Assembly: GCA_031409275.1 (NCBI GenBank)
Contig: JANNXA010000033.1
Coordinates: 128,001 to 192,000 of the forward strand
Source: Planctomycetota bacterium
GTDB lineage: Bacteria; Planctomycetota; B15-G4; SIAN01
Length of the DNA stretch: 64,000 nucleotides
Direction of reading: 5' to 3'
In this document: positions 1 to 64,000 of the stretch, in pieces
Layout of the letters: each line of letters begins with the position of its first letter
How positions within the stretch are numbered: position 1 is the first letter of the stretch
The notes under the pieces: generated by a model
Database searches by the model: none
What the model saw: the letters and a program-made list of their open reading frames with translations, nothing else
What the model was told of the DNA's origin: nothing
Program-made: the position numbers and the translations under genes

Positions 1-723
1 GGTCTGGATGTAGACGAAGCCGTTGTTCTCGCGGTTCGTCGTCGAGACGATCCCTTCCGACACGCTGCGTTCGAGCCCTTCCGGCGCGCCGATGGCGAAG
101 ACCGACTGTCCCTGCTTCAGGGTGTCGATGTCGCCGAGGAAGACCTTGGTCAGCTTGGTGTCGCCGAGCTCGGCGGCGTCGATTTGCAGCAGGGCGAGGT
201 CGACCTGCGGGTTGACCGCGACGATCCTCACGCGCTCGTAGACCTTGCGCTCGATCTGCTGGTTCACCATGCGGTAGACGGTGACCGTCACCTCGGTCTC
301 GCCCTGGACGACGTGGGCATTGGTGACGATGAACCCGTCGTCGCTGACGATGAACCCCGATCCGAGCGAGCTCGGGTTCTTGATGAGCACGACCCCTTCG
401 CCGAAGGTCTCGACCGCGTCGCGCACGGAGATCTCGGGGAGCGACTTCTTCGAGTAGAGGCCGCGCTTCGTTTCCGCTCCGGCCGGCGCGTCGTTGCCGG
501 TCTCGCCGCTTCGGCGCTCGAGGACCTGCGAGCGGGGCACCGTCAGCACGGTGAAGCCGAGGTCGACGTAGAGGGAGTCGTTCGTCTCCTTCAGGATGGC
601 GCCACGCACGATCGCGCCGCCCGCGAGCTGCAGCTCGTCGCCCTTCGCGTCGACGGCCAGCATCAGAACGGCCGCCAGCAGCCCGCTCGCCACCCGTCCG
701 TGTCCACTTTTGCGCCGCACCAT
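1..723 (-). CDS. Trypsin-like serine protease (S1C/HtrA-like), 3' end truncated by window edge
   Basis: Manual translation of the minus strand from ATG at 723 gives a hydrophobic N-terminus, then GSGFIVSDDGFIVTNAHVV, VDLALL and AIGAPEGLERSVSEGIVS..YIQT. It is absent from the ORF track because no stop lies in the window. Confidence 0.9.
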   Translation of the reverse strand, partial: MVRRKSGHGRVASGLLAAVLMLAVDAKGDELQLAGGAIVRGAILKETNDSLYVDLGFTVLTVPRSQVLERRSGETGNDAPAGAETKRGLYSKKSLPEISVRDAVETFGEGVVLIKNPSSLGSGFIVSDDGFIVTNAHVVQGETEVTVTVYRMVNQQIERKVYERVRIVAVNPQVDLALLQIDAAELGDTKLTKVFLGDIDTLKQGQSVFAIGAPEGLERSVSEGIVSTTNRENNGFVYIQT

Positions 724-837
724 CGTTCGCTCCTCGCCGCTCGTTGCCACCGCAGCCGCCAACGCAGGACGACCGGTACCATACCGCCCCCTTGAGCCGG
801 CGATTTCAGCGCCGGAGTGTCGCACGGAGTCGCATGG

Positions 838-3156
838 ATGAGACGACCACTCCCCTTCGCCTTCGCGGTGGCCGGCAGCCTCCTGATCGTCCCCTCCCGC
901 GGCGTGCCGCGACCGGAGGAGTACGGCTTCAGCGGCCTGATCAACTCGCGCCTGAACGACGGGCTGTTCAAGCTGATCGCCGCCGACGTCGACAGCGACG
1001 GCGACACCGACCTCGCGGTCATCAACAACTCGAAAGCGCGTCTCGATTTCCTGCTGCAGCGTCAACCCGGCGAGCCGCTCGGCGACTCGGCGTCGACGGA
1101 GGCAGGCGACCGGACCAATGACTTCGCCGACGAGGTCCACTTCCGCCGCGACTTCTTCGCCACCGAGCAGAAGGTCAGCGCGCTGGCCATCGCCGACCTG
1201 AACGGCGACGGCAAGAACGACCTCGCCTTCGTGGGCGACTCCGGCAAGCTCACGGTCGCCTACCGCGATGCCAAAGGCGGCTTCGGCGAGCGCGTGCGCC
1301 TCGACCTCGATGAGCTGTCGAACGTCGCGCAGGCGGTGCGCTGCGGCGACATCGACGGTGACGGGCGCAACGACGTGCTGGTGCTCGGCCGCCGCCGCAC
1401 GCAGCTCTTCCTGCAGGGCAGCGATGGTCGGCTGGTCGAGGCGCCGGAACTGCTGAACTCGACTTCGTCGCCCGACGGCTTCGCGCTCGCCGACCTCGAC
1501 GGCGACTCCCGCGGCGACCTCCTCTACGTGAAGGCGGATGCCGACGCGCCGCTGCGTTTCCGCCTCAATCGCGGCGGCGGCGAGTTCGGCCCCGAGCGCC
1601 TCTTCCCGTTCACGGAACTGCGCAGCTACGCCGTCACCGACCTCGACTTCGACGGGCGCACCGACCTCGCGGTCGTGCGACGCCGCAGCGGCCGCGTGGC
1701 GCTGCTCGAGTACGCCGGTGCCGGAGCCGTCGCGCGTGCCGGCGAGATCGTCCTTTCGTCGCCTCGTCTCGTGGCCTACTCGACGCAGAAGGACGAGAAG
1801 CCGCGCGACGAGCTGCTCGCCGACCTCGATGGTGATGGCAAGGTCGAACTGCTGGTCTGCGAACCGTCGGCGGCGCGCGTGGTCCGCCATGGCAGCGATC
1901 CCGATGGTCTCGCGAGCCGTGGCGAAGCGTTCGCGAGCCTGGTGGGTGCCCGCCATCCGCGGCTCGCCGATCTCGATGGCGACGGCCGCTTCGAACTGCT
2001 GGTGGCGGCGCCGGAGGAGGGGGCGATCGGCATCGCCAAGATCGGCGCCGACGGCCGTCCCGGCTTCCCCGAGCCGCTCGGCTACAAGGCCGACCAGCTC
2101 CTCGCGCTCGACGCCGCCGACCTCGACGGCAGCGGCAAGTCGAGCGTGGTCGCGTTGCTCGCCACCGGCAAGGGCGCGACGAAGAGCTACGCGCTCGCGC
2201 GCGTCGCCGCTGGCGAGCCCTTCTCGGTCGAGCTGAAGAAGCTGCCGACCGACCCGAGCGACCTGTGGCTGATCGACCTGAATCGCGACGGGCTGCGCGA
2301 TGCGTACATCACGGTGCCGACCGAAGTGCCGCGCATCCTGCTGGCCGGCAAGGGCAGCGACGGGAAGCTCGCCTTCACGCCGGTCGAGACGCAGGACGTT
2401 CCCGGCCTCGGGTTGCTGAAGGGAGTCGCCCGCACGGCGCTCTTCCATGGCGATGTCGATGGCGACGGCACGCTCGAGCTTCTGGTGCCCGGCCCCAACT
2501 TCGCGCGCGCCTTCACGCTGGGCGCGAAGGGGGTCCCGCAGGTGGTCGCGCAGTGGAACCTCGAGGAGGCATCCGCCAAGGTCGGCTGCGTCGCGGCCGG
2601 CGACCTCGACGGCGACGGCAAGCCGGAGATCCTGGTGCACGACCGCACCAGCCGCACGCTGCGCGCGCTGCGCATGGTCGACGGCGCGGCGCGCACGATC
2701 GCGCGCGTCGAGACGGCCGACCTCGAACCCAAGGGGCTGCGCGTCGCCGACCTCGACGGTGACGGCGCGCGCGACGTCGTGCTGTTGGGCGCCGAGCGCT
2801 TCGCGGTGGTCCAATCGGGCCGCGCCGACCCGGGCTTCGTCGAGACCGACGACTACGAGTGCCCGCTGAAGAACGCGTTCCTCGACCAGCTCGCGTTCGG
2901 CGACCTCAACTCGGACGGCATCGTCGATGCGGTGATCACCGACTCGAGCAAGCACCTGATCACCATCGCGGCCCACGTCGAAGGCAAGCTGCACCACGTG
3001 TTGCAGTTCCCGATCTACTCCGAGAGCATCTTCGAGCGAGACGGAGGCGGCGGCCGCGAGCCGCGCGAAATCGTCATCGCCGATTTCACGGGCGACCAGA
3101 AGGCCGACCTCGCGCTGCTGGTCCACGACCGCATCCTCGTCTATCCGCAGGAGTGA
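838..3156 (+). CDS. Secreted FG-GAP/VCBS repeat (beta-propeller) protein
   Basis: Many DxDGDGxxD repeats (ADVDSDGDTDL, ADLNGDGKNDL, GDLDGDGKPEI); signal-like N-terminus; GGAG upstream of ATG 838. Confidence 0.88.
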   Translation: MRRPLPFAFAVAGSLLIVPSRGVPRPEEYGFSGLINSRLNDGLFKLIAADVDSDGDTDLAVINNSKARLDFLLQRQPGEPLGDSASTEAGDRTNDFADEVHFRRDFFATEQKVSALAIADLNGDGKNDLAFVGDSGKLTVAYRDAKGGFGERVRLDLDELSNVAQAVRCGDIDGDGRNDVLVLGRRRTQLFLQGSDGRLVEAPELLNSTSSPDGFALADLDGDSRGDLLYVKADADAPLRFRLNRGGGEFGPERLFPFTELRSYAVTDLDFDGRTDLAVVRRRSGRVALLEYAGAGAVARAGEIVLSSPRLVAYSTQKDEKPRDELLADLDGDGKVELLVCEPSAARVVRHGSDPDGLASRGEAFASLVGARHPRLADLDGDGRFELLVAAPEEGAIGIAKIGADGRPGFPEPLGYKADQLLALDAADLDGSGKSSVVALLATGKGATKSYALARVAAGEPFSVELKKLPTDPSDLWLIDLNRDGLRDAYITVPTEVPRILLAGKGSDGKLAFTPVETQDVPGLGLLKGVARTALFHGDVDGDGTLELLVPGPNFARAFTLGAKGVPQVVAQWNLEEASAKVGCVAAGDLDGDGKPEILVHDRTSRTLRALRMVDGAARTIARVETADLEPKGLRVADLDGDGARDVVLLGAERFAVVQSGRADPGFVETDDYECPLKNAFLDQLAFGDLNSDGIVDAVITDSSKHLITIAAHVEGKLHHVLQFPIYSESIFERDGGGGREPREIVIADFTGDQKADLALLVHDRILVYPQE

Positions 3157-3161
3157 TTCCG

Positions 3162-5057
3162 ATGCCGCGTCCTTGGTTGATCGCCGCGTTGCCGTCCGCC
3201 TTGGCCCTGGTTCCGCAGGAGGCGCCGGCGCCCGCCGCTCCGGTCCGCGCGCCCGGCTACGAGACGATCTGCGCCGCCGACACGATGCTCTTCCTCGGCA
3301 TCGACCACCTCGATGACCTGCTCGCCGATTGGCGCGCTTCTGCGTACGGACGCATGCTCGCCGACGAGGGCGCGGCGCCGGTGCGCGCCAGCTTCGAAGC
3401 GATGCTCGCGGCGATGGCCGACGACTCGCGCGGCGAGTTCGGCGTCGACGTCGTCGACATGGTCCGCAAGATCGACGGGCGGCTCGGCTTCGCGGTCGCC
3501 GGCGACGTGATGGCCGATGCCCATGACGGCCACGGCATCGCCGCCTTCGAGTCGACCGAGCACGCCGACGAGCTGCGCGCGCTGATGGCGACGGCGCTGC
3601 AGAAGATGGTCGAGGCGGGCGAAGCGGTGGTGAAGCACGAGATGCTCGGCGAGCACGAGCTGATGCAGATCACGCCGCTGGGCGAGGGCGATCAGGGGCG
3701 CTTCCAGATGGCGCAGGCGGGCGGCACGCTCGCGCTCGGAACGGCGGTCGGCAAGGCGCTGGAGCGCGAGGACTTCGCGCGCTTCGTGCAGACGCTCGAT
3801 GGGCAAGGCGGCGAGACGCTCGCGGCGCAGCCGAGCTTCCGCGATTCGCTCGCCGCACGCAGCGGCGGGGTGAAGCTCTTCTTCGACACCGGCCGCCAGA
3901 TCCGCGCCGGCATGTCACCGCCACTCGAGGACGGCAGCGAAGCGCCTGATGCGCGACTGCAACGAGTGCTGGGGCTCGATCGGTTTGGCGCGCTCAGCTC
4001 CCACTTCACGATGAACGCGGAAGGGATGCACGCGCTGCTCCATCAGGCATGGGGCCAAGGCGGCATCGCGGCGGTGCTGCAGGCGCTGCTGGTCGGCGGA
4101 GATCACGGCCTCTTCAAGCTGCTGCCGGCCGATGCCGCGATGGCGGTCGGGTCGCAGTTCGACCTCAAGGCGGGCCTCGACGCGGCGGATCAGCTGGCGA
4201 AGGAAGCGGGAATGGGCCCGCTCTTCGGCGCTCCGCCGGCGGAAGGGAACTCGCCGGAGACGACGGCGGCTCCCGACGAGTTCCAGCCGCGCCGTGACCT
4301 GCTCGACCACCTCGACGGCCGCATCGCCTTCACTGCGGTGCCGACCGCGCCGGAGGAGTCGTTCATGATGAGCGGCCTGCAGGGCGGAGCGTCCGTCAAC
4401 TACGCGATGCTGCTCGGTACCCGGAACAGCGCAGCACTCGGCGCCTCGATCGACAAGTTGCTGCGCAGCCAGGGAATGCACGCCGCGCGCCGCAAGAGCG
4501 AGTTCGAGGGCTTCCTGATCTACACGCTGCCGCTCGGGATCACGACGATCCACTACACGATCGTCGATGACGCGATGATCACCTCGCCGTCACTCTCGAT
4601 CCTGCAGGACATCCTGCGCCGCCGCTCGAATGCGGAGCTCGCGAACCTCCACGCTTCAACCCTCTTCGCCCGGCAGCGGGAAGGGCTCGAGGGCTCGCCC
4701 GGTCTCCTGCTTTGGGTCGCGAACTCCCCGGAGCTCTTCGATTCCATGACGGGCGTCGCCGAACGGCAGGTGGAGAGCGGTGGCGGCTACTACGACGACG
4801 GGTCCGGCGACGACAACGGCAGCAACGACAGTGGCTACGACAGCGGCTACGACGAGGGCGAGTCGCGGCAGCCCGCGTCGGAAGGCGACGAGCCAGCGGC
4901 AGCGCCCGAGGATCCGGTGCAGCAGCGGGCGAAGGCGTTCCTCGAGGCGTTCAGTGCGCTCGACAATGCGCTGCTGAAGAAGCACCTGCCGGGCGGCTCG
5001 GTGATGGCGATGCGCTTCGATGCGGGCGGCGCCTGGCTCGAACTCGTTTCTCGCTGA
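3162..5057 (+). CDS. Exported hypothetical protein (possibly DUF3352-like)
   Basis: ATG 5 nt after the upstream stop; signal-like MPRPWLIAALPSALALVPQ; typical codon usage; acidic low-complexity insert near the C-terminus. Confidence 0.65.
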   Translation: MPRPWLIAALPSALALVPQEAPAPAAPVRAPGYETICAADTMLFLGIDHLDDLLADWRASAYGRMLADEGAAPVRASFEAMLAAMADDSRGEFGVDVVDMVRKIDGRLGFAVAGDVMADAHDGHGIAAFESTEHADELRALMATALQKMVEAGEAVVKHEMLGEHELMQITPLGEGDQGRFQMAQAGGTLALGTAVGKALEREDFARFVQTLDGQGGETLAAQPSFRDSLAARSGGVKLFFDTGRQIRAGMSPPLEDGSEAPDARLQRVLGLDRFGALSSHFTMNAEGMHALLHQAWGQGGIAAVLQALLVGGDHGLFKLLPADAAMAVGSQFDLKAGLDAADQLAKEAGMGPLFGAPPAEGNSPETTAAPDEFQPRRDLLDHLDGRIAFTAVPTAPEESFMMSGLQGGASVNYAMLLGTRNSAALGASIDKLLRSQGMHAARRKSEFEGFLIYTLPLGITTIHYTIVDDAMITSPSLSILQDILRRRSNAELANLHASTLFARQREGLEGSPGLLLWVANSPELFDSMTGVAERQVESGGGYYDDGSGDDNGSNDSGYDSGYDEGESRQPASEGDEPAAAPEDPVQQRAKAFLEAFSALDNALLKKHLPGGSVMAMRFDAGGAWLELVSR

Positions 5058-5072
5058 GCGCGCGCGCAGCCG

Positions 5073-6503
5073 TCAGCGAATCGCGACGGCGGCGTCGGAC
5101 TCGGCGGGTGGGGCCGGGAACGCGACGCCCGCCGCACGCAGCAGCGCGAACGGCGGCGTGCCGCCCGCGAAGATGAAGACGTGCTGGTTGTCGAGCGTGA
5201 CGGCGCGCGTGGAGTCTTGCTCGCGCACGGTGAGCGTGACCGCGTCACTGCCGATCACCGTCACCTCGCTGCGGAAGTAGACGGTGACCCGCCCGCCGAC
5301 CAGTCCGCTGTTGTTCCCGCTGGCATTCCCGCTGGCCTGCGCGGCCGCGATGCGTTCCTCGTTGCGCCGCTTGAGCCGGAAGAACGACTCCTTGCGGTAG
5401 CTGAGCGTCACTCGGTTGCCAGGTTGGCCAGCGAGCGCCAGCGCCGCCTCGACCGCGCTGTCACCGCCGCCCACCACGAGCACGTCGACGCCGCGGTAGA
5501 GCGCGGCATCGAGCAGGCGGTAGGCGACCTTGGTCTGCTCCTCGCCGGGGACTCCGAGCTTGCGTGGCGTGCCGCGCCGACCAAGCGCGAGCACCACCGA
5601 ACGGGCTCGCACCTCCGCGCGTTCGCCAGCCTCGCCGGTCTCGCTTTCGCCGGTGCGACGGGTGGTCACGACGAACGCGTCGCCGTCACGCAAGATCGAC
5701 TCGACGCACGTCTGCGCGCGTACGCGCAACGGGAAGCGGCGCGCGGCGTCCTCGAACAGCGAGACGAGCTCTTCCTTCAGGTACTCGTTCTTGGCCAGGC
5801 AACCGATCAGCGGCAGCTCGACCGGTTGCGTCATGACCAGCTTCTGGCGCGGATAGTGCAGCAGCGTGCCGCCCAACGCGTCCTGCTCGATCAGGACGTG
5901 GGAGAGCTCGAGCTCGATGGAACGCAGCGCGGCAGCAAGCCCCGCCGGCCCGGCGCCGACGATGGCGACATCGACCGTCTCGGCGTCACGTCGGTGGGAC
6001 GGCGCACGGTCGCGGCGCCGCGCGATCTCGTCGACCGCGGTGGTGGCCTGCCCGATGGCATGCCGGATGAGCGCGATGCCCGAGAGTTCGCCGGCGATGA
6101 AGAGGCCCGGCACGCTCGATTCCTGGACGGCGGAGAGCAGCGGCAGATCCTCGCGCAGCGCCAGCGCACCGAGTCCGACGTGGATCGCGCCGACCGGACA
6201 GGCCGTTTCGCAGCGACCGTGACCGACGCAGCGCGCGCCATGGACGACTCGCGCGACGCCGTCCAGCACCGCCAGCACCCCCTCTTCGGGGCACGCCTTC
6301 ACGCACAGCCCGCAGCCGACGCACTGCAGCGCGGCGATCTGCGGATGCTGTGCCGTCGGTTCGGCGGAGCCGCGCGCGCGCGCTTCGTCGAGCTCGGCAC
6401 GCGCCGACGCCTCGCGCTGGCGTGCCGCGCGCCGCTCGATCCAGGCCAGCGCGAGCAGCAGCGGCACGAGGGCGGCGCAGAATCCGAGGAGCGGCAGCAG
6501 CAT
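5073..6503 (-). CDS. Membrane-anchored 2x[4Fe-4S] ferredoxin / FAD-NAD(P)H oxidoreductase fusion (TrxR/FNR/YpdA-like)
   Basis: N-terminal TM helix; CVGCGLCVKACP and CVGHGRCETACP; FAD motif VAIVGAGPAG; NAD(P) motif VVGGGDSAVE; VPGLFIAGE. Confidence 0.88.
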   Translation of the reverse strand: MLLPLLGFCAALVPLLLALAWIERRAARQREASARAELDEARARGSAEPTAQHPQIAALQCVGCGLCVKACPEEGVLAVLDGVARVVHGARCVGHGRCETACPVGAIHVGLGALALREDLPLLSAVQESSVPGLFIAGELSGIALIRHAIGQATTAVDEIARRRDRAPSHRRDAETVDVAIVGAGPAGLAAALRSIELELSHVLIEQDALGGTLLHYPRQKLVMTQPVELPLIGCLAKNEYLKEELVSLFEDAARRFPLRVRAQTCVESILRDGDAFVVTTRRTGESETGEAGERAEVRARSVVLALGRRGTPRKLGVPGEEQTKVAYRLLDAALYRGVDVLVVGGGDSAVEAALALAGQPGNRVTLSYRKESFFRLKRRNEERIAAAQASGNASGNNSGLVGGRVTVYFRSEVTVIGSDAVTLTVREQDSTRAVTLDNQHVFIFAGGTPPFALLRAAGVAFPAPPAESDAAVAIR

Positions 6504-6544
6504 GAAGTCTCAGTCTCGCAAAGAGGTGCTGGAACGTGCGTCGC

Positions 6545-8206
6545 TCAAAAGCGCCAGGTGAGCCCGAGGTCGAGCGACAGCGTGTCGATCGAGTCGCCGA
6601 GGCTCTTGGCGACGCGCGTCCACAACAGCGACTTCGCGCCGAGCTGCTGCGTCAGGAACAACGACGCCGTATGGCTGAAGTACGCGTCGCCGCCGTCGAT
6701 CTCGAGCGTGGTCGCGTCGTAGCCAAGCCGCAACGAAGTGGCTGCGGTCGGAGTCCAGGTGAGACCTCCGCTGCCGCCGAAGCCCGACTGATCGAGGCCG
6801 ACGAGGTTGAACAGGGCGAGATCGCCGCCGATCGTCTCCCAGCCAAACAGCTTCGAATCGCGGGAGCGCAAGGTGACCTGCAGAGCGCTTGGAGTGCCGT
6901 CGCCCATCACTTCGGCGACCTCCTGCTCGAGCGCGAGACCGGACTTCCATGTCTCGACGGCGGCAAGGGCCGCGCGCGTGCGACCACGCCCATACAGAGC
7001 GTCGTCGGCAGCGATCTGGCGCAGCGAATCGGTGTCGGGGTTCTCGTAGTGCGACCAGGTGGCGCGCAGGCCGAAGGGTTCGCTTGCTTGCCAGAAACCG
7101 CTGGCGTGCAGCCGCGTGAGACCGGCGCCCGAGCGGCGCGCCTCGTTGCCGTCGTAGACGTCGACCTGCGCGGAGGTGCGCAGCCAGTGGCCGCCTCTGA
7201 AGTTGGCGCTGACTTCGCCAAGCAGCGCGTGCTGATCGGCACTTCCTTGGAACCAGCTCGCCATGGCGCCGCCGGTCGCGGCGAGGCGCGAGCCGCCGCT
7301 GCCGCGATGCTCGAGCGCGCCCCAGCCCGCGAGGACGAGCTCATCGCTGCGCGGCGCAAGCTCGTCGCGATCGGGACGGAAGCCGAGCAAGGCACCGACG
7401 CGCGCGCCGTCGCCGACGACCTTCTCGGCATAGCTGCCGTCGATGCGGCCGATGCCGGGCAGCGCCTGCGGGAGGAAGCGGCCGATGCCGAGGACGCTGC
7501 CGTCCTCGAAATGGCGGCGCAACACCAACGTGTCGGCGCGCAGCCGCCACTCGTCCTGCTTGGGATCGCCGTCGTAGCCATCCCCGCTGCGCCGATTCAC
7601 GTCGAAGCGGAACTGCAGTGACCACGGATCGCCGCCGAGGCGCTCGACATCGCCGCTGGCGAAGAGGCGCAGGTTGGCGTAGTCGCGACCGTTCTCCGCG
7701 TCGTGCAGCCATCCGCTGGTGAGGCCGGTGGTGCCGTGGAAGAAGTTGCCGCGCGTCGTCGTTCCCGCCGCGACGGAGGGCGCCAGCAACGGCCGGAACG
7801 GCGCGTTCGGGTCGGTGCGTTCGCCGGTCGCTGGCGCGCGCGGGGTCGTCTCGCTCGGCGGTGCCAGGCCGCGCAGCACGGCGCGATCGCCGGCCTTCAC
7901 GACCACTCCCGGCTCGGTCGACACGAACGCCGCGAAGCACGACGTCGCGCTGACGTGCCGCACTTCGAACTCGGCGAGCACGCGACCGTCGCGCTCGATG
8001 CTCCCGCGCGTGCCAGCGACGACGCCAGCATCGCTGCCTGCCCCGAGATAGACGCCGTCGGCGGCGACCTGGGTGACCGTTGCTTCAACGTCACGAGCGA
8101 CGTCGCGCGCGCTGCGATGGGCGACCTCCTGAGCCGCCGCGTTGCCGGCCGCGGCCGAGCCGAGCAGCGCGAGGAGCGTCGCCGCGATGCGGTGTGCCGC
8201 GTTCAT
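6545..8206 (-). CDS. Putative outer-membrane beta-barrel protein with small N-terminal periplasmic domain
   Basis: ATG 8206 overlaps the upstream TGA (ATGA); signal peptide MNAAHRIAATLLALLGSAAAGNAAAQ; amphipathic beta-strands; C-terminal LDLGLTWRF, a typical BAM signal. Confidence 0.78.
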   Translation of the reverse strand: MNAAHRIAATLLALLGSAAAGNAAAQEVAHRSARDVARDVEATVTQVAADGVYLGAGSDAGVVAGTRGSIERDGRVLAEFEVRHVSATSCFAAFVSTEPGVVVKAGDRAVLRGLAPPSETTPRAPATGERTDPNAPFRPLLAPSVAAGTTTRGNFFHGTTGLTSGWLHDAENGRDYANLRLFASGDVERLGGDPWSLQFRFDVNRRSGDGYDGDPKQDEWRLRADTLVLRRHFEDGSVLGIGRFLPQALPGIGRIDGSYAEKVVGDGARVGALLGFRPDRDELAPRSDELVLAGWGALEHRGSGGSRLAATGGAMASWFQGSADQHALLGEVSANFRGGHWLRTSAQVDVYDGNEARRSGAGLTRLHASGFWQASEPFGLRATWSHYENPDTDSLRQIAADDALYGRGRTRAALAAVETWKSGLALEQEVAEVMGDGTPSALQVTLRSRDSKLFGWETIGGDLALFNLVGLDQSGFGGSGGLTWTPTAATSLRLGYDATTLEIDGGDAYFSHTASLFLTQQLGAKSLLWTRVAKSLGDSIDTLSLDLGLTWRF

Positions 8207-9498
8207 TCGCGGCCATCCGGATGGCAGGAGAAGCACGCCGGGCTGCTCCAGCTGTAGCCGTTCACCCCTTGATGTTCGGAGTCCATCTTCGACTTGCGGT
8301 GCTCGTGGCAGTCGATGCAGGAGAACGCGGGGTAGTTGCCGGTCGTGTGGCAGTCGGCGCAACCGAGCCCACCGTGATTTCCGCTGAGGGGGAAGGAGTC
8401 GTGGTCGAACCTGCCATCGCCCCAAGTGGCCGGCGTGTGGCACTGCTCGCAGTTGGTGCCGAATCCGGCGGCGGCGTGGTCGGGGTTCTGCGTTCCGGCG
8501 TAGTCGTCGGCGTGACAGCTGTAGCAGTCGCGCGGCGTTCCGGCGTAGATGCCGTTCCCGTGGCATGCGCTGCACGCGAGCGACGCGTGCTGACCCTGCA
8601 GCGGGAAGGTGGTGTGGAGGAAGCCGCCCGCGCCCCAGCCGATGGGCGTGTGGCACTGCTCGCAGCTCGTTCCAAAGCCACTCGACGAGTGCGGCGGGTT
8701 CTGGGTGCCGGCGTAGTCGTTGACATGGCAGCTGTAGCAGTCGCGCGGCGTGCCGGCGAACACGCCACCCACGTGGCAGTCGGAACAGTCGACCGAGCGA
8801 TGCTGGCCGAGCAGCGCGAAGGTGGTGTGGTTGAAGTGCGCCGCGTTCCATGCGGTGGCCGAGTGGCAGCGCTGGCAGTCGTCGCGATAGCCGAGCGCGA
8901 GGTGGTCGGGACTGGTCGCGCGCGCGAGATCGTCCTGATGGCACGCGGCGCACTCGAGCGGCGCGCCGACGAAGCGGCCGACGCGCGACTGTTCATGGCA
9001 GCGATCGCAGGCGGCGGCGAGGTGAGCACCCGCCAGCGGGAAGCGCGTCTTCGCATGCTCGGCGATCAGGCCGGTTGGCTGCCATTGCTGCTGCGAGTGG
9101 CATTGCGTGCAGTCGTTGCCGAGCGTGCTGTCGTGCGGGTCAAGGTGGCAGCCACCGCAGCCGCGCACCGCGAACTCGCGCACCGGGCCGCGGTCGTTGT
9201 GGCAGCGCAGGCAGCTGGCGGTCGCGTGCGCTCCTTCGAGCGCGAGGCCCGTTTGCGCGGCGTGGTCGAAGGTGAAGTCGCTCTTCAGCACGTCCCAGCG
9301 TTCTGGCAGGTGGCAGAGCGAGCAGTCGGTCGGAAAGGTGCGATGGGGGACGAGCGGGCCGAAGCGCCCCTCGTCCCAGCTCTGCCTTGGCGCCGAGGTG
9401 AGTGCGTAGCACGCCGCCAGCAGCGAGACGCCGGCGAGCGCGAGGAGGGCGCGGCGTCGCGCAGCACGCAACGGGTCAGCGTCCGGTGTGGCAGTCAC
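8203..9498 (-). CDS. Multiheme cytochrome c, 16 CxxCH motifs, probable lipoprotein
   Basis: 16 CxxCH counted by hand; lipobox-like RRRALLALAGVSLLAAC; repeated triheme units. Start is GTG 9498 or TTG 9507. Confidence 0.92.
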   Translation of the reverse strand: MTATPDADPLRAARRRALLALAGVSLLAACYALTSAPRQSWDEGRFGPLVPHRTFPTDCSLCHLPERWDVLKSDFTFDHAAQTGLALEGAHATASCLRCHNDRGPVREFAVRGCGGCHLDPHDSTLGNDCTQCHSQQQWQPTGLIAEHAKTRFPLAGAHLAAACDRCHEQSRVGRFVGAPLECAACHQDDLARATSPDHLALGYRDDCQRCHSATAWNAAHFNHTTFALLGQHRSVDCSDCHVGGVFAGTPRDCYSCHVNDYAGTQNPPHSSSGFGTSCEQCHTPIGWGAGGFLHTTFPLQGQHASLACSACHGNGIYAGTPRDCYSCHADDYAGTQNPDHAAAGFGTNCEQCHTPATWGDGRFDHDSFPLSGNHGGLGCADCHTTGNYPAFSCIDCHEHRKSKMDSEHQGVNGYSWSSPACFSCHPDGRE

Positions 9499-11380
9499 GA
9501 CATTCAACTCCGAGCGGAACGTAGTGGATCATCACGCGATCATCGGAGCGTCCACCCGCGACCTTCACCGGCGAATGGCAGGCCGAGCACGCGAGCCGCG
9601 CGTGCACGCCATCGAGCGCGAATCGCGAGTCGCGTTGGTGGTCGAACGTCACCGGAAGCCACCGCTCGTCGGACTGGTGGCAACGGTTGCAATCGTCGCC
9701 CTTGCGCGTGAGCTGGCCTCCGTGCGGATCGGCGTGGCAGCTCTTGCAATCGCGCGGCGTGCCGGCGAATGCCCGAACCGCGGTGTCGTTCGCGCGGTGG
9801 CAATCGTTGCACGCGACGGCGAGGTGCGCACCGGTGAGCGCTGGTTGATGGCGCTGCGCGGTGAAGGTCGATGGCGCGAAATGACGCTCGTCGTGGCAGC
9901 TCGCGCAGCCCCCCGGCCGCGTGCGGAACTGCCCGCCGTGCACGTCGACGTGGCATTGGTCGCAAGCCGTTGGCGTCGCGCGGAAGCGCACGGGCGCACC
10001 CGGTTCGGGTGCACGATGGCACCCATCGCACCCCACGTTGGCATGGGCGCCGAGAAGCTCGGGATGGCGCGCCGCGAAGTCGAAGCGCGACGGCGTGAAG
10101 CGCGACTCGTCGTGGCACGCCTCGCACCCGTCGCCGCGCGCGGCGAACTGGCCACCATGCGGATCGACGTGGCACGCGCTGCAGGTGGTGGGGGTGGCGA
10201 CGAAACGCGCCGGAGCACCTGGTGTCGGCGGCTGATGGCATCGTTCGCAGGCCGCGTCCGCGTGACGAGCGCGCAACGGCGGCGCGTGCGCCGCCGCGGT
10301 GATTCGCGACGGAACGAAGTGGGTCGCGTGGCACTCCGCGCAATCGGATTCACGGGCGCCGAACTGGCCACCGTGCGGCGACTCGTGGCAGGTAGTGCAA
10401 TCGGACGACGCACGTCCGGGGAATCGCTTCGCGAACGGAACCGCCGGATCGTGGCAGGCGCGGCACTCGCGATCGGCATGCGGCGGCGTCAGCGCGAATC
10501 CGAGTTTCGCATGCTCGTCCACGGTGACGCGAGCCGACGCGGCGGCGAAGACGAGGTCGCTCGCATCGTGGCAGGTGGTGCAGCGACCGGCTGGCAGCGC
10601 GCGGTGCGGCGTCGCATGGCACTGCTCGCACGTCGTGCCTCGCACCACGGCGAAGTCGAGTGGGGCGCTGCGCACCATCGTCGCGTCGATCACCGTCGCC
10701 GCCGGTACGACCGCGGATGGATGGCACTTCGCGCAGCTCACCTGCGCGTGAGCTCCAAGCAGGGGAAAGTGCTGCGCATGCTCGAACGCCGCGGCCGGCT
10801 TGAAGCTCTCCTGCCCATGGCAAGCGCCGCAGTCATTGCTCATCGCGTCGCCGTGCGGGTCGTCGTGGCAGCTCGCGCACGCCTGCGTGAGCCCGAGGTA
10901 GGTGCGTCGCGTCGAAGCGATCGCGAGGCGATCAGCGGTCCCGTCGGGCAGCATCGCGACGTGACAGCGCGCGCAGTCGAGCGGCTGGTGGGCGCCGGTC
11001 AGCTTGAAGTCGAGGTGGCGGTGGGCATTCGCCGACGCGGATCCCTCGCCCCAGGAGTGCTCATGGACCAGCGGGAAGTCGGCACCCCAGTGCTCGCCGT
11101 GGCATCCGCCGCAATCGAGCGGCCGCTCGGCGGCGAGTGAGCCGTGCCAACCGGTGCCGCTCGACAACTGCGCGGCGATCTCGGCGTGGCAGGAGGTGCA
11201 GCCATCGACCGCGCCGACGTGCGCGTGGCATCGTTCGCAACCGTCGAGTCCATGCAACTCGGGCAAGGCAGCGTGAACCGCGGAGAGATCGCCGGGGCTA
11301 GGCGCCACGCGGGCGAGGTTGATGGCCAGCGCAAGGACGGTGAGGCCAAGGAGCGTGAAGACGATGGCACGCGCGCTCAT
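9476..11380 (-). CDS. Multiheme cytochrome c, 23 CxxCH motifs
   Basis: 23 CxxCH counted by hand; ATG 11380 overlaps the upstream TGA; N-terminal hydrophobic segment followed by SPGDLSAVH. Confidence 0.92.
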   Translation of the reverse strand: MSARAIVFTLLGLTVLALAINLARVAPSPGDLSAVHAALPELHGLDGCERCHAHVGAVDGCTSCHAEIAAQLSSGTGWHGSLAAERPLDCGGCHGEHWGADFPLVHEHSWGEGSASANAHRHLDFKLTGAHQPLDCARCHVAMLPDGTADRLAIASTRRTYLGLTQACASCHDDPHGDAMSNDCGACHGQESFKPAAAFEHAQHFPLLGAHAQVSCAKCHPSAVVPAATVIDATMVRSAPLDFAVVRGTTCEQCHATPHRALPAGRCTTCHDASDLVFAAASARVTVDEHAKLGFALTPPHADRECRACHDPAVPFAKRFPGRASSDCTTCHESPHGGQFGARESDCAECHATHFVPSRITAAAHAPPLRARHADAACERCHQPPTPGAPARFVATPTTCSACHVDPHGGQFAARGDGCEACHDESRFTPSRFDFAARHPELLGAHANVGCDGCHRAPEPGAPVRFRATPTACDQCHVDVHGGQFRTRPGGCASCHDERHFAPSTFTAQRHQPALTGAHLAVACNDCHRANDTAVRAFAGTPRDCKSCHADPHGGQLTRKGDDCNRCHQSDERWLPVTFDHQRDSRFALDGVHARLACSACHSPVKVAGGRSDDRVMIHYVPLGVECRDCHTGR

Positions 11381-12333
11381 CGCCACCACCTCGAGAAGTC
11401 GAGCGAGCCCCAGCGCACCGCGAGTGCGATGTGGCAGATCGCCGTCCCCACCATCACCAGAGCCAGCCAGCGGTGGAGGAAGCGCCACGAAGCCATCAGG
11501 GCCGAGAGGTCACGCAGGCGCGCCAGTCGCTGCGCCTCGCGCAGGATCGTGGCCAGCAGCGGCTCGATGCGGCGCCGCACGGCCGGGTCGGGTGACCGTT
11601 CACGCAACAGCTCGCGGTAGCGCGCATGGGCGGCGCGCGCGTTCGCGTCGCCGAAGAGGACGCCGAAGAGCGCGCGCAGGCGCGACGGCGAGCCCTGCGT
11701 CTCCGCCGGAAGCAGCTCGAGCGGCGGCAGACCGAGACCCGTGAGCTGGGTACGAAGCTGCGTGAAGCGGGAATGGGCCTCGTCCAGCGAAAGCTCGCGC
11801 CCCTCGCGCGTGCGGGGCAGCTGGGCGAGGACGTAGCGGCCGATGATGCCGGTCGCGAGCACCACGCCGAGCGCCACGCTCGCGACCGTGGCGGAGGCGC
11901 TGCGCAGGTGACCGGCCGCGTGCACCAGCACGCAGCCTCCCGCGAGTAGCCCCGATACGACATGGAGGTCCATCCAGCCGCGCAGGCCGCCGAGCCGCGT
12001 GCTGGCGACGAGGCGTCGACGCACGAGGTAGGCGAGGTTGATCCCCATCAGTGCGACCGCGGCGACTCCAAGCGCGAGGCCGACGTCGCCGCTCGATCGC
12101 AGGCGCGGGTGGCGCGGATCGAGGGCTTGTGCGGTCAGGGGCGCCGTGTAGTAGCTGCATTCCGTGCACAGGAGTTGCACGAGGAAGCCGATGCCCGCCA
12201 GCAGTGCCAGCGGCGCCCACCAGGCGGTGCGCAGTCGATTCGCTGGATCGTTCTGCTGGATCACCGGGTCACGAACTCCGCCGCGCCGTCCAGGAAGTGG
12301 AATGGGCGTCGGACGGACGGACGCCGCGTTCAC
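11377..12333 (-). CDS. Integral membrane protein, ferric-reductase/cytochrome-b-like transmembrane domain
   Basis: Several TM helices carrying paired His (WMDLHVVSGL...VLVH; WRFLHRWLA...ICHIA). Start codon uncertain. Confidence 0.75.
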   Translation of the reverse strand: MNAASVRPTPIPLPGRRGGVRDPVIQQNDPANRLRTAWWAPLALLAGIGFLVQLLCTECSYYTAPLTAQALDPRHPRLRSSGDVGLALGVAAVALMGINLAYLVRRRLVASTRLGGLRGWMDLHVVSGLLAGGCVLVHAAGHLRSASATVASVALGVVLATGIIGRYVLAQLPRTREGRELSLDEAHSRFTQLRTQLTGLGLPPLELLPAETQGSPSRLRALFGVLFGDANARAAHARYRELLRERSPDPAVRRRIEPLLATILREAQRLARLRDLSALMASWRFLHRWLALVMVGTAICHIALAVRWGSLDFSRWWR

Positions 12334-12396
12334 CCCCGATCATCGATCGATGGCGAACGCGCGCCGATCAACGCAGTCGGCGTACCAACCGCTCGG

Positions 12397-15300
12397 TCAG
12401 CGGCCGGGGGTGAACTCGCGCAGGCGCAGCTGGCGCAGTTCGACGCGACTGCCATCGCCGAGCACGAATCCGAACGTCCCGTTGCGGCGACCGTCGTGGT
12501 CCTCCGTGTCGACCGTGACGGAACCATTCAGCTGGACGGTCAGGCGCGGGCCGACGGCGGTGACGAGGAAGTGGTTCCAGCCGGTGCGATCCGGCAACGG
12601 CCACCAGATCTCTTCGCGCGGTTGCACGAGGACGCCGCGACCCTCGGGCTCGGTCAGGCGGCCCCAGGCCGAACCTCCGGCATAGGTGGCGTAGGAGAGC
12701 GGCGCGCGCGAGTCGACTCCGTCACGGAGCGGCTCGGCCTGGCGGAACAGGAATCCGAGCGATTGGGTCGGAGATCCAAGTCGCGCCTCGAACTCGAACG
12801 CGAAGTCGCCGACCGTCGGCGCTAGCCCCGTCCAGCCGTTGACGTCGTTGTCGGCGGCGACGAGCACTCCGTCGACCAGGCTCCATCCTTGCGGCACCTG
12901 TGGCGCGATTCCGTCGAGGAAGGGCCGCCAGCTCGGCTGTGCCGCCGCCGGCTCGATCGTCGGCGCCAGCAGCCACGCGGCGAGATCGCTGATCTGCTCC
13001 AACGAAAGGGCATCCGCGAGCCCTTCGGGCATGATCGACTTGGTGGCCGGCTTGCGCTTCTCGATCTGCGCGGCGAGCACCTCGACCTGCTTGCCGGTCG
13101 CATCGACCAGCACGACCCGTTTGTCGTCGGCGATCAACGGCAGGCCCGAGATCACGTCTCCGTTCTTGAGGAAGACGTTCTCGCCGCGGTACTGATCGGA
13201 GATCGTGCGCGAGGGCGTGACCATCGACTCGAGCAGGTCGCGGGCGCCGAAACGCGAACCGATGGTGGTGAGATCGGGGCCCACCGCGACGCCGAAGTCG
13301 CCGCGCTTGTGGCACTTGGCGCAGAGCTGCTGGTAGAGCAGCGCGCCGTCAGGCGGCGAGCGGTGCGGGGCGTGCAACGTGCGCTCGACGAAAGTGAGGA
13401 CGCGATCGAACTCGCGCGGCTCCGCGGCGGAGGCGGGCGCGGCCGGTGCCGACGCCGCCGCCTTGATCCGCTCGGCCGCCTCCTGATCGAGCGCCGTCCG
13501 CTCGCTGTCACTGAGTCCGACGTCCGCATCGTCGCGGATGTTGGTCAGGTAACCGACGTAGCTCATGCCGCCGGAGTTGGCGCGGATCGCCTCATCGAGC
13601 CAACGGTGCAGTTCGACGCGCGCGCCTGCGGGCCACCCCTCCTTCACGCAGCGCAGCGCATCGGCGTAGAGGATCTTCTGCTCGCGCGACGGCTCGAGGA
13701 CGAAGGTGCGCCACAGCAGTTCGGCCGCGCCTTTCGGGGCGGCATTCGCGATCAGCTGGGCCCAGTCGCGATTCGCGGCCGGATCGACGCATGGGAAGCC
13801 GGTGAGGAGTTGCTCGCCGGCGAACTTGGCGTCAGGCGCGGCGATCCGCCAGAGCTGCAGCGCGCGCAGCACGGCGTGACGGAGCTCGCGCGGCGATTCG
13901 CTGTCGAGCGAGCCCAGCAGCACGACGCCGAGCTGCAGCACGACGGCGGCATCGGTGTCGTCGACCGGCGCGCGTCCGACCAGCCGCATGCGCGCCAGCG
14001 CGATCATGCTCTCGGCCTGCGCCATGGGCGACTTCGCCGCGGCGAGGGTCGCGGCCACTTCGCCGGCGGGTCGCCGCTCGAGTTCGCGCGCGGCGAGGAA
14101 GCGCCGGAAGCGGTCGGGCGAGGCGAGTTCGGTCGCAAGCGCGGCGACGGGTGCGCTGTGCAGTTTCTGAGCCAGGCTGGTGGCGGTGTCGCGGTCGGCA
14201 GCGGGAGCGACGGCCGGGGTCGCGGCAACGGGCAGCTCGCTCGCCGCAGGATCGACGCAACGCAGACGGTGGACGCCGCCGACCGTGCCACGACCGCCGA
14301 CCGCGAAGAGGAGCGAACCATCCGCGTCCATCGCGAGGTCGGTGACATTCAGCGGGTGACCGCGCAGGAGGACATCCGTGCTGGCGGTGTAGCTCACGCC
14401 GCGCGGCGTCGCGCGGAAGGCGTAGATCACTCCCAGCGACCAGTCTCCGGCGAGAAGAGCGCCCTGGAAGCGTCGCGGAAACTGCGTGCCCGTGACCAGG
14501 CACATGCCCGTCGGCGAACCGCGACCCGCTTCGACCGCGGGCGGCAACGAATCGGCGGCCACGTTCGGCCACACGCTCGAACCGGTCCTCCAGCCGTATT
14601 CACCGCCCGGCACGACGTGGACGATGCGGACCGGTCGGTACCACGGCAGCCCGACGTCCCACTCCATGTCGGAGTCGAAGGTGAAGAGCTCGCCACGCGC
14701 GTCGAACGCGAGGTCGTAGTGGTTGCGGAAGCCGGCGGCGAAGAGTTCGCAGCGGCCGCTCTCCGGTTCGACGCGAAGGATGATGCCGCCGGGTGCCTTG
14801 CACTCGGTGGCGTGGCCACGCGGATCGAGATAGGTCGGCAGCAGATGCCCTTCGTAGGTGATCGAGTAGGGCGATCCCGCCGCGGGTGGCTGGCCGAGGC
14901 GCGCGTGGTTGCCGACGGCGATGTAGAGCGCGCCGTCGGGGCCGGGCACGATCGCATGCGGGCCGTGCTCGCCGAGGTCGCCATCGAGAGCGACGACCTT
15001 GATCGGCGCGGTCGCACCTTCGGGGAGGCGATAGAGGCCGTGGCCGTTGGGCCCGGCTCCGGTGAACCAGGTCGTGCCGTCCTGCCAGTACATCCCCTGG
15101 CAGCCTTGGATCGCGGCCGTGAACGGCGTGATCTCCTCGGCGCGTCCATCGCCATCGGCATCGACGAGCGAGAAGATCGGCCCGCCCTCGACGTTCGCCA
15201 GCAGTCGCCGCGGACCCGCGGTGGTCAGCGCGACGACGGAGCCGAAGCCGTCGGCGACCGTCTCGATCACGAAGCCGGGCAGCGGATCGAAGCTCGGAGC

Positions 15301-15876
15301 CGGCGGGGCGTGGAGTTCACCCCACGGAGCGGCGCCGTAGGGGGCGACGACGCGCGCGCGCGCCGCGTCGGCCGCCATCGGCGCGCTGGCGGTGTCGGGG
15401 TCATACGGACGGCAGAGCCACGCCTCGTCGGACACCACGACCGGGCGGGTGCCGTCGGCACAGCGGACCTCGACGGCCAGCAAGAAGCCGGCGGGACCGC
15501 CCTCGTTGGCGACGCGCGCGACGAACTCGTTGCGGCCGCGGCGCAGCAGCTCCGTGACGTCGAGCGTCGTCAAGCGCGACCAGTCGTCGCCACGTCCAGC
15601 GACGGTCCCATTCACGCTCAGCCGAAAGCGGTTGTCGCTCGAGACGGCGACCAGCGCGCGCGTCGGCTCGGAGCCGAGCTCGAACGTGCGCGTGAGGAGC
15701 CACTCGTCCTTGCCGTCCGCGGTGGCCTTTGCATCGCCCCAGATCCAGCGTGCTTGCGCGAGTGGTGCGTTCTGGCCGGTGAGTCGCGTTGCGACGCCGA
15801 GCAGCGCGAGTGCGGTCAGCACGTGGACGAAGGCGGCGTGGTGGCGTCGGGGCGAACGGTGGAGGTGCGTTTCCAT
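12397..15876 (-). CDS. PVC-type membrane-bound dehydrogenase / heme-binding CxxCH protein with N-terminal glycosidase-like beta-sandwich and C-terminal DUF1080-like domain
   Basis: GEHGPHAI, GFRNHYD, DSDMEWD..PWYRP, GRGSPTG; CAKCH...GPDLT; SIMPEGL; C-terminal WNHFLVTAVG..VQLNG. Confidence 0.85.
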   Translation of the reverse strand: METHLHRSPRRHHAAFVHVLTALALLGVATRLTGQNAPLAQARWIWGDAKATADGKDEWLLTRTFELGSEPTRALVAVSSDNRFRLSVNGTVAGRGDDWSRLTTLDVTELLRRGRNEFVARVANEGGPAGFLLAVEVRCADGTRPVVVSDEAWLCRPYDPDTASAPMAADAARARVVAPYGAAPWGELHAPPAPSFDPLPGFVIETVADGFGSVVALTTAGPRRLLANVEGGPIFSLVDADGDGRAEEITPFTAAIQGCQGMYWQDGTTWFTGAGPNGHGLYRLPEGATAPIKVVALDGDLGEHGPHAIVPGPDGALYIAVGNHARLGQPPAAGSPYSITYEGHLLPTYLDPRGHATECKAPGGIILRVEPESGRCELFAAGFRNHYDLAFDARGELFTFDSDMEWDVGLPWYRPVRIVHVVPGGEYGWRTGSSVWPNVAADSLPPAVEAGRGSPTGMCLVTGTQFPRRFQGALLAGDWSLGVIYAFRATPRGVSYTASTDVLLRGHPLNVTDLAMDADGSLLFAVGGRGTVGGVHRLRCVDPAASELPVAATPAVAPAADRDTATSLAQKLHSAPVAALATELASPDRFRRFLAARELERRPAGEVAATLAAAKSPMAQAESMIALARMRLVGRAPVDDTDAAVVLQLGVVLLGSLDSESPRELRHAVLRALQLWRIAAPDAKFAGEQLLTGFPCVDPAANRDWAQLIANAAPKGAAELLWRTFVLEPSREQKILYADALRCVKEGWPAGARVELHRWLDEAIRANSGGMSYVGYLTNIRDDADVGLSDSERTALDQEAAERIKAAASAPAAPASAAEPREFDRVLTFVERTLHAPHRSPPDGALLYQQLCAKCHKRGDFGVAVGPDLTTIGSRFGARDLLESMVTPSRTISDQYRGENVFLKNGDVISGLPLIADDKRVVLVDATGKQVEVLAAQIEKRKPATKSIMPEGLADALSLEQISDLAAWLLAPTIEPAAAQPSWRPFLDGIAPQVPQGWSLVDGVLVAADNDVNGWTGLAPTVGDFAFEFEARLGSPTQSLGFLFRQAEPLRDGVDSRAPLSYATYAGGSAWGRLTEPEGRGVLVQPREEIWWPLPDRTGWNHFLVTAVGPRLTVQLNGSVTVDTEDHDGRRNGTFGFVLGDGSRVELRQLRLREFTPGR

Positions 15877-15895
15877 GGGGCGCTATCTTGCCGCG

Positions 15896-16450
15896 ATGCT
15901 CGACGCCGTCACGATTTTTTGCGGCTCTCGCGTCGGAAGTGACCCGCGCTATGCCGCGGCGGCGCGGGAGCTCGGACGGGCACTCGCGCGACGCGGCACC
16001 ACCCTCGTCTGGGGGGCGGGCCGGGTCGGGTTGATGGGCGAGGTGGCCGACGCCGCTCTCGCCGAAGGCGGGCGCGTCCACGGCGTGATCCCGACCTTCC
16101 TGCGAACCGAGGAACTCGTGCACCCGCGGCTTGGGCCGACCGAACTCACCGTCACGGAGACGTTGTTCGAGCGCAAGCGCCAGCTGATCGAGCGCGCCCA
16201 GGCATTCGTGGTGCTTCCCGGGGGGCTGGGGACGCTCGACGAACTGTTCGAGGTGATGACGTTGCGACAGCTCGGCCGTGGCGCTGGACGCTGCGGAGTG
16301 CTGAACGTGGCCGGCTTCTTCGATCCGCTGCTCGCGCACCTGTCCCACACGGTCGCCGCCGGCTTCGTCGACGCGCGCCATCTCAGCGACCTCGTCGTCG
16401 AACGCGAGGTGGAGCCGCTGCTCCGCGCGTTGGAATCCGCGACGAGCTGA
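15896..16450 (+). CDS. LOG-family (TIGR00730) nucleotide phosphoribohydrolase
   Basis: VTIFCGS, WGAGRVGLMG, VLPGGLGTLDELFE (PGGxGTxxE motif). Confidence 0.92.
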   Translation: MLDAVTIFCGSRVGSDPRYAAAARELGRALARRGTTLVWGAGRVGLMGEVADAALAEGGRVHGVIPTFLRTEELVHPRLGPTELTVTETLFERKRQLIERAQAFVVLPGGLGTLDELFEVMTLRQLGRGAGRCGVLNVAGFFDPLLAHLSHTVAAGFVDARHLSDLVVEREVEPLLRALESATS

Positions 16451-16455
16451 GGGCC

Positions 16456-16496
16456 AAAACGAACAGGCTGGCACGCTTGCGCGCACCAGCCCGTCC
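16456..16496 (-). terminator. Intrinsic terminator of the RRM gene
   Basis: Minus strand: 16-bp stem (with G-U pairs) GGACGGGCUGGUGCGC-GCAA-GCGUGCCAGCCUGUUC followed by GUUUU; lies between convergent genes. Confidence 0.75.
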
Positions 16497-16533
16497 GAGG
16501 ATTACGTCGAGTCAGCTTTCGCTGCAGTCGATC

Positions 16534-16980
16534 TCAGTAGCGATCGCCGCCACGGCCACCGCCGCCGCCGCCGCCGCCGAAGCCGCCACGGCTTCCGCCG
16601 CCGCCGCCGAAGCCGCCGCGACCGCCGCCGCCGCCGCCGCCGCCGTAACCACCACCGCCGCCGCCGCCGCCGAAGCCGCCGCCGCTGCCACCGCTACCGC
16701 CGGTGCGCGGACGGAAGCCACCCGGACGCTCTTCGCGCGGCTTGGCCTCGTTGACCGTCAAAGGACGGCCATTCATCTTCTGGCCGTTCAGCGCCGCGAT
16801 CGCGGCCTTGGCCTCATCGTCCGTGCCCATTTCCACGAAACCAAAGCCCTTCGAGCGGCCGGTCTCGCGGTCCATGATCACGTCCGCGCTCTTCACACCG
16901 CCGTGAGCCGAGAACATGTCGTTCAGCTCCTGGCTGGTGGTGGAGTACGGCAGATTGCCGACATACAACTTCGTGCCCAT
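16534..16980 (-). CDS. RRM RNA-binding protein with glycine-rich tail
   Basis: RNP2 KLYVGNL and RNP1 KGFGFVEM; LTVNEAKPRE; Gly-rich C-terminus containing RGG/GGY. Confidence 0.96.
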   Translation of the reverse strand: MGTKLYVGNLPYSTTSQELNDMFSAHGGVKSADVIMDRETGRSKGFGFVEMGTDDEAKAAIAALNGQKMNGRPLTVNEAKPREERPGGFRPRTGGSGGSGGGFGGGGGGGGYGGGGGGGGRGGFGGGGGSRGGFGGGGGGGGRGGDRY

Positions 16981-17507
16981 TCTCAATCTCCGGTCAACGG
17001 ACAGCAGCGCGGGCTGGGCAGCCAGCTCTGCAATTCCTGGCGGCCACTCTTGTGGCCATTCATTCAAGAAACCCAACGGGCAATCGGATGAGACCGCACG
17101 AGGGCAGATTGCTCTGCCATCGACTCATCGCGAGGCGTTCCGACGGAACGAAGCCGCGCGTTCACGGGGAAGGACGACATCTGGGGCGCGTGGTGACACT
17201 CGCGGCGACGAAGAACCCGTCGCGCGCACCCCACCCTGTCCAAGACGAAATCGGTCGACCGCAATCGCAAGACCTTGAAACCGTCAGGCACCAGCCCGAC
17301 GCCGGGGGACGATAGCAGCGTGTTCTCTTGCAGGGGAAGGGGGAAAATCGCGCGCGCTTCGTGAATGGCGCCATTCGAACGGGCGTCCGCGGCCATTCGC
17401 GGGTCCTCCCGCTCGCAGTGCCGCGACCCGTGGAACGGAACGCGCCTCGGGTCGCGGAGGCGACCGATCGAAGGCGGCCTTGGTCCCCGATCGAGACTTC
17501 AGAACAT

Positions 17508-17540
17508 GACATAAGTACTTATTCAAAATGTACTTATGTC
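17508..17540. promoter_or_regulatory. AT-rich perfect inverted repeat GACATAAGTAC-N11-GTACTTATGTC
   Basis: Two perfect 11-bp arms in an intergenic AT-rich patch of a GC-rich genome. Function not determined. Confidence 0.55.
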
Positions 17541-17600
17541 GATTCTTGAGGACCCGAAAGACGGCGGCGAGCGCTTCCTTTTCGCGCCGGTCGACGGCCG

Positions 17601-19763
17601 TCAGGTCGCCTCGCCGGCCGTTCGTTTCGCCGCCGTCAGGGTCTCTTTTCGCTTCGCGCGTGCCTCGAGCGCCAGCCAGAGTCCGGCCAAGACGACCAGC
17701 GATTCGACACCGTAGGTCGTCCACAGCCAGAAGCTCACGCCGTCGGTTTCACCGTACGCATGCAACCCGACCCCGAGCTGATTCACGTGCCACCAAGAGA
17801 AGGTGACGATCGTCGTGCCGAAGACCGCCGCGGTGCAGATCCCCAGATCGCGTAGGTAGCCACCCATGCGTCCGTGCAGGATCGCGAGCTCCCAAAGGCA
17901 GATCATGAGCGCGCCGTTCTCCTTCGGGTCCCAGCCCCAGAAACGGCCCCATGAGTCGTTGGCCCAGACGCCGCCGAGGATCGTGCCGACCACGCTGAAC
18001 AGCAGTCCGAAGCAGATCACTCCGTAGGTCATGCGCGCGACCGAGCGATAGAAATCGGGGTCGCCACGGCGCAGCCCGAACAGCTTGCCGAGGATGTAGA
18101 CGTGCGCGAGCAGGCCGGCCAGCAGCCCGGCTGCGTAGCCGATCGTGACGCTCGTGACGTGGGTCGACAGCCAGAAGTTGGTGTCGAGCACCGCGACGAG
18201 CTGCGGCATGGTGTCGATGCCGCGATCGAACGCTTCCTTCACCTCGTAGCGCTGCGTGAGGAAGAGTCCGGCCGCGCCGAGCAGGGCCGCGAAGACCACC
18301 GCGACGCGGCGCCGATCGATCAGCTCGATGATCAGCGCCACCAGCACGACGGCAGCGGTGATGAACGGGATCGTCTCGTAGAGCGTGGAGACCGGCGGAC
18401 GGGCGCGCAGGTAGCCGCGCCAGACGATGGCGGCGACGTGCAGCGCAAACGGCGCGAAGAGCAGCCACGGCAGCGCGCGATTCAGCTTGTGGTCGGCGCG
18501 CAGGAGCCAGCCCACCGCCACCAGCACGAAGCACAGCACGTAGAGCACGAGCGCGCGGAAGAAGAGGTCGGCCTTGTAGTAGCCGATCTCGCTGTCGATC
18601 TTCGCGTACTGCTCGCGGCCAGTCGCGGTCGCCACCAGCGAGCCACGTACTCGCTGCATCGCCGCCTTCATGCGCGGCGGGTCGTTGCGCGCGTCGAACG
18701 CGTCCTCCCAACCGACGATCACCGGCAGATGGAGCGCGAGGAGCGCGGCGTCGCCCTTCGCGACGCGCTGCTCGATCTCGCCCAGCGTGAGCCACGACTC
18801 CTCGTCGCTGCCGCCGGGTCGGATCTGTGCCGGGCCGGAGTTGTACATGGTCGTCTTGACCATCGGCGCCGGCTTGGCGTCGGGCGGGTAGAGAGTCAGG
18901 ACGCTCGCGAAGTCGGCCATCTGCTGTGCGGTCTGGAGCAATCGATCGATGGCGATGCGCGTGGTGTCGTCACCGGCCGATGCCTGGCGTGACGCAAGTT
19001 CGCTCGAGTGCTGCAGCAGCAGCGAGAAGCGGGTGCTTGATTCGTTCCCGAGCAGATCGCCGAGCGAGGCCTCCTTCGGGAGCTCGAGGAACTCGCGCTG
19101 CGCGAAGACCAATGAGCCCAGCAGCCCCTCGTACTGGTTCACCTTCGTCGCGAGCTGGATCAACTGCTCTTCGAGGTAGCTGCGCCCCTTGGCCTCGCGC
19201 TTCACCGGATCGTTCATGAGTGCGCCCGCGCGCGCGAAGAGCTGCGGGCGACCCGGCGACAACTCGAGGTAGCTGTAGCGATCGCGCTTCTTGCGGCCGC
19301 CGATGCGCTCGACGCCGATGGCATCGAGGAGCTCCCACGTCTGCAGCTGGAAGCACGGGTAGTGGCGCGACGCTTCGGGGAAGAACATGCAGTCGAGCAG
19401 CCACTCGCTCGGCGTCAGCTTGTTCTCGATGTCGTCGTTCTTGTCGTCGGGCGTGCCGCGGTCGTCGATCCAGGTCAACGTGCGCGAACCGTTCAGTTGC
19501 AGGAGCTTGAAGCCCGCGAACGTGGAGAGCGGCTTCACGCGTCCCTGCTCGAGGATCGGGATCTGGGCGAAGAGCTCGACGATCTGTGGATCCCATGGAG
19601 CGGCGCGGCGGACTTCGTGCGGCTCGGCCGCGTGGTCGTGGCCCGCGTGGTCGTCGGGCGCCACGGCCGGTGACTGCGCGATCGCGCCACCGGTCGTCGC
19701 CACGCACGCCAGCGCCAGCGCGGCCAGGCGCGTCCACAGCTTCCGGACGATCGAGAGTGTCAT
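17601..19763 (-). CDS. ccsA: Cytochrome c biogenesis protein CcsA/ResC (System II heme lyase) with large periplasmic N-terminal domain
   Basis: WWD domain WANDSWGRFWGWDPKENGAL; LDTNFWLSTHV; GVGLHAYG; GRVKPL; multiple TM helices. Confidence 0.92.
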   Translation of the reverse strand: MTLSIVRKLWTRLAALALACVATTGGAIAQSPAVAPDDHAGHDHAAEPHEVRRAAPWDPQIVELFAQIPILEQGRVKPLSTFAGFKLLQLNGSRTLTWIDDRGTPDDKNDDIENKLTPSEWLLDCMFFPEASRHYPCFQLQTWELLDAIGVERIGGRKKRDRYSYLELSPGRPQLFARAGALMNDPVKREAKGRSYLEEQLIQLATKVNQYEGLLGSLVFAQREFLELPKEASLGDLLGNESSTRFSLLLQHSSELASRQASAGDDTTRIAIDRLLQTAQQMADFASVLTLYPPDAKPAPMVKTTMYNSGPAQIRPGGSDEESWLTLGEIEQRVAKGDAALLALHLPVIVGWEDAFDARNDPPRMKAAMQRVRGSLVATATGREQYAKIDSEIGYYKADLFFRALVLYVLCFVLVAVGWLLRADHKLNRALPWLLFAPFALHVAAIVWRGYLRARPPVSTLYETIPFITAAVVLVALIIELIDRRRVAVVFAALLGAAGLFLTQRYEVKEAFDRGIDTMPQLVAVLDTNFWLSTHVTSVTIGYAAGLLAGLLAHVYILGKLFGLRRGDPDFYRSVARMTYGVICFGLLFSVVGTILGGVWANDSWGRFWGWDPKENGALMICLWELAILHGRMGGYLRDLGICTAAVFGTTIVTFSWWHVNQLGVGLHAYGETDGVSFWLWTTYGVESLVVLAGLWLALEARAKRKETLTAAKRTAGEAT

Positions 19764-19776
19764 GACGAACTCCGGT

Positions 19777-21018
19777 TCACGATTGCGCGGCGGGCGTCGT
19801 CGCCGGCCGTCGGGTCGATCGGATGAAGCGCTTCAATCGCAGCGAGAAGTGCAGGAGCAGGCCGATGGCGATGACGTAGCACGACCACTTCGGCCACTGG
19901 TCGGAGGGGTTCTCGACCACGGTGAAGACCGAATAGAGCGGCTGGTTCACGTTGCCGTCCTGCGGGCCCCAGCTGGTCTGGAACAGCGTGTAGCCCTTCT
20001 CGCGCAGCGGCTCGTTCATGGTGATCTTGAGCGCCGTCTCCTGGCTGCCGTCGAACTTCGTGACGTTGCTCCAGTAGGTGCGCGCCATGCCCGTGCCCGG
20101 ATGGAACTCGACGATGAACTTGTCGAGGCGCACGTCGAACGGCAGCTCGTAGCGCCGCTTGCCCAGATCGATGAGCCAGCGCTTGCCGCCGGCCTCGGCG
20201 GTCAGCGGCTGCCGCTGCGCGCCCCAGAGGATCGCGTCGACGTGCCGTCCCGAGGACTTCTCGACCACGGTGATGTAGGCGCCCGGCTGGTTGAACTCCG
20301 CCTCGACTTGCGGCTCGGCCGCCAGCACGACGTAGCCATCGATCACCGGCCCATCGCCCTTGAACATCGGCCCCTGCGGCACGACGCGGCAGTTGCGGAA
20401 GACCTTCGTGACCAGGAGGTCGAAAGGCAGATCGTCCGCCGTGAAGCGGTGCGTCGAGCCCGCCTCGAGGTTGCGCCACTCTTCAGCGGCGATCACATGC
20501 TCGCGAACGCGGCCGGATGCACCGGCGTCGCGCAGCGTGATGTCCCAATCGTGGAAGCTGAAGTACTCGCGGCTCTTCTCCTGCGGGAAGACCATCAACG
20601 AGCCTTCGTGCGACCAGCGGAACTTGACGAATCCCGCCGCCAGCATCAGCAGGATGCCGACGTGCGTGATCATGATCCCGGCGCGGGAGCGATCCTTGCG
20701 CAGCCGGATCATCCCGCCGAGCACGAGGTTCACCGTCAGCAGCGCCATCAGCAGATAGACGCCGGGCAACGGCACCGGGATCTCGGGAATCGTCGCCAGC
20801 GGTGCCGAGGTGACTTCCGCCCACGGCAGCCGCAGCACGAACGGCCCGGCATGGTGGATGAGGAACAGCGACTCGAAGTACTTCTTCTGCGTCTCGAAGA
20901 GGCCGAACTCCACCTGCTCCAACGTGCCAAGCCACGTCAGCAGCAGCAGCAAGACCAGCAGCACCGCGGCCAGGCCGAACGAGGAAAACAGCGCGAAGAG
21001 CTTCTTCATCAGTCCCAT
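19777..21018 (-). CDS. resB: ResB/CcsB-like cytochrome c biogenesis protein
   Basis: N-terminal TMs, GIMITHVG, LPFDVRLDKF, ITMNEPLREKGYTLFQTSW; directly upstream of ccsA. Confidence 0.82.
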   Translation of the reverse strand: MGLMKKLFALFSSFGLAAVLLVLLLLLTWLGTLEQVEFGLFETQKKYFESLFLIHHAGPFVLRLPWAEVTSAPLATIPEIPVPLPGVYLLMALLTVNLVLGGMIRLRKDRSRAGIMITHVGILLMLAAGFVKFRWSHEGSLMVFPQEKSREYFSFHDWDITLRDAGASGRVREHVIAAEEWRNLEAGSTHRFTADDLPFDLLVTKVFRNCRVVPQGPMFKGDGPVIDGYVVLAAEPQVEAEFNQPGAYITVVEKSSGRHVDAILWGAQRQPLTAEAGGKRWLIDLGKRRYELPFDVRLDKFIVEFHPGTGMARTYWSNVTKFDGSQETALKITMNEPLREKGYTLFQTSWGPQDGNVNQPLYSVFTVVENPSDQWPKWSCYVIAIGLLLHFSLRLKRFIRSTRRPATTPAAQS

Positions 21019-21028
21019 GCGTGGTCAT

Positions 21029-22234
21029 TCACTCCGACAGCGAAGCGCAGAGTTCGCGGAAGCCGGTCCGAACGCTCTCGTCGACCTCAGCCTCAGGCCC
21101 GGTCAGCTTGACGAAGAGCGCGCGCCCCTCGAGCAGCGCGATCGCGCCGAGCATGCGCGCCTGCGGGATCTTGCGCGCGTTCATCGAATCCTCGAAGGAC
21201 CCGACCACGTCGATCAGCACCGCGTCGCGCCCCGCGAGCGTCGTGTGCGGTAGCGCCGCGAACTCTGCCGCCGTCATCGGCCCAAGCCCGATCTGTCCGC
21301 GCCAGCGATCGGCGTTGCCGCTCAGCCCGCCGCCGTCGCCACCGAGGACCGAGACGGCGCATTCCGTTTCCTTGGTGCCCGCCGGCTTCAGCGTTACGAC
21401 GCGCGTGGCGCGTTCGCGATCGGCGGTCCAGCCGATCGGGCCGGTGAAGCGAATGTTCTGATTGGTGCCGCTCACCCGACCATCGGGACCGGCGGCGGGT
21501 CCGGGAGTCGGCGCTGAGTCGCCCGCCGCTGGATCGCCGGTCGCCGCTCCGGCGCCACCGCTTGGCGTCGCGGCACCCGAGTCGCTGCGCGCGGAGGGGG
21601 CGCCCGCGGGCACCAGCTTCAGCGAAGCGACGAAGCGATCGAAGTTGGCCGCTTCGGCGGTGACGACGGCCTCGGGTCCGGTCATCTTCACGAAGATCGA
21701 CTGGTCGCCGAACGCCGTCAGCAGGCCGATCAGCCGATAGTCGGGCTTGCCCGGCGCGTCGCCCATCCCTGCGAAGGCGCCGCTCAGGTCGACGCGCACC
21801 GCATCGAGGCCGAGCAACGCCTGCTTGGGCAACTGCGCAACCGCCGCCGCATCGATCGGTGGCAGCGTCATCTGTTTGCGCCAGCGGTTGACGTTGTCGA
21901 CCATCCCGCCCGCGCCGCCGGGAAGCAGGCTCAGGTAGCACTCCGCGTCGGGGTTCCCGGCCGGCTTCAGGTTCGCCGTGCGCATCGCATTCGGCGGCAA
22001 CTCAGTCCAGCCCGGCGGGTTGTCCCACACCAGTTCCGGGGCCGGCGCCTTCTGGCTGCCGGCGCCCGGCGCGCCGCTCATCGTTCCGAACCGTTCCGCA
22101 CTCGTCGCCCCGACCCGTTCGCGATTCGGGACGACGTCGACTTCGCGCGTGCCAGTGATCGGTCGCGGGCCGCTCGCGTCGCCGCTGCACGCGGCCAGGA
22201 GCAGGAGGAGCGGGGCTAGCGGGGTAGCTCGCAT
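21029..22234 (-). CDS. Hypothetical lipoprotein with duplicated domain, first gene of the ccs cluster
   Basis: Lipobox LLLLLAAC; two homologous halves (GGMVDNVNRWRKQ..FVKMTGP and GGLSGNADRWRGQ..FVKLTGP) joined by a Pro/Ala/Gly linker. Confidence 0.8.
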   Translation of the reverse strand: MRATPLAPLLLLLAACSGDASGPRPITGTREVDVVPNRERVGATSAERFGTMSGAPGAGSQKAPAPELVWDNPPGWTELPPNAMRTANLKPAGNPDAECYLSLLPGGAGGMVDNVNRWRKQMTLPPIDAAAVAQLPKQALLGLDAVRVDLSGAFAGMGDAPGKPDYRLIGLLTAFGDQSIFVKMTGPEAVVTAEAANFDRFVASLKLVPAGAPSARSDSGAATPSGGAGAATGDPAAGDSAPTPGPAAGPDGRVSGTNQNIRFTGPIGWTADRERATRVVTLKPAGTKETECAVSVLGGDGGGLSGNADRWRGQIGLGPMTAAEFAALPHTTLAGRDAVLIDVVGSFEDSMNARKIPQARMLGAIALLEGRALFVKLTGPEAEVDESVRTGFRELCASLSE

Positions 22235-22437
22235 CGCTGCGAAATCTCGCGGAGAGGGGGGGACGAAACGCAGGTCACGAAGCGGCGCCGACGCAACGAT
22301 TGCCGGGGTGCCGCCCATGCAACGGTGTCGGCCGCGGAGCGGTCGCAGAGTACGGCCGTTTCCAAGTGAACGCGAAGCGAATGACGGACCGCGCCCCGGG
22401 GAAGGTGCGGGTCGCACCCGCGGCCGGCGGCTCGCCG

Positions 22438-25400
22438 CTACTTGCGCAGCTGCAGCTCGACTTCGCCAAGCCCGATCGCGCTCTTTGCCGCCGGCAGGTC
22501 GCTTACGTCCAGCATCCGCACGTCGAGGCGCCGCACGACCGTCACCCTCGGCAGACGGATCACGCCCTTGCGTCCATCCGCCGGGAGCAGCACCTCGAAC
22601 GTTCCGCTCTTGCCGCGATCGAGCGCCACTTCGACCCGCCGAACTCGCCATCCCTGGCGATCGGCCTCGAAGCCGCGCTGCTGGATCGGCGTGATCCAGA
22701 CGGTGTCGGCGCGCGTCGGCTTCTTGAGCTCGATGGAGAGCGTCGGGCGGCGATCGCCGTCGGCCGACAACCAGCCGCGCGACGTGAGGTTGTCGACGGC
22801 GAATGCCGGAGCGAAGTTGCCATCGAACTGGCTGGAGGCCGTCGCGGTGGCGTTGCCCGGGCCGAGCAGGTTGCGCCCCGGGTCGGCGGCGTAGCCGAGC
22901 AGTTCAGGGTCCTTCGCCATGCGAATCGGCACGCTCACCAATGGCGAACTGAACAGCATCTCGGCGGGCGACTGCGTCGGCGCGCCGCGCACCCGCACCA
23001 GCGCGCGGATCGGGTAGGTGCCATTGCGGTCGAAGTTCACTTGCGTGGCGAACCGCTCCGGACCGCTCGGTCGGGCGGGATCGCCAGCGACCGTCGCCAG
23101 GACGCGTTGATCGAGCAGCGCGAGGTCGACGCCCGCGAAGGTCGCCCCGCGCCGCACGTGGAGCGCCACCACGTTCTTGCCGGGGTGAAGAAGGGTGGCG
23201 AGCGGCGCTTCGGCGGGGACGGGCGAGTAGGGTGCGATCGGCGAGTTCGCCGAGAAGACGCGCGTCCCGTTCAACAGCACTTCGAGCGTCGCCACGGCGT
23301 CGGCGCCCGGCGGGAGCGCGTCGACGAGCGGGCGCACGACATTCGCATGCGCCGCGGTCGAGCGCGGGATCGCGTCGAAATCGGCCGGCGATCGCGCCAG
23401 GTAGATCGCGTCGAAGCCGGCGAGACCGCCGGCCATCGGCACCAGCGCCAATCCGGTCAGCGTCGTTGCGCCGCCGAACGCCGCGACGAGGTCGATCGTT
23501 TCGGCGCGCCACTCGCGCGGCGCGTCGTCATCGAGGGCGGTGCTGGGCCAATCGAGGTCGTTGGTGCCGGCATGACGGCGGACCGTCTGCGCACCCCAGC
23601 TGCCGTTGACGGCGAGCTGGATCATCACCCCGCCACCGCCCTCCTTGCGCCAGCTGAAGCGCAGGTAGCGGAACTCGCCGGGCCGCGGCTCGCTGGCGAT
23701 TGGGAAGTTCCAGCCCGGCAGCGCCGGGTGGTGGACCTGCTGCGGCTGCACGGCGAGCCAGAGGCGACCGTTGGCGGCGTTGCCGTCGCGGGTCGCCACG
23801 CTGCCGCCGGCGCTCGCTTCGGTGAGCTTCGCCGCGAAATCGGCCTCCTCGTCGAAGAGGCAGAGGAGCGGCGCCGTCGGCACGGCGGCCGGCAGCGCCG
23901 GCGCCGCAACGAAAAGCTGCGGATCGACGATCGGCGCTTCGTCGAGCGTGAACTCGCGCCGCAACCAGAACTCGGCGGCGGCGCTGCTCGTGCGCACGGC
24001 GATGCCGGTGGCCTGCGGATCACCGACGGCGCCGGTGACGCTCTTCCATTTGCCGTCGTCGAAGCCCGGCGTCGCCCACGCCCCGGACGGCTCGCTCTCG
24101 CTGAGTCGCCACGGTGTGGGCGCTTCGCGGCTGTCGCCGAAGAGCGCGCGGCCGGGGACGGTGTAGGTGACGTGGTCGACGTGCAGCCCCTGACCCGCTT
24201 CGCCGGGCCACTCGAAGAGCTTCGCCGCGCCGCCAAACGACGACACCCACAGCGTCAGCGGCGCGTCGCCCGATCCCCGCAGGCTGACATCGAACTGCGC
24301 ATCGTCACCACCCCACAGGTTCTCGGCGCGCACGGTGACGCCCGAAACCGCGGAGGTCGCGCGCGCAAGGAAGAGGAGCGCGAAGCAGGTCGTCGGTTGC
24401 GGACCGCCATCGCCGTCCCAGGAGCCCTCGGGCTTCTGCGTCTCGACGCCGATCCGCGCCCCCTCGCGATACCACGACTTGCCGGCCAGCTCCGCCACAT
24501 CACACAAACCGCCGACTCGCTCGACGCCGTAGAGCCAATACCACAACCAGCTGGCGCCGCTGCGCGGGTTGGAATCGGCCGCGAAGTTGCGATCGAGCCA
24601 GCTGACCCCCTTGCGCCAACCCGTCACGAACGCGGTCTTGCTGGCTCCCGTCTTCGCGAGCTGCTCGTCGACGATCTTGACGATGCAGGTGCCGCCCGCC
24701 GTCATGGAGCCCGTCGGCGGGCCACCCGGGTAGTAGCCGAAGCCTGCGCCTTCGTAGGCGCCGCTCGCCTTTTCCTGGTGTGTCAGCGTCGCGTCGCCGA
24801 GCTTGATCCACGCCTCGGGCGGGATCTTCACGCCGCGCTTCGCCGCGGCCCGCAGTCCGAGCGCCGCATACTGCCCATTCGACAAGTCGGGCGGCGCCGC
24901 CGCGGGATAGCTGTAGCCGCCGCCGCCCTGCTGCCACGACAGCAGTCGGCGCGCGGTCTCCTCGATGCGACCTTGCAGCGCCTCGTCCTGGAGCTCGGCC
25001 AGGAAGAGCAGCTCGAATCCCGCCGCGTAGACGCTGCTGGCCGGCTCGCACTGGATCCGCGTCGCGGCACGCTGCACGGCCGGGTGGTCGCGCTCGACAC
25101 CACACTTGAGCAACGTGTAGGCGGCGAGGCTGGTCATGCCGAACTTCACGTCCTCGGCGCGCGCCGCCCACAAACCGTCGAGCTCCTGCTGGTCGAGCAG
25201 CCAGCGCACACCGCGCGCGATTGCGGCCCCGACGCGTCCCTGCGCTTCGTTCACGGCGGTCAGGTCGCGGCGAGCGCGCAGCGGCCGCGGCGCCGTCGTG
25301 TAGGCGAGTCGCAACCGTCCGGGGATGTGCTGGCCACCGAGGTTGAAGTCGAGCCGCAGCTTGAGCTTCACGCCGGCGTCGAAGCCGAGGTCGTGCTGGG

Positions 25401-25899
25401 TTTCGAACACCGCCTCATGCGAAACCCCGGCTTGCGGCAAGATCGCCCAGCCGGTGGTCGGGGCGCCGTCGACGGCGGCGGCCACGTTGAACGCCGCCTG
25501 TTCGAAGTCGGCGCTTGGTCGTTCGAGCAGCACGGTCTTGAAGCCGTCGGAGTTCTTCGGCGCCTGCTCGACGACGAACTCGCTCAACACGAAGTTGCCG
25601 TTCGGCGCGAGCCCGGGTCCGCCGGAAGGGAATCCCGGATCGGCCAACGCCTCGATCCGCAGTCCGGTGATGCCGTTGGCGTCGACGAGGCACTCGAACG
25701 TGAGGCTCTCCGTCGCCGCTACCGCTCCGCCGACGCGGATCGCGCCGTCGCCCTCGAGCGTCAGCGTGGATCCATTCGCCGCGCTCATCCGCGCCGGTGT
25801 GAGGATCTGGAAGCGCGTCGTCTCCTGCGCCGCCGCGTGAGGCGCCAGCGCGATCGCGAGGAGAGCTGGAACGCACCGGACGACGTGGCGCCGACTCAT
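22438..25899 (-). CDS. Large secreted multidomain protein: prenyltransferase/squalene-cyclase-like alpha-barrel, beta-sandwich modules, C-terminal discoidin-like domain
   Basis: ATG overlaps the DUF1552 stop; signal peptide; GVRWLLDQQELDGLW, DLSNGQYAALGL, YWLYGVERVG, QKPEGSW; C-terminal ATASSQ..AVDN..GW..GLGEVEL. Confidence 0.72.
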   Translation of the reverse strand: MSRRHVVRCVPALLAIALAPHAAAQETTRFQILTPARMSAANGSTLTLEGDGAIRVGGAVAATESLTFECLVDANGITGLRIEALADPGFPSGGPGLAPNGNFVLSEFVVEQAPKNSDGFKTVLLERPSADFEQAAFNVAAAVDGAPTTGWAILPQAGVSHEAVFETQHDLGFDAGVKLKLRLDFNLGGQHIPGRLRLAYTTAPRPLRARRDLTAVNEAQGRVGAAIARGVRWLLDQQELDGLWAARAEDVKFGMTSLAAYTLLKCGVERDHPAVQRAATRIQCEPASSVYAAGFELLFLAELQDEALQGRIEETARRLLSWQQGGGGYSYPAAAPPDLSNGQYAALGLRAAAKRGVKIPPEAWIKLGDATLTHQEKASGAYEGAGFGYYPGGPPTGSMTAGGTCIVKIVDEQLAKTGASKTAFVTGWRKGVSWLDRNFAADSNPRSGASWLWYWLYGVERVGGLCDVAELAGKSWYREGARIGVETQKPEGSWDGDGGPQPTTCFALLFLARATSAVSGVTVRAENLWGGDDAQFDVSLRGSGDAPLTLWVSSFGGAAKLFEWPGEAGQGLHVDHVTYTVPGRALFGDSREAPTPWRLSESEPSGAWATPGFDDGKWKSVTGAVGDPQATGIAVRTSSAAAEFWLRREFTLDEAPIVDPQLFVAAPALPAAVPTAPLLCLFDEEADFAAKLTEASAGGSVATRDGNAANGRLWLAVQPQQVHHPALPGWNFPIASEPRPGEFRYLRFSWRKEGGGGVMIQLAVNGSWGAQTVRRHAGTNDLDWPSTALDDDAPREWRAETIDLVAAFGGATTLTGLALVPMAGGLAGFDAIYLARSPADFDAIPRSTAAHANVVRPLVDALPPGADAVATLEVLLNGTRVFSANSPIAPYSPVPAEAPLATLLHPGKNVVALHVRRGATFAGVDLALLDQRVLATVAGDPARPSGPERFATQVNFDRNGTYPIRALVRVRGAPTQSPAEMLFSSPLVSVPIRMAKDPELLGYAADPGRNLLGPGNATATASSQFDGNFAPAFAVDNLTSRGWLSADGDRRPTLSIELKKPTRADTVWITPIQQRGFEADRQGWRVRRVEVALDRGKSGTFEVLLPADGRKGVIRLPRVTVVRRLDVRMLDVSDLPAAKSAIGLGEVELQLRK

Positions 25900-27254
25900 G
25901 CGAGCGCCGAGAGGTGTCCGGTCGAGTCCCCGAAGCTCGACGCGCGTGCCCCGGTGCGATCGTGCAAGGCAAGGAAGAGGTTGCACAGCGGCGTGGCCGG
26001 CGCGACGCGGACGTGGCGACCGCTCTTCACCGTGCCGTTGCCGCCGCCGGCCAGCAGGATCGGCAGCTCATCGTGGTTGTGGGCGTTGCCATCGGAGATG
26101 CCCGCGCCGTAGAGCACGAGCGAGTGGTCGAGCAACGTGCCGTCGCCCTCGTTCATGGTGGCGAGCTTTCCGAGGAAGTAGGCGAGCTGCTCGACGTGGA
26201 AGCGGTCGATCTTCTCGACGCGCTCGATCCGGATCGGGTCGTCGCGGTGGTGCGACGTCTCGTGGTGGCCATCGGGCGCGCCGATCTGCGGATAGCTGCG
26301 GTTGTCGCCGTCGTTGGCGAACATGTGCGTCGCCACCCGGGTGAGGTCGGCCTGGAACGCCAACGCCAGCAGGTCACACAGCAGCCGAGCATGCTCGCCA
26401 TGGTCGGCGGGCATTGCGGCGGGCAGGTCGATCACCGGTACCGGCCGGGTCGCCGCGTCGGCCTCCGCCTTGGCGAGGCGCTGCTCGATCTCGCGCACCG
26501 CCGTCAGGTACTCGTCGAGCTTCCGGCGATCGGTCGTGCCGAGCTGCACGGACAGGCGCGTCGCATCGTCGCGGGCGTAGTCGAGCAGGCTCTGCTTGCG
26601 GGCGAGGCGGCGCGCGCGCTGCTGCGGCGTCAGGCCGTCCGTCGCGCCGAAGAGGCGCTCGAAGAGGGCGCGCGGGTCGGTCTCCTTCAATTGCGGGGTC
26701 GTCGGCGAGCGCCACGAGATGTTGCACGAGTAGGCGCACGAATAGCCCGAGTCGCAATTGCCCGACGTCAGCGGCGGCGTGCAACCGACCTCGAGCGAGC
26801 GAAAGCGCGTCTCGTGGCCGATCCGTTCGGCCAGCACCTGGTCGATCGAGATGCCGTTGTGGATCTCGGCCCCCTCGGTCTTCTTCGGGTGGGCCCCCGT
26901 GAGGAAGCAGGCGGCGGAACGGGCATGGTCGCCTGGCCCGTCGCCGAGCGCCTCGGCGTTCTTCTGCGCCAGTCCGCTCAGCACCAGTAGCCGGTCGCGC
27001 ACACCCGCCAGTGGCTGGAGCGTCGGCGACAGCTCGAAGCTCGCCCCCTCGGTGGTGGGCGTCCACGAGTTCATCCACTTGCCGTTGGGCGCGAAGAGGA
27101 AGGCGAATCGCAGCGGTGCCGCGGAGGCGGCGACTCCGCGCGCCAAAGCGGCGCGAGGCAGCATCGCTTCGAGCCACGGCAGCGCCAACGCGACGCCGGC
27201 GCCGCGCAGGAAGGTCCGGCGGGAGAGCGGCGTTCGAGTCAGGAAGTGGGCCAT
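25896..27254 (-). CDS. DUF1552 family protein (Tat signal)
   Basis: SRRTFLRGAGVALALPWLEAM; GPGDHARS; CDSGYSCAY; HHETSHH; DGNAHNHDELP. Confidence 0.92.
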   Translation of the reverse strand: MAHFLTRTPLSRRTFLRGAGVALALPWLEAMLPRAALARGVAASAAPLRFAFLFAPNGKWMNSWTPTTEGASFELSPTLQPLAGVRDRLLVLSGLAQKNAEALGDGPGDHARSAACFLTGAHPKKTEGAEIHNGISIDQVLAERIGHETRFRSLEVGCTPPLTSGNCDSGYSCAYSCNISWRSPTTPQLKETDPRALFERLFGATDGLTPQQRARRLARKQSLLDYARDDATRLSVQLGTTDRRKLDEYLTAVREIEQRLAKAEADAATRPVPVIDLPAAMPADHGEHARLLCDLLALAFQADLTRVATHMFANDGDNRSYPQIGAPDGHHETSHHRDDPIRIERVEKIDRFHVEQLAYFLGKLATMNEGDGTLLDHSLVLYGAGISDGNAHNHDELPILLAGGGNGTVKSGRHVRVAPATPLCNLFLALHDRTGARASSFGDSTGHLSALA

Positions 27255-27261
27255 GGCGCGA

Positions 27262-29577
27262 TCATCGTCCTTCCGGCGCTGATGCGCGAGGGGCCTCGCC
27301 GCGCCGGCGCAGGAAGGCGTCGAGCGCGAGGAGGTCGACCACCAGCTTCTCCAGGCTCGGGCTCTTGCCGCGGTATCCGGTCACCAGAGCGTGAACGGCG
27401 CGCCGATCGTCGTCGAGGAGGCCGCGGCCAAGCGCGAAGGTCAGGAGCTGCTCGGCGAAGCAGCGCGTGAAGCTGTCGCCTTCCAACACCACCCGCTTCA
27501 GGTCGGACGCGCCATGCAGCACGGCGCCGTCGGGGAGCGTGCCGCCATCGTCGATGACGTGCGGACCGTCGCGATCGCGCCAGCCGCCCGTCGGACCGAA
27601 GTGCTCGAGCGTGAAGCCCAGCGCGTCCATCTTCACGTGGCAGCCGGCGCAGTCGGCCTTCGAGCGATGCTGCGCCAGCCGCTCGCGCAACGTCGCGGTC
27701 GCAGCGGCTTGCGCGGTGTCATCGAGCGCGCCCACGCCGGGCGGCGGCGGTGGCGGCGGCGTGCCGAGCAGCCGCTCCAGCACGAACTTGCCGCGCTTCA
27801 CCGGCGACGTGCGCGTCGGGTTGCTGGTCAGCGTCAACAGGCTCGCGTGGCCCAGCAATCCACCGCGACTGCGATCGGTCACGCGGACGCGCTGCATCGC
27901 GCTGCCGACGATGCCGGCGATGCCGTAGTGCAGGGCGAGCCGTTCATTGACGAAGGTGAAGTCGGCGTCGACCAGTTCGCGCAGCGGGCGCCCCTCGCGG
28001 AAGACCGCCTCGACGAAGAGTTCCGTCTCGAGGCGCATCGCGTCGCGCAACGCCTCGTCGAAGTCGGGGAACGCCTGCGGGTCGGGCGCGACGGCGGCGA
28101 GGCTTCGCAGCTGCAGCCACTGCGCCGCGAACTGGCTGATCAGGCTGTGGGCGCGCGGGTCGCGCAGCATGCGCCGCGCTTCGTCGGCCAGCACGTCGCG
28201 CTCGCGCAGGAGTCCCTGCTCGGCCAGCGTCGTCAGGCGTTCGTCGGGCAGGCTGCTCCACAGGAAGTAGGAGAGGCGCGAGGCGAGCTCGTGCGCGGAG
28301 AGCGGCCGCTGCGCGCTCGGATCGTCGGGCAGCGCGTCGATCTCGCTGCGGTAGAGGAAGTTCGGCGACACCAGGATCAGCGAGAGGCCGAGGCGCGTCG
28401 CCTCGACCAGCGTGTCGCCCGCCGCCAGCGCGGCGTCGACGGGAGCCAGCAGGCGCGCGAGCTCGAGCTCGCTGACCGGTCGCCGCCATGCGCGCGTCGC
28501 GATCCGCTTCAGCGTCGCGGGAAGGCAGGCGCGCGTATGGGCGTGGTCGGCTCCACATGCGTAGAAACGCCGTTCCGATGCGGTGGGTGGCATCGGATCG
28601 AGCGGCCCCTCGACCTCGATCCAGTCGACCAGCAGGTTGCGATCGCGTTGGCCAGGGTCCGTCGCGTCGGCCTGGTAGTAGTCGTTCACGAAGGCGAGGT
28701 CGAGGCGTTGGCGACCCGCTTCGATGCGGCCGCGCCACTCGTGCGTTTCCGCCGTCGGCCGCTCGCAAGCCACCTCGCCGCGCAGCAGTTCCGGGGTGCC
28801 GCCACGCTCGGACGCCACGGCCTTCATGGTGAGCACGAATCGGCACGGGTCGGGCCCCGCCTGGTCGCCAGACATGCGCGCCCGCACGAGGTACTCGCCG
28901 GCACGGGGCACTTCGAACTCGGCCAGGATGCTGCCTTGCGCGAAGAGGACGCCGAAGTCGTCGCCGTAGTTCTCGTGCAGCGTGGTCGGCAGCGCCTCGC
29001 CCTCGAAGCGGCGCATCGCCGACGCGCGCAGTTCGGCGCCGGGCAGCGCCGCCGCGGCGATCTCCTCGGCCAGCGCGGCGTACTTCTCGAGCAGTAGCGG
29101 CGACAGCGACAGCACGTCGCCGATGGTGTCGAAGCCGTAGCCGACCTCGTCGGGCGGCAGCTTCTCGGCGAGCGGCAGCGGCAGGTCGAGCAGATCGCGC
29201 ACGCTGAAGGCGTATTCGAATCGCGACAGCCGCCGCAACGTCACGCGCCCCGGGTCGAGCGGCCAGCTCCCCGGCCCCGTACCCAGGCGCACCGCGAGCC
29301 AGCGTTGCGCCCTCTCCACCAGCCTGGCGTCGGCCGCCGGGGCGTCGGGCGGCGGCATCTCGCCGCACTCGAGCTTGTCGCGCACGCGCCGCCACGTGCC
29401 CGACGACGCGCGCGCTTGCGCTTCGTCGGTGATGCCATCGAGCGCGAGCGACGCGGCCGGCTCCGCGCCCGCATGGCAGTCGAGGCAGCTGTCGCGCAGC
29501 AACGGCAGCACGTCGCGCGCGAAGTCGGGCTCCTGCGCGAGCGCCGTGGCGAGCAGAGAAGGGAGCAACGATCGCAT
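27262..29577 (-). CDS. DUF1592/DUF1588/DUF1585/DUF1587/DUF1595 protein with planctomycete cytochrome c domain
   Basis: CLDCH..EMPP; LRRLSRFEY; SPNFLYR; ELASRLSYFLWSSLPD; RTSPVKRG; CAGCH. Confidence 0.92.
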   Translation of the reverse strand: MRSLLPSLLATALAQEPDFARDVLPLLRDSCLDCHAGAEPAASLALDGITDEAQARASSGTWRRVRDKLECGEMPPPDAPAADARLVERAQRWLAVRLGTGPGSWPLDPGRVTLRRLSRFEYAFSVRDLLDLPLPLAEKLPPDEVGYGFDTIGDVLSLSPLLLEKYAALAEEIAAAALPGAELRASAMRRFEGEALPTTLHENYGDDFGVLFAQGSILAEFEVPRAGEYLVRARMSGDQAGPDPCRFVLTMKAVASERGGTPELLRGEVACERPTAETHEWRGRIEAGRQRLDLAFVNDYYQADATDPGQRDRNLLVDWIEVEGPLDPMPPTASERRFYACGADHAHTRACLPATLKRIATRAWRRPVSELELARLLAPVDAALAAGDTLVEATRLGLSLILVSPNFLYRSEIDALPDDPSAQRPLSAHELASRLSYFLWSSLPDERLTTLAEQGLLRERDVLADEARRMLRDPRAHSLISQFAAQWLQLRSLAAVAPDPQAFPDFDEALRDAMRLETELFVEAVFREGRPLRELVDADFTFVNERLALHYGIAGIVGSAMQRVRVTDRSRGGLLGHASLLTLTSNPTRTSPVKRGKFVLERLLGTPPPPPPPGVGALDDTAQAAATATLRERLAQHRSKADCAGCHVKMDALGFTLEHFGPTGGWRDRDGPHVIDDGGTLPDGAVLHGASDLKRVVLEGDSFTRCFAEQLLTFALGRGLLDDDRRAVHALVTGYRGKSPSLEKLVVDLLALDAFLRRRGEAPRASAPEGR

Positions 29578-29673
29578 CACGTGCCGTCCTGCGCGCGCCG
29601 CCGCGAGCCCGTTTGATTCATGATCCCCGTCGACGCGCAAGGTTCCGCCGGCGGCGGATCGTAGCCGCCGCTC

Positions 29674-30950
<1,277 letters not shown>

Positions 30951-30954
<4 letters not shown>

Positions 30955-31328
30955 GGCTTCGCGCGGCGCCGCCGACCGCCCATCTCCTCGATCGCGCGCA
31001 CGTCGATGCGCTGGCCGTGGGCGAGGTGCGGGTGGCCGGCGAGCAGTTCGAGGCAGTGGTCGTAGCCGTCGGCCTCGACGACGTAGAAGCCGCCGATCAC
31101 TTCATGCGACTCGGCGAACGGCCCGTCGGTGACCTTCACCTTGCCGCGCACCTTCTGCATGCGCTTGCCGCCTTCGTCCACGAGCTTGTGGCCCGCCTTG
31201 ATGCGCTTGGTGGCATGCATCTGCATGCTCCACGCGACGTACTGCTTGATCACTTCCTGCATCTGCGCCGGCGTCATCTTCGCCCAGTAGGACGGGTCGT
31301 CGGTCAGCAGCACCATGAACTTTGCCAA
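30951..31328 (-). CDS. YciI/DGPF family protein
   Basis: VTDGPFAESHEVIGGFYVVEA; stop overlaps the sigma factor start. Confidence 0.9.
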
Positions 31329-31380
31329 GGTCGCTCTCCCAGGGATGGTGGGGCGCTGCGGTCGCGCCGTTGCCCCTCCT

Positions 31381-31407
31381 GACGATCGAAGCGTGCGAGG
31401 ATCGACA
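31381..31407 (-). promoter_or_regulatory. Putative ECF42-type promoter TGTCGA-N17-CGTC
   Basis: Minus strand TGTCGA TCCTCGCACGCTTCGAT CGTC, about 50 nt upstream of the DGPF gene; matches the ECF42 consensus as I recall it. Confidence 0.7.
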
Positions 31408-31475
31408 CGATTCTCGATTTCGATGCCGGCCCGATCGAGCGGCAGTGGCGCGTGGTGTGGGTTCGCGCGGCGCCG

Positions 31476-32378
31476 TCAGTCCCAATCGAGCAGACTGATG
31501 CCGAAAGCGATCGACTGCTGGCGGTGGTCGTAGTCGATCAACGTCTCGCCGAAGCCGCTGAAGAGCCGGCAGAACACGGCGACCCGATCGTTGAAGATCG
31601 GGTAGGCGATCGAGAGCTGCACTGCGCCGTGGTTCTCGGAGGAGTCGAGGTTGTTGCGCAGCAGGAACGAGGCGAGGAGCCGCTCCTTGAAGCCCCATCG
31701 GAATGTGTGGGCGAGCTCGAGGTCGCCCGACCCCATGAACTGCTCGAGATCGGAGTTGTCGTCATTGACGGAGCTTTCGGGGATGCGCCACCAGGGTCGC
31801 AACATCAGCGTCGTGTCTTCGCCGAGGGTGGCGCCGAGCTGGCCGATCACGCGATTCCAGCTGCGCGACTCCGGCCCGCTGCGCCCGTTCGATTGGTGGT
31901 TCACGCCCACCCCGACCAGCTCGAGCTTCAGCGCCCCCCAATCGCACCATTGGCCCACGGGCTGGATGAGGAAGGACTCGGGCTCGTAGTTCGTCTCGCG
32001 GAACGGCGCAGACGGCTGGAAGATCTGCCAGTGCGACTGCTGCGTGAACGCGAACCAGAGGTCGGGGTGGTCGTTCGAGTCGCTCTCGATCACCTTCATC
32101 TTCAGGCTGAACTGGAACTCGAGTTCGCCGTGCTTCACGTTCGAGTCGGTGCTGGTGTTCGATGCCTGGTTGGCGTCGTTGGCGCCATGCACTGCCACGT
32201 AGGTGTCGTGGTGCGGCATCAGCTGGAACCGCTCGTTCTTGTCGTTCTTGTCGAGGTCGAAATGGCGCGTCAGCTCGGAGGGATCTGGCGCACGCGGCAG
32301 CGCCGGATCGGGCGTCGGCGTCGCCTGGCAACCTGCAATGAAGAGCGCCGTGGCGGTTCCCGCGATGCGTTTCGACAT
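31476..32378 (-). CDS. pldA: Outer-membrane phospholipase A (OMPLA)
   Basis: FQFSLK, FTQQSHWQ, SAPFRETNYEPE, catalytic NHQSNG, SRSWNR, GFGETLIDY; N-terminal lipobox-like IAGC. Confidence 0.92.
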   Translation of the reverse strand: MSKRIAGTATALFIAGCQATPTPDPALPRAPDPSELTRHFDLDKNDKNERFQLMPHHDTYVAVHGANDANQASNTSTDSNVKHGELEFQFSLKMKVIESDSNDHPDLWFAFTQQSHWQIFQPSAPFRETNYEPESFLIQPVGQWCDWGALKLELVGVGVNHQSNGRSGPESRSWNRVIGQLGATLGEDTTLMLRPWWRIPESSVNDDNSDLEQFMGSGDLELAHTFRWGFKERLLASFLLRNNLDSSENHGAVQLSIAYPIFNDRVAVFCRLFSGFGETLIDYDHRQQSIAFGISLLDWD

Positions 32379-32418
32379 GCCGATCCCCTTCTTATTACTG
32401 GCGTGTGAATCAACCGGG

Positions 32419-34386
32419 TCAGGTGCCGGCGTGCGCTGCGATCGCTTCGAGGAACGCCGGGCCGAGGTCGGCGGCTTTCTTGTCGCCGACGCCTTTGCAG
32501 GCGCGGAACTCCTCGGGAGTCGAAGGCTTGCGCGCGGCGAGCTCGGCCAGCGTGCGGTCGTTGAAGATCACGTAGGGCGGGACGCCGCGCGTGTGAGCCA
32601 GCTCTCGGCGCAGCTTGCGCAGCGTCTCGAAGAGGGCGTCGTCGACGGCGAGCGCCTCGTCATCGGCGGCCATCCGCGCCAAGGTCGGCCGTCCGCGCGA
32701 AGTCTTGGCCAGCTTGGGCAGGGCGAAGAGCTTCACTTCGCGCTGGCCGCGCAGGACCTCGCGGCCGCTGGGTGCGACGGCCAGCGTCGGGTAGTCGCCA
32801 TCGGCGACCGCGAGGAGGCCTTGCGCCACCAGCTGATCGACGCAGTGGCGGATCTCGCGGCTCGATTGCGAGGAGAGCAGGCCGAAGGTGGTGAGCTGAT
32901 CGTGGCCGTGCTGGCGCACCCGCTCCGAATCGGCGCCGCGCAGCACGTCGGCGATGTGGCCCGCGCCGAAGCGCTGCTCGCAGCGCACCACGCAGGAGAG
33001 GATCTTCTGGGCGACGACGGTCGCCTCGGGCAGCGACGCGAGCTCGCCGAGGCAGACATCGCAGGCGCCGCAGCCGCCGGTGGTTTCGCTGGCACCGTCG
33101 ACGGCGTCGCCGGTCGCACGGTCCGCCCACGTCTCGCCGAAATGCTCGACGAGGTAGCGGTGGCGGCAGCTGGCGCCGCCCGCAAACGCGAGCATCTGGC
33201 CGATGCGCTTCACCGCCGCGTCGACATCCTCCGGAGACCCTTCGCCCTCGCGAGCGCTGCGTTCGAGCAGGTTCTTCCACGAGTGCCAGTCGGACGCGGC
33301 GTAGAGCAGGACGCACTCCGCCGGCAGGCCGTCGCGGCCGGCGCGACCGCTCTCCTGCATGTACTGCTCGATCCCCTTCGGCAGGTTGGCGTGGACGACG
33401 TAGCGGACGTCGGCGCGGTCGATCCCCATGCCGAACGCCACCGTCGCGACCACGACGTCGACCTCTTCGTTGAGGAACTGCTCCTGGTTTCGGTGGCGCG
33501 TCTCGGGCTCGAGGCCGGCGTGGTAGGGGAGCGCCTTCACTCCCGCCCGCTGCAACGCCAGGGCGTGTTCCTCGACATCGCGACGGCGCAGCGCATAGAC
33601 GATGCCGGCCTGGTCGGGGTGACGCTTGATGACCGAGAGCACCTGCGCGAGCAGCTCGCCGCGCGGCTGGAAGCGGTAGGTGAGGTTGGGTCGATCGCAG
33701 CTGCCGACCAGCAACGCCGGGTCGCGCAGCCCGAGCTGCCGCACGATGTCGTCGCGCACGCCGGGCGTCGCCGTGGCGGTGAAGGCCTGGATCGGAATCT
33801 CGGGATGGTCGCGACGCAGCTGACCGAGCTGGCGGTACTCCGGCCGGAAGTCGTGCCCCCAGTGGCTGATGCAATGCGCTTCGTCGACCACCAGCGCGGC
33901 GAGCCCGGAGCCGAGCAGTTCGGCGAGGAAGCCGTCGAGCACCAGCCGTTCGGGCGCCACGTAGAGGAGCTTCAGCTGGCCGTCGCGCAGTTGCTGGCGC
34001 ACCTTGCGCCGCTCGTCAGGCGTCTGCGCGGAGGTCAGCATCCCGGCGGCGACACCACTCTCGCGCAGCCCGTCGATCTGGTCCTTCATCAATGAGATGA
34101 GCGGACTGACCACGGCGGTGACGCCGTTGCGAAGCAGCGCTGGCGCCTGGTAGCAGAGGCTCTTGCCGCCGCCGGTCGCCAGCACGACCACCGCATCGCG
34201 CCCCTGCAACGACGCGACCATCGCTTCGGCCTGCAGCGGCCGCAGCGTGGGGTAGCCCCACACGCGCTGGACGGTGGCCGCCAACTGTTCGCGCGCCGCT
34301 TCCGCCGCGGCGGGATCGGCCGCCGCCGGACTTGTTCGCGCCGCCCCTGCCGCTCCCGCCACTGTCGCGATCCCCGCTGCCCCCAC
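32419..34386 (-). CDS. recQ: ATP-dependent DNA helicase RecQ
   Basis: TGGGKSLCYQ, DEAHCISHWGHDFRPEY, QESGRAGRDG, Zn-binding CGACDVC, RQC and HRDC domains. Start uncertain. Confidence 0.95.
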   Translation of the reverse strand: MGAAGIATVAGAAGAARTSPAAADPAAAEAAREQLAATVQRVWGYPTLRPLQAEAMVASLQGRDAVVVLATGGGKSLCYQAPALLRNGVTAVVSPLISLMKDQIDGLRESGVAAGMLTSAQTPDERRKVRQQLRDGQLKLLYVAPERLVLDGFLAELLGSGLAALVVDEAHCISHWGHDFRPEYRQLGQLRRDHPEIPIQAFTATATPGVRDDIVRQLGLRDPALLVGSCDRPNLTYRFQPRGELLAQVLSVIKRHPDQAGIVYALRRRDVEEHALALQRAGVKALPYHAGLEPETRHRNQEQFLNEEVDVVVATVAFGMGIDRADVRYVVHANLPKGIEQYMQESGRAGRDGLPAECVLLYAASDWHSWKNLLERSAREGEGSPEDVDAAVKRIGQMLAFAGGASCRHRYLVEHFGETWADRATGDAVDGASETTGGCGACDVCLGELASLPEATVVAQKILSCVVRCEQRFGAGHIADVLRGADSERVRQHGHDQLTTFGLLSSQSSREIRHCVDQLVAQGLLAVADGDYPTLAVAPSGREVLRGQREVKLFALPKLAKTSRGRPTLARMAADDEALAVDDALFETLRKLRRELAHTRGVPPYVIFNDRTLAELAARKPSTPEEFRACKGVGDKKAADLGPAFLEAIAAHAGT

Positions 34387-34443
34387 GTCGAGCGCGAGAC
34401 GTTAGCCGCGTCGCGCGGTGACTCGCAGGGGCGAAGCGGCGCC

Positions 34444-36042
34444 TCACCTTCGCGGTAGGGGTGGCGCCATCCTCACGACCACCGATCCGTCGGCGTCGAC
34501 GGTGGTGGCCTGCACGATCCCCTCGATGCGCAGCGCGGCGTCGTCGTAGCTCGGCTCGCCGGGGCGGGAGGGGCGCGTCAATGCGGCGACCACGGCGTCG
34601 GTCGGCGTCGGCGTGCGCACCAGCAGCTCATGGCGCTCGTCGTCGGCGATCACCGCGACGTCGCCGCTCTTCGTCTGCAGGGAAACGGCGCCGAAGTCGA
34701 AGTGGGTCGGCGACATCGAGAAGAGCCGCTGCCCGGGCGCGACCCGCAACACGCCGAAGGGGGTGTAGCTCGAAGGCGACATCGCCGCCGTCGTCAACGC
34801 CGAGACGTCGATGCGCAGCAGCGTGCCGCTCCCCTCCAGCACGGAGGCGATCCGCCGCGCGCGCTCCTGTTCGGCGCGCGCTGCCTGGATCTCCTTCGCG
34901 GCGACCAGGGCCTCCCAGTTCGAGTCCGCTTCGAGCGCTTCGCTGCGTTCGGCGAGCTCCTCGGCCGAAGGCTGGCCCAGTGCGTCGGCGAGCAGCGCGG
35001 TCAGCGTCTCGCCCTGCGCCACTCGCCGTTTCCATTCGGGCAGCAGCGTGTCGAGCAGGCGGCCGATGGCGGCGCCGAAGAGGTAGCCGCGCCGCCGCAC
35101 CACCGCCGTGCCGAACTCGCTGCCGTTCACGCTCATCGTGTGGCGGGCGAGGCTCTTCAGCTGGAGCGACTGCTGCTCGACGGCGGCCGGCAGCTCGCTG
35201 CTGGCCTTGAAAGCGGGGCAGGCGGCGGCCAGCTCCTTCGAGATTCCGTGGTCGCGCCACAGCTCGAGCGAGCGCCATTCGACGTAGTTGGCCAACCCCT
35301 CGTTGGTCTCGTTGCTGTCCTCGGCGCGCACGACGGCGGCGGACAGTCCCGCGCGCCGCCGCGTGCGCTCCGCCAGGAACAGCAGCGCCTGCTCTTCGCG
35401 CTCGTCGGGCGCTTGCGCGGCCAGCGCGGCCAGCAGCGCATCGCCTTCGAGCTGCAGCCGTGCCGACCGCTCCGGTTCGAGGTCGGGGTAGTCGGCCATG
35501 TCGAGCTCGCTGTAGGCGGGGATCTTCAGTCCTCGATCGGCCCAGGCGTGGAACCCCTCGTGCACCTGCACCGAGAGGTTGTAGGAGTCGTCGATGGAAA
35601 CGCGCGCGCCGCGGTCGGTGACGACGAGCGTGCGCACGTTGTTGATCAGCGTCGTGGTGTCCATCCCGACGGTGTAGACCGTTTCGCCCCGCCGCACGAA
35701 GAGCGGCTCGTCACCGAGCGGGTTGGTGCCGTTGAACCGCACGAACGACGGCGGCGGTTGCGGGAAGCGCAGCAGCACTTCCGCCTTGCCGGGGTTCATC
35801 AGCAACGCCGGGATCGCGCTGAGCCGATAGCCCGGCCACAGTTCCGCCTCGTGCGCGTCGACCAACCGGCACGCCTCGCGCCACTGCAACAGCGTGATGG
35901 GATCGATGCCGAGCTCTTCCGTCGGGCACGACGCGGCCCGACTGGCGCCCGAAGTGGCGAGGACGAGGAGCGCTCCTCGCCACGCGAGTCGCCGGACGAA
36001 TCGTGGCGATCGCGGAAGGAGGTTCGGGCGCGAATCGGTCAC
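34444..36042 (-). CDS. Secreted putative zinc metallopeptidase (gluzincin-like)
   Basis: GAAGGAG RBS; signal-like N-terminus; VHEGFH (HExxH) followed by NEGLANYVE. Confidence 0.6.
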   Translation of the reverse strand: MTDSRPNLLPRSPRFVRRLAWRGALLVLATSGASRAASCPTEELGIDPITLLQWREACRLVDAHEAELWPGYRLSAIPALLMNPGKAEVLLRFPQPPPSFVRFNGTNPLGDEPLFVRRGETVYTVGMDTTTLINNVRTLVVTDRGARVSIDDSYNLSVQVHEGFHAWADRGLKIPAYSELDMADYPDLEPERSARLQLEGDALLAALAAQAPDEREEQALLFLAERTRRRAGLSAAVVRAEDSNETNEGLANYVEWRSLELWRDHGISKELAAACPAFKASSELPAAVEQQSLQLKSLARHTMSVNGSEFGTAVVRRRGYLFGAAIGRLLDTLLPEWKRRVAQGETLTALLADALGQPSAEELAERSEALEADSNWEALVAAKEIQAARAEQERARRIASVLEGSGTLLRIDVSALTTAAMSPSSYTPFGVLRVAPGQRLFSMSPTHFDFGAVSLQTKSGDVAVIADDERHELLVRTPTPTDAVVAALTRPSRPGEPSYDDAALRIEGIVQATTVDADGSVVVRMAPPLPRR

Positions 36043-36168
36043 AGGGGGTCTCCTTCAGGGCAAGGCAGCCGATACGGAGCAGTGGGCGCGGGTGATGGAA
36101 AAAGAGTGCGCACGGTCCGCGCCTCGCCGGCGTTGCGACTTCGACCCCCACGACCGATGATCGCCGCG

Positions 36169-36774
36169 ATGTCGCCTCGCCGCAAAGCGGACGCCCTGTC
36201 GGAGCGCGGGCTCGAGCTGCTGCGGGCGCAGCTCGGCCGCGACGCGAAGGATGCGGCGGCCGAGCTCGAACGGCTGCGGCTGACGCTCACCCGCTTCTTC
36301 GAGTGGCGCGGCGCCGCGTGGCCCGACGAGCAGGTCGACGAGGTGCTCGATCGCGTCGTGCGCAAGCTGGCCGAGGGCACGGCGCTGCTCGATCTCTTCG
36401 CCTTCGCGCTCGGCATCGCGCGGCTGGTGCTGCTCGAGTCCGCGCGGCGGCGGCCGCCACCGCTGGGGCTCGCGGCGGCAGAGCAGGTGGAGGCGCCTCG
36501 CGAGCCGGCCGGCGACGACGACCCGGCGGGGTCGCTCCGGCGCGCACTCGAGGCGTGTCTCGGCGAGCTGCCGCACCCCGCGCGGGAGCTGCTGCTGAGC
36601 TACTACACGGCGCGCGGTCGCGAGAAGATCGAGCGGCGCCAGCGGCTCGCCGCGCAGCTCCAGCTGAGCGAGTCGGCATTGCGCAACCGGGTGCAGCGGC
36701 TGCGTGACCGGCTCGAAGCTTGTGTGCGCGAACGAGAGCGACAGGTTTCGGGTCGCGAGGACACTCTTCGGTGA
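36169..36774 (+). CDS. ECF-type RNA polymerase sigma factor
   Basis: Region 2-like LTRFFEWRG..DEVLDRV..GIARLVLLE; region 4-like LEACLGELP..RELLLSYY..LAAQLQLSESALRNRVQRLRDRL. Confidence 0.82.
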   Translation: MSPRRKADALSERGLELLRAQLGRDAKDAAAELERLRLTLTRFFEWRGAAWPDEQVDEVLDRVVRKLAEGTALLDLFAFALGIARLVLLESARRRPPPLGLAAAEQVEAPREPAGDDDPAGSLRRALEACLGELPHPARELLLSYYTARGREKIERRQRLAAQLQLSESALRNRVQRLRDRLEACVRERERQVSGREDTLR

Positions 36775-36778
36775 AGTG

Positions 36779-37507
36779 ATGACGAGCCCCCACCCTACTC
36801 CCGACCTGCGGCACGCCTACCTCCTCGGAGAACTCTCCGAGGCGGACGGCGCCGCGCTCGAATCGGCCTACTTCGCGAGCGGCGAGTCGCTCGCGGCGAT
36901 GGAGGCCGCGGAGGAGGAGCTGATCGAGGCTGCGCTCGAGCGGCGCCTCGACCCGGTGGAGCAGGCGAAAGTCGAGAGCCGCCTCCTCGCCAGCGCACCG
37001 CTGCGTCGGCGCTTCGAGCTCGCGCGGCGATTGCAGGCGCGTGCCGGCGAGCCGTCGGTGCGGCGACGGCCGTGGCCGCCGATGGTCCGGGTGGCGCTGC
37101 TGGCGGCCACGGTCACGCTCGCCGCGCTGCTCTTCTGGCGCGAGGAGTCGTCGCCGCGATCGTCGCAGTCGCTGCTGCTGCCCGCGGTCCACACGCGCGG
37201 CGGCGGGTCGCTGCCCACGTTGGCGCTCGCGAGTGACACCGCGCAGGTGGAGCTGCGGTTGGCGAGCATCGACGCGCTGCCGCCGCCGCCGTGGCGTGCG
37301 TCGGTGGTCGCGGTCGGGGGCGGTGAGGCGTGGGTCGGCAGCGCCGTCGCCACGCCGACCGAGTCGACGGACGGCGTTCGAGCCGTCGTCGAGATCCCGG
37401 CGGCGCAGCTTCCCGCCGCCGACTATTTCGTGGGGCTGGTCAGCGCCGCGGCGCCACCCGACGAGGTGCCGCTTGCGCGCTGGTCGTTCCGCATCGTGCG
37501 CCGCTGA
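36779..37507 (+). CDS. Putative single-pass anti-sigma factor
   Basis: Immediately after the sigma gene; N-terminal YLLGELSE..LE..YF helical domain, one TM (VALLAATVTLAALLFW), extracytoplasmic beta-rich domain. Confidence 0.7.
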   Translation: MTSPHPTPDLRHAYLLGELSEADGAALESAYFASGESLAAMEAAEEELIEAALERRLDPVEQAKVESRLLASAPLRRRFELARRLQARAGEPSVRRRPWPPMVRVALLAATVTLAALLFWREESSPRSSQSLLLPAVHTRGGGSLPTLALASDTAQVELRLASIDALPPPPWRASVVAVGGGEAWVGSAVATPTESTDGVRAVVEIPAAQLPAADYFVGLVSAAAPPDEVPLARWSFRIVRR

Positions 37508-37518
37508 GCCGCGTCGCG

Positions 37519-40500
37519 ATGGGGCTCGCACTGCTCCTCTCGCTGGCAGTCGTCGCGACCGGCGTTGCGGCGCCGCCGATCGACGAGGCGCCGCTCGAGT
37601 TGCGCCAGCCGCTGACGCGCAGCGTCGAGCCCGGAGTCGTCGACGCGCTGCGGATCGACGTCGCGGCGGGCGAGTACGTCGAGATCGCGTCCGAACGGCC
37701 CTACCGCAGCCTCGGGCTGGAGCTCCTCGATCCTCACGGACGGGTCGTGGCGGCGACCCTCGGTGAGCCGCCGAACGGTTCGTCGCTTCGATTGGCCGCG
37801 GTGATCGCCGATCCCGGCACCCATCTCCTCACGATCGCGAACGACGACGTCGCGATGTTGGAGAGCGGCGCGCCGGCGCGGCGCGGCCGTTGCCGCATCG
37901 AACTGCTCGAGCGTCGGCCCGCGGTGGATGGCGACGCCGATCGGGTCGACGCCTTCGCGGCGCTCGATCGCGTGCGACGGACGGGGGCCGCAATCTCCGG
38001 GGATGCCGTCGCGTTGCGCGGTGCGCGCGACGAGCTCGCCGCGATCGCCGCACGCTTCGACGCGCTCGCCGCGTTCGAGGGCGCCGCGCTCTGCTTCCAC
38101 ACGCTGGCGCAGCTCGACGGCGTCGCGCATGACGACGCGGCGGCGGCACGCTCCGCCGAGGCCGCGGTGGCGGCGTGGCGCGCGGCGGGTCGACGGCGCG
38201 AGGAGGGGCGCGCGCGGAGCGAGGTCGGGCTGATCGCCTACGCCGCCTATCAGCGCGAGGCGGCGCGCGCCTCATACGACGAGGCGCTGGCGATTCACGA
38301 GGAGGTCGGCGACGTCGAGTGGATCGCCGAGACGCTCGATCGCCGCGGCTGGTTCGAGCGCTGGTGCGGCGATCGTCGCGCCGCCATCGCGACGTACGAG
38401 CGCTGTCTGCCGTTGCGCGTCGAGGCCGCCGACTGGCACGGCGAGATCGTGACGCTCACCGATCTCGGCGTCGCCCACCTCGAGCTCGGCGAGGTTGCCG
38501 CCGCCGCCGCGTGGCTGCAGCGCGCGCGCGACCTCGCGGCGCCGGCGCGCGACGGGACGAGCTTCACGAAGCTGCTGACGGTGTCGGGATGGCTCGAGCT
38601 GAGGGTGGGAGACTTCGCCGCGGCGGCGGTCACGCAGCAGCGATCGCTGGCGCAGGCGCGCGCGTCGCGCGACCGGCGCGGCGAAGCGCAGGCGCTCCAC
38701 AATCTCGGCAGGACCTGGGTGGAGCTCGGCGAGCTCGCGCAGGCGCGCGCGGCGAGCGAGCAGGCGCTGGTGATCGTGCGCGAGACGGGACAGCGCAGCG
38801 GCGAGACCGCGGAGCTGCTCTTCCTGGCTCAGCTGCGCCGCCACGAAGGGGATCTCGACCAAGCGATCGCCGATGCCGCGGCGGCGCTGGCGCTCGCCGA
38901 GGCGATCCACGACCGCGCCTTCGAGGCGGCCGCGCGCAGGGTCCTCGGCGAATGTTCGGCCGTGAACGGCGACCTGGAACGCGGGCGCGAGGAGCTCGAG
39001 GCGGCGCTGGCGCTCGAGCGCGAACTCGGCATGAAGCCGGCGGAGTCGAGCACGCTCGTCTGGCTGGCGAACGTGGTCGCCGCGCAAGGCGATTTAGAAG
39101 CCGCGATGCGCCTCTCCGAGCAGGCGCTCGCGATCGTCGAGGCGTTCGGCCTGCGCTCGAACGAGGCGGTGACGCGCAGCACGCTCGCGGCGCACGCCTT
39201 CGCCATCGGACAGCGGGAGACCGCGCGCGTCCAGCTGGAGCAGGCGCTGGCGCTGGGAGAGTCGCTCCGGCGACGCATGCCGCAGGACGATTGGCGCAGC
39301 AGCTACTTCACGACGCAGCTCGACCGCTACGCGCTCCTGCTCGACGTCCTGCTCGAAGGGCACGACGGAGCGCCCGAGCCCGCCGCGGTGGCGCGCGCCT
39401 TCGAGGTCAGCGAAGCGGCGCGCGCTCGCAGCCTGCTCGACCTGCTCTCCGAGGCGAAGGTCGACGTGCGTGCGGGCGCCGATGCGACGCTGCTCGCGCA
39501 GGAGCGCGGCCTGACCCAGGAGCTCCACTTCGCCGCCGCCGCGTTGGATCAGCTGGTGCAAGGCGCGGCGACGGCGGCGCAAGCCGCGGCCGCGTCGGCG
39601 AAGGTCGAGGCGATCTCGAACCAGCTGCGCGAGATCGAGACGCGGCTGCGCGCCAGCTCGCCGCGATTCGCCGCGTTGAGTCCGGCGCGACCGTCGACGG
39701 CGGCGGCGATCCAGCACGAGCTGCTCGACGACGAGACGGTGCTCCTCGAATTCGCGTTCGGTCGTGAGGCGACCTGGCTCTTCGCGGTCACGCGGCAGTC
39801 GCTGGAGGCGCATCGGCTCGCGCCGCGCGCTGCGCTGGAGGCGTCGGCCTCCGCGGCGATCGCGGCGATGACCGCCCGCAGCGGGCGCATCGAGGAGGAG
39901 GGCGCTTCGCGTCAGGCGCGCATCGCCGCCGCCGATGCGCAGACGCCGGCGCGGCTCGCCGAGCTCCGGCGGCTCCTGCTCGGCCCGGTCGAAGGCGCGT
40001 TGCAGGGAGAGTGGCGCCACCGCCGCCTCGTCGTCGTGGCGCCGGGACGCCTCGCTGCGCTGCCCTTCGCCGCGCTCGTGGCCCAGGAGGTGGTCCTCCT
40101 GCCGTCGGCCTCGGTCCTCGCGATCGTGCGCTCCTCGGCCGCCCCGCGGCCGTCCGGCGTGCGCCCGATCGCCGTGCTGGCCGATCCCGTCTTCGAGCGC
40201 GACGACCCGCGGTTGACGAGCGCGTCGAAGGGCGTGCCGTCGTCGTCCGCGACGGCGGAGCGCATGGGCTACGCGCGACTGCCGTTCTCGGGCGAAGAGG
40301 CGGCGCGGATCGCCGCTCTGGTCGAGCCGGGCCGCGTGCGGCGCTTCGAGGGATTCGATGCGACGCGTGATGCGGTGGTCGCCGGCACGTTCGCCGACTG
40401 CGGCATCGTCCACTTCGCGACGCACGGCCTCGTCGACGTCGAGAAACCGGAGCACAGCGGCATGGTCCTTTCGCTCCTCACGCGCGACGGCGCGGAGCAG

Positions 40501-40848
40501 GACGGGCTTCTGTGTCTTGCGGACTTGTTTCGATTGCGGATGCCCGCCGACCTCGTCGTGTTGAGCGCGTGCAAGACGGCGCTGGGTCGCGACATCCCCG
40601 GCGAGGGGCTCGTCGGTTTGACGCGCGCCTTCTTCCATGCCGGCGCCTCCCGCGTGGTGGCGAGCTTGTGGGAGGTGGATGACCTCGCGACCGCCGAACT
40701 GATGCGCCGCTTCTATCGAGGCGTGCTGCAGGAGGGGCGTTCGCCGGCGGCGGCGTTGCGGCTGGCGCAGGACGAGATGGCGGCGCAGGAGCGGTTCGCC
40801 GTTCCCTACTGGTGGGCAGGTTTCGTGCTTCAGGGCGAGTGGCGCTGA
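37519..40848 (+). CDS. Secreted TPR-CHAT (caspase-like) protease
   Basis: Signal peptide; TPR repeats; SEAARARSLLDLL; catalytic HFATHG and VVLSACKT; PYWWAGFVLQGEW. Confidence 0.92.
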   Translation: MGLALLLSLAVVATGVAAPPIDEAPLELRQPLTRSVEPGVVDALRIDVAAGEYVEIASERPYRSLGLELLDPHGRVVAATLGEPPNGSSLRLAAVIADPGTHLLTIANDDVAMLESGAPARRGRCRIELLERRPAVDGDADRVDAFAALDRVRRTGAAISGDAVALRGARDELAAIAARFDALAAFEGAALCFHTLAQLDGVAHDDAAAARSAEAAVAAWRAAGRRREEGRARSEVGLIAYAAYQREAARASYDEALAIHEEVGDVEWIAETLDRRGWFERWCGDRRAAIATYERCLPLRVEAADWHGEIVTLTDLGVAHLELGEVAAAAAWLQRARDLAAPARDGTSFTKLLTVSGWLELRVGDFAAAAVTQQRSLAQARASRDRRGEAQALHNLGRTWVELGELAQARAASEQALVIVRETGQRSGETAELLFLAQLRRHEGDLDQAIADAAAALALAEAIHDRAFEAAARRVLGECSAVNGDLERGREELEAALALERELGMKPAESSTLVWLANVVAAQGDLEAAMRLSEQALAIVEAFGLRSNEAVTRSTLAAHAFAIGQRETARVQLEQALALGESLRRRMPQDDWRSSYFTTQLDRYALLLDVLLEGHDGAPEPAAVARAFEVSEAARARSLLDLLSEAKVDVRAGADATLLAQERGLTQELHFAAAALDQLVQGAATAAQAAAASAKVEAISNQLREIETRLRASSPRFAALSPARPSTAAAIQHELLDDETVLLEFAFGREATWLFAVTRQSLEAHRLAPRAALEASASAAIAAMTARSGRIEEEGASRQARIAAADAQTPARLAELRRLLLGPVEGALQGEWRHRRLVVVAPGRLAALPFAALVAQEVVLLPSASVLAIVRSSAAPRPSGVRPIAVLADPVFERDDPRLTSASKGVPSSSATAERMGYARLPFSGEEAARIAALVEPGRVRRFEGFDATRDAVVAGTFADCGIVHFATHGLVDVEKPEHSGMVLSLLTRDGAEQDGLLCLADLFRLRMPADLVVLSACKTALGRDIPGEGLVGLTRAFFHAGASRVVASLWEVDDLATAELMRRFYRGVLQEGRSPAAALRLAQDEMAAQERFAVPYWWAGFVLQGEWR

Positions 40849-41050
40849 GCAGCGCCGCTCGCGCGCAAGGACGACTTGCGCCGCACGATCGGGTCCAGGG
40901 CGTGGACGGCGGGCACTTCGCGCTGGGAGGCCTTGCGCGACGGCTCCGGTAGCGGTTGCGATGGTCCGAGCATTGCACGGCCTTCGACACGTTTCGTTGG
41001 CGGTTGCCACCTGCCTGGCAACGAGCGGTGGGTCACGCAGGAGCTACGAC

Positions 41051-42631
41051 ATGGCAAGCGGGAAGACGTTCCTCACAGTTGGATGCATCGCGCTGGCGGG
41101 CGCTCGCGCTCACGCGCAGATGACCGATCTCACGCAGGCGCCCAATCGCGAGGGCGCCGGCATCCACAAGTCGCTCGCAGAGCAGGTCGGCGCCGGGCGC
41201 GGCGATGCGTTCACGCCCGACTCGTCGCGCTTCCTGATCGGACGCGATCCGTTCCGCTCGATCCGGCGTGGTCGTCAGCTGTTCCAACGCAAGTTCACGC
41301 TGGCGCAGGGCCTCGGTCCACGCACGCTCGACGGCGAAGGGGACCTCGAGCGCGATGGCTCCATCGGCGCCGGCCTCACCGACAGCTGCGCGTCGTGCCA
41401 CAGCCGGCCCTTCGGCTCGGCGGGCGTCGGCGGCAACGTCTTCACGCGTCCCGACAGCCGTGACGCGCCGCACCTCTTCGGTCTCGGGCTGCAGGAGATG
41501 CTCGCCGACGAGATCACGCGCGCGCTCCGTTCGTTGCGCGCCGACGCGATCGCGCAGGCGCGCTCGTCGAATCGATCCGCCACCGTCGCGCTGACGGCGA
41601 AGGGGATCGCCTACGGTTCGCTGACGGCATTCCCGGATGGCTCGCTCGACACGACGCAGGTGGTCGGCGTCGATCCCGACCTGCGCGTGCGCCCCTTCTT
41701 CGCGCAAGGCGGCACCGTCTCGATTCGCGAGTTCGTGGTGGGAGCGCTCAATGCCGAGATGGGGCTCGAATGCCCCGATCCCGACACGTGGGCGGCCTCC
41801 CAAGGCAGTGACGTCGTGACGCCCTCCGGCATGTTGCTCTCGGGCTCGATCGATCGCATCGAAGCGCCGCCGGCGAGCCTCGTGACCGACGATCCCGACG
41901 GCGACGGTGTCACCAACGAGATCGATGTCGCGCTCGTCGATCACCTCGAGTTCTACCTGCTGAACTACTTCAAGCCGGGACGCGGCGAGATCACCAGCGC
42001 GGTGAAGTCGGGGCGCAAGAGCTTCGAGGCGATCGGCTGCGCGAGCTGCCACGTGCGCGGCCTCTGGATCGACGAGGATCGTCGCGTGGCCGACGTCGAG
42101 ACGGCGCACGACCCGCAACAGGGCAACGGAGTGTTCAACTCCCTCTACGCCGACGCGCAGCTGCGCCACGCGACGGTCGACGATGGCAGCGGCTACGCGC
42201 CGCTGCAGTCCGCCGCGCGCCAACCCTTCTTCGTCGAAGGGATCTTCACGGACTTCAAGCGCCACGACCTCGGCCCGGGTTTCCACGAGCGCAACTTCGA
42301 CGGCTCGATCACGACGCACTTCATGACCGAGCCGCTGTGGGGCGTCGCCGATACGGCCCCGTACGGCCACGACGGCCGCAGCCCGCAGCTGCACGACGTC
42401 ATCCTGCGCCACGGTGGCGAGGCGCAGTCGGCGCGCGACGCCTACGCCGCCGCCAGCGACACCACCCGGGCCAACATCCAGGCCTACCTGCGCAGCTTCG
42501 TCCTCTTCTCGCCGGAGGACACCGCTTCGGTGCTGAATCCGGTGAATCGCGCAGCGCCGAACTATCCGATGCATGGCCACGGCAGCATCAGCCTGACCCC
42601 GCTCTTCAACGACCCGAGCGACCTCGAATAG
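41051..42631 (+). CDS. Di-heme oxidoreductase family (DUF1111-like) protein
   Basis: AGGAG RBS; signal peptide; two CASCH motifs; APHLFGLGL; PLWGVADTAPYGHDGRS..ILRHGGEA. Confidence 0.82.
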   Translation: MASGKTFLTVGCIALAGARAHAQMTDLTQAPNREGAGIHKSLAEQVGAGRGDAFTPDSSRFLIGRDPFRSIRRGRQLFQRKFTLAQGLGPRTLDGEGDLERDGSIGAGLTDSCASCHSRPFGSAGVGGNVFTRPDSRDAPHLFGLGLQEMLADEITRALRSLRADAIAQARSSNRSATVALTAKGIAYGSLTAFPDGSLDTTQVVGVDPDLRVRPFFAQGGTVSIREFVVGALNAEMGLECPDPDTWAASQGSDVVTPSGMLLSGSIDRIEAPPASLVTDDPDGDGVTNEIDVALVDHLEFYLLNYFKPGRGEITSAVKSGRKSFEAIGCASCHVRGLWIDEDRRVADVETAHDPQQGNGVFNSLYADAQLRHATVDDGSGYAPLQSAARQPFFVEGIFTDFKRHDLGPGFHERNFDGSITTHFMTEPLWGVADTAPYGHDGRSPQLHDVILRHGGEAQSARDAYAAASDTTRANIQAYLRSFVLFSPEDTASVLNPVNRAAPNYPMHGHGSISLTPLFNDPSDLE

Positions 42632-43140
42632 GTCGCTGCTTGGCCGCCGCCGCGTCGGTCCCTGGCGGGCCGGCGCGTGCGGCGCGGATCAGCTTCTTGG
42701 CGATGGCGAAGGTCTGCGGCGTGAATCCCTGCGCATCGGGCTGATTCGGGGCGGCTCCATGGCCCAGCAGCCAGAGCGCTGGCGCGAACTTGCCCCAGCG
42801 AACGAGGTCGTTCAGCAGCGGTCGATCGGCGCTGCGCGCCGCCGCGAGGTCGGCGCCTTGCGCCAGGCAGAACTCGCCGAAGCGCGCGAACTCCTCCTTC
42901 GTGTTCCACATCGCCGTGACCAACGCGCGCGTTGCGTCGGCCCAGCGCTCGAGCAGCAGCCTCGTCTCGTCGAAGCGACGAGCGCCGCTGCGGATCGGCG
43001 CCGGCGTCGAGCAACGCGACGATCGAGGCGCAGCGCGCCGCCTCGTCGATCGGCGGCTCGTCACCATGGGGATCGTCCTGGATCAGCGCCGCGAGCGGCG
43101 TCCATCCGCGCGGGGAGCGATTGGTGTGTATGTCGCCACG
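42606..43140 (-). pseudogene. Frameshifted ankyrin-repeat gene remnant
   Basis: One frame reads GWTPLAALI...LLDAGADP. Near 42980 a different frame continues LLLERWADA..CLAQGAD..WLLGHGAAPNQPDAQGFTP. No clear start, and the 3' end overlaps the convergent gene. Confidence 0.5.
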
Positions 43141-43223
43141 CCCGCGCGAGGCCGATGGAGCGTCGAGTTCGACCGCGCGCCGAGCATGGCGTGGCGATCA
43201 TCGGATCCGAAGATCGCGGACGA

Positions 43224-43703
43224 TCAGCCGTTGGCGGCCGCCGCCTTCGCCTTCGCGTCCGCATCGCGCCGTTTGGTGACGGCCGCCAGCGCTTCCACGA
43301 CGCGGCGCGGCGCGGCCTGATCGCGGCTGTCGGCCGCGGCGTGCGCGAGATCGGACAGCGCGACGACGCCGAGCGGGCGGTCGTCGGCATCGACGATCGG
43401 GAGACGGCGCAACTGGTGGGTCGCCATGAGTCGCGCCGCATCCTCGTCGCTGTCGCTGGCGCGGCAACGCACGACGCTGTCGCTCATCGCGACACGTACC
43501 CCGATCGCGGCGAGCGGCAGCCCTTGAATGTAGGCGGCCATGCAGATGTCGCGATCGGTCAGCATGCCGACCAGCTTTCCCTCGCGATCGACGACGACCA
43601 GCGCGCCGCAATCGTGTTCCCACAACAGCTGGGCGGCGCGATTGAGGTCATCGTCGGCCTGGATCTTGATGACCGGTTGACTCATGCGCTGATCGAGCTT
43701 CAT
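43224..43703 (-). CDS. CBS domain-containing protein
   Basis: DCGALVVVD..LVGMLTDRDI; QLRRLPIVD..LGVVALSDLA; AGGAG RBS. Confidence 0.9.
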   Translation of the reverse strand: MKLDQRMSQPVIKIQADDDLNRAAQLLWEHDCGALVVVDREGKLVGMLTDRDICMAAYIQGLPLAAIGVRVAMSDSVVRCRASDSDEDAARLMATHQLRRLPIVDADDRPLGVVALSDLAHAAADSRDQAAPRRVVEALAAVTKRRDADAKAKAAAANG

Positions 43704-44338
43704 CGACGGAACTCCTGTTTTCATTCCTATGCGAGACACGCCGCCGATGCATCGACCAGTTCACTCGTTTCGCAACGCGGGGGGCGCGCCGTCGTCTTCC
43801 ATGTGATCGGGAAGTGGGGACGCATACCCCGTGCCGCCGTGGTGGCTCGCCCCGCTCCGGAGGAGCACCGTTGATGCGAAGGGGCGGGCGAGTGGGCGCT
43901 CAGGCTCGCCCAGGGAGGGGCCACGTTTCCCGGACGGATTCGGTCGAACGCGGGCCGAGGAGGGGGCTTGCGGATGGTGCGCGCACGCGATCGTCGAGCG
44001 AGGGGTCGCGACGATCGATCGCAGCCCAGATCGCCGATCGAACCGCTGCGCGTCTCCCGTGCCGACGTCCATGCGAAGGCGTGCGATGGCATCGCGCCGC
44101 GTGGTCAGGCGCTTGCCCGCCGGGGGCTTCAACATGTCGTTGCGCTGTGCGGCCATTACGGCGGTTCAGGCGCGGCTGTCACCGACGCGCGATGATGACG
44201 TCTCTGGCGTCGTGCGAGCGGTGACGCGTCGAACTCCGGCGTGTCCCCTGCTTGCGGTGCAGGAGAGACATCGTTCGGCGCGACGCTGCCCGGAGCGAGT
44301 TCCCCGCTCGAGGTGCGGCGATCGGGAGACTCGCGCCC

Positions 44339-45277
44339 ATGTTCGATCGCCTGCAGGTCGAGAACTTCCGCGGCTTCGAGTCGCTCGGACTGCGGGAGTT
44401 GGCGCGTTGCAACCTGATCGTCGGCAGCAACGATCGCACGGTGGGATCGCTGTTCCATCGTCGCGACTTGACGAAGGTGATCGTCGTGCGCGGGAGTATC
44501 GACAAAGGCGATCACGCGGGGAGGTCACGCGAAGTTCGCTACGAGCTGCGGGACGATCCGCCGGGGATTCGGCATCGCATGGCAGTACAGCGCAGCAACT
44601 CGAGTTGGGTCGTCCAGTTGAGTTTCGACGATGCCGCGCACAACGCACGAGGCGCCTGTGCGTTCACCTTCGGCGCCGGACGCGTGCAGGGCCGCACCGG
44701 GAACGTAGTCCCCGACTTTCCCCTCGCGGTCATCACCACCAACCAGCCGCCCCGCCATCTCGCGCACTACGCTCGCTGGTTCTCCAAGCTCGAGGAGGCG
44801 GGGGGGCAGGACAAAGTCGTCGCGCTGCTGCGCGATGTCGAACCACGTCTGCAGGCGATTTCGGTGGCCGCTTCGGATCACGGCCCATATCTCCACGCCG
44901 ATCTCGGCCTCGGCCGACGGATGCCGTGCTCCTTCCTCAGTGACGGCTTCACGCGCTTCCCGCTATTGGCCATGCGAATGTTCAAAGCGCGCAGCGGGAT
45001 GATGCTGATCGACGAGATCGAGTCGAGCTTCCACCGTAGCGTGCTCGACCGAGTTTTCGCCTTCGTGCGCGATGCAGCACGCGAGCTCGACGTGCAGCTC
45101 TTCGCGACGACCCACAGCTGGGAGATCCTCGAGGCGGCGCGCTCCGCCTTCGCTGCGTCGAAGCCCTACGAACTTGCCGTTCACCGCCTCGCGCACGACG
45201 GCGAGCGCGCCGTTGCCCATCACCTCGGTGAGGGCGCGATCGAGGCAGCTCTTGCGACGGGGCTCGACATCCGATGA
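44339..45277 (+). pseudogene. AAA_15/AAA_21-type ABC ATPase lacking Walker A (probable internal deletion)
   Basis: QVENFRGF..NLIVGSN is followed by DRTV instead of xxGK[ST]. Signature LSDG, Walker B LIDEIE and H-loop FATTHS are retained. Confidence 0.7.
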
Positions 45278-45871
45278 AACCGCTGGCGACGCGTCCACCG
45301 CCGGCGCCGCTCTACGTTCTCGGTGAAGGGGAGGACGAGCGCCACTTTTTCGAGCAACTCTGCCGCGTGCACGGGATCGAGGGGGTTCACTGCCTCCAGT
45401 ACGACGGTCGCGACGCGCTTCGCGGCGACCTTGCGTCGTTGCGCTCGATCCTGGAACCCGCAGTCAGAACGTTGTTGATCGTCCAAGACGCCGATGACGC
45501 GGCGGCCGTGGCCTTCACGCGGGTGCGCGATGCTCTTGCCGCGAACGGCTTTCCCGCGCCCGACGCCTCGAACGTGCTCGCGGTTGGCGCGCCGGCGACC
45601 TGCGTCCTCATCTTGCCCGGCGATGGTCAGGCCGGAACGGGAGTGCGTCGAGCAGTTCCTCGAGTGCATCACGAAGCGCAGTCGTCAGTCGATAGCCGCT
45701 GCCCACAAGGCACCGATCCGCGCGTGGCTCACGACCCGTTTGCGCGCTGAAACACGCGTCGGGCTGGCCGCAAGGCTCGGCTCGCTGCCGCTCGACCGGC
45801 TGCCGTTCGCGGCTCTCGCGGATCGGTTGCGCGAGCTCGCGTCGCTCAGAAACGCCCATCGAGCGCCGTGA
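45274..45871 (+). pseudogene. DUF3226-like (TOPRIM-like) partner, frameshifted
   Basis: ATGA overlap with the ATPase; VLGEGEDE and IVQDADD. After ILPGDGQAG (~45635) the family-like C-terminus (ECVEQFLECI..HKAPIRAWL..GLAA..PFAALADRL) continues in another frame. Confidence 0.65.
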
Positions 45872-45921
45872 TGAAGTTGCGGCAGGGGGCGTCGATGCCG
45901 GAGATGGCCGCGACGACGCCG

Positions 45922-48147
45922 CTACTTCGCGCCGAGATGGAACGGTCGCAGCGCGATCGGCGCGAGAGCGACCTCGCCTTCCGTCACCCGCCAGGCGCGG
46001 TCGAACGGCACGTCGGTGAAGCGCTGCATCGTTCCCGAGCCAGGCCAGCGGATCTCGATCGAGCGGATCGCGGTGGCGTCTCCGAGCCCGATCTCCTGCC
46101 GCAACGAGGAGCCGCCGAAGCTGCCGCCGGTGCCGGCCAGACGATGGAGCGTGCGCGGCCCGGCCGGCGTCTCGAGCTCGACCTTCAGTCGCGCACCGAT
46201 CGCGCAGTGGTTCGCTCGAACGCCACGCAGGTGCAGCGTGATCCAATGGGCGCCCTGCGTCGGATTCTCGAACAGCGCGCTCGGGAAGTCGTCGCCCGGA
46301 AAGATGCCGCCGAAGTCGGCGCATACGTCCTGGTCGCCATCGTCGTCGAAGTCGGCGAACGCGATGCCGTGCCCTTTCTGCAGGTGGCCGAAGCCGCCGG
46401 CCGTCGTGACGTCCTGGAAGCGGCGCGCGCCATCGTTTCGGAACATCCGGTTGGGCAGCAACGCGCGGAAGCTCGGGTTGCCGGTACCGAGGTAGATGTC
46501 TTCCCAACCGTCGTTGTCGAGGTCGCCGTAGTTGGCGCCCATCACCAGGATCGCGCGGTCGAGCCCGAGCTCGGGCGCGACGTCGCGGAATCGACCATGG
46601 CCTTCGTTGCGGTAGAGCGCGGGCCGATCGCTGCTGGTGGGCTGTCCGAACATGAAGCGGCCGATGTCGTCCGGCGTGTTGCCGAAGCCGGAGTTGGGCG
46701 CGGCGAAGAGATCGAGCCGGCCATCCTGGTCGTAGTCGAAGAACCAGCAGGCGAAGCTCTTCTCGGGCCGCGCGACGCCCGCTTCTGCCGTCACGTCGAC
46801 GAAGCGAAAGCCTGGCGCGTCGTCGCACTTCACGTTGCGGAAGAGGAAGTTGTGCGGCTCGCGGCAGGAGACGTAGAGGTCGGGTCGCCCGTCGTCGTCG
46901 TAGTCGGCGGAACAGCTGCCCTTGGCGAAGACCGCGAGGTCGACGCCCACGGTCTCGGCGACGTCCTGGAAGCCGCCTTCGCGATCGTTCCACCACAGCT
47001 CGCAGCGCTGCGGATCGCCGGCCGAGGTCGTTTCGTTGCCGACGAAGAGGTCGAGCCACCCGTCGCCGTCGAAGTCGGACCAGACCGCGTTCTGCGTCGG
47101 ATGGAAGGAGAGCATGCCGGCCTGCTCGGTCACGTCGTCGAAGGTGCCGTCGCCCCGGTTGCGCAGCAGCGAGTTGGGGAGCTTGCCGTCGTCCTTCAAC
47201 CACGCGCCGCGCAGCACCAGGACGTCGACGTCGCCGTCGTTGTCGTAGTCGGCGTGCAGCAGGTTGAGCCCGCCGATCAGCCCGTCGAGGCCCGCCTCAT
47301 GCGAGCGCTCGGTGAAGCGGCCGTTGCCCTCGTTGCGATAGAGCCGCAGCGGATCGCGAAAGCCCTGCGACGAGAGCAGGAGATCGAGCCGTCCGTCGCC
47401 GTCGAGGTCCTCGGCGATGGCGCCGCCGGCGAGGTCGGACGTCGTCACGCCGCACGCCGCCGCGACGTTCTCGAAACGGGGCAACGAGTACTCCGACTCG
47501 AAGCTCGCGGAGGCCAATCGCCACGCTGGCGGCACGCCGTCGGGCCAGGTTCCGAGCGTCATCGCCACGAGGTTCACCAGCCAGACCGAGTCGGCGTCGG
47601 TCGGTTCGTCGGCGAGATGGTGCAGCAGCTCTTGATAGGCCCGCTCGGAACCGCGGCGTTTGGTGTGGACGCCCGCTGCGGCGATCGGCGCGAGGCACGA
47701 CGAGCCGTTGCAGCATTCGACGCAGTTTTCGACCTCGCCCAGCCGCAGCCATGCCGTGACGCGCGCCAGGTCGAGCTCGCGCACGAAGGCGTGGTCGGTC
47801 AATCCATCGCGCGAAGCGGCCTGCGTCGCTCGATCGAGTTCCGCCGCCGCCTGCTCCGGTCGGCCGACCTTGATCAGGTCGAGACCAAGCCGCAGGCGCT
47901 GGCGCGCCTCGTCGGCGAGTGGTGTGCTTCCGGCGAATCGGCTCACGCGTTCGTCGATGGAGGCGCGAAAGGCGTCCGCGCAGCCGGTGACGGACGCCGA
48001 GCGGGCCAGCGCATCGAGCCGATCGACCATGCGTGCCGTTCCGCGGCCGGACGTCGCGACCCACCAGCGGGTCACCGCGTCCCGTTCGATGACGACGATC
48101 AGCGCGGCGAGCGCGCCGGCGAAGACGATCAGCCGACGACTTTTCAT
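45922..48147 (-). CDS. CRTAC1/ASPIC-UnbV family FG-GAP repeat protein
   Basis: Repeated D[YF]DxDGxxD; GHLQKGHG; C-terminal AIGARLKV..GGSFGGSSLRQEIGLG..IRWP. Confidence 0.9.
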   Translation of the reverse strand: MKSRRLIVFAGALAALIVVIERDAVTRWWVATSGRGTARMVDRLDALARSASVTGCADAFRASIDERVSRFAGSTPLADEARQRLRLGLDLIKVGRPEQAAAELDRATQAASRDGLTDHAFVRELDLARVTAWLRLGEVENCVECCNGSSCLAPIAAAGVHTKRRGSERAYQELLHHLADEPTDADSVWLVNLVAMTLGTWPDGVPPAWRLASASFESEYSLPRFENVAAACGVTTSDLAGGAIAEDLDGDGRLDLLLSSQGFRDPLRLYRNEGNGRFTERSHEAGLDGLIGGLNLLHADYDNDGDVDVLVLRGAWLKDDGKLPNSLLRNRGDGTFDDVTEQAGMLSFHPTQNAVWSDFDGDGWLDLFVGNETTSAGDPQRCELWWNDREGGFQDVAETVGVDLAVFAKGSCSADYDDDGRPDLYVSCREPHNFLFRNVKCDDAPGFRFVDVTAEAGVARPEKSFACWFFDYDQDGRLDLFAAPNSGFGNTPDDIGRFMFGQPTSSDRPALYRNEGHGRFRDVAPELGLDRAILVMGANYGDLDNDGWEDIYLGTGNPSFRALLPNRMFRNDGARRFQDVTTAGGFGHLQKGHGIAFADFDDDGDQDVCADFGGIFPGDDFPSALFENPTQGAHWITLHLRGVRANHCAIGARLKVELETPAGPRTLHRLAGTGGSFGGSSLRQEIGLGDATAIRSIEIRWPGSGTMQRFTDVPFDRAWRVTEGEVALAPIALRPFHLGAK

Positions 48148-48258
48148 GGCAGCGGGACCACGATCCAGGCGGAGATGAGCGAGACGATCGGTCTCAACGA
48201 CGCGACGCCAGACCGCCCGCGCCGTGTTACTCGCGCAATTTCCGATCCGGGCTGCGAC

Positions 48259-50385
48259 TCAGAAGCGCCACTCGACGGCGGTGATGAGATTTCGTCCGGG
48301 CGCATCGATGCCGGAACCGTGGATGCGGTAGCGGTAGTTGAAGAGGTTCTCGAGCGCGAGTGTCAGCGCGGCGGCGCGAGTGAGCTCGACGCCGGTGCGC
48401 AGGTTGAACGTCCACCAGGCAGGAGTGCCGGAGTCGGGGAAGCGCGGATCGCTCTTGTCGATGGCGGCGAGGCGACGTTGCGCGAGGGCGCCGCGCGCGA
48501 ACGCTTCGGCCCACCACGGGTGGCCGGCGCTCTCGTCGTCGACGCGCCACGCGAGCAGGCCATCGGGCGGCGGCACCTTGCTGACCGGTTCGTTCGCGCT
48601 CGTGTTGCGGCCGAAGTTGGCGGCGGCCTGCAACTCGAGCGTGTGGCGCAAGCCCACCGGATCGACGTCGATCACCACTTGCGCGAGGCCGAGCTCGGCG
48701 GAGTAGATCACCGCGCGATCGGCGTTGTCGACCACGAAGAAGTCGGTTCCGCCGGAGTTGAAGGCGAACTCGTTGGTGAGCAGGTCTTCGTACCAGGCGG
48801 CCGCGAGCGCTGCCTGCGCGGTGGTGCGAGCGCTCGATTGCTTGGCACCGACTTCGAGGTTCCAGACCTTCTCAGGATTGACGTCGAAGCTCGGCACGCG
48901 ATTGCCCGCCGCGAAGTCACCGACGACGGCAAGGTCGTCGAGGTTGGGCGCCCGGAAGCCGCGCGAGAACGAGGCGTAGAGCGACCGCTCGTCGTCGAGC
49001 GTCTTGCTCAATCCGGTCGCGAACGTGACGTCGTCGTGCTGCTCGTCGAACTTGCCGAACGGACCGGCGGTGCCGACCGTGAGCCCTTCGAAGTCGAGGT
49101 CGACGGCGATGCGTGACGCACGCACGCCATTCACCCACTCGAAGCCGTCGCCGAAGCGCCACTCGTCCTGCACGTAGACCCCGAGCGTGTCGTAGCGCGC
49201 GCCATCGGGGAAGCGGCCGTTCGCGCTGGGAGTGACCGTTCCCACCGTCGAGTCGATCGTGTAGGCGTCGGAGTTCACCCGCTCGAAGTAGCCCTCGCCG
49301 CCGACCGTCAGCAGATGGGCCGGATCGACGCGCAGCCCCGCCTGCAGCGAGAGGCCGGGCGCGATGAGCTCGTCGCGCTCGACGCTGGTGAGGGTGGGGG
49401 TCGAGGTGCGCACCCGGCGGCGCCCCTCGACCGGCGCGTTGAGGCTCGCGATCGCCTGCATCGACTCGAGCAGCGCCCCCTCGTCGTCGTGGCGCCAGCG
49501 CAGTTGATGCCAGCGCAGCCGCTGCGGATCGAAGTCGCGCCCGAGGTCCGAGGGATTGGGATTCTCGTCGTTGGCGATGATCCGTTCGCTGGCGGGCACG
49601 TTCCATTGGCGGCTGTAGAGCAGCAGGTAGTCGAGCGTGTCGTGGTCGCCGAGTTCGCGGGTGACGCTCAAGTTCAGGTCGCGTTCGCGGTAGCCGGTCG
49701 GCTCCTGCTCGCCGCCGCGGTCGACCGCGCCGATCGGATCGCCGCCGACCCGGCCGGCGGAGAGGTCGCCGAGATGGCGCGACGTCGTGCCGGCGAAGAA
49801 GCCCCAGCCGTCGAACTCGGCGTTCGCATCGACGTGGCCGACGAGCCCCTCGTTCGCGGTCTGGTGCTGGAACCAGGCGCGACCGCCCCAGTCGTTCACT
49901 CCTTCGATCGAGCGCTGCCGTGTCAGCAAGTTGACGGCGCCGCCCATCGCGTCGGAGCCGTAGAGGACCGAGGCGGGACCGTGGACGACCTCGATCGACT
50001 CGAGCGCGAAGAGGTCGATGGTGTTGAGGTACTGGTGGTTGCGCCGGAACGTGGTGTTGCTGAAGCGCTGGCCGTCGATCAACAGCAGCACGTCCTTGCC
50101 CGAACGACCGCGCAAGATCGGCGAGCCCGCCCCCTGGTTGCTCTTCTGCATCGTGAGGCCGGGCACCCCGCGCAGCGCGTCGGGGGTGTTCTGCGGCACC
50201 ATGCGCCGGATGCGTTCGCGATCGCGGACGGTCACGCTGGCCGGGACCTCGAGGGCCGACTCTTCGCCGCGAGTGGGCGTGACGACCACCGGGGCCACGG
50301 GGACGGTCGGGCGCGCCGGGTCGACCTGCGGAGCGGGGGCGGGGTCCTGCAACGCCGCGAGCAGCGCCAGGTAGGGAAGGCCCAT
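48259..50385 (-). CDS. TonB-dependent receptor
   Basis: VVVTPTRG; plug motif IEVVHGPASVLYGSDAMGGAVN; GFRAPNL; ENLFN; C-terminal VEWRF. Confidence 0.93.
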   Translation of the reverse strand: MGLPYLALLAALQDPAPAPQVDPARPTVPVAPVVVTPTRGEESALEVPASVTVRDRERIRRMVPQNTPDALRGVPGLTMQKSNQGAGSPILRGRSGKDVLLLIDGQRFSNTTFRRNHQYLNTIDLFALESIEVVHGPASVLYGSDAMGGAVNLLTRQRSIEGVNDWGGRAWFQHQTANEGLVGHVDANAEFDGWGFFAGTTSRHLGDLSAGRVGGDPIGAVDRGGEQEPTGYRERDLNLSVTRELGDHDTLDYLLLYSRQWNVPASERIIANDENPNPSDLGRDFDPQRLRWHQLRWRHDDEGALLESMQAIASLNAPVEGRRRVRTSTPTLTSVERDELIAPGLSLQAGLRVDPAHLLTVGGEGYFERVNSDAYTIDSTVGTVTPSANGRFPDGARYDTLGVYVQDEWRFGDGFEWVNGVRASRIAVDLDFEGLTVGTAGPFGKFDEQHDDVTFATGLSKTLDDERSLYASFSRGFRAPNLDDLAVVGDFAAGNRVPSFDVNPEKVWNLEVGAKQSSARTTAQAALAAAWYEDLLTNEFAFNSGGTDFFVVDNADRAVIYSAELGLAQVVIDVDPVGLRHTLELQAAANFGRNTSANEPVSKVPPPDGLLAWRVDDESAGHPWWAEAFARGALAQRRLAAIDKSDPRFPDSGTPAWWTFNLRTGVELTRAAALTLALENLFNYRYRIHGSGIDAPGRNLITAVEWRF

Positions 50386-50544
50386 GGACGGCGTCATCCG
50401 CAAGATCCTTGCACTCGGAGAGGGGCGGCTCGTGCGGTGGCAGCATGCCGCAGCCAGTCGATCGCGCGAAGCAGCGGGGTCGCTAACCTGTCCGCCCCTT
50501 TCGACCCGAAGCCGACCTTCGCCGATCGCCTGCAGGAGCCCCGC

Positions 50545-51969
50545 GTGGCCAAGAAGAGCATGACGACCGCGACCCGAAACTCTGGCGCGAAGAAGCCGAG
50601 CTCCAAGCCCGCGGCGAAGAAGACGATCGCCAAGAAGGTGGCCGCGAAGCGCTCGCCCGCCAAGAAGTCACGCGCCAAGCGGAACGCGGCGCCGCCGGTG
50701 AAGGCGCCGGTCGGCCGGCTCGCGACGATGGCGGCAGGCCTCAAAGGCTCCGAGATCCTGAAGATCGCGGCGGACATTCGCGCGCAGATGGCGGCGGGCG
50801 TCACGATCTGCAACCTCACCGTCGGCGACTTCGACAGCAAGCAGTTCCCGATCCCCGACTTCCTGCGCGACGCCATCACCGCCGCGATCAAGAACGGCGA
50901 GACGAACTACCCGCCCTCCGATGGCGTGATGCCGCTGCGCCAGTCGCTGCAGCGCTTCTACAAGTCGCAGCTCGACCTCGACTACCCGATCGAAGGGATC
51001 CTGGTCACCGGCGGCGCGCGACCCGCCATCTACGGCACCTATCGTTCGTTGGTCGATCCCGGCGACGTGGTCGTCTATCCGGTGCCGAGCTGGAACAACA
51101 ACCACTACTGCCATCAGCTCGGCGCGGTCGGCCGCGCGGTGGTCTGCTCGCCGGAGGACTCGTTCCTGCCGACGCGAGCGAAGCTGCAGGACGCGATCCG
51201 CGGCGCGCGACTCCTGTCGCTCAACTCGCCGCTCAATCCGACCGGCACGGCCTTCAGCGCCGACGTGCTCTCCGCGATCTGCGACATGGTCCTCGAAGAG
51301 AACGCGCGCCGCGGCACCAGCCAGCGGCCGCTCTACGTGATGTACGACCAGGTCTATTGGATGCTGACGTTTGGCGGCGTGAAGCACGTGACGCCGGTCG
51401 GGCTGCGGCCGGAGATGCGCCCCTACACCATCTTCGTCGACGGCCTCAGCAAGCCCTTCTCCGCCACCGGGCTGCGCGTCGGCTGGTGCGTCGGTCCAAG
51501 CGACGTCATCGCCTCGATGAGCAACATCCTCGGCCACGTCGGTGCGTGGGCGCCGCGCGCCGAGCAGATCGCCTCCGCGCAGCTGCTCGATCGCCCCGAC
51601 GTGATCCGCGACTTCCACGCCGTCAGCAAGAAGGCCGAGCAGGCGCGCCTCGATGCGCTGTTCAAGGGACTGACCGCGCTGAAGAGCGCCGGACTGCCGG
51701 TCGACGCGCTGGCTCCCGCCGGCGCCATCTACCTCACCGCGCGCTTCGACCTCGCCGGCAAGCGGACGCAGGAGAACTTCGTCCTGCACACGAACGAGGA
51801 GATCCGCCGCTACCTGCTGAACGCGGCCGGCTGCGCGATCGTGCCGTTCCAGGCGTTCGGTTCGAAGCAGGACGACGGCTGGTTCCGCATGAGCATCGGC
51901 GCCGTGTCGCTGGCCGACATCGAGGCGATGTTCCCGCGGGTCGACGCGGCGCTGCGCGCACTGCGCTGA
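50545..51969 (+). CDS. PLP-dependent aminotransferase class I/II (aspartate aminotransferase-like) with Lys/Ala-rich N-terminal tail
   Basis: CAGGAG RBS before GTG; NSPLNPTG, DQVY, PLP lysine motif DGLSKPFSATGLRVGW. Confidence 0.9.
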   Translation: MAKKSMTTATRNSGAKKPSSKPAAKKTIAKKVAAKRSPAKKSRAKRNAAPPVKAPVGRLATMAAGLKGSEILKIAADIRAQMAAGVTICNLTVGDFDSKQFPIPDFLRDAITAAIKNGETNYPPSDGVMPLRQSLQRFYKSQLDLDYPIEGILVTGGARPAIYGTYRSLVDPGDVVVYPVPSWNNNHYCHQLGAVGRAVVCSPEDSFLPTRAKLQDAIRGARLLSLNSPLNPTGTAFSADVLSAICDMVLEENARRGTSQRPLYVMYDQVYWMLTFGGVKHVTPVGLRPEMRPYTIFVDGLSKPFSATGLRVGWCVGPSDVIASMSNILGHVGAWAPRAEQIASAQLLDRPDVIRDFHAVSKKAEQARLDALFKGLTALKSAGLPVDALAPAGAIYLTARFDLAGKRTQENFVLHTNEEIRRYLLNAAGCAIVPFQAFGSKQDDGWFRMSIGAVSLADIEAMFPRVDAALRALR

Positions 51970-51974
51970 GCCGG

Positions 51975-52703
51975 CTAGAAGAGGCTCCACTGCCGCGGGC
52001 AGATGGCGAGCAGCGCGACGATCTCGCCGCGCGGGCGCTGCGAGGCGTCGGCGACGTCGGCGCGCCAGGCGGCGACCGCATCGGCGAGCGGCGTCTGGAA
52101 GAGCGTCTGCGCCGTCGCTTCGAGCGAGGCCGTCACCGCGGTCGCGTCGCCGTCGAGCGGCAGCGGCTCGTAGTGGTGAGCCTCCAAGCGCTCGTCGCGG
52201 GTGCCGGTCAGCATCGTCAGCGCGACGGTCGCGAAGAGCTGCTGATGGGGTGCGCCGTCGAGCCACTCGCCAAGGAATGCCGGCAGAGAGTCGTGGCGCT
52301 CGCTCCAGCTCAAGGCGAAGTGGAGCGCACCGAAGGCGGGATCGAGCTGCCCTTGCTCCACCGCTTCGGCGACGTCGGTCGCGTCATCCCCTGACGCGCT
52401 CTCGATCAGCAACTGTTCCGCGCCGCGCCGCACGTCCTCGCCCGATGCCAGCGGCCACAGCCACGCCGCCTTCGCGACCGCCGCGCGCAATACGAGGCGG
52501 CGGCTGCCCAAGTGCCAGTCGAGCCACGGTTCGTACTTGGGCGCGCCGTAGCAGCCGATGAAGCCGTAACCCGCCTGCTTCGACGTGCCGTCATGGCGGA
52601 CCGCGAGCTGCAGCGCAAGCCAGGCGCCGATCGTGACGAACAGCGCGCCGAAGTTGAGCGCGAGGAAGAGACGGGAAGTGCGCGTCGGCCTGGCGTCGCT
52701 CAC
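51975..52703 (-). CDS. Hypothetical membrane-anchored protein
   Basis: GTG overlaps the arsM stop (GTGA); one N-terminal TM (LFLALNFGALFVTIGAWLALQLAV). Confidence 0.55.
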   Translation of the reverse strand: MSDARPTRTSRLFLALNFGALFVTIGAWLALQLAVRHDGTSKQAGYGFIGCYGAPKYEPWLDWHLGSRRLVLRAAVAKAAWLWPLASGEDVRRGAEQLLIESASGDDATDVAEAVEQGQLDPAFGALHFALSWSERHDSLPAFLGEWLDGAPHQQLFATVALTMLTGTRDERLEAHHYEPLPLDGDATAVTASLEATAQTLFQTPLADAVAAWRADVADASQRPRGEIVALLAICPRQWSLF

Positions 52704-53650
52704 TGCGCCGCCGCCGGCTTCTTCGCGGCGACCAGCAGGCTCGTCACGTAGTCCTTCGCGGTGCGGCCGGCCGGCAGCTGTCGCGTGATCTCGGCGTAGA
52801 GCGGGTCGCCCATCGATTCGAGCGTCGCGAGGTAGTCGCCTTTGCGAGTGAGCTGCACGTCGGCGAGGCCCGCCGCCTTCGCCCACGCGCGCGACTCCTC
52901 GACCAGCGCTGCGCCGGAGACGCAGCCGACCAACGCATCGACCATCGCGAGGACGGCGGGCGGCAGCGGTTGCTCGAGCGCGAGGTCGGAGACGGCGACG
53001 CGGCCGCCGGGCTTGAGCACGCGCGCGATCTCTCGCCACACCTGCGGCTTGTCGGGCGAGAGGTTCAACACGCAGTTGCTGATGACCACGTCGACGCTGC
53101 CATCGGCCACCGGCAGATGTTCGATCTCGCCGAGGCGGAACTCGACGTTCGAGAGTCCCGTCTTCTGCTGCCAACCGGCCAGGTTGCCACGCGCTCGCTT
53201 CACCATCTCCGGCGTCATGTCGACGCCGATGGCGCGACCGCTCGGGCCGACCTTCTTGCTCACCAGGAAAAGATCGAAGCCGGCGCCGGCGCCAAGGTCG
53301 AGGACGACGTCGCCCTCCTTCAGCGCCGCGATCGCCTGCGGATTGCCGCACGAGAGGCCGAGGTTGGTCCCTTCTGGCAGCGCGGCGAGCTCTTCCGTCG
53401 AGTAGCCGAGCGCCTGCGCCAGCGCGCCCGCGTCGGCGGGGACCGAGCAGCAGCCGCCCTGGCCGCTGCCGGCACTGGTCGGGCCGCAGCAGCCGCTGGC
53501 GGTGTCGGCGGCGGGCGCGGCACCCATGCTCGGCAGCGTGCCCTGGAAGAGCGGCAGCGCGCTGGTGCCACGCGCAATCTTGGCGTAGCCCTCGCGCACG
53601 GTGTCGCGCACGGCGTCCGGCGTCGGGTTCGGTGGCGGGGTGGAAGACAT
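52700..53650 (-). CDS. arsM: Arsenite S-adenosylmethyltransferase
   Basis: VREGYAKIA, GCCG/GCCS, LGLSCGNP, VLDLGAGAGFD, ISNCVLNLSPDK, VGCVSGA. Confidence 0.92.
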   Translation of the reverse strand: MSSTPPPNPTPDAVRDTVREGYAKIARGTSALPLFQGTLPSMGAAPAADTASGCCGPTSAGSGQGGCCSVPADAGALAQALGYSTEELAALPEGTNLGLSCGNPQAIAALKEGDVVLDLGAGAGFDLFLVSKKVGPSGRAIGVDMTPEMVKRARGNLAGWQQKTGLSNVEFRLGEIEHLPVADGSVDVVISNCVLNLSPDKPQVWREIARVLKPGGRVAVSDLALEQPLPPAVLAMVDALVGCVSGAALVEESRAWAKAAGLADVQLTRKGDYLATLESMGDPLYAEITRQLPAGRTAKDYVTSLLVAAKKPAAAQ

Positions 53651-53731
53651 CGGAGACTCCAGGGAGCGGGGTGGCGCGAGGGGCTCGCGGCTCGAGTGCA
53701 AGTTGCGAGCCGACCGGCTGCGGCGAGTCGG

Positions 53732-55375
53732 CTACTGCTGCACGAAGCGGCCGCCGTTCTCGCTCGCGATCTGCTGGAGGAACGTCGTGTTGAGCGCCTT
53801 GCCGATGCCGATCGTGTGGATCACCACGTGTTTCGTCGGGTTCCAGCGTCGCACCGATTCGAGGATGCGCTCGGTCGAGTCGGGCGTGTTGTCGGGCTTG
53901 GTCGGCGAGCCGTCGGTCAGCAGGAAGATCGTGTCGACGACGCTCTTGTAGTACTTGTCCTGCGCGCCGCGGCCCGCCAACGCGAACGCCTGCTCGAGCG
54001 CGTCGTGGATGTTGGTGGTCTGCAGCGGCTGGAGCGCGCGCACCCAATCCTGCGCCTTGCGGATCTCGGCCGGCGTCGCGACCAGCATCCCCTTCGAGTA
54101 GGGGACGACCACGTCGTTGAAGCAGACGATCGAGAACTTGTCGCCCTTGGTCAGCTTCCCGAGCACCTCGATCAGCGCCTCCTTGGTCGCCTCCATGCGA
54201 CTGTCGGCGCCGGCGTCGACGGGAGGGCCGGTGTCCTTCGGCGGGTTCTTGATCGAGACCTGCATCGAGCCGGAGCAGTCGATGACGTAGACGATCGACT
54301 TGCCTTCCTGCGGAATGCCGTAGTAGTAGACGCCCTTCTTCGGATCGGCCGGTGCCGTCAGCGCGTCCGCGAGCTTCGAGCGCCCCTTCGACAGCGGCTG
54401 CTTGCCGGCGACGAACTCCGCGCCCTCCTTCGCCAACCAGTTGCGCCACGCGTTCGAGGAATCGCCGAGCTGCTGGCCGGTGAGGATCTCGAGCGCGATG
54501 CCCATTCGCCGTTGCGTGCGCCCCTCCTCGACCGCGAGCCGTTCGATCAACGGCTCGATCGCTTCGGGCGCGGCGAGGTGGGCCAGCGCCCATGCCGCCT
54601 GCTCGCGCACCGCCGCATCCTCGTGCTGCAGCGCCTTCAACACCGTGGGCGCGCATGGCTGCGCGGCCCGCTCGCATCCGGCCAACCCCTCGAGCACCAC
54701 CGCCAGCTCTTCGGCCTGCGTCGCCCTCGCCAGGGCCTTCATCAACGCGGCGGCGAACGGCTCGCCGCGCTGGCCGGCGGCGCGCGCGACGAAGAGCTTG
54801 AGCGACAGCGGCAGCTTCTTCTGGCCGATGACGTGGTCGACCAGCCAGCCGATCGCGGAGTCGCTTTCGAGCCGCTCCGCGCGCGCGAGCAGCTTGCTTT
54901 GCAGGGCGTACAGCGCGTCGATGGTGTTGCCGAGCGCCTTGGTCTCGGCGCACAAGGCGTCGTGCGCAGACTTCATCTTCGGGTCGAAGGTCCGCTTGCC
55001 GAACTCCTGGCCCTGCAGCAACGTCGCGATCTGCAGGTCGACCTCGCCTTTGCGAAGCTGCGCGGCGAGCAATTCGTCGGCGAGGTCGGAGTAGCGCTCC
55101 ACCAGCGCTTCTGCGACTTGAGGTCCGTCGCCATCGCCGAGCAGCGCGATCGCCTCGGCGCGCGTTTCGGCGTCCTTCTGCCGCTTGGCGGTGCTCTTGA
55201 ACGCCTTCGTGAAGGCGGCCAGCTGCTCGCTGGTGGCGTCCTCGCCGGGCTGGGAGGCGGGCCGCGCCGCTGCTCCGAGCACGAACGGCAGGATCGCGAG
55301 CCAGAGCAGCCACGCTCGCAGCGCGAGTCGAGGTCGCGCGAACGGGCAGCGAACGGACGGGCGGGTGCGGTGCAA
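53732..55375 (-). CDS. HEAT-repeat + von Willebrand A domain protein
   Basis: HEAT-like (VREQAAWALAHL); MIDAS IDCSGSM; DTIFLLTDGSPT; IHTIGIG. Start uncertain (TTG 55375 assumed). Confidence 0.82.
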   Translation of the reverse strand: MHRTRPSVRCPFARPRLALRAWLLWLAILPFVLGAAARPASQPGEDATSEQLAAFTKAFKSTAKRQKDAETRAEAIALLGDGDGPQVAEALVERYSDLADELLAAQLRKGEVDLQIATLLQGQEFGKRTFDPKMKSAHDALCAETKALGNTIDALYALQSKLLARAERLESDSAIGWLVDHVIGQKKLPLSLKLFVARAAGQRGEPFAAALMKALARATQAEELAVVLEGLAGCERAAQPCAPTVLKALQHEDAAVREQAAWALAHLAAPEAIEPLIERLAVEEGRTQRRMGIALEILTGQQLGDSSNAWRNWLAKEGAEFVAGKQPLSKGRSKLADALTAPADPKKGVYYYGIPQEGKSIVYVIDCSGSMQVSIKNPPKDTGPPVDAGADSRMEATKEALIEVLGKLTKGDKFSIVCFNDVVVPYSKGMLVATPAEIRKAQDWVRALQPLQTTNIHDALEQAFALAGRGAQDKYYKSVVDTIFLLTDGSPTKPDNTPDSTERILESVRRWNPTKHVVIHTIGIGKALNTTFLQQIASENGGRFVQQ

Positions 55376-55529
55376 GAGCGGCTCCAGGGTCGGCGAAGGG
55401 AATAAAGCGCCGGTGGCACGTGGAGTCACGTTGGAGTAATGGGTCGCGCCCTTCCAGGAGCGGTGATAGGCTCCCCGGCCGCGCGAAACGCCCTCCGACC
55501 GCTTCCTACGTTTCGAACGGAGCTCGCGA

Positions 55530-57251
55530 ATGTTGCTTCGCCATGCCTTGCTGGTCGCGTGCGTCGTGACGGGTGCGTGGTCTTCGAGCAGCGGCGGATC
55601 GACCGCGCTCGGCCAGGGTGTGCCACCGGCGCCGCCGGGCGGCGGTCCCGGCACCGGCAGCTTGCAGTTCCTGCTCGCAGCCCCGACGACTCGCATCTGC
55701 GACCCCAAGCTCGAGAACGGCGGCGCGCAGGTGCAGTACTCGCTGTTGCCGAGCGCCAATCTCTACACCGTTCGCGTCACCGTGAAGGATGGCAACGGCC
55801 TGACCGTGGCCACCCTCTTCTCCGGCAAGCGACCCGGCAGCGCGACGCAGGTTCATCGCCACTTCTGGGATGGCACAACGACGGCGGGCAGCTTCGCCAA
55901 TCCCGGTGGCTACACCGTGCAGGTCGAGGCCACCGACTACCGCGGCCAGCGTCGCGTGCTCGACTACGACCTCGACCTGGTGCGCCTTGGTTTCACGACC
56001 ATCACGGCCGAGGCGACGGTTCCCAACAACGAATGGCAGACCGTCTACTTCCGCAAGAACGGCAGCTACACCTTCTATGCGACCCCGGCGACGGGCGAGT
56101 GGCTCAGCCGCGCCGAGACCGGCGATCTCTCCAACCTCGATCGCAATGACGGCACGCCGCGCCCGGCTCCGGCGATCCACACGACGACGGACGAACCGGC
56201 GCTCGAGTTCGCTTCGGGCGGCGGTGCGATCTACGAGAACGACTGGCACAACTATCCGCTGTGCTATCGCGCCGGTGCGGTGCCGCAATTCACCGTGAAG
56301 TTCGGCTCCAACTGCGTGCGCAACGACGGGACCGTGGGAGCCTGCAAGTTCCCGGTCGCCGGCTACGACCTGCGCATCGTCGGCGTCGACGGCCAGGGCG
56401 CCTGGACCACGACGGCGACGACCATCGCTCCCAACGGCACCGCGACGCTGATCGGCGGCGCCGTTTCGTCGAACGCGACGCGCGTCGATCGCACGATCGC
56501 CTGGAGCTATGAGTACCGCCCGACCGGTGCAACGACGTGGACCGAGGTGCCGGGCCGATTCGTGACCCAGCACCGCATCTACACGATCCTCGACCAGCCC
56601 TACTGGGCCACCGGCGGCACCGGCACCCAGTACAGCGGTCCGTGGGTCGAGGTGCTCGACTACCTGCACACGTGGCAGCGCGAGTTCAACCTCACGATGG
56701 ACAGCAACGACAAGGTGACGGAGGCGCTGATCAAGGGTTACTTCGGGCAGCAGGGCAGCCTGCTCACGGCGATCGAGGATGTGCACTACGACTGCCCGAG
56801 TGAGGGCGGGGATGGCGGTGCGACGCATTACGGCGGCACCGGCACGGTCCACCTCTCGAAGCTGCTGAACAGCCACGATCTCGGTCAGTTCGTCAATTGC
56901 ACTGACTGCGCCACGACGACGTCGGTGATGTTGTCGATGCTCGGCGTGCCGAACATGAAGCTGTTCCACCTCGGCTCGATGACGCTGCGCGCGATCTGGG
57001 GCATCGGCTGCGATGACTACACGCTCGATGTGTGGGGAGGCAGCCACGGCTTCAGCTACCACCACATCATCACGGACGACGCCGGCCTGACCGTCTCCGA
57101 CGCCTGCTTGTGCGTCGACGAAGATGGCACGCCGGACAAGCTGCCGGGAACCCCCGGTTACAACGTGCTGCGCGACTGGTCGAACTACGAGGCGCTGTTG
57201 GCGAAGGGGACCATCTCGACGTACACCGAGAAGCTCCCCAAGGTCGACTGA
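55530..57251 (+). CDS. Secreted protein with FlgD-like Ig domain and putative transglutaminase/papain-like C-terminal domain
   Basis: Signal peptide; VTVKDGNGLTVATL..FWDG..GGYTVQVEA; NCTDCA...FSYHH...VSDAC. Confidence 0.65.
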   Translation: MLLRHALLVACVVTGAWSSSSGGSTALGQGVPPAPPGGGPGTGSLQFLLAAPTTRICDPKLENGGAQVQYSLLPSANLYTVRVTVKDGNGLTVATLFSGKRPGSATQVHRHFWDGTTTAGSFANPGGYTVQVEATDYRGQRRVLDYDLDLVRLGFTTITAEATVPNNEWQTVYFRKNGSYTFYATPATGEWLSRAETGDLSNLDRNDGTPRPAPAIHTTTDEPALEFASGGGAIYENDWHNYPLCYRAGAVPQFTVKFGSNCVRNDGTVGACKFPVAGYDLRIVGVDGQGAWTTTATTIAPNGTATLIGGAVSSNATRVDRTIAWSYEYRPTGATTWTEVPGRFVTQHRIYTILDQPYWATGGTGTQYSGPWVEVLDYLHTWQREFNLTMDSNDKVTEALIKGYFGQQGSLLTAIEDVHYDCPSEGGDGGATHYGGTGTVHLSKLLNSHDLGQFVNCTDCATTTSVMLSMLGVPNMKLFHLGSMTLRAIWGIGCDDYTLDVWGGSHGFSYHHIITDDAGLTVSDACLCVDEDGTPDKLPGTPGYNVLRDWSNYEALLAKGTISTYTEKLPKVD

Positions 57252-57273
57252 GCGAACGAAAGAGGAGACCCCG

Positions 57274-58167
57274 ATGGATCGCAGCAAGCTCTTCGGTTCG
57301 CTCGGACGCGTGTTCGCCCTCGCCGCGCTCTTCGCCGGCTTGGGCGCCAGCGTGCTCCACGCGCAGTCCGCGCCGACGCCGTCCGACCCGACGATCGAGG
57401 CGGCGCGCGTGCGCTACCTCGCCGCCGAGTGGCCGAGCGGCGAACGGCGCCCCGGCTTCGCGCTCGAAGACCTCACGTTCGCCGGACTCGTCGGCGCCAA
57501 GGTCGAGTACGACGCCAGTGGCGTGTCGCGCAAGTTCAGCGACTCGGCGGGCGTCGCGCGCGTGCTGGTCGAGTTGGCGGTCGCCGATGAAGTCGCGACC
57601 GCCCACGCGACCCTGCTGCGACACCTCGGTTTCGTGCAGTCCACCAAGCTGCTGCCGACCGCGGCGTCGCGAGGCATCCGCGCCGGCGACCTCGGCTACA
57701 TCGGCTACGGCGGCCGCGACGGCAGCAAGATCAGCTGGCTCGCCTTCGTGGTTGGCAACCTCGAGTTCCGCGTGGTCGATCTCGATCCCGACGCGGTCGG
57801 CGCGGTCGATGTGCGGCCGATCGTCGAGTCCATCGCGGCGCGCGCGCTGGCGCTGCCAGCGCTTCCCGCCGGCGCGCCGCTGCCCCGTCCGACCATCGAG
57901 CGCTTCAGCGCCGAGCTGCAGAACGTCACGGCCGGCGAGTCGCTCGCGCTCGAGGTCGATGCCCGCGAGCCGAGCGGAGCAGCGGCCGCGGTCGACTTCG
58001 TCGTGGGCGGCTGGCAGCAAGGCCAGGGCTACGTCGAGCGCGATGAGGCGGGCCGTTGGCGCTTCCACGCGACGGGCGCCGGCAAGGTCGAGATCACGCT
58101 GAAGGCGCTCGGGCGCAACGGCACCACCTCGACTCGCACCCTCACGCTCGAGATCGCCAAGAGCTGA
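57274..58167 (+). CDS. Secreted hypothetical protein with C-terminal Ig-like domain
   Basis: AGGAGA RBS; signal peptide ending VLHA-Q; 22 nt downstream of the previous gene. Confidence 0.7.
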   Translation: MDRSKLFGSLGRVFALAALFAGLGASVLHAQSAPTPSDPTIEAARVRYLAAEWPSGERRPGFALEDLTFAGLVGAKVEYDASGVSRKFSDSAGVARVLVELAVADEVATAHATLLRHLGFVQSTKLLPTAASRGIRAGDLGYIGYGGRDGSKISWLAFVVGNLEFRVVDLDPDAVGAVDVRPIVESIAARALALPALPAGAPLPRPTIERFSAELQNVTAGESLALEVDAREPSGAAAAVDFVVGGWQQGQGYVERDEAGRWRFHATGAGKVEITLKALGRNGTTSTRTLTLEIAKS

Positions 58168-58181
58168 GGTCGCCGCTTCGC

Positions 58182-58197
58182 TTGACGACTCCTTGAC
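58182..58197 (+). promoter_or_regulatory. Two TTGAC direct repeats (11-bp period) upstream of the sensor kinase
   Basis: TTGAC at 58182 and 58193. Confidence 0.5.
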
Positions 58198-58230
58198 CAT
58201 CGCGCATGCGCCGCCGCTACGGTGCGGCGC

Positions 58231-60123
58231 ATGACCGGTACCAGCCGCCGCCTCGCGCGCCTCGTCGTCCTACTGCTTGCCGCGACCGCCGGGCTGCTGG
58301 CGGCCGGCGGCTATGGCTTGTGGCGCAGCGCGCGCGACAGCGAGGCGCTCGCTCGCGGTGCCGCTGAGCGGGCGGTCTTCAGCGCCGCGCGCGCGCTGCA
58401 GCTCCACTTCGCCGATCCCGAGGCGCTGCCGACCGACCCGCTCGATCCCGCACGATTCGAGCTCGTCGATGGCGTGCTGCGGTGGCCGGAGTCGACGCAG
58501 CCGTGGCCGCTCGACTCGCTCGATCCCGACCTCGACCTCGCCGCTCTCCTGCTGGCGCCGCTCGATGAAGCGGATGCGGCGGTGGCGCAGGGCGACGCTG
58601 CCGCGGCGACGGCGGCGTTGGATCGCGCGATCGAGCTCGCGCGACAGCAGCCGGCACGGCAGCTCGCCTACGTGCTCAATTCCGCCGCTTGGACGGCGGC
58701 GCGCGCGGGCGACGGCACGCGCCGCGACGCGCTCCTGAACGAACTGCTGGCGCTGCTGCCACCTCACCCGATCGAGGGGCCGCCGCCCTACGCCTCCGTC
58801 TTCGCCGGCGCGCTGCTCCTCGCGCTTGCGCACGCTCCCGACGCGCCGCTCCTCGCGGCGCCCGACGCGGCGCTCGCCTCGCTGCAACCGTCGGTGCGGG
58901 TCGCCCTGCTGGCGCGCGCGGTCGAGACGACGTCGCCGCATGCGCCGTTCGCGGTCGCTGCGGCGCGTGTCGAGCAACGCGAACAACTCTCCACGCGGAT
59001 CACCTCGCAGCTCGCGCGCCTATCCGAGCGGCGCGCCCCGCTCGTCGAGCCGTGCGCGGAGGGTTGGCTGCTCTACCAGCCCGATCCAGCTCGCGCCGGC
59101 CGCGGCCGCGGCGCATGGCGCTCGCTCGCGGAACTGCTGCCGTCCGCTCGCGCGAATGCGAACGGCTTCGATCTCGACGACGCGACGCTGGCGCCCGGCG
59201 GCGCGGTGCGGCTGGTCGTCGGCGAGCCGCTGCCGGCTGCCGCGATGCCGATCGCCTCGGGACTCGGCCTCTTGCCGCGGCCGTTGCCGGCGCCCGGCTT
59301 CTTCGCATCGACCGGCGCGCTCGCAACGACGCTCGTCGTGCTCGGCGGGGCGCTCGTCGCGGCGTTGTGGCTGGTGCTTCGCACCGTGCAGCGCGAGTCG
59401 GCGACGATCACGGCGCGCGGCCGTTTCCTCACTTCGGTGACGCACGAACTCAAGACGCCGCTGGCCTCGATCCGCCTGCTCTCCGAGCTGCTGGTCGAGG
59501 GGCGAGCGACGATCGAGAAGCAGGACGAGTACCACCGCTTGCTCGCCGGCGAAGCGGAGCGCCTCTCCGCCCTGATCGAGAACGTGCTCGACGTCGCGTC
59601 GCTGGAGCGCAGCGAGCGGGCGTTGGCGATCGCGCCGCAACGGGTCGACCTGCTGCTGCGCGACGTCGTGCAGCGGGTGTCGCCGTTGCTCGAACGCGAC
59701 GGGCTCACCGTCACGCTCGAACTGCCCGAAGAACCGCTCGAACTGGCGGTCGACCGCGGCGCGCTGTCGCAGATCGTCATCAACCTGCTCGACAACGCGC
59801 GCAAGTACGCGACGGCGGGCGGCTCGGTCGTCGTCACGCTCGCTCCGCCGCCGCCGGCGTCGCTCCACGGCCGCGTGGCCGTGAGGGTGCGCGACCGCGG
59901 GCCGGGAATCGCGCCGGCCGATCGGGAGTCCCTCTTCGAGCCGTTCGTGCGCGGCGCGGCGCAAGGCGATGGCGCGACCCCGGGATTGGGGCTCGGGCTC
60001 CACCTTGCGCGCACGCTGGCACGTCGCCACGGTGGCGAGCTCGCGTGCATGGCGCCGCCCGACGGCGGGCCGGGCGCCTGCTTCGAGTTGACGTTGCCGG
60101 TCGACCGCGGAGGAGGCGCGTGA
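58231..60123 (+). CDS. Sensor histidine kinase
   Basis: Two TMs; H-box VTHELKTPL; N-box NLLDNARKY; G1 DRGPGI; G2 GLGLGL. Confidence 0.93.
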   Translation: MTGTSRRLARLVVLLLAATAGLLAAGGYGLWRSARDSEALARGAAERAVFSAARALQLHFADPEALPTDPLDPARFELVDGVLRWPESTQPWPLDSLDPDLDLAALLLAPLDEADAAVAQGDAAAATAALDRAIELARQQPARQLAYVLNSAAWTAARAGDGTRRDALLNELLALLPPHPIEGPPPYASVFAGALLLALAHAPDAPLLAAPDAALASLQPSVRVALLARAVETTSPHAPFAVAAARVEQREQLSTRITSQLARLSERRAPLVEPCAEGWLLYQPDPARAGRGRGAWRSLAELLPSARANANGFDLDDATLAPGGAVRLVVGEPLPAAAMPIASGLGLLPRPLPAPGFFASTGALATTLVVLGGALVAALWLVLRTVQRESATITARGRFLTSVTHELKTPLASIRLLSELLVEGRATIEKQDEYHRLLAGEAERLSALIENVLDVASLERSERALAIAPQRVDLLLRDVVQRVSPLLERDGLTVTLELPEEPLELAVDRGALSQIVINLLDNARKYATAGGSVVVTLAPPPPASLHGRVAVRVRDRGPGIAPADRESLFEPFVRGAAQGDGATPGLGLGLHLARTLARRHGGELACMAPPDGGPGACFELTLPVDRGGGA

Positions 60124-60851
60124 TGAAACGGCTGCTGCTGGTGGAGGACGATCGCGCGCTGTCGATCGGCCTGAACGACGCCTTCACGCAGGAGGGCTTC
60201 GCGGTCACCGTCGCTCGCGATGGCGACAAGGGGCGCGAGCAGCTGCGCGGCGCGACCGCTTCGATGGCGGCGCCGCGCTTCGACGTCCTCGTGCTCGATC
60301 TGATGTTGCCGGGCCGCAGCGGGCTCGACCTCTTGCGCGAGCTGCGTGGCAGCGGATCGACCCTGCCGGTGCTGCTGCTCACCGCTCGCGGCAGCGAAGC
60401 GGACAAGGTGCTCGGGCTCGAGCTTGGCGCCGACGACTACGTGACCAAGCCGTTCAGCTTGCGCGAACTGATCGCGCGCGTGCGCGCCCTGCTGCGGCGC
60501 GAGGAGCGCCACGAGGGCGGTGAAGCGCAAGCGGGCGGCGTGGCGCCGACTCGTTTCACGGTGGGCGAGTGCGAAGTCGACCTTGCCGCGTTCGAGCTGC
60601 GCCGCGCCGGCGAGGTCCATCCGTTGTCGCGCAAGGAGGCGGCGCTGCTGGCGCTGTTGTGGGAGCGGCGCGGAACCGTGGTCACGCGCCAGCAGTTCCT
60701 CAAGCTGGCGTGGGATGGCGGCGAGCACGTCGGCGCGCGCACGATCGACACCCACATGCTGAACCTGCGCCAGAAGCTCGAGCTCGATTCCGCGGCGCCG
60801 CGCCACCTGCTGACGGTGCACGGCGTCGGCTACCGGTTGGTGGCGGAGTGA
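60123..60851 (+). CDS. OmpR/PhoB-family response regulator
   Basis: LLVEDD, LDLMLPG, GADDYVTKPF; winged-helix RTIDTHMLNLRQKLE..TVHGVGYR. Confidence 0.95.
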   Translation: MKRLLLVEDDRALSIGLNDAFTQEGFAVTVARDGDKGREQLRGATASMAAPRFDVLVLDLMLPGRSGLDLLRELRGSGSTLPVLLLTARGSEADKVLGLELGADDYVTKPFSLRELIARVRALLRREERHEGGEAQAGGVAPTRFTVGECEVDLAAFELRRAGEVHPLSRKEAALLALLWERRGTVVTRQQFLKLAWDGGEHVGARTIDTHMLNLRQKLELDSAAPRHLLTVHGVGYRLVAE

Positions 60852-60862
60852 AGGCGCGCCGC

Positions 60863-60889
60863 TTGACCAGGAGTTGACACGGGATTGAC
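60863..60889 (+). promoter_or_regulatory. Three TTGAC direct repeats (11-bp period): candidate OmpR/PhoB-family binding box
   Basis: TTGACCAGGAG TTGACACGGGA TTGAC, with repeats starting at 60863, 60874 and 60885, upstream of the HEAT protein gene. Confidence 0.7.
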
Positions 60890-60964
60890 GGCAGGCGGGC
60901 AATCGGCGGGTGACGCACGCGTCAGATGGGGTGGTCGAGGAAGTCACCCCTGGAGGATCAGGCG

Positions 60965-63835
60965 ATGAGGATGCACGGGAACTTTGCGCGCGGGCTGCTG
61001 GCATTGGCGCTGACCGCCACTGCCGCCGCCACCGCGGTGGCGGCGCAGGCGACCGCACCGAAGGCGACAGACCACCCGAAGGCGCTCTTCGAGCAGGCGC
61101 GCCTGGCGGAGGAGAGCGAGCACGATTTCGTGCGCGCGGCGCAGCTCTTCGAACGATTGGGCGGCGACGAGACGCTCGACTCGGAGCTGCGGGCGAAGTC
61201 GTGGCTGCAAGCCAGCCGCAATCTGGAGCGGCTCGGCAAGCATGACAAGGCGCGCACGGCGCTGCAGCTCGCGGCCGCGCTGGGCGGCGAAACCGGCGCG
61301 CAGGCGCAGCGGCTGCTCGACCACGGCAACCTCGACGAGCGCGTGATGCAGCGCGTCGACGCGGCGATCTCGAACCTTCGCCTCGCGATGACGAACGGCG
61401 TGCCACCGGAGTTCTCGCTCGAGAAGCCGCCGTTCCTCGACGTCTACTGGCTCGGGAAGGCGACGCTGCCGGGACTCGAAACGCTGGTCGCGACCTTCGC
61501 CGATCAGACGCCGTTGATGGCGGCCGTGATGCGGCTGATCGTGGCGATCGGCGGCGAAGAGGCGGCGGCGCAGGTGCGGCAGATCGCGGCGAGCCCGGAT
61601 GTCGTGTTGCGTCGCACGCTGCTCGAATCGGCGCAAGAGAAGAGCGACGAGGAGCCGGTGCGCAGCGCGCTGCTGCTGCTCTGCGCCGATGCCGACCCGC
61701 GGATGCGCGAGCTCGCGCTGCGCAAGCTGATGGGGCTGATGAGCGAAGGCGAGCTGCTGGCACATGCACACGACCCGGACGAGCAGACGCGCGCCCGCGT
61801 CATCGAGTTGGCGTGGAGGCTTGCCGAGCGCGATCCGGCGACCAAGCAGCGCGGCGTTTCACCGACGCTCCTCGCGGCCGTGCGCGCGTCGTTCGAGGAT
61901 CCGTCGCTCGCCGTCCGCAAGGCGGTCTGCAGCGTGCTGAAGGAGACGCTCCTGTTCCGTTCAGCGGAGGGGCGAGAACTCTGGCTCGAAGCGTTGCAGA
62001 GCCAATCGCTGAACGACCCGGAACTGCGGGAAGCGTCCTGGCGGTCGCGGGGAGTCCGTGAGAAGGATTGGAACTGGGATCGCGTGCCGGCGGCGGCGAC
62101 GCTGCTGGCGGCAGCGCGCGCCGTTTTCGCGGGCGACGCGCCGGACGGTGTCACGGCGAAGCAGGGCTTCCGGGAGTTCTTCGCGGCGTGCCTCGAAACG
62201 ACCGGGACGGGTGATCCTTGGCCGGAGGATCACGCGAGCCTCGTCACCATCGCGCAGCTCGGCGGCTTCGAAACGTTTGCGGGCTGGGTCAGAGCCCACG
62301 CACGGATCGACGATCTGCCAGGGCTGCTCGAAGCGGCAATTCAAGGCGTTGCCGGTTCGCTCGCGGTGCTCGAGCCCCTGATCACGAGCGCCCCGGAGCT
62401 GCCGGCCGACGCGCAGCGGCGGTGCGTCGACGCACTGGTGCGCCGCTTTGAAGCGCTCCTCGCGACGGGAGAAGTGAATCCAGCCCGCGTCTACTGTCTT
62501 TGGGCGCTTCTGAAGCTCGGCCTGCCGGCCGGCGACCGTGCGCTGGTTGGACTGCTCGGCCGCTCGCCGCGTGACTACGCCGTCGGTGTTCGGGAACTTC
62601 TTCGCCGCAAGTCGCCGGCCGCGTCGGACGCGGTGCTGCTCGACTTGCTGACGTTGCCGGCGCTGATCGAAGCGCCGCGTCCGGGCGAGCAGCCAGCGGA
62701 AGATCCCGCAGGGACGCGATCGCTGGTCGTGATCGAGCTGGCGGAGCGCCGGGCGGCGGAACTGCCGCAGAGGATGGCGGCGGCCTATCGAGCGGGGTTG
62801 GCCAAAGCCACGGGCGCCGATGGGTTCAATCTCGGCAACCTTGGGCCGCTCGTCTGCAACAGCACCGCCAGCGGGTACCCCCCGCAGTGGGCGCCGCGCT
62901 ACGACGTCGCCACGCTCGAGCAGGTGCTGACGGAGTGCGCCGCGGTCGGGGCGCCCGAGTTCTGGCACGACCTCCAGTACCTGCCGAGCTTCTTCGATCG
63001 CAACGCGCCGGCAACCGACGATCGGGCGCGCCTCAGTCGCGCCTTCGGCAAGGTTCTGGTCGGGATCGCGACGACGCAGAACTGGGATCTGATCGAGCGC
63101 CGCGTGAGTCTCTACGTCGGCGGGGAATGCCCTGGTTGGGAGGAGTTCGTCGTTGCCGGGATCGAACTCGAGCCGCTCGCCGATTCGATCGTCGAGAACC
63201 TGCCCGCGATGCCCGCCGCGCTGCTGCCGAAGGTGCTGGCGCGTGCGAGCCGACTGAGCCAGCAGGCGCAGTCTAGGCTGCCGTATGCGCTGCTCGCTTC
63301 CGAGGACCCGGCGGTGCGAATGCAGGTTGTCGCGCTGCTGCACCACGAGGCTGCCACGCTGCGGGGAAGGGCGGTGTATTTCATGGTCGCGAGCTATCCA
63401 ACGCAGCTGCTCGATGCGGCGCCGGCGTTGGTGCGGGACCCGGATTCGGAAGTCCGGCTGAACCTGGCCATGGCGCTCGGCCGAATCTTCGATCGCGCCG
63501 CGATTCCGCTGCTGGTCGAGCTGCTGCGCGACGGCGACGCGAAGACGCGCGAGGCGGCGCGGGCGTCACTCGATGCGCTGCAGTACTACTTCGAGAGCGC
63601 GCAGAAGTGGGAGCGGTTGAAGGCCGGCACGAGCCTCGACGCGACGAGCGCCGCCGAGGCGCTGGTGAAGCAGGCGCGCAGCGGCGCGACGATCGAGCTG
63701 CGCAAGGCCGCCATCGAGTCGCTCGGCACGCTCAAGGTCCCCGAGACGCTCCCCTTCCTGCTCGAGTTGATGGCCGACCCCGACCCGACGCTGGCCGCGG
63801 CCGCGAAGGCGGCCATCACGAAGATCAACGGCTGA
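60965..63835 (+). CDS. Secreted TPR/HEAT-repeat alpha-solenoid protein
   Basis: GGAGG RBS; signal peptide; HEAT-like repeats (DPDSEVRLNLAMALG, DGDAKTREAA, LRKAAIESLG). Confidence 0.8.
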   Translation: MRMHGNFARGLLALALTATAAATAVAAQATAPKATDHPKALFEQARLAEESEHDFVRAAQLFERLGGDETLDSELRAKSWLQASRNLERLGKHDKARTALQLAAALGGETGAQAQRLLDHGNLDERVMQRVDAAISNLRLAMTNGVPPEFSLEKPPFLDVYWLGKATLPGLETLVATFADQTPLMAAVMRLIVAIGGEEAAAQVRQIAASPDVVLRRTLLESAQEKSDEEPVRSALLLLCADADPRMRELALRKLMGLMSEGELLAHAHDPDEQTRARVIELAWRLAERDPATKQRGVSPTLLAAVRASFEDPSLAVRKAVCSVLKETLLFRSAEGRELWLEALQSQSLNDPELREASWRSRGVREKDWNWDRVPAAATLLAAARAVFAGDAPDGVTAKQGFREFFAACLETTGTGDPWPEDHASLVTIAQLGGFETFAGWVRAHARIDDLPGLLEAAIQGVAGSLAVLEPLITSAPELPADAQRRCVDALVRRFEALLATGEVNPARVYCLWALLKLGLPAGDRALVGLLGRSPRDYAVGVRELLRRKSPAASDAVLLDLLTLPALIEAPRPGEQPAEDPAGTRSLVVIELAERRAAELPQRMAAAYRAGLAKATGADGFNLGNLGPLVCNSTASGYPPQWAPRYDVATLEQVLTECAAVGAPEFWHDLQYLPSFFDRNAPATDDRARLSRAFGKVLVGIATTQNWDLIERRVSLYVGGECPGWEEFVVAGIELEPLADSIVENLPAMPAALLPKVLARASRLSQQAQSRLPYALLASEDPAVRMQVVALLHHEAATLRGRAVYFMVASYPTQLLDAAPALVRDPDSEVRLNLAMALGRIFDRAAIPLLVELLRDGDAKTREAARASLDALQYYFESAQKWERLKAGTSLDATSAAEALVKQARSGATIELRKAAIESLGTLKVPETLPFLLELMADPDPTLAAAAKAAITKING

Positions 63836-63912
63836 CCGGCTGGTTAACCTGCGCCGCCCGCGCGGAGCAAGAACGCTCCACGTGGGCGGCTGGCGCAGGA
63901 GCTCGCTTCGTG

Positions 63913-64000
63913 ATGGACGAACCGGTCGACAAGACCACGGCGCATGCTCCTTCGGTGCCGCCGCCACGCCGCAGCCGTTCTCGCCGCTTCGTCTATGCGA
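63913..64000 (+). CDS. Possible 5' fragment of the next gene
   Basis: CAGGAG RBS, then ATG GAC GAA... (MDEPVDKTTAHAPSVPPPRRSRSRRFVYA), open to the window end. Confidence 0.35.
   Translation, partial: MDEPVDKTTAHAPSVPPPRRSRSRRFVYA

Follow-up and report, generated by a model that had tools for sequence, protein, structure and literature searches.

Architecture of the locus

The window analysed here is a stretch of 64,000 nucleotides (64 kb) of planctomycete DNA, in which five minus-strand open reading frames lie across positions 5073..12333 (Table 1). Translation of the window gave 23 and 16 CxxCH motifs in two cytochromes, and confirmed the layout described in an earlier note of five co-oriented genes with three overlapping junctions (ATGA at 11377-11380 and 8203-8206, and a 23-nt overlap at 9476-9498) and a last gap of 41 nt before the flavoprotein gene. 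The 16-heme reading frame could also start at an in-frame TTG at 9507. Across the whole 64 kb, the two frames that bear the cytochromes contain 23 and 20 CxxCH motifs, whereas the other four contain only 0, 3, 0 and 1, which excludes a chance origin of these arrays. The GC3 of the operon (0.81-0.88) is near that of the neighbouring genes (0.87-0.92), and a horizontally acquired island was rejected because both GC and GC3 resemble those of the neighbours. Promoter and terminator scans of the operon found none. A look-up of RNA runs containing this DNA listed none, a result that carries no weight in either direction.

Table 1 Positions of the operon's genes and motifs in the window
Feature	Position	Strand	Details
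Inner-membrane protein (IMP), PCC3-type	11377..12333	-	318 aa, GTG start, five TM helices, predicted di-heme b
23-heme cytochrome c, likely periplasmic wire	9476..11380	-	634 aa, 23 CxxCH, N-terminal signal/anchor
16-heme cytochrome c with lipobox, candidate outer-membrane or surface cytochrome	8203..9498	-	431 aa, 16 CxxCH
22-strand outer-membrane beta-barrel	6545..8206	-	553 aa, C-terminus LTWRF
TM-anchored Fe-S/FAD/NAD(P)H oxidoreductase (flavoprotein)	5073..6503	-	476 aa
First WX3HX13H motif of IMP, TM3	11920..11976	-	W120-H124-H138
Second WX3HX13H motif of IMP, TM5	11431..11487	-	W283-H287-H301
Ferredoxin domain of flavoprotein	6198..6323	-	C61-C64-C67-C71 and C92-H95-C98-C102

Four of the five genes match PCC3

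The earlier note had not recognised the cluster as a characterised system. This view is not borne out, because four genes of the operon match PCC3, a predicted four-gene, quinone-linked cluster of proteobacteria that was first proposed from Fe(II) oxidisers (He et al. 2017, PMC5566968; see also Hoover et al. 2023, PMC9900912). The published definition already counts a di-heme protein of the inner membrane among the cluster's products, and the conduit itself is not new. Like its PCC3 counterpart of about 300 aa, the IMP has five helices, two WX3HX13H motifs on TM3 and TM5, and (S/T)GXXG on TM4. Five hydrophobic segments were found by sequence, refining the helix count of what had been described as a 4-His membrane protein, and the AF2 model is helical (pLDDT 85). 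All four histidines, H124, H138, H287 and H301, are present and invariant in 54 sequences, as is W283; in the TM4 motif, here TGIIG, both glycines are invariant and the Thr/Ser position varies within the family. The four histidines form two HX13H pairs, and we predict a di-heme b protein. Di-heme b bundles were among the top folds in a fold search (Z 9-11), with matches that include the quinone-reactive CybB (Z 10.3), FdnI (Z 8.9) and hydrogenase cytochrome b (Z 8.4); for a helical bundle such scores are modest. A Foldseek search with the IMP model returned no significant match, a result compatible with kinship, and Pfam Ferric_reduct (PF01794) scored 20.5 bits over 28 residues against a cut-off of 28.

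The 23-heme cytochrome falls within the 21-27 hemes of the PCC3 periplasmic cytochrome and shares its low spacing of about 27 aa per heme (27.6 here). It has 32 histidines outside the motifs and no cysteine outside CxxCH, and it matches a 21-heme periplasmic cytochrome from the proteobacterial cluster L079 (29% identity over 575 aa, E 3e-39). From its N-terminal signal, it is likely to be a periplasmic wire. The second PCC3 cytochrome is extracellular with 10-35 hemes; the one here has 16 hemes and a lipobox, yet its better sequence match in L079 is the periplasmic cytochrome (E 3e-40, compared with E 1e-15 for the extracellular one), and it belongs to one repeat family with the 23-heme protein (E 4e-32 to each other). 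Its single extra cysteine, C31, lies in the LLAAC lipobox, in line with the lipoprotein described earlier; among 15 N-termini inspected, a lipobox was seen in 6, all from planctomycete-type orthologs. We regard the 16-heme protein as a candidate outer-membrane or surface cytochrome. No relative of it was found among PDB sequences.

The fourth product had been called a beta-barrel, and it is modelled as a 22-strand outer-membrane beta-barrel, the strand number of the porin in the L. cholodnii cluster. A small all-beta N-terminal domain (about residues 40-112) stands where PCC3 porins have SPOR or TPR domains; a likeness of this domain to FlgT_C is weak, seen in 2 of 12 homologs and below the cut-off. 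Profile comparison linked the barrel to proteobacterial PCC3-type porins (HHalign 98.7%, E 3.7e-16; reversed control 0.5%). It matched no Pfam, NCBIfam or MtrB family. The top structural matches were 22-strand TonB-dependent transporters (Z 15-16) and ushers; no solved porin-cytochrome barrel was among them, which still allows kinship. IMP, cytochromes and barrel are homologous to proteobacterial clusters of PCC3 anatomy, a layout for which the S. lithotrophicus proteins Slit_0867-0870 and Slit_1446-1449 are the named references.

The barrel's matches to transporters and ushers, the common repeat family of the cytochromes and the restricted lipobox would also suit electrons that are fed from NAD(P)H but stay in the periplasm or outer membrane, for storage in a heme capacitor, for repair or for reducing a solute imported by the barrel, which would then be a channel or a cytochrome secretion pore. 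Porin-less clusters of IMP, cytochrome and redox protein exist (He et al. Table S6), and another cluster in the same genome, C43, has a similar core. We consider this improbable: the barrel is homologous to PCC3-type porins and present in 56 of 80 flavoprotein loci (many of the others end at contig or flank limits), the hemes are packed at about 27 aa each, as in a wire, and the neighbourhoods of the loci show no recurring TonB, Feo or substrate-binding family. An iron-uptake neighbourhood was rejected, as TonB and Feo genes do not recur.

The fifth gene encodes a flavoprotein outside the PCC3 definition

The operon differs from PCC3 in its planctomycete host and in its fifth gene. This flavoprotein consists of a membrane anchor, a two-cluster ferredoxin domain and a circularly permuted YpdA/TrxR-fold FAD/NAD(P)H domain, in which the C-terminal FAD motif precedes GxGxxG, as it does in 28 of 30 proteobacterial copies. 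In the second cluster motif a histidine (H95) replaces one cysteine ligand. All 41 seed sequences have this histidine, although the motif had itself helped to select them; in an independent proteobacterial set (n=30) the position is His in 12, Cys in 16 and Ser in 2, and a universal His-ligated cluster was rejected. The best PDB match was 7a76 (E 8e-23), and YpdA (7a7b) was also matched. In the alignment VAYRLLD takes the place of the TrxR redox CxxC, and the family models scored far below their cut-offs (TIGR04018, YpdA/Bdr, 132 against 340 bits; TIGR01292, thioredoxin reductase, 76.6 against 343), so a TrxR/YpdA thiol reductase was rejected. Because the protein lacks this CxxC and carries its own ferredoxin domain, its outlet is expected to be one-electron. 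A basic SYRK..R motif suggests a preference for NADPH.

We found no statement tying PCC3 to an FAD/Fe-S enzyme in the searchable text of PMC5566968, PMC9900912, 10.1101/2025.02.27.639646, PMC8788666, PMC11429942, PMC7399161, PMC6295460, PMC7096707, PMC5317091 and 10.64898/2026.05.27.727921. Wider searches of the openly accessible literature found no such link either. Within this literature the flavoprotein is outside PCC3 definitions, yet it is tightly coupled to PCC3-type clusters.

The flavoprotein is linked and fused to the IMP

That the genes keep company in other genomes was borne out across many phyla. Among 80 flavoprotein loci, the gene lies just before the IMP in 30 and just after it in 7, and the two are fused in 9, including Saltatorellus ferox; 20 of the 80 have the window's gene order, 2 have the genes on opposite strands and for 12 the fetched DNA contains no IMP. 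Starting from 38 proteobacterial PCC3-type IMP loci found without the flavoprotein as bait, we sought it in the fetched DNA (20 kb or less) and found it near 31, within 2.5 kb in 28, and in 18 of the 20 complete four-gene clusters. By genome (about 300 genomes), 33 of 36 IMP carriers have the flavoprotein and, conversely, the IMP is present in 33 of 37 that carry the flavoprotein, although the sampled genomes are mutually related and such counts overstate independence. Cultured carriers include Emticicia oligotrophica DSM 17448 (on a plasmid) and Saltatorellus ferox Poly30. Apart from these genes, just one neighbour recurs widely, a Sel1/ankyrin protein encoded at 29 loci, every one of them proteobacterial; no other redox gene family recurs across loci.

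Fusions of IMP and flavoprotein were found in 25 of the best 150 IMP relatives, in both domain orders (P0088 and P0154 are IMP-first), and a fused version is 740 aa long. A paralogous cluster in the same genome, C28, has both in one chain, and a quick tree places fused forms in each of two groups separated with 100% support. Counting helices, we read both orders as placing the flavin domain in the cytoplasm. The fusions back the earlier suggestion that the flavoprotein may pass electrons directly to the b-heme protein.

The link is not obligatory at cluster level, as a full flavoprotein is missing nearby in 7 of 38 IMP loci (one has a fragment) and from 3 of 36 IMP-carrying genomes. One locus, L118, has no flavoprotein in the 10 kb upstream, and in S. 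lithotrophicus ES-1 the gene adjoining the PCC3 IMP Slit_1446 encodes an HD phosphohydrolase. The ES-1 proteome tables contain pyridine-nucleotide oxidoreductases; Slit_0871 is absent from them. Clusters that lack an adjacent flavoprotein, together with the quinone-reactive structural neighbours of the IMP, are what one would expect if, as He et al. proposed (PMC5566968), a quinone site on the IMP exchanged electrons between wire and quinone pool. On this reading the flavoprotein would be an accessory branch, or would dock as an NAD(P)H:quinone feeder. MsrQ carries ubiquinone too, but that ubiquinone is an acceptor, unable to donate (PMC12525009). A quinone link alone would leave the repeated fusion to an NAD(P)H enzyme, and the near one-to-one co-occurrence with it, unexplained, and we judge it rather unlikely, if a serious contender.

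A proposed route from NAD(P)H to the cell surface

The repeated fusion and linkage to a cytoplasmic NAD(P)H enzyme make it likely that the wire is fed by NAD(P)H and not by quinones. With modest confidence, we therefore lean towards a PCC3-type conduit that has its own cytoplasmic flavoenzyme and exports NAD(P)H electrons to the surface without the quinone pool. Genes, motifs, homologies, co-occurrence and fusions are direct observations, and the folds are predicted; for cofactors, contacts, direction and quinone bypass we infer the following. The anchored flavoprotein would take hydride from NAD(P)H onto FAD and pass single electrons via its pair of Fe-S clusters to whichever IMP b-heme lies nearer the cytoplasm, a contact suggested by the fusions. 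The second b-heme would reduce the 23-heme wire, which would connect across the 22-strand barrel with the 16-heme lipoprotein and with a predicted acceptor outside. The inner-membrane half would act as a split NOX/STEAP/MsrQ-Fre system. Since export would run downhill but spend membrane potential, redox balancing or the reduction of extracellular substrates is a more likely role than energy-conserving respiration.

The earlier note had allowed either an extracellular acceptor or a donor, a symmetry that is doubtful because the energetics favour export. TrxR-type FNR enzymes are reversible, and electrons from Fe(II) minerals, cathodes or partner cells might in principle reduce NAD(P)+ at the flavoprotein. 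Iron oxidisers were the basis for the original proposal of PCC3, and the IMP of one PCC3 copy is up-regulated during iron oxidation in Sideroxydans CL21. Delivering an electron to the membrane's negative side and then to NAD(P)+ would, however, need a donor at or below about -450 mV, far below Fe(II), by our estimate from textbook values. S. lithotrophicus ES-1 expresses both of its PCC3 clusters less on Fe(II) than on thiosulfate (PMC8788666), and the extracellular PCC3 cytochrome Slit_1448 was not detected on magnetite. Inward flow is thus very improbable in our view.

Genome surveys treat and score PCC3 as a candidate Fe(II)-oxidation inlet ending at the quinone pool. Outward flow fed by NAD(P)H would make it something other than an iron-oxidase inlet; should an NAD(P)H flavoenzyme be the partner of the IMP, export becomes the likely direction of PCC3, which would then spend membrane potential instead of conserving it. 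With such a partnership, planctomycetes, Calditrichota, Zixibacteria, KSB1, Acidobacteriota and Bacteroidota would also be counted among the groups with extracellular electron transfer. We tentatively raise the possibility, somewhat short of an even bet, that PCC3 has been misread and is a five-part, quinone-independent, NOX-like NADPH-to-surface exporter and a third route of extracellular electron transfer, carried by about one in eight genomes in a sample drawn from this phylum and one proteobacterial class; some of the carriers also have oxygen reductases.

Comparison with known systems

MtrCAB, MtoAB and Geobacter Pcc likewise combine a barrel with periplasmic and lipoprotein multiheme cytochromes, and are fed by separate quinol dehydrogenases. 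The operon differs from them at the level of families: the DmsE/MtrA model TIGR03508 reached 34.9 bits, far under its cut-off of 192, and with the barrel lacking an MtrB match an MtrAB identity was rejected; the 16-heme protein, as noted, has no PDB relative.

PCC4 and the porin-less clusters of multiheme cytochrome, HX13H IMP and other redox protein (He et al. 2017, section 16, Table S6) have a related IMP and an adjoining redox gene; beside an IMP of this kind in the locus L157 lies the gene of an 810-aa Pyr_redox/cNMP/Fer4 protein. The domain order is unlike that of the flavoprotein here, and PCC4 has three periplasmic cytochromes with 4, 5 and 10 hemes, against 23 and 16 in the operon, and no extracellular one. 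He et al. drew the electrons of these clusters to quinone too.

The flavoprotein resembles YpdA/Bdr and TrxR-like ferredoxin-NADP reductases in its NADPH-type motif, its missing redox CxxC and its match to 7a76, and departs from them in being anchored in the membrane, circularly permuted and extended at its N-terminus by a two-cluster ferredoxin domain. The proposed inner-membrane half resembles MsrQ-Fre, STEAP and NOX, in which the membrane b-heme(s) receive electrons from an NAD(P)H flavoenzyme in the cytosol, either a separate protein or part of the same chain, and reduce a trans-side acceptor; FRD-family b-heme proteins link cytosolic reductases to outer acceptors in this way, and MsrQ is reduced by Fre (PMC12525009). 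The IMP differs from FRD/NOX proteins in having five helices instead of six and a Ferric_reduct score below the cut-off, and the system as a whole in its TrxR/YpdA-fold dehydrogenase with its own ferredoxin domain and in an outlet formed by a multiheme wire and a porin.

Composition and setting of the operon

Re-checking on the sequence confirmed the five genes, the 23 and 16 hemes of the two cytochromes and the gene junctions described in the earlier note, and the CxxCH heme motifs are far above chance expectation. The operon's nearest relatives, among matches with a named source, are found in Planctomycetota-labelled genomes at 65-80% identity. The genome (5.6 Mb, 93% complete) encodes two heme-copper oxidase-family subunits, and its only CcsA and ResB matches are those upstream of the operon; ccsA is also located near the cluster at three loci in other genomes (L034, L065 and L070). 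The PVC-type heme-binding gene adjoins the operon in its three nearest relatives only (L001, L002 and L075). More 10- and 13-heme cytochrome genes were found on contigs C14, C20 and C30, and approximately 28 ORFs across the genome have at least three CxxCH motifs.

Operon genes, window neighbours and related loci elsewhere in the same genome (G000; C numbers are contigs).
Feature	Location	Strand	Remarks
Inner-membrane protein (IMP)	12333-11377	minus	
23-heme cytochrome	11380-9476	minus	
16-heme cytochrome	9498-8203	minus	
Barrel	8206-6545	minus	
Flavoprotein	6503-5073	minus	
PVC-type heme-binding protein gene	12397-15876	minus	63 nt upstream of operon, co-oriented
System II cytochrome c maturation genes (ResB-like, CcsA)	17601-21018	minus	5 kb upstream, co-oriented with operon
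DUF1552 + DUF1592/1588 planctomycete gene pair	25896-29640	minus	ordinary for phylum
Di-heme oxidoreductase-like gene	40961-42631	plus	ordinary for phylum
Second cluster (L160)	G000:C28:21556-31152		flavoprotein-IMP fusion, 23-heme, homologous barrel, 7-heme, 11-heme
PCC4-like core (L161)	G000:C43:10384-18244		9-heme LVIVD-repeat ORF, cNMP-binding/Fer4 protein, HX13H IMP, 10-heme cytochrome
1092-aa ORF (L162)	G000:C51:272125-275403		related Pyr_redox domain + C-terminal Fer4

Linkage of the flavoprotein to the conduit

The earlier note had proposed synteny of the five genes as a check, and we found that the set recurs across phyla, in at least five gene orders, among the best 80 of 177 flavoprotein loci. 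These 80 include an IMP in 68, a large cytochrome in 69, a barrel in 56 and all parts in 48; the five without any conduit part lie on DNA that is short or ends near the gene. Hosts of the best 80 belong to Planctomycetota, Calditrichota, Zixibacteria, KSB1, Ignavibacteria, Acidobacteriota, Bacteroidota and Proteobacteria.

Because this set is biased towards the flavoprotein, we reversed the bait and searched with an IMP profile; of 300 genomes from a single proteobacterial class, 39 gave matches. Forty of the 43 matches were fetched and two of another type set aside, leaving 38 loci. The flavoprotein was inside the fetched region in 31 of them and within 2.5 kb of the IMP, mostly divergent, in 28; it accompanied 18 of the 20 complete four-gene clusters. 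By genome, in counts that include kin and are not independent, 33 had both proteins, three the IMP only and four the flavoprotein only. Metagenome loci similar to L079, a proteobacterial cluster of PCC3 anatomy, had the flavoprotein in 10 of 18 cases; most misses have less than 1 kb of upstream sequence, and L118 is a clear miss. In the window's phylum, the flavoprotein was found in 42 of 301 genomes. A signal-bearing Sel1 and ankyrin-repeat gene occurs with the cluster in 29 proteobacterial loci (L079, L119-L156), usually directly after the flavoprotein; it is absent from the window.

The two proteins are also fused, in 25 of the 150 best IMP relatives (two in reverse order), and a quick tree places fused forms on either side of a split with full support. 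The full five-gene set, together with ccsA, is present on an Emticicia oligotrophica plasmid, where the annotation goes no further than hypothetical, NAD(P)-binding and cytochrome c3 proteins. Like Algoriphagus and Saltatorellus, Emticicia is an aerobe. In the window's genome, the cNMP-binding/Fer4 redox gene of L161 has no flavin domain, and the L162 ORF represents a third domain order in the flavoenzyme family. At the locus L157, an 810-aa Pyr_redox, cNMP and Fer4 protein adjoins a more distant IMP; its length is similar to that of the ‘other redox proteins’ in the available part of Table S6 of He et al. (PMC5566968).

Predicted electron path

The flavoprotein combines an N-terminal anchor with two Fe-S motifs, in the second of which His95 occupies a ligand position; its FAD/NAD(P)H domain is of the YpdA/TrxR fold, circularly permuted and without the TrxR CxxC. 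This domain contains a basic SYRK..R motif, of a type typical of NADPH use. The simplest reading is that the operon encodes a split flavocytochrome. Electrons would start from NAD(P)H and pass through FAD and the two Fe-S centres of the flavoprotein to the inner and then the outer b-heme of the IMP, from which the 23-heme wire would carry them to the barrel and 16-heme protein and on to an outside acceptor. Textbook energetics suggest that outward flow would be downhill, helped by the membrane potential while spending it, and that driving electrons inward onto NAD(P)+ would take a donor near -450 mV, a requirement that rules out Fe(II). We therefore favour export and, on balance, predict a role in redox balancing or extracellular acceptor reduction; electron uptake through an inward conduit, with its demand for such a donor, is highly improbable.

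In the IMP, which has five helices, the four histidines of the two WX3HX13H motifs are invariant among 54 aligned relatives. The top structural match of its AF2 model (pLDDT 85) is a designed di-heme bundle (Z 11.1, rmsd 2.7 over 103), and E. coli CybB (Z 10.3), STEAP1, cytochrome b561, Dcytb and FdnI also match amid unrelated bundles, all with modest Z values; a Foldseek search with the model gave no significant match. That quinone-reactive proteins are among these neighbours counts against export from NAD(P)H, as does the existence of clusters without the flavoprotein, including that of Slit_1446, a PCC3 IMP of Sideroxydans lithotrophicus ES-1 whose adjoining gene encodes an HD phosphohydrolase in the available text of PMC12016527. 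A quinone-linked conduit is nevertheless rather unlikely, and direct feeding as in the export reading has a precedent in MsrQ, which takes electrons from cytosolic Fre and to which ubiquinone is unable to donate, according to the accessible portion of PMC12525009. Many IMP relatives (P0020-P0145) are extended at the N terminus by long stretches rich in proline and acidic residues, in which the motif P(I/L)V(I/L)LP(D/E)D recurs, and the N terminus of one, P0124, is apparently a Ser/Thr kinase domain, hinting at possible regulation.

Both cytochromes share one common repeat (E 4e-32) with approximately 27 residues per heme, and by sequence count their spare histidines suffice for bis-His ligation. 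Giant cytochromes of this family have at least 67 (L039), 58 (L014) and 69 (L121) CxxCH motifs. The barrel, which had no family match in domain-profile searches, bore out the earlier note's assignment when modelled: the predicted fold has 22 strands and a small N-terminal beta domain, and resembles that of further outer-membrane barrels with 22 strands (Z up to 16.4). A role of the system limited to the periplasm seems quite improbable.

Comparison with PCC3

The porin-cytochrome cluster PCC3, in the available part of He et al. 2017 (PMC5566968), comprises a porin, one cytochrome that is extracellular and one that is periplasmic, and an IMP of approximately 300 aa containing five helices, an SGXXG sequence and a pair of WX3HX13H motifs, proposed there to be a quinone-active di-heme b protein. 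Excerpts of later work give its heme ranges as 21-27 and 10-35 (Hoover et al., PMC9900912) and describe its function as unverified (10.1101/2025.02.27.639646). As partially available, reports on ES-1 record both of its PCC3 copies as lower on Fe(II) than on thiosulfate (PMC8788666) and one copy as largely undetected on magnetite (PMC11429942).

Apart from an extracellular cytochrome, for which its second cytochrome is a candidate, the window operon shows the defining features of PCC3. A proteobacterial cluster of PCC3 anatomy has homologues of its IMP (E 9e-15) and of both its cytochromes (E 3e-39 and 3e-40), and its barrel family aligns with proteobacterial PCC3-type porins at 98.7% probability, compared with 0.5% for a reversed control. 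The conduit type, which the earlier note did not recognise as a characterised system, is thus already published. Our literature searches found no report of PCC3 coupled to such a flavoenzyme. The operon is real and its conduit type known; what it adds is the flavoenzyme coupling.

Follow-up and report, generated by a model that had tools for sequence, protein, structure and literature searches.

A circularly permuted FAD/NADPH flavoprotein with a fused dicluster ferredoxin lies in a PCC3-type operon and is a likely entry point of its predicted electron wire

We analysed a window of 64,000 nucleotides from a Planctomycetota bacterium (assembly GCA_031409275.1, contig JANNXA010000033.1, positions 128,001 to 192,000), in which five adjacent minus-strand genes form a PCC3-type operon. 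Its features, in window coordinates, are:

11377..12333, minus strand: PCC3-type inner membrane protein (IMP), with five hydropathy peaks, two WX3HX13H motifs and (S/T)GxxG; start codon uncertain
9476..11380, minus strand: 23-haem c-type cytochrome with an N-terminal membrane anchor; 23 CxxCH, Cytochrome_C7 E 3e-31
8203..9507, minus strand: 16-haem c-type cytochrome with an N-terminal hydrophobic stretch and Cys; 16 CxxCH, Cytochrome_C7 E 1e-19; start codon uncertain
6545..8206, minus strand: predicted outer-membrane beta-barrel of 553 residues, with a signal-peptide-like N-terminus and C-terminal WRF
5073..6503, minus strand: permuted 2xFe-S FAD/NADPH flavoprotein of the TrxR/YpdA type, membrane-anchored, 476 residues (P0001), from profiles, model and BLAST
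6438..6503, minus strand: its N-terminal transmembrane anchor, residues 1-22 (Kyte-Doolittle window 2.5)
6174..6347, minus strand: its dicluster ferredoxin, residues 53-110 (Pfam Fer4_7, E 7e-9)
6006..6143, minus strand: its permuted segment, residues 121-166, a GD-type FAD strand (GE here) and the next helix, from a segment profile, crossed BLAST and model
5118..5981, minus strand: its colinear core, residues 175-462, with FAD dinucleotide motif, ALG, NADPH domain and GxxP, from structure alignment to Bdr 7a76

The genes are read in the order IMP, 23-haem cytochrome, 16-haem cytochrome, barrel and, last, flavoprotein, a context that the preliminary description of the flavoprotein had overlooked. 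ATGA overlaps join the IMP stop to the ATG of the 23-haem gene and the 16-haem stop to that of the barrel gene. In the IMP, His124, His138, His287 and His301 are invariant in 65 sequences and W120 and W283 are conserved, while the glycine motif reads TGIIG, against SG in the consensus. Five helices, two WX3HX13H motifs and SGxxG are the signature of PCC3 and PCC4 IMPs of about 300 residues (He et al., 2017; PMC5566968, cited here from part of the text), and from its motifs the IMP is predicted to bind two b haems. Its match to the ferric reductase domain PF01794 (E 5e-4) fell under the cut-off, and a fold search stayed at background level (STEAP4, Z 7.1, rmsd 5.6, 154 aligned; CybB, Z 7.0, rmsd 4.0, 137 aligned). 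Judged from their N-termini only, the 23-haem cytochrome is likely periplasmic and the 16-haem cytochrome is likely a lipoprotein of the outer face. Haem density is about 27 residues per haem (23 in about 634 residues, 16 in 434), a low ratio like that of PCC3. The barrel gene product had no Pfam match; as a lead only, its Atlas neighbours are unnamed and the nearest named ones include an outer-membrane barrel/porin at 0.85.

The operon shares with PCC3 the IMP signature and two large multihaem cytochromes, and its predicted barrel gene would match the porin gene of PCC3 (PMC5566968, in part). PCC3 has been described as four genes (PMC5566968, PMC9900912/PMC10734462, PMC8788666, PMC11429942 and 10.1101/2025.02.27.639646, each in part), and as quinone-linked with a median of 34 haems in its outer cytochrome (PMC5566968, in part), whereas the operon here adds a flavoprotein and has 16 haems in that position. 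In a Gallionellaceae-type family, our IMP profile found clusters of IMP, 24-haem cytochrome and barrel with E of about 1e-55 to 1e-70; a putative homology to the published PCC3 proteins would run via these clusters. Upstream of the operon (12397-15876, minus strand) lies a gene for a 1159-residue exported protein that combines a 3-keto-disaccharide-hydrolase domain with a cytochrome c region of one CxxCH and resembles the planctomycete PVC-type haem-binding dehydrogenases. Convergent with the flavoprotein gene (817-5057, plus strand) are genes for an FG-GAP repeat protein and then a 633-residue exported protein with no Pfam match, and we saw no sign of a link between these and the flavoprotein.

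All five motifs of the superfamily of two-dinucleotide-binding-domain flavoproteins (tDBDF) (GAGPAG, ALG, GGGDSA, GTPP and GE) occur in the flavoprotein. From the N-terminus, the ferredoxin (53-110) is followed by GLFIAGE (133-139), a helix (146-166), GAGPAG (183-188), ALG (306-308), GGGDSA (345-350) and GGTPP (447-451), and the stop comes 25 residues further on; the moved segment reads ESSVPGLFIAGE and then runs into the helix, within residues 121-166. This confirms the preliminary description, which had placed the GLFIAGE segment before the FAD motif and the end of the protein soon after GxxP. An AlphaFold model (pLDDT 92.4, pTM 0.88) gives the segment as strand 134-138 and helix 146-166, and predicts a helix at 2-44 that comprises the anchor and an Arg-rich stalk to residue 44. 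The N-terminal sequence lacks a twin-Arg motif; since it also has an Arg-rich stretch behind the anchor, the Fe-S and flavin domains are likely cytoplasmic by the positive-inside rule.

A GTDB scan gave at least 80 homologous loci from at least 15 named phyla, and counts out of 80 below refer to the 80 among the matches listed. The first ferredoxin motif of our protein is CxxCxxCxxxCP. The second, CxxHxxCxxxCP, has His and not Cys at its second position, a detail missed earlier. This His95 is found in 75 of the 80 listed homologues, and Cys61, 67, 71, 92, 98 and 102 in 78 of them, so that the second cluster is likely 3Cys+His-ligated or 3Fe-4S. In 9 of the 80 listed, Ser or Ala takes the place of the second Cys in the first motif; one such homologue (L081:16960-18309) reads CxxSxxC there, which makes both its clusters atypical. 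Residues G183, G185, G188, G345, G347, P451, G138 and E139 are invariant in all 80 listed loci.

The order DBM-ATG-DBM-GxxP-GD has been reported for 1,664 members of the superfamily (PMC1924876, in part), and the flavoprotein departs from that order in that its GD-type motif stands first. This order is not a product of chance: in all 80 listed loci the segment comes before the core, as it also does in 120 of 120 near-length homologues and in 119 of the best 120 longer ones. We rejected a frameshift or assembly artefact as the cause because the motif order is intact in all 80 listed loci. In matches that begin at residue 178, the YpdA profile TIGR04018 is covered over positions 1-261 of 316 and Pyr_redox_2 over 2-251 of 291; the 40-55 positions left unmatched indicate that the C-terminal part of each profile is absent from the end of the protein. 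Likewise, model residues 175-465 align (VIA-align) to residues 2-272 only of the 324 in Bdr 7a76 (Z 24.6, rmsd 2.4, 266 aligned, 29% identity), and alignments to TrxRs and FNRs run to about their residue 260-270. The missing part was traced with a profile of the moved segment, built from 81 sequences and run against 177,635 PDB sequences: all 47 matches at E<=1 are flavoproteins, hit at the late FAD strand and helix after the NAD(P)H domain (for example TrxR 5nii, 252-287 of 309, and GltD, 407-445 of 456). These matches are mostly weak singly, the best, to GltD, reaching E 1e-4; as a single sequence the segment had no NCBIfam match, so a profile was needed. BLAST against a colinear sister protein gave two crossed blocks, with query 175-462 matching subject 4-270 and query 121-160 matching subject 279-318 (47% identity, E 1e-6). 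Crossed blocks are the pattern of a circular permutation, and we conclude that the permutation, proposed at the outset from motif order, is real and that the protein is by descent a permuted member of the superfamily. Homology, together with a pLDDT of 86-98 over residues 121-170, suggests that the moved segment contacts the FAD.

We then considered which class of flavoprotein this is. The preliminary description held that no redox CxxC lies between LGVPGEE and GGGDSA, and the sequences bear this out: the protein has YRLLD at the TrxR position, and 0 of the 80 listed homologues has a CxxC there. Its suggestion of an NADPH-type motif also gained support, since GGGDSA is accompanied by Arg370 and Arg376, invariant in 80 of 80 listed homologues, in a YRK-x4-R motif one residue longer than HRRxxxR. 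Together these indicate NADPH, for which the predicted flavoprotein would have a preference. Against the TrxR profile TIGR01292 the protein scored 77 bits (cut-off 343), and a separate CxxC-bearing TrxB is encoded on contig C36 of the same genome. YpdA/Bdr gave the best sequence and fold matches: Bdr 7a76 is the closest solved fold of the core, and both lack CxxC and carry NADPH-type motifs. The flavoprotein could accordingly reduce low-molecular-weight disulfides as Bdr does and stand among its neighbours by coincidence, but this is very improbable. Its score to TIGR04018 is 132 bits against a cut-off of 340, and the position of Bdr Cys14 (residue 187) is Ala in 70, Gly in 7 and Ser in 3 of the 80 listed, although Cys14 of the Firmicute Bdr orthologues is absent from distant homologues too (PMC8113031). 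In addition, the GD strand and helix are moved N-terminally, and the membrane anchor, the ferredoxin and the tight linkage to IMP and cytochromes described below also speak against this reading. We rejected a role as bacillithiol or thioredoxin reductase in view of the motifs and the sub-cut-off profile scores.

The model also matches FNRs with Z 18-19, and it has the TrxR fold without CxxC and the 2'-phosphate Arg motif of the TrxR-like FNRs. These proteins (B. cereus FNR1/2, IruO, C. tepidum FNR) likewise work with one-electron partners (PMC8564101, PMC10294844, both in part). They are, however, colinear soluble homodimers that carry an FAD-stacking residue on a C-terminal extension past the last helix (PMC10294844, in part). 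In our protein, in which unlike in theirs the ferredoxin is fused, the corresponding helix 146-166 leads within about 10 residues to the first FAD motif, leaving no free extension for such a residue. The group of glutamate synthase small chain (GltD), DPD and NfnB, whose ferredoxin is helical, differs from the flavoprotein in being colinear and soluble and in its ferredoxin type. It nevertheless shares the combination of an N-terminal Fe-S domain with a two-dinucleotide flavoprotein and a one-electron exit on the si side (GMS subgroup; PMC1924876, in part). By the features tested, then, the flavoprotein is not a member of the TrxRs, Bdr or the classical TrxR-like FNRs; database names for the family are 'NAD(P)-binding domain-containing protein' or 'thioredoxin reductase' (at least 8000 candidates scored).

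The nearest unpermuted relatives are colinear sisters of about 800 residues (core 32% identity, segment 41-48%) that consist of core, segment, two cNMP-binding domains and an Fe-S domain, in that order. With a colinear sister as query we found 147 representatives, of which 87 were colinear, 18 permuted and 42, mostly fragments, without the segment. In a core-only tree of 63 of the 406 classified sequences, obtained by quick tree searches and with this genome's TrxB, on a long branch, as sole outgroup, all 42 permuted rows fell together, set off from the rest by a branch with SH-aLRT values of 95 (LG+G4) and 92 (mixture model). A single origin of the permutation is therefore likely. The deepest permuted rows of this tree lack an N-terminal ferredoxin and start directly at the segment, which suggests that the permutation probably predates the ferredoxin fusion. 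This does not bear out the idea, put forward in the preliminary description, that the permutation serves to bring the ferredoxin beside the FAD. We saw no tandem-duplication intermediate, with two segments or two full cores, among 240 homologues and 147 representatives; 27 homologues have merely an additional partial core.

Several permuted relatives have unusual layouts. One deep branch of the clade is a paralogue in the same genome (C51:272128-274600, L090), in which the permuted core, without N-terminal ferredoxin, precedes several predicted membrane passes and, at the C-terminus, an Fe-S domain, a part that is presumably NapH/MauN-like. P0051, P0100 and 22 similar homologues of 608-619 residues carry an additional degenerate NADPH-type domain at the C-terminus. 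In P0191, which is also fused to an IMP, the permuted flavoprotein seems inserted between the halves of a multi-cluster Fe-S domain, and P0197, P0213, P0231 and P0240, of the same clade, show the same order of segment, core and IMP.

The colinear sisters resemble our protein in their surroundings. An IMP-like gene lies within 3 kb in 15 of 16, and those at L086:11080-16127, L087 and L088 adjoin a divergent IMP and a 9-haem cytochrome. They differ in having the usual motif order, the two cNMP domains and a C-terminal Fe-S domain, in lacking a membrane anchor and, at the three loci fetched, in lacking a barrel gene. They are possibly a cyclic-nucleotide-regulated, porin-less relative of the PCC3-flavoprotein module. 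They match, by length and context, an unnamed 'other redox protein' of 796-805 residues that is listed for porin-less clusters, where its gene adjoins IMP-like ones (He et al., Suppl. Table 6; PMC5566968). The two cNMP-binding domains, and fusions of some permuted relatives to FHA or TPR domains, could mean that the module is mainly a sensor that reports redox state across the envelope, and not a path for bulk electrons. We consider this decidedly improbable, as Pfam found no signalling domain in the 5073..6503 protein, and 39 c haems and a barrel would be a large investment for sensing.

Across genomes, the flavoprotein is tied to the same partners as in the window. Among the 80 listed loci, 65 have an IMP homologue and 66 a cytochrome of at least 7 haems; both are present in 42 of the 43 with flanks of at least 8 kb on both sides, and of the 9 with neither, 8 have less than 4 kb on at least one side. 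Flavoprotein and IMP are fused in 17 of these 80, and in the 120 best longer homologues the chain itself includes an IMP in 48 cases and a multihaem domain in 47, with both in one. In 41 relatives of the source genome, read by eye, all 19 strong IMP matches are fused to a flavoprotein or lie within 5.2 kb of one. Among 120 genomes of the Gallionellaceae-type family, 64 have both proteins, 1 the IMP only, 2 the flavoprotein only and 53 neither, and in that sample 54 of 59 full-type flavoprotein matches lie within 3 kb of an IMP. At all five such loci fetched there, the flavoprotein gene lies upstream in divergent orientation from a cluster of IMP, 24-27-haem cytochrome, one or more other cytochromes and a barrel-like gene, a layout like that of published PCC3. 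These co-occurrence figures overstate independence, because the genomes compared are kin and the IMP profile, itself built from flavoprotein-anchored loci, is biased. Nevertheless, neighbourhood and fusions show that the earlier label of an internal ferredoxin:NAD(P) oxidoreductase was incomplete, since they link the protein to a cytochrome-b-type membrane protein and a multihaem wire.

Not every IMP has such a neighbour. In the Gallionellaceae-type sample, 54 of 72 strong IMP matches adjoin a flavoprotein and 18 have none within 3 kb; these 18 are mostly second copies, and two second copies (L091, L092) are complete PCC3 clusters without it. Complex prediction for flavoprotein and IMP scored 0.36 against 0.00 for the best control, with contact agreement of at least 33% and partner pLDDT of at least 71. 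In calibration, 116 of 157 solved complexes and 2 of 215 mismatches reached the mark; those that did so with scores of 0.60 or less were 18 of the 157 solved complexes and both mismatches, so that the prediction lends weak support to a direct contact. Both observations count towards an alternative in which the IMP is a quinol-active cytochrome b and the flavoprotein, acting as an accessory NAD(P)H dehydrogenase, supplies electrons to the IMP or the quinone pool, the wire being able to run without it. We regard this alternative as unlikely, given that just 1 of 65 IMP-positive genomes in the Gallionellaceae-type family is without any flavoprotein and that direct fusions of the flavoprotein to IMP or cytochrome are many.

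Altogether, we think it likely that the permuted CxxC-less flavoprotein, with its anchor and dicluster ferredoxin, is the cytoplasmic entry point of the predicted PCC3 wire; cofactor binding, direct contact with the IMP and the direction of flow are what we infer in the following scheme. NADPH would pass hydride to the FAD at its re face, and electrons would leave the FAD one at a time for the two Fe-S clusters. From there, they would reach the cytoplasm-side haem b of the IMP, whose pairs of His would each bind a haem, one at either face of the membrane, and then the second haem b across the membrane. The path would continue along the 23- and 16-haem cytochromes (39 c haems) and out via the barrel to an acceptor outside the cell. 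A cluster of the 3Fe type or with a His ligand would suit an upward potential step towards haem b. In its predicted domain orientation, the model is nearer to flavin-reducing forms of TrxR and to Bdr (rmsd 2.4-3.0) than to flavin-oxidising forms (about 7), an arrangement that could give both NADPH and the fused ferredoxin access to the FAD without the domain rotation that TrxR needs. In the superfamily, the re face of the flavin serves the nucleotide and the si side serves one-electron acceptors (PMC1924876, in part).

Outward flow from NADPH would be downhill with no energy conserved, so reduction of an outside acceptor or redox balancing is a more likely role than respiration. NOX, FRE and STEAP proteins similarly run from NADPH through FAD to two transmembrane b haems, to which the proposed system would add a wire; it differs from them in its TrxR-type flavin domain (that of NOX is plant-FNR-type), in the interposed Fe-S clusters and in its output to c haems. 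The likeness of the HX13H motif of the IMP to the ferric reductase domain has been noted (He et al., PMC5566968, in part). The expression data are divided: PCC3 genes of ES-1 are down on Fe(II) (PMC8788666, in part), which speaks for the scheme, whereas the IMP of one PCC3 copy in strain CL21 is up in iron-oxidising cells (10.1101/2025.02.27.639646, in part) and a quinone-active IMP has been proposed (He et al., PMC5566968, in part), both of which count against the scheme, as do the background-level fold matches of the IMP and the IMPs and complete clusters without an adjacent flavoprotein.

The same wiring could also run in reverse, with a low-potential outside donor (mineral, electrode or partner cell) supplying electrons inward for the flavoprotein to reduce NADP+ for biosynthesis. 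TrxR-type FNRs are reversible, and the family is common in the Gallionellaceae-type sample. Fe(II)-type donors, however, lie far above NADP+/NADPH in potential, and most carriers among the matches listed are Acidobacteriota, Planctomycetota and other groups that are not known as mineral oxidisers. PCC3 has been proposed for electron uptake (PMC5566968, in part), but the fall of the ES-1 genes on Fe(II) again points the other way, and we find the reverse direction improbable. Returning to outward flow, we put forward a broader proposal as a serious but tentative one: PCC3 may be a five-part, quinone-independent machine that leads from NADPH in the cytoplasm to the surface of the cell and occurs in at least 15 phyla, in effect an envelope-spanning NADPH oxidase or ferric reductase. 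It would be driven by a permuted clade that arose once from a colinear ancestor with cNMP domains and was later fused to ferredoxins, cytochrome b and multihaem wires.

Literature searches, which covered few subscription papers, gave no published account of this permutation and no published flavoprotein partner of PCC3. The part of PMC1924876 cited here nowhere contains 'permut'; the main text of PMC5566968 has 0 occurrences of 'ferredoxin' and of 'FAD', and PMC10734462 has 0 of 'flavoprotein', 'thioredoxin' and 'pyridine'. Supplementary Figure 4 of He et al., with domain layouts of PCC4 'redox genes', may depict related cNMP/FAD/Fe-S proteins. The family is a clear-cut natural case of circular permutation, in a superfamily for which a fixed motif order had been reported, and it can be compared with unpermuted sisters that still exist. 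It is also large and widespread, not a one-off. PCC3 clusters have so far been counted as candidate iron-oxidation or quinone-linked conduits, and PCC3 is still a candidate conduit (10.1101/2025.02.27.639646, in part); an NADPH-using fifth subunit, if true, would alter the expected direction and purpose of the wire.

Finally, the source genome encodes a second conduit (C28:21559-31350, L089), in which a flavoprotein-IMP fusion in one reading frame is followed by 23-haem, barrel-like, 7-haem and 11-haem genes. With 22 reading frames of at least 5 CxxCH in the whole genome, the organism is rich in multihaem cytochromes.

Follow-up and report, generated by a model that had tools for sequence, protein, structure and literature searches.

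A conserved trio of ECF sigma factor, membrane anti-sigma factor and TPR-CHAT protein as a candidate protease-gated envelope signalling module

GENES AT THE LOCUS

Three forward-strand genes form the core of the locus: a divergent, probable ECF sigma factor of 205 aa (36157..36774, alternative start 36169), a putative anti-sigma factor (36779..37507) and a TPR-CHAT protein, likely an exported protease (37519..40848). They lie in a 64,000-nucleotide window, the whole stretch of DNA analysed, from a planctomycete genome of 70% GC. The gaps of 4 and 11 nt between them, given in the original prediction, were confirmed on the sequence. Downstream on the same strand is a gene for a DHOR-like, secreted di-haem cytochrome c of 526 aa with two CASCH motifs (41051..42631), the likely output of the module. 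On the opposite strand lies a HExxH...E metallopeptidase-like gene (34444..36042) that we place in the host backbone, outside the module; the gap that separates it from the sigma gene (36043-36168) measures 126 bp, as first described, when counted to the second sigma ATG, or 114 bp when counted to the first. Positions 34147-43500 were covered by one contig with zero differences, from a sequencing run that may itself be the source of the assembly.

The sigma factor matched TIGR02989 over residues 58-190 (E 1.6e-13, below the cut-off of that model), with weak sigma70-ECF and r4_2 matches, and its family profile found no match in PDB at E<=1. Many of its 401 homologs are named as sigma24 or sigma-70 family members, and these source names, the gene context and the bipartite promoter motif described below agree on a putative ECF identity.

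The anti-sigma factor comprises a zinc-free helical N-terminal domain (residues 8-89), a transmembrane helix (residues 101-120, at 37079-37138) and an Ig-like outer domain (residues 128-241). It matched zf-HC2 at E 0.038 only, and CxxC was absent from the first 100 residues of all 62 aligned anti-sigma sequences. This membrane protein likely holds the sigma factor inactive.

A CONSERVED TRIO

We aligned 77 of the 401 sigma homologs and used the alignment to retrieve loci, listing 115: 35 from GTDB, in the main Acidobacteriota alongside some from Nevskia, Dokdonella and others, plus the 80 best of 225 loci from metagenomes. An anti-sigma-like transmembrane gene follows sigma in 106 of the 115, and 69 contain a CHAT domain. 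The original prediction had called for a synteny survey of the three genes; of the 26 listed loci that extend 4.5 kb or more in each direction, 24 contain a CHAT domain, the other two (L011 and L030) having none within 7 kb. Near-duplicates (L020/L022, L004/L091, L055/L056, L084/L085) mean that these locus counts overstate independence. Gene order varies, with CHAT downstream, upstream or divergent, and the trio is co-inherited as a unit.

The family is large, the anti-sigma profile matching 4,353 clusters of 50% identity at E<=1e-30. It is rare in the phylum of the window: the sigma family occurs in one of 301 genomes, the source genome itself, and in other genomes of the order the anti-sigma profile gave weak partial matches only, in 6 of 41.

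The trio had been proposed to be independent of CRISPR, and its neighbourhoods bear this out. We ran PADLOC on 86 neighbour ORFs, picked from 119 after removing trio, antisense and repeated haem ORFs. Six gave matches, all to generic domains (ATPase, kinase, WYL and similar), and no core cas gene or CD-NTase was found among the 86, which argues that the module is not a defence-island passenger.

PROMOTER MOTIF AND OUTPUT GENES

Unseeded Gibbs sampling of upstream regions, with the window excluded, returned the motif CGACACGTTT-N13-CAC(T/C) in 13 of 13 regions, with a total score of 363 against 205-214 in four shuffles that were run with fewer restarts. Although it was trained on other genomes, the source genome being excluded, the best of 11,167,142 positions in that genome (22.0 bits) falls at 36738..36765 on the forward strand, inside the 3' end of the sigma gene and 14 nt before the anti-sigma ATG; we predict a sigma-dependent promoter there for the anti-sigma and CHAT genes. 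The second-best genome match (19.9 bits; the third scores 19.1) lies on the same strand at 40984..41011, as a predicted promoter for the di-haem gene.

Sites scoring at least 10 occur upstream of anti-sigma starts in 23 of 61 homologs, compared with 1 of 61 control windows. The loci together contain 98 matches of at least 16 bits, 13 of them training sites, where 3.3 are expected; they precede sigma, anti-sigma, CHAT and varied secreted-protein genes. The bipartite form of the motif and its confinement to trio loci point to the trio's own sigma factor as its reader, and we regard this predicted promoter and regulon assignment as strongly supported by sequence statistics.

When the neighbours of 61 loci and the window were clustered, a DHOR-like di-haem protein emerged as the one recurrent partner. 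The copy at 41051-42631 matches Pfam DHOR at E 2e-11; homologs occur in 20 of the 115 listed loci, divergent from the trio in 15 of these, and three more loci encode a haem protein of another type. The gene was not found in any of four genomes of the same genus. DHOR genes are not exclusive to the module, since four orthologs at order level lack both trio and motif in their vicinity. Synteny and the promoter match nevertheless make the downstream di-haem cytochrome gene, which lies beyond the coordinates of the original prediction, the likely module output.

The output originally proposed was the divergent metallopeptidase, driven by sigma from 36043-36168. Its HExxH motif is as described: HEGFH is followed by a later NEGLA, and all of 23 sequences keep H161, E162, H165 and E248, which makes it a candidate gluzincin-type metallopeptidase. 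Pfam, NCBIfam and PDB gave no match, nor did the named entries of the Atlas, and its closest named homologs are labelled Planctomycetes. A hydrophobic stretch at its N-terminus and the divergent layout, the commonest among DHOR genes of the trio family (15 of 20), would suit a role as output. Against this, neither tblastn nor a profile found a homolog in any of the 115 listed loci, many of which are short, and the best motif score upstream of the gene is -0.4, a value equalled or exceeded at 58,974 positions in the genome. Its neighbourhood in relatives also speaks against the role. Of 42 genomes in the order, 13 encode the peptidase; in three of them (G324, G325 and G322) recQ lies downstream of it, as in the window, and no trio occurs in the surrounding 16-18 kb. 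In two of these (G324 and G325) the peptidase adjoins the CBS gene and 153-aa ORF that here form the far-side flank of the module. Near the peptidase of G323 and on the short contig of G326 neither recQ nor trio was seen. The peptidase is thus best described as a host backbone gene beside recQ, and we give its control by this sigma factor hardly any credence. Given the resident peptidase-recQ backbone and the rarity of the trio in the phylum, the trio is best read as an insertion: trio and haem gene look to have been horizontally acquired and inserted beside this host backbone.

THE TPR-CHAT PROTEIN

The CHAT domain matches Pfam PF12770 at E 1e-60 (205.9 bits, cut-off 24). Both members of the His/Cys dyad are kept, as first reported from the ATHG and LSAC motifs: H969 in HFATHG (40423) and C1018 in LSAC (40570) are conserved in 36 of 36 aligned homologs, as are R920, E927, D896-P897-R898 and D1055. 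A structure model (pLDDT 87.5, pTM 0.84) places in order a hydrophobic N-terminus, a PPC-like beta domain (residues 21-134; PPC similarity is weak, seen in 4 of 36 members), TPR helices, and a pseudo-caspase plus CHAT. The signal peptide claimed for this protein corresponds, by hydropathy, to a signal-like hydrophobic stretch before the N-terminal beta domain. Such a stretch is found in 39 of 39 ORFs with this domain and in 16 of 205 control segments; two further CHAT ORFs have no beta domain. CHAT is thus likely exported.

Foldseek ranked separase, DdvA and Csx29 at the top, with low TM scores (0.22-0.35). In separase an Asp at Cys+41 is described as binding the P1 Arg (PMC10317155, PMC9729208). 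This aspartate (D2151/D2070) aligns to A1059 of CHAT; among the CHAT homologs position Cys+41 is Ala, Ser or Thr, and Cys-2 is Ser. The separase Asp at Cys+37 aligns to D1055, in a weak alignment (E 0.3). For MALT1, gingipain and metacaspase the corresponding acids are placed in alpha1, L4 or L5 (PMC4357240, PMC4626109). By position, E927 in helix alpha1 and D1055 in the loop after beta5 are candidates for an Arg-binding acid. The fold does not of itself imply Arg specificity, as Csx29 cuts after Met or Leu.

ARG140 AND THE MODELLED COMPLEX

Arg140 of the anti-sigma (37196..37198), the predicted P1 residue, lies in an HTRGGGS segment after the membrane helix. The segment is present where the original prediction put it, but it is not a flexible free stretch: R140 belongs to the folded Ig-like domain, in the loop that connects strands 128-134 and 147-150. 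The arginine is invariant in 62 of 62 aligned anti-sigmas and in 150 of 150 further representatives of 50% clusters, the latter being the top scorers against a profile that itself contains the Arg. Only three columns are invariant among the 62 sequences (29% mean column identity), and that of R140 is the sole extracytoplasmic one. An R-G motif had been expected; the R held throughout and the G did not, occurring in only 78 of the 150, with S in 57 and A in 12, so that the following residue is small in 147. The distance from membrane helix to R140 ranges from 18 to 78 residues, so that its position follows the domain rather than the membrane. A second outer-domain residue, Asp215 (37421..37423), is kept in all 150 representatives and lost in 3 divergent members of the 62; these three retain R140.

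Modelling of CHAT with the anti-sigma outer domain, suggested at the outset as a check, used CHAT 235-1109 and anti-sigma 122-242 and scored 0.66, the best control reaching 0.00. That mark was attained for 116 of 157 solved pairs and 2 of 215 mismatched ones, counts that hold roughly for our own alignments. At least 96% of contacts agreed between runs, and partner pLDDT was at least 80. Resemblance to separase or craspase substrate complexes of known structure could add to the score. The modelled interface brings CHAT 967-971, 1016-1019 and 1052-1056, and with them H969, C1018 and D1055, against anti-sigma 136-145; E927 is not among the residues named. CHAT is thereby predicted to bind the anti-sigma in such a way that the Arg loop meets the His/Cys dyad. 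The best-defined contacts form an exosite, R920-D215 (expected error 2.1 Å) and CHAT 920-923 with anti-sigma 234-238; R140-C1018 is absent from the 25 contacts named as best defined. The R920-D215 pairing would account for two invariants at once.

R140 might instead be structural, for example in a salt bridge to D215, with CHAT a secreted regulon member that acts on other proteins. D215 is equally invariant in the 150 representatives, as such a bridge would suggest, and in some loci (L007, L056, L064, L086) the motif also lies upstream of CHAT genes. We nevertheless think this very improbable: R140 persists in the three members without D215, the model, which passes its controls, pairs D215 with R920 of CHAT, and CHAT stays with the sigma/anti-sigma pair while other outputs vary.

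COMPARISON WITH KNOWN SYSTEMS

Csx29 and Csx30 were the parallel first drawn for this locus. The likeness in cleavage in trans, a proposal in the case of the trio, stands, but the closest known system is instead DdvA/DdvS of Myxococcus xanthus (PMC11506125; PMC6061681; PDB 8rw5, 8rot; Foldseek E 1.4e-15 for the trio CHAT against 8rw5). There, as probably here, an ECF sigma factor is paired with a single-pass anti-sigma, an extracytoplasmic TPR-CHAT with a His/Cys dyad is linked to the pair, and sigma-dependent promoters (predicted ones in our case) lie inside the locus. CHAT of DdvA is proposed as a site-1 protease ahead of RseP, as we propose here, and RseP is reported to cleave DdvA after removal of the TPR-CHAT part (PMC11506125). 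The two systems differ in build: in DdvA the CHAT is fused to the anti-sigma, while in the trio the anti-sigma frame ends in a stop codon at 37505-37507 and CHAT has a separate gene with its own start, a signal-like peptide and a PPC-like domain. DdvA has a CHCC zinc centre (ZAS), whereas the trio anti-sigma is zinc-free and carries an Ig-like outer domain with an invariant Arg. The DdvS promoter is GTAAn16CGT as against CGACACGTTT-N13-CAC, and the DdvA/DdvS output is CBASS/CRISPR as against secreted haem and other exported proteins. Our literature searches found no description of the split form, with CHAT separate from the anti-sigma.

In the type III-E craspase (PMC10028731; PMC9729208) a separate TPR-CHAT, Csx29, is reported to cleave a sigma inhibitor, Csx30, in trans (PMC10028731), as we propose here, and the trio CHAT matches Csx29 in 8eey at E 4.7e-12. 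The craspase is cytoplasmic, RNA-activated via Cas7-11, acts on soluble Csx30 and cuts after Met or Leu, in all of which the trio is predicted to differ. The trio sigma scores 15.4 bits against the CASP-sigma model NF041236, whose cut-off is 100, which places it outside type III-E.

ECF54, as described in PMC7826278, is likewise an ECF sigma group with a conserved nearby TPR-CHAT gene (0.71 per ECF), and the neighbours given there include subtilase and carboxypeptidase-regulatory-like proteins. That account confines it to Actinobacteria, with promoter GTATCAG/CTCC and no anti-sigma described; the trio is mostly from Acidobacteriota, has a putative anti-sigma and another motif. None of the motif words GACAC, TCACT and GCACT occurs in the searched part of the PMC7826278 supplement.

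Separase (clan CD, C50) is the best structural match (E 3.4e-17, TM about 0.33). It shares the layout of TPR, pseudo-caspase and caspase, and Arg-P1 cleavage would be common to both. It differs in being eukaryotic and cytoplasmic, and CHAT does not keep the P1-Arg aspartate of separase at the aligned position.

PROPOSED MECHANISM

Our main reading, to which we give a probability of about 60%, is that the conserved trio is a switch in which the exported CHAT docks on the Ig-like domain and cuts after R140, freeing sigma to transcribe the di-haem gene and the anti-sigma and CHAT genes. At rest the anti-sigma would hold sigma and CHAT would be inactive. Hydropathy and the positive-inside rule would put CHAT and the Arg loop in one compartment. 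An extracytoplasmic cue, possibly sensed by the PPC-like or TPR domains, would activate CHAT, which would then cut the anti-sigma after R140. A stub of about 20 residues would next be removed by the host RseP, as in DdvA; RseP is present in the host, over its cut-off. Freed sigma would transcribe the haem gene along with more anti-sigma and CHAT, and so reset the switch. Strand 128-134 would stay in the sandwich after the cut, so the outer domain may not fall off.

The complex model cannot tell substrate from inhibitor. The Arg loop could also be a pseudosubstrate, CHAT shielding the anti-sigma until a ligand or substrate displaces it as the signal, with envelope proteases then degrading the anti-sigma. 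The exosite, R920-D215 and 920-923 with 234-238, being the best-defined part of the model would fit this, and there are precedents: Arg126 of the gingipain prodomain is described as entering S1 in a pose unfavourable for cleavage (PMC4357240), separase is inhibited by securin as a pseudosubstrate (PMC10317155), and DdvA dyad mutants are reported without a resting phenotype, with autocleavage not seen in the experiments described (PMC11506125). The securin precedent cuts both ways, because securin replaces the P1 Arg and is reported to become cleavable when Arg is restored (PMC10317155). A cleavage site is also the better match to an invariant Arg followed by a small residue and to a dyad conserved throughout, and we consider an inhibitory loop unlikely.

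A cut at R140 might alternatively be constitutive, a maturation step whose pieces are held together by strand 128-134 until pulling, unfolding or redox admits RseP. That the site falls between strands one and two of a folded domain suits this, and other anti-sigmas are reported to be cut constitutively with products that stay associated (PMC11506125; RsgI, PMC10328401). Maturation would, however, leave the large sensor-like PPC/TPR region unexplained, and the TPR-CHAT proteases studied keep an inactive dyad geometry until triggered; we rate it as quite improbable. Triggered cleavage after R140 remains our preferred reading.

IMPLICATIONS

For DdvA the role of CHAT as site-1 protease of an anti-sigma stands as a proposal, because protease and substrate share one polypeptide there and the activating signal has yet to be identified (PMC11506125). 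With the split form the step becomes open to direct testing: the protease is encoded on its own, its putative substrate is a domain of 120 residues, and a predicted P1, an exosite pair and a promoter suited to a reporter are at hand. On balance we lean slightly towards the view that the trio represents a widespread, unpublished form of envelope signalling. A free, separase-like periplasmic CHAT would serve as the site-1 enzyme of its own anti-sigma, through the R920-D215 exosite and one Arg, and would thereby control, from a defined promoter, a portable haem and surface regulon together with its own inhibitor and protease. This would give abundant secreted TPR-CHAT proteins a non-defence function, would provide an unclassified ECF family with an assigned promoter, and would offer a portable protease-gated transcription switch.

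Neighbouring genes in the window

The divergently transcribed gene (34444-36042, minus strand) encodes a peptidase-like HExxH...E protein of a family without a name, for which 23 homologs were found and which matched nothing in Pfam, NCBIfam, PDB or the named Atlas entries. The gene is present in 13 of the 42 genomes of the order, and three or more relatives have it in the same orientation as recQ. Another ECF sigma gene (29674-30954, minus strand), carrying a DUF6596 extension and unrelated to the module sigma, belongs to the host backbone held in common with the relative genome G324. An AAA_21 ATPase gene is paired with a DUF3226 gene at 44252-45750 (plus strand); the ATPase matches the PADLOC PDC-M38A and AbiLi models (E about 1e-29), and the pair is possibly a two-gene defence or toxin-antitoxin system.

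Variation among sigma-family loci

Several loci carry back-to-back copies of the promoter motif on opposite strands, one directed toward the sigma gene and the other toward the divergent gene (L005:6806/6807, L012:1019, L013:6825, L020:6849/6852, L021:1038, L023:6819, L037:6813, L055:2481, L099:357 and L105:1372/1373). The window has no such pair, and no copy of the motif upstream of its sigma gene.

The Nevskia loci L026, L027 and L029 hold divergent family members. The anti-sigmas of L027 and L029 lack D215, the predicted exosite contact, and retain the Arg predicted as P1; a gene for a large pro-kumamolisin/invasin-Ig protein follows the L026 and L027 members.

At L004, L007, L020 and L022 one sigma/anti-sigma pair has two TPR-CHAT genes nearby, which suggests that several sensors serve one switch. 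The host genome has a further CHAT-domain ORF (contig C7, about 119,600-120,000; open frame of 1,399 residues), unaccompanied by a family sigma, that of the window being the only member in this genome.

A second type of haem protein, with weak CCP_MauG / RoxA-like matches, occupies the output position at L015:5584-6978, L019:2289-3785 and L096:5336-6835, behind the same promoter motif as the module's, and hints at a redox or peroxide theme.
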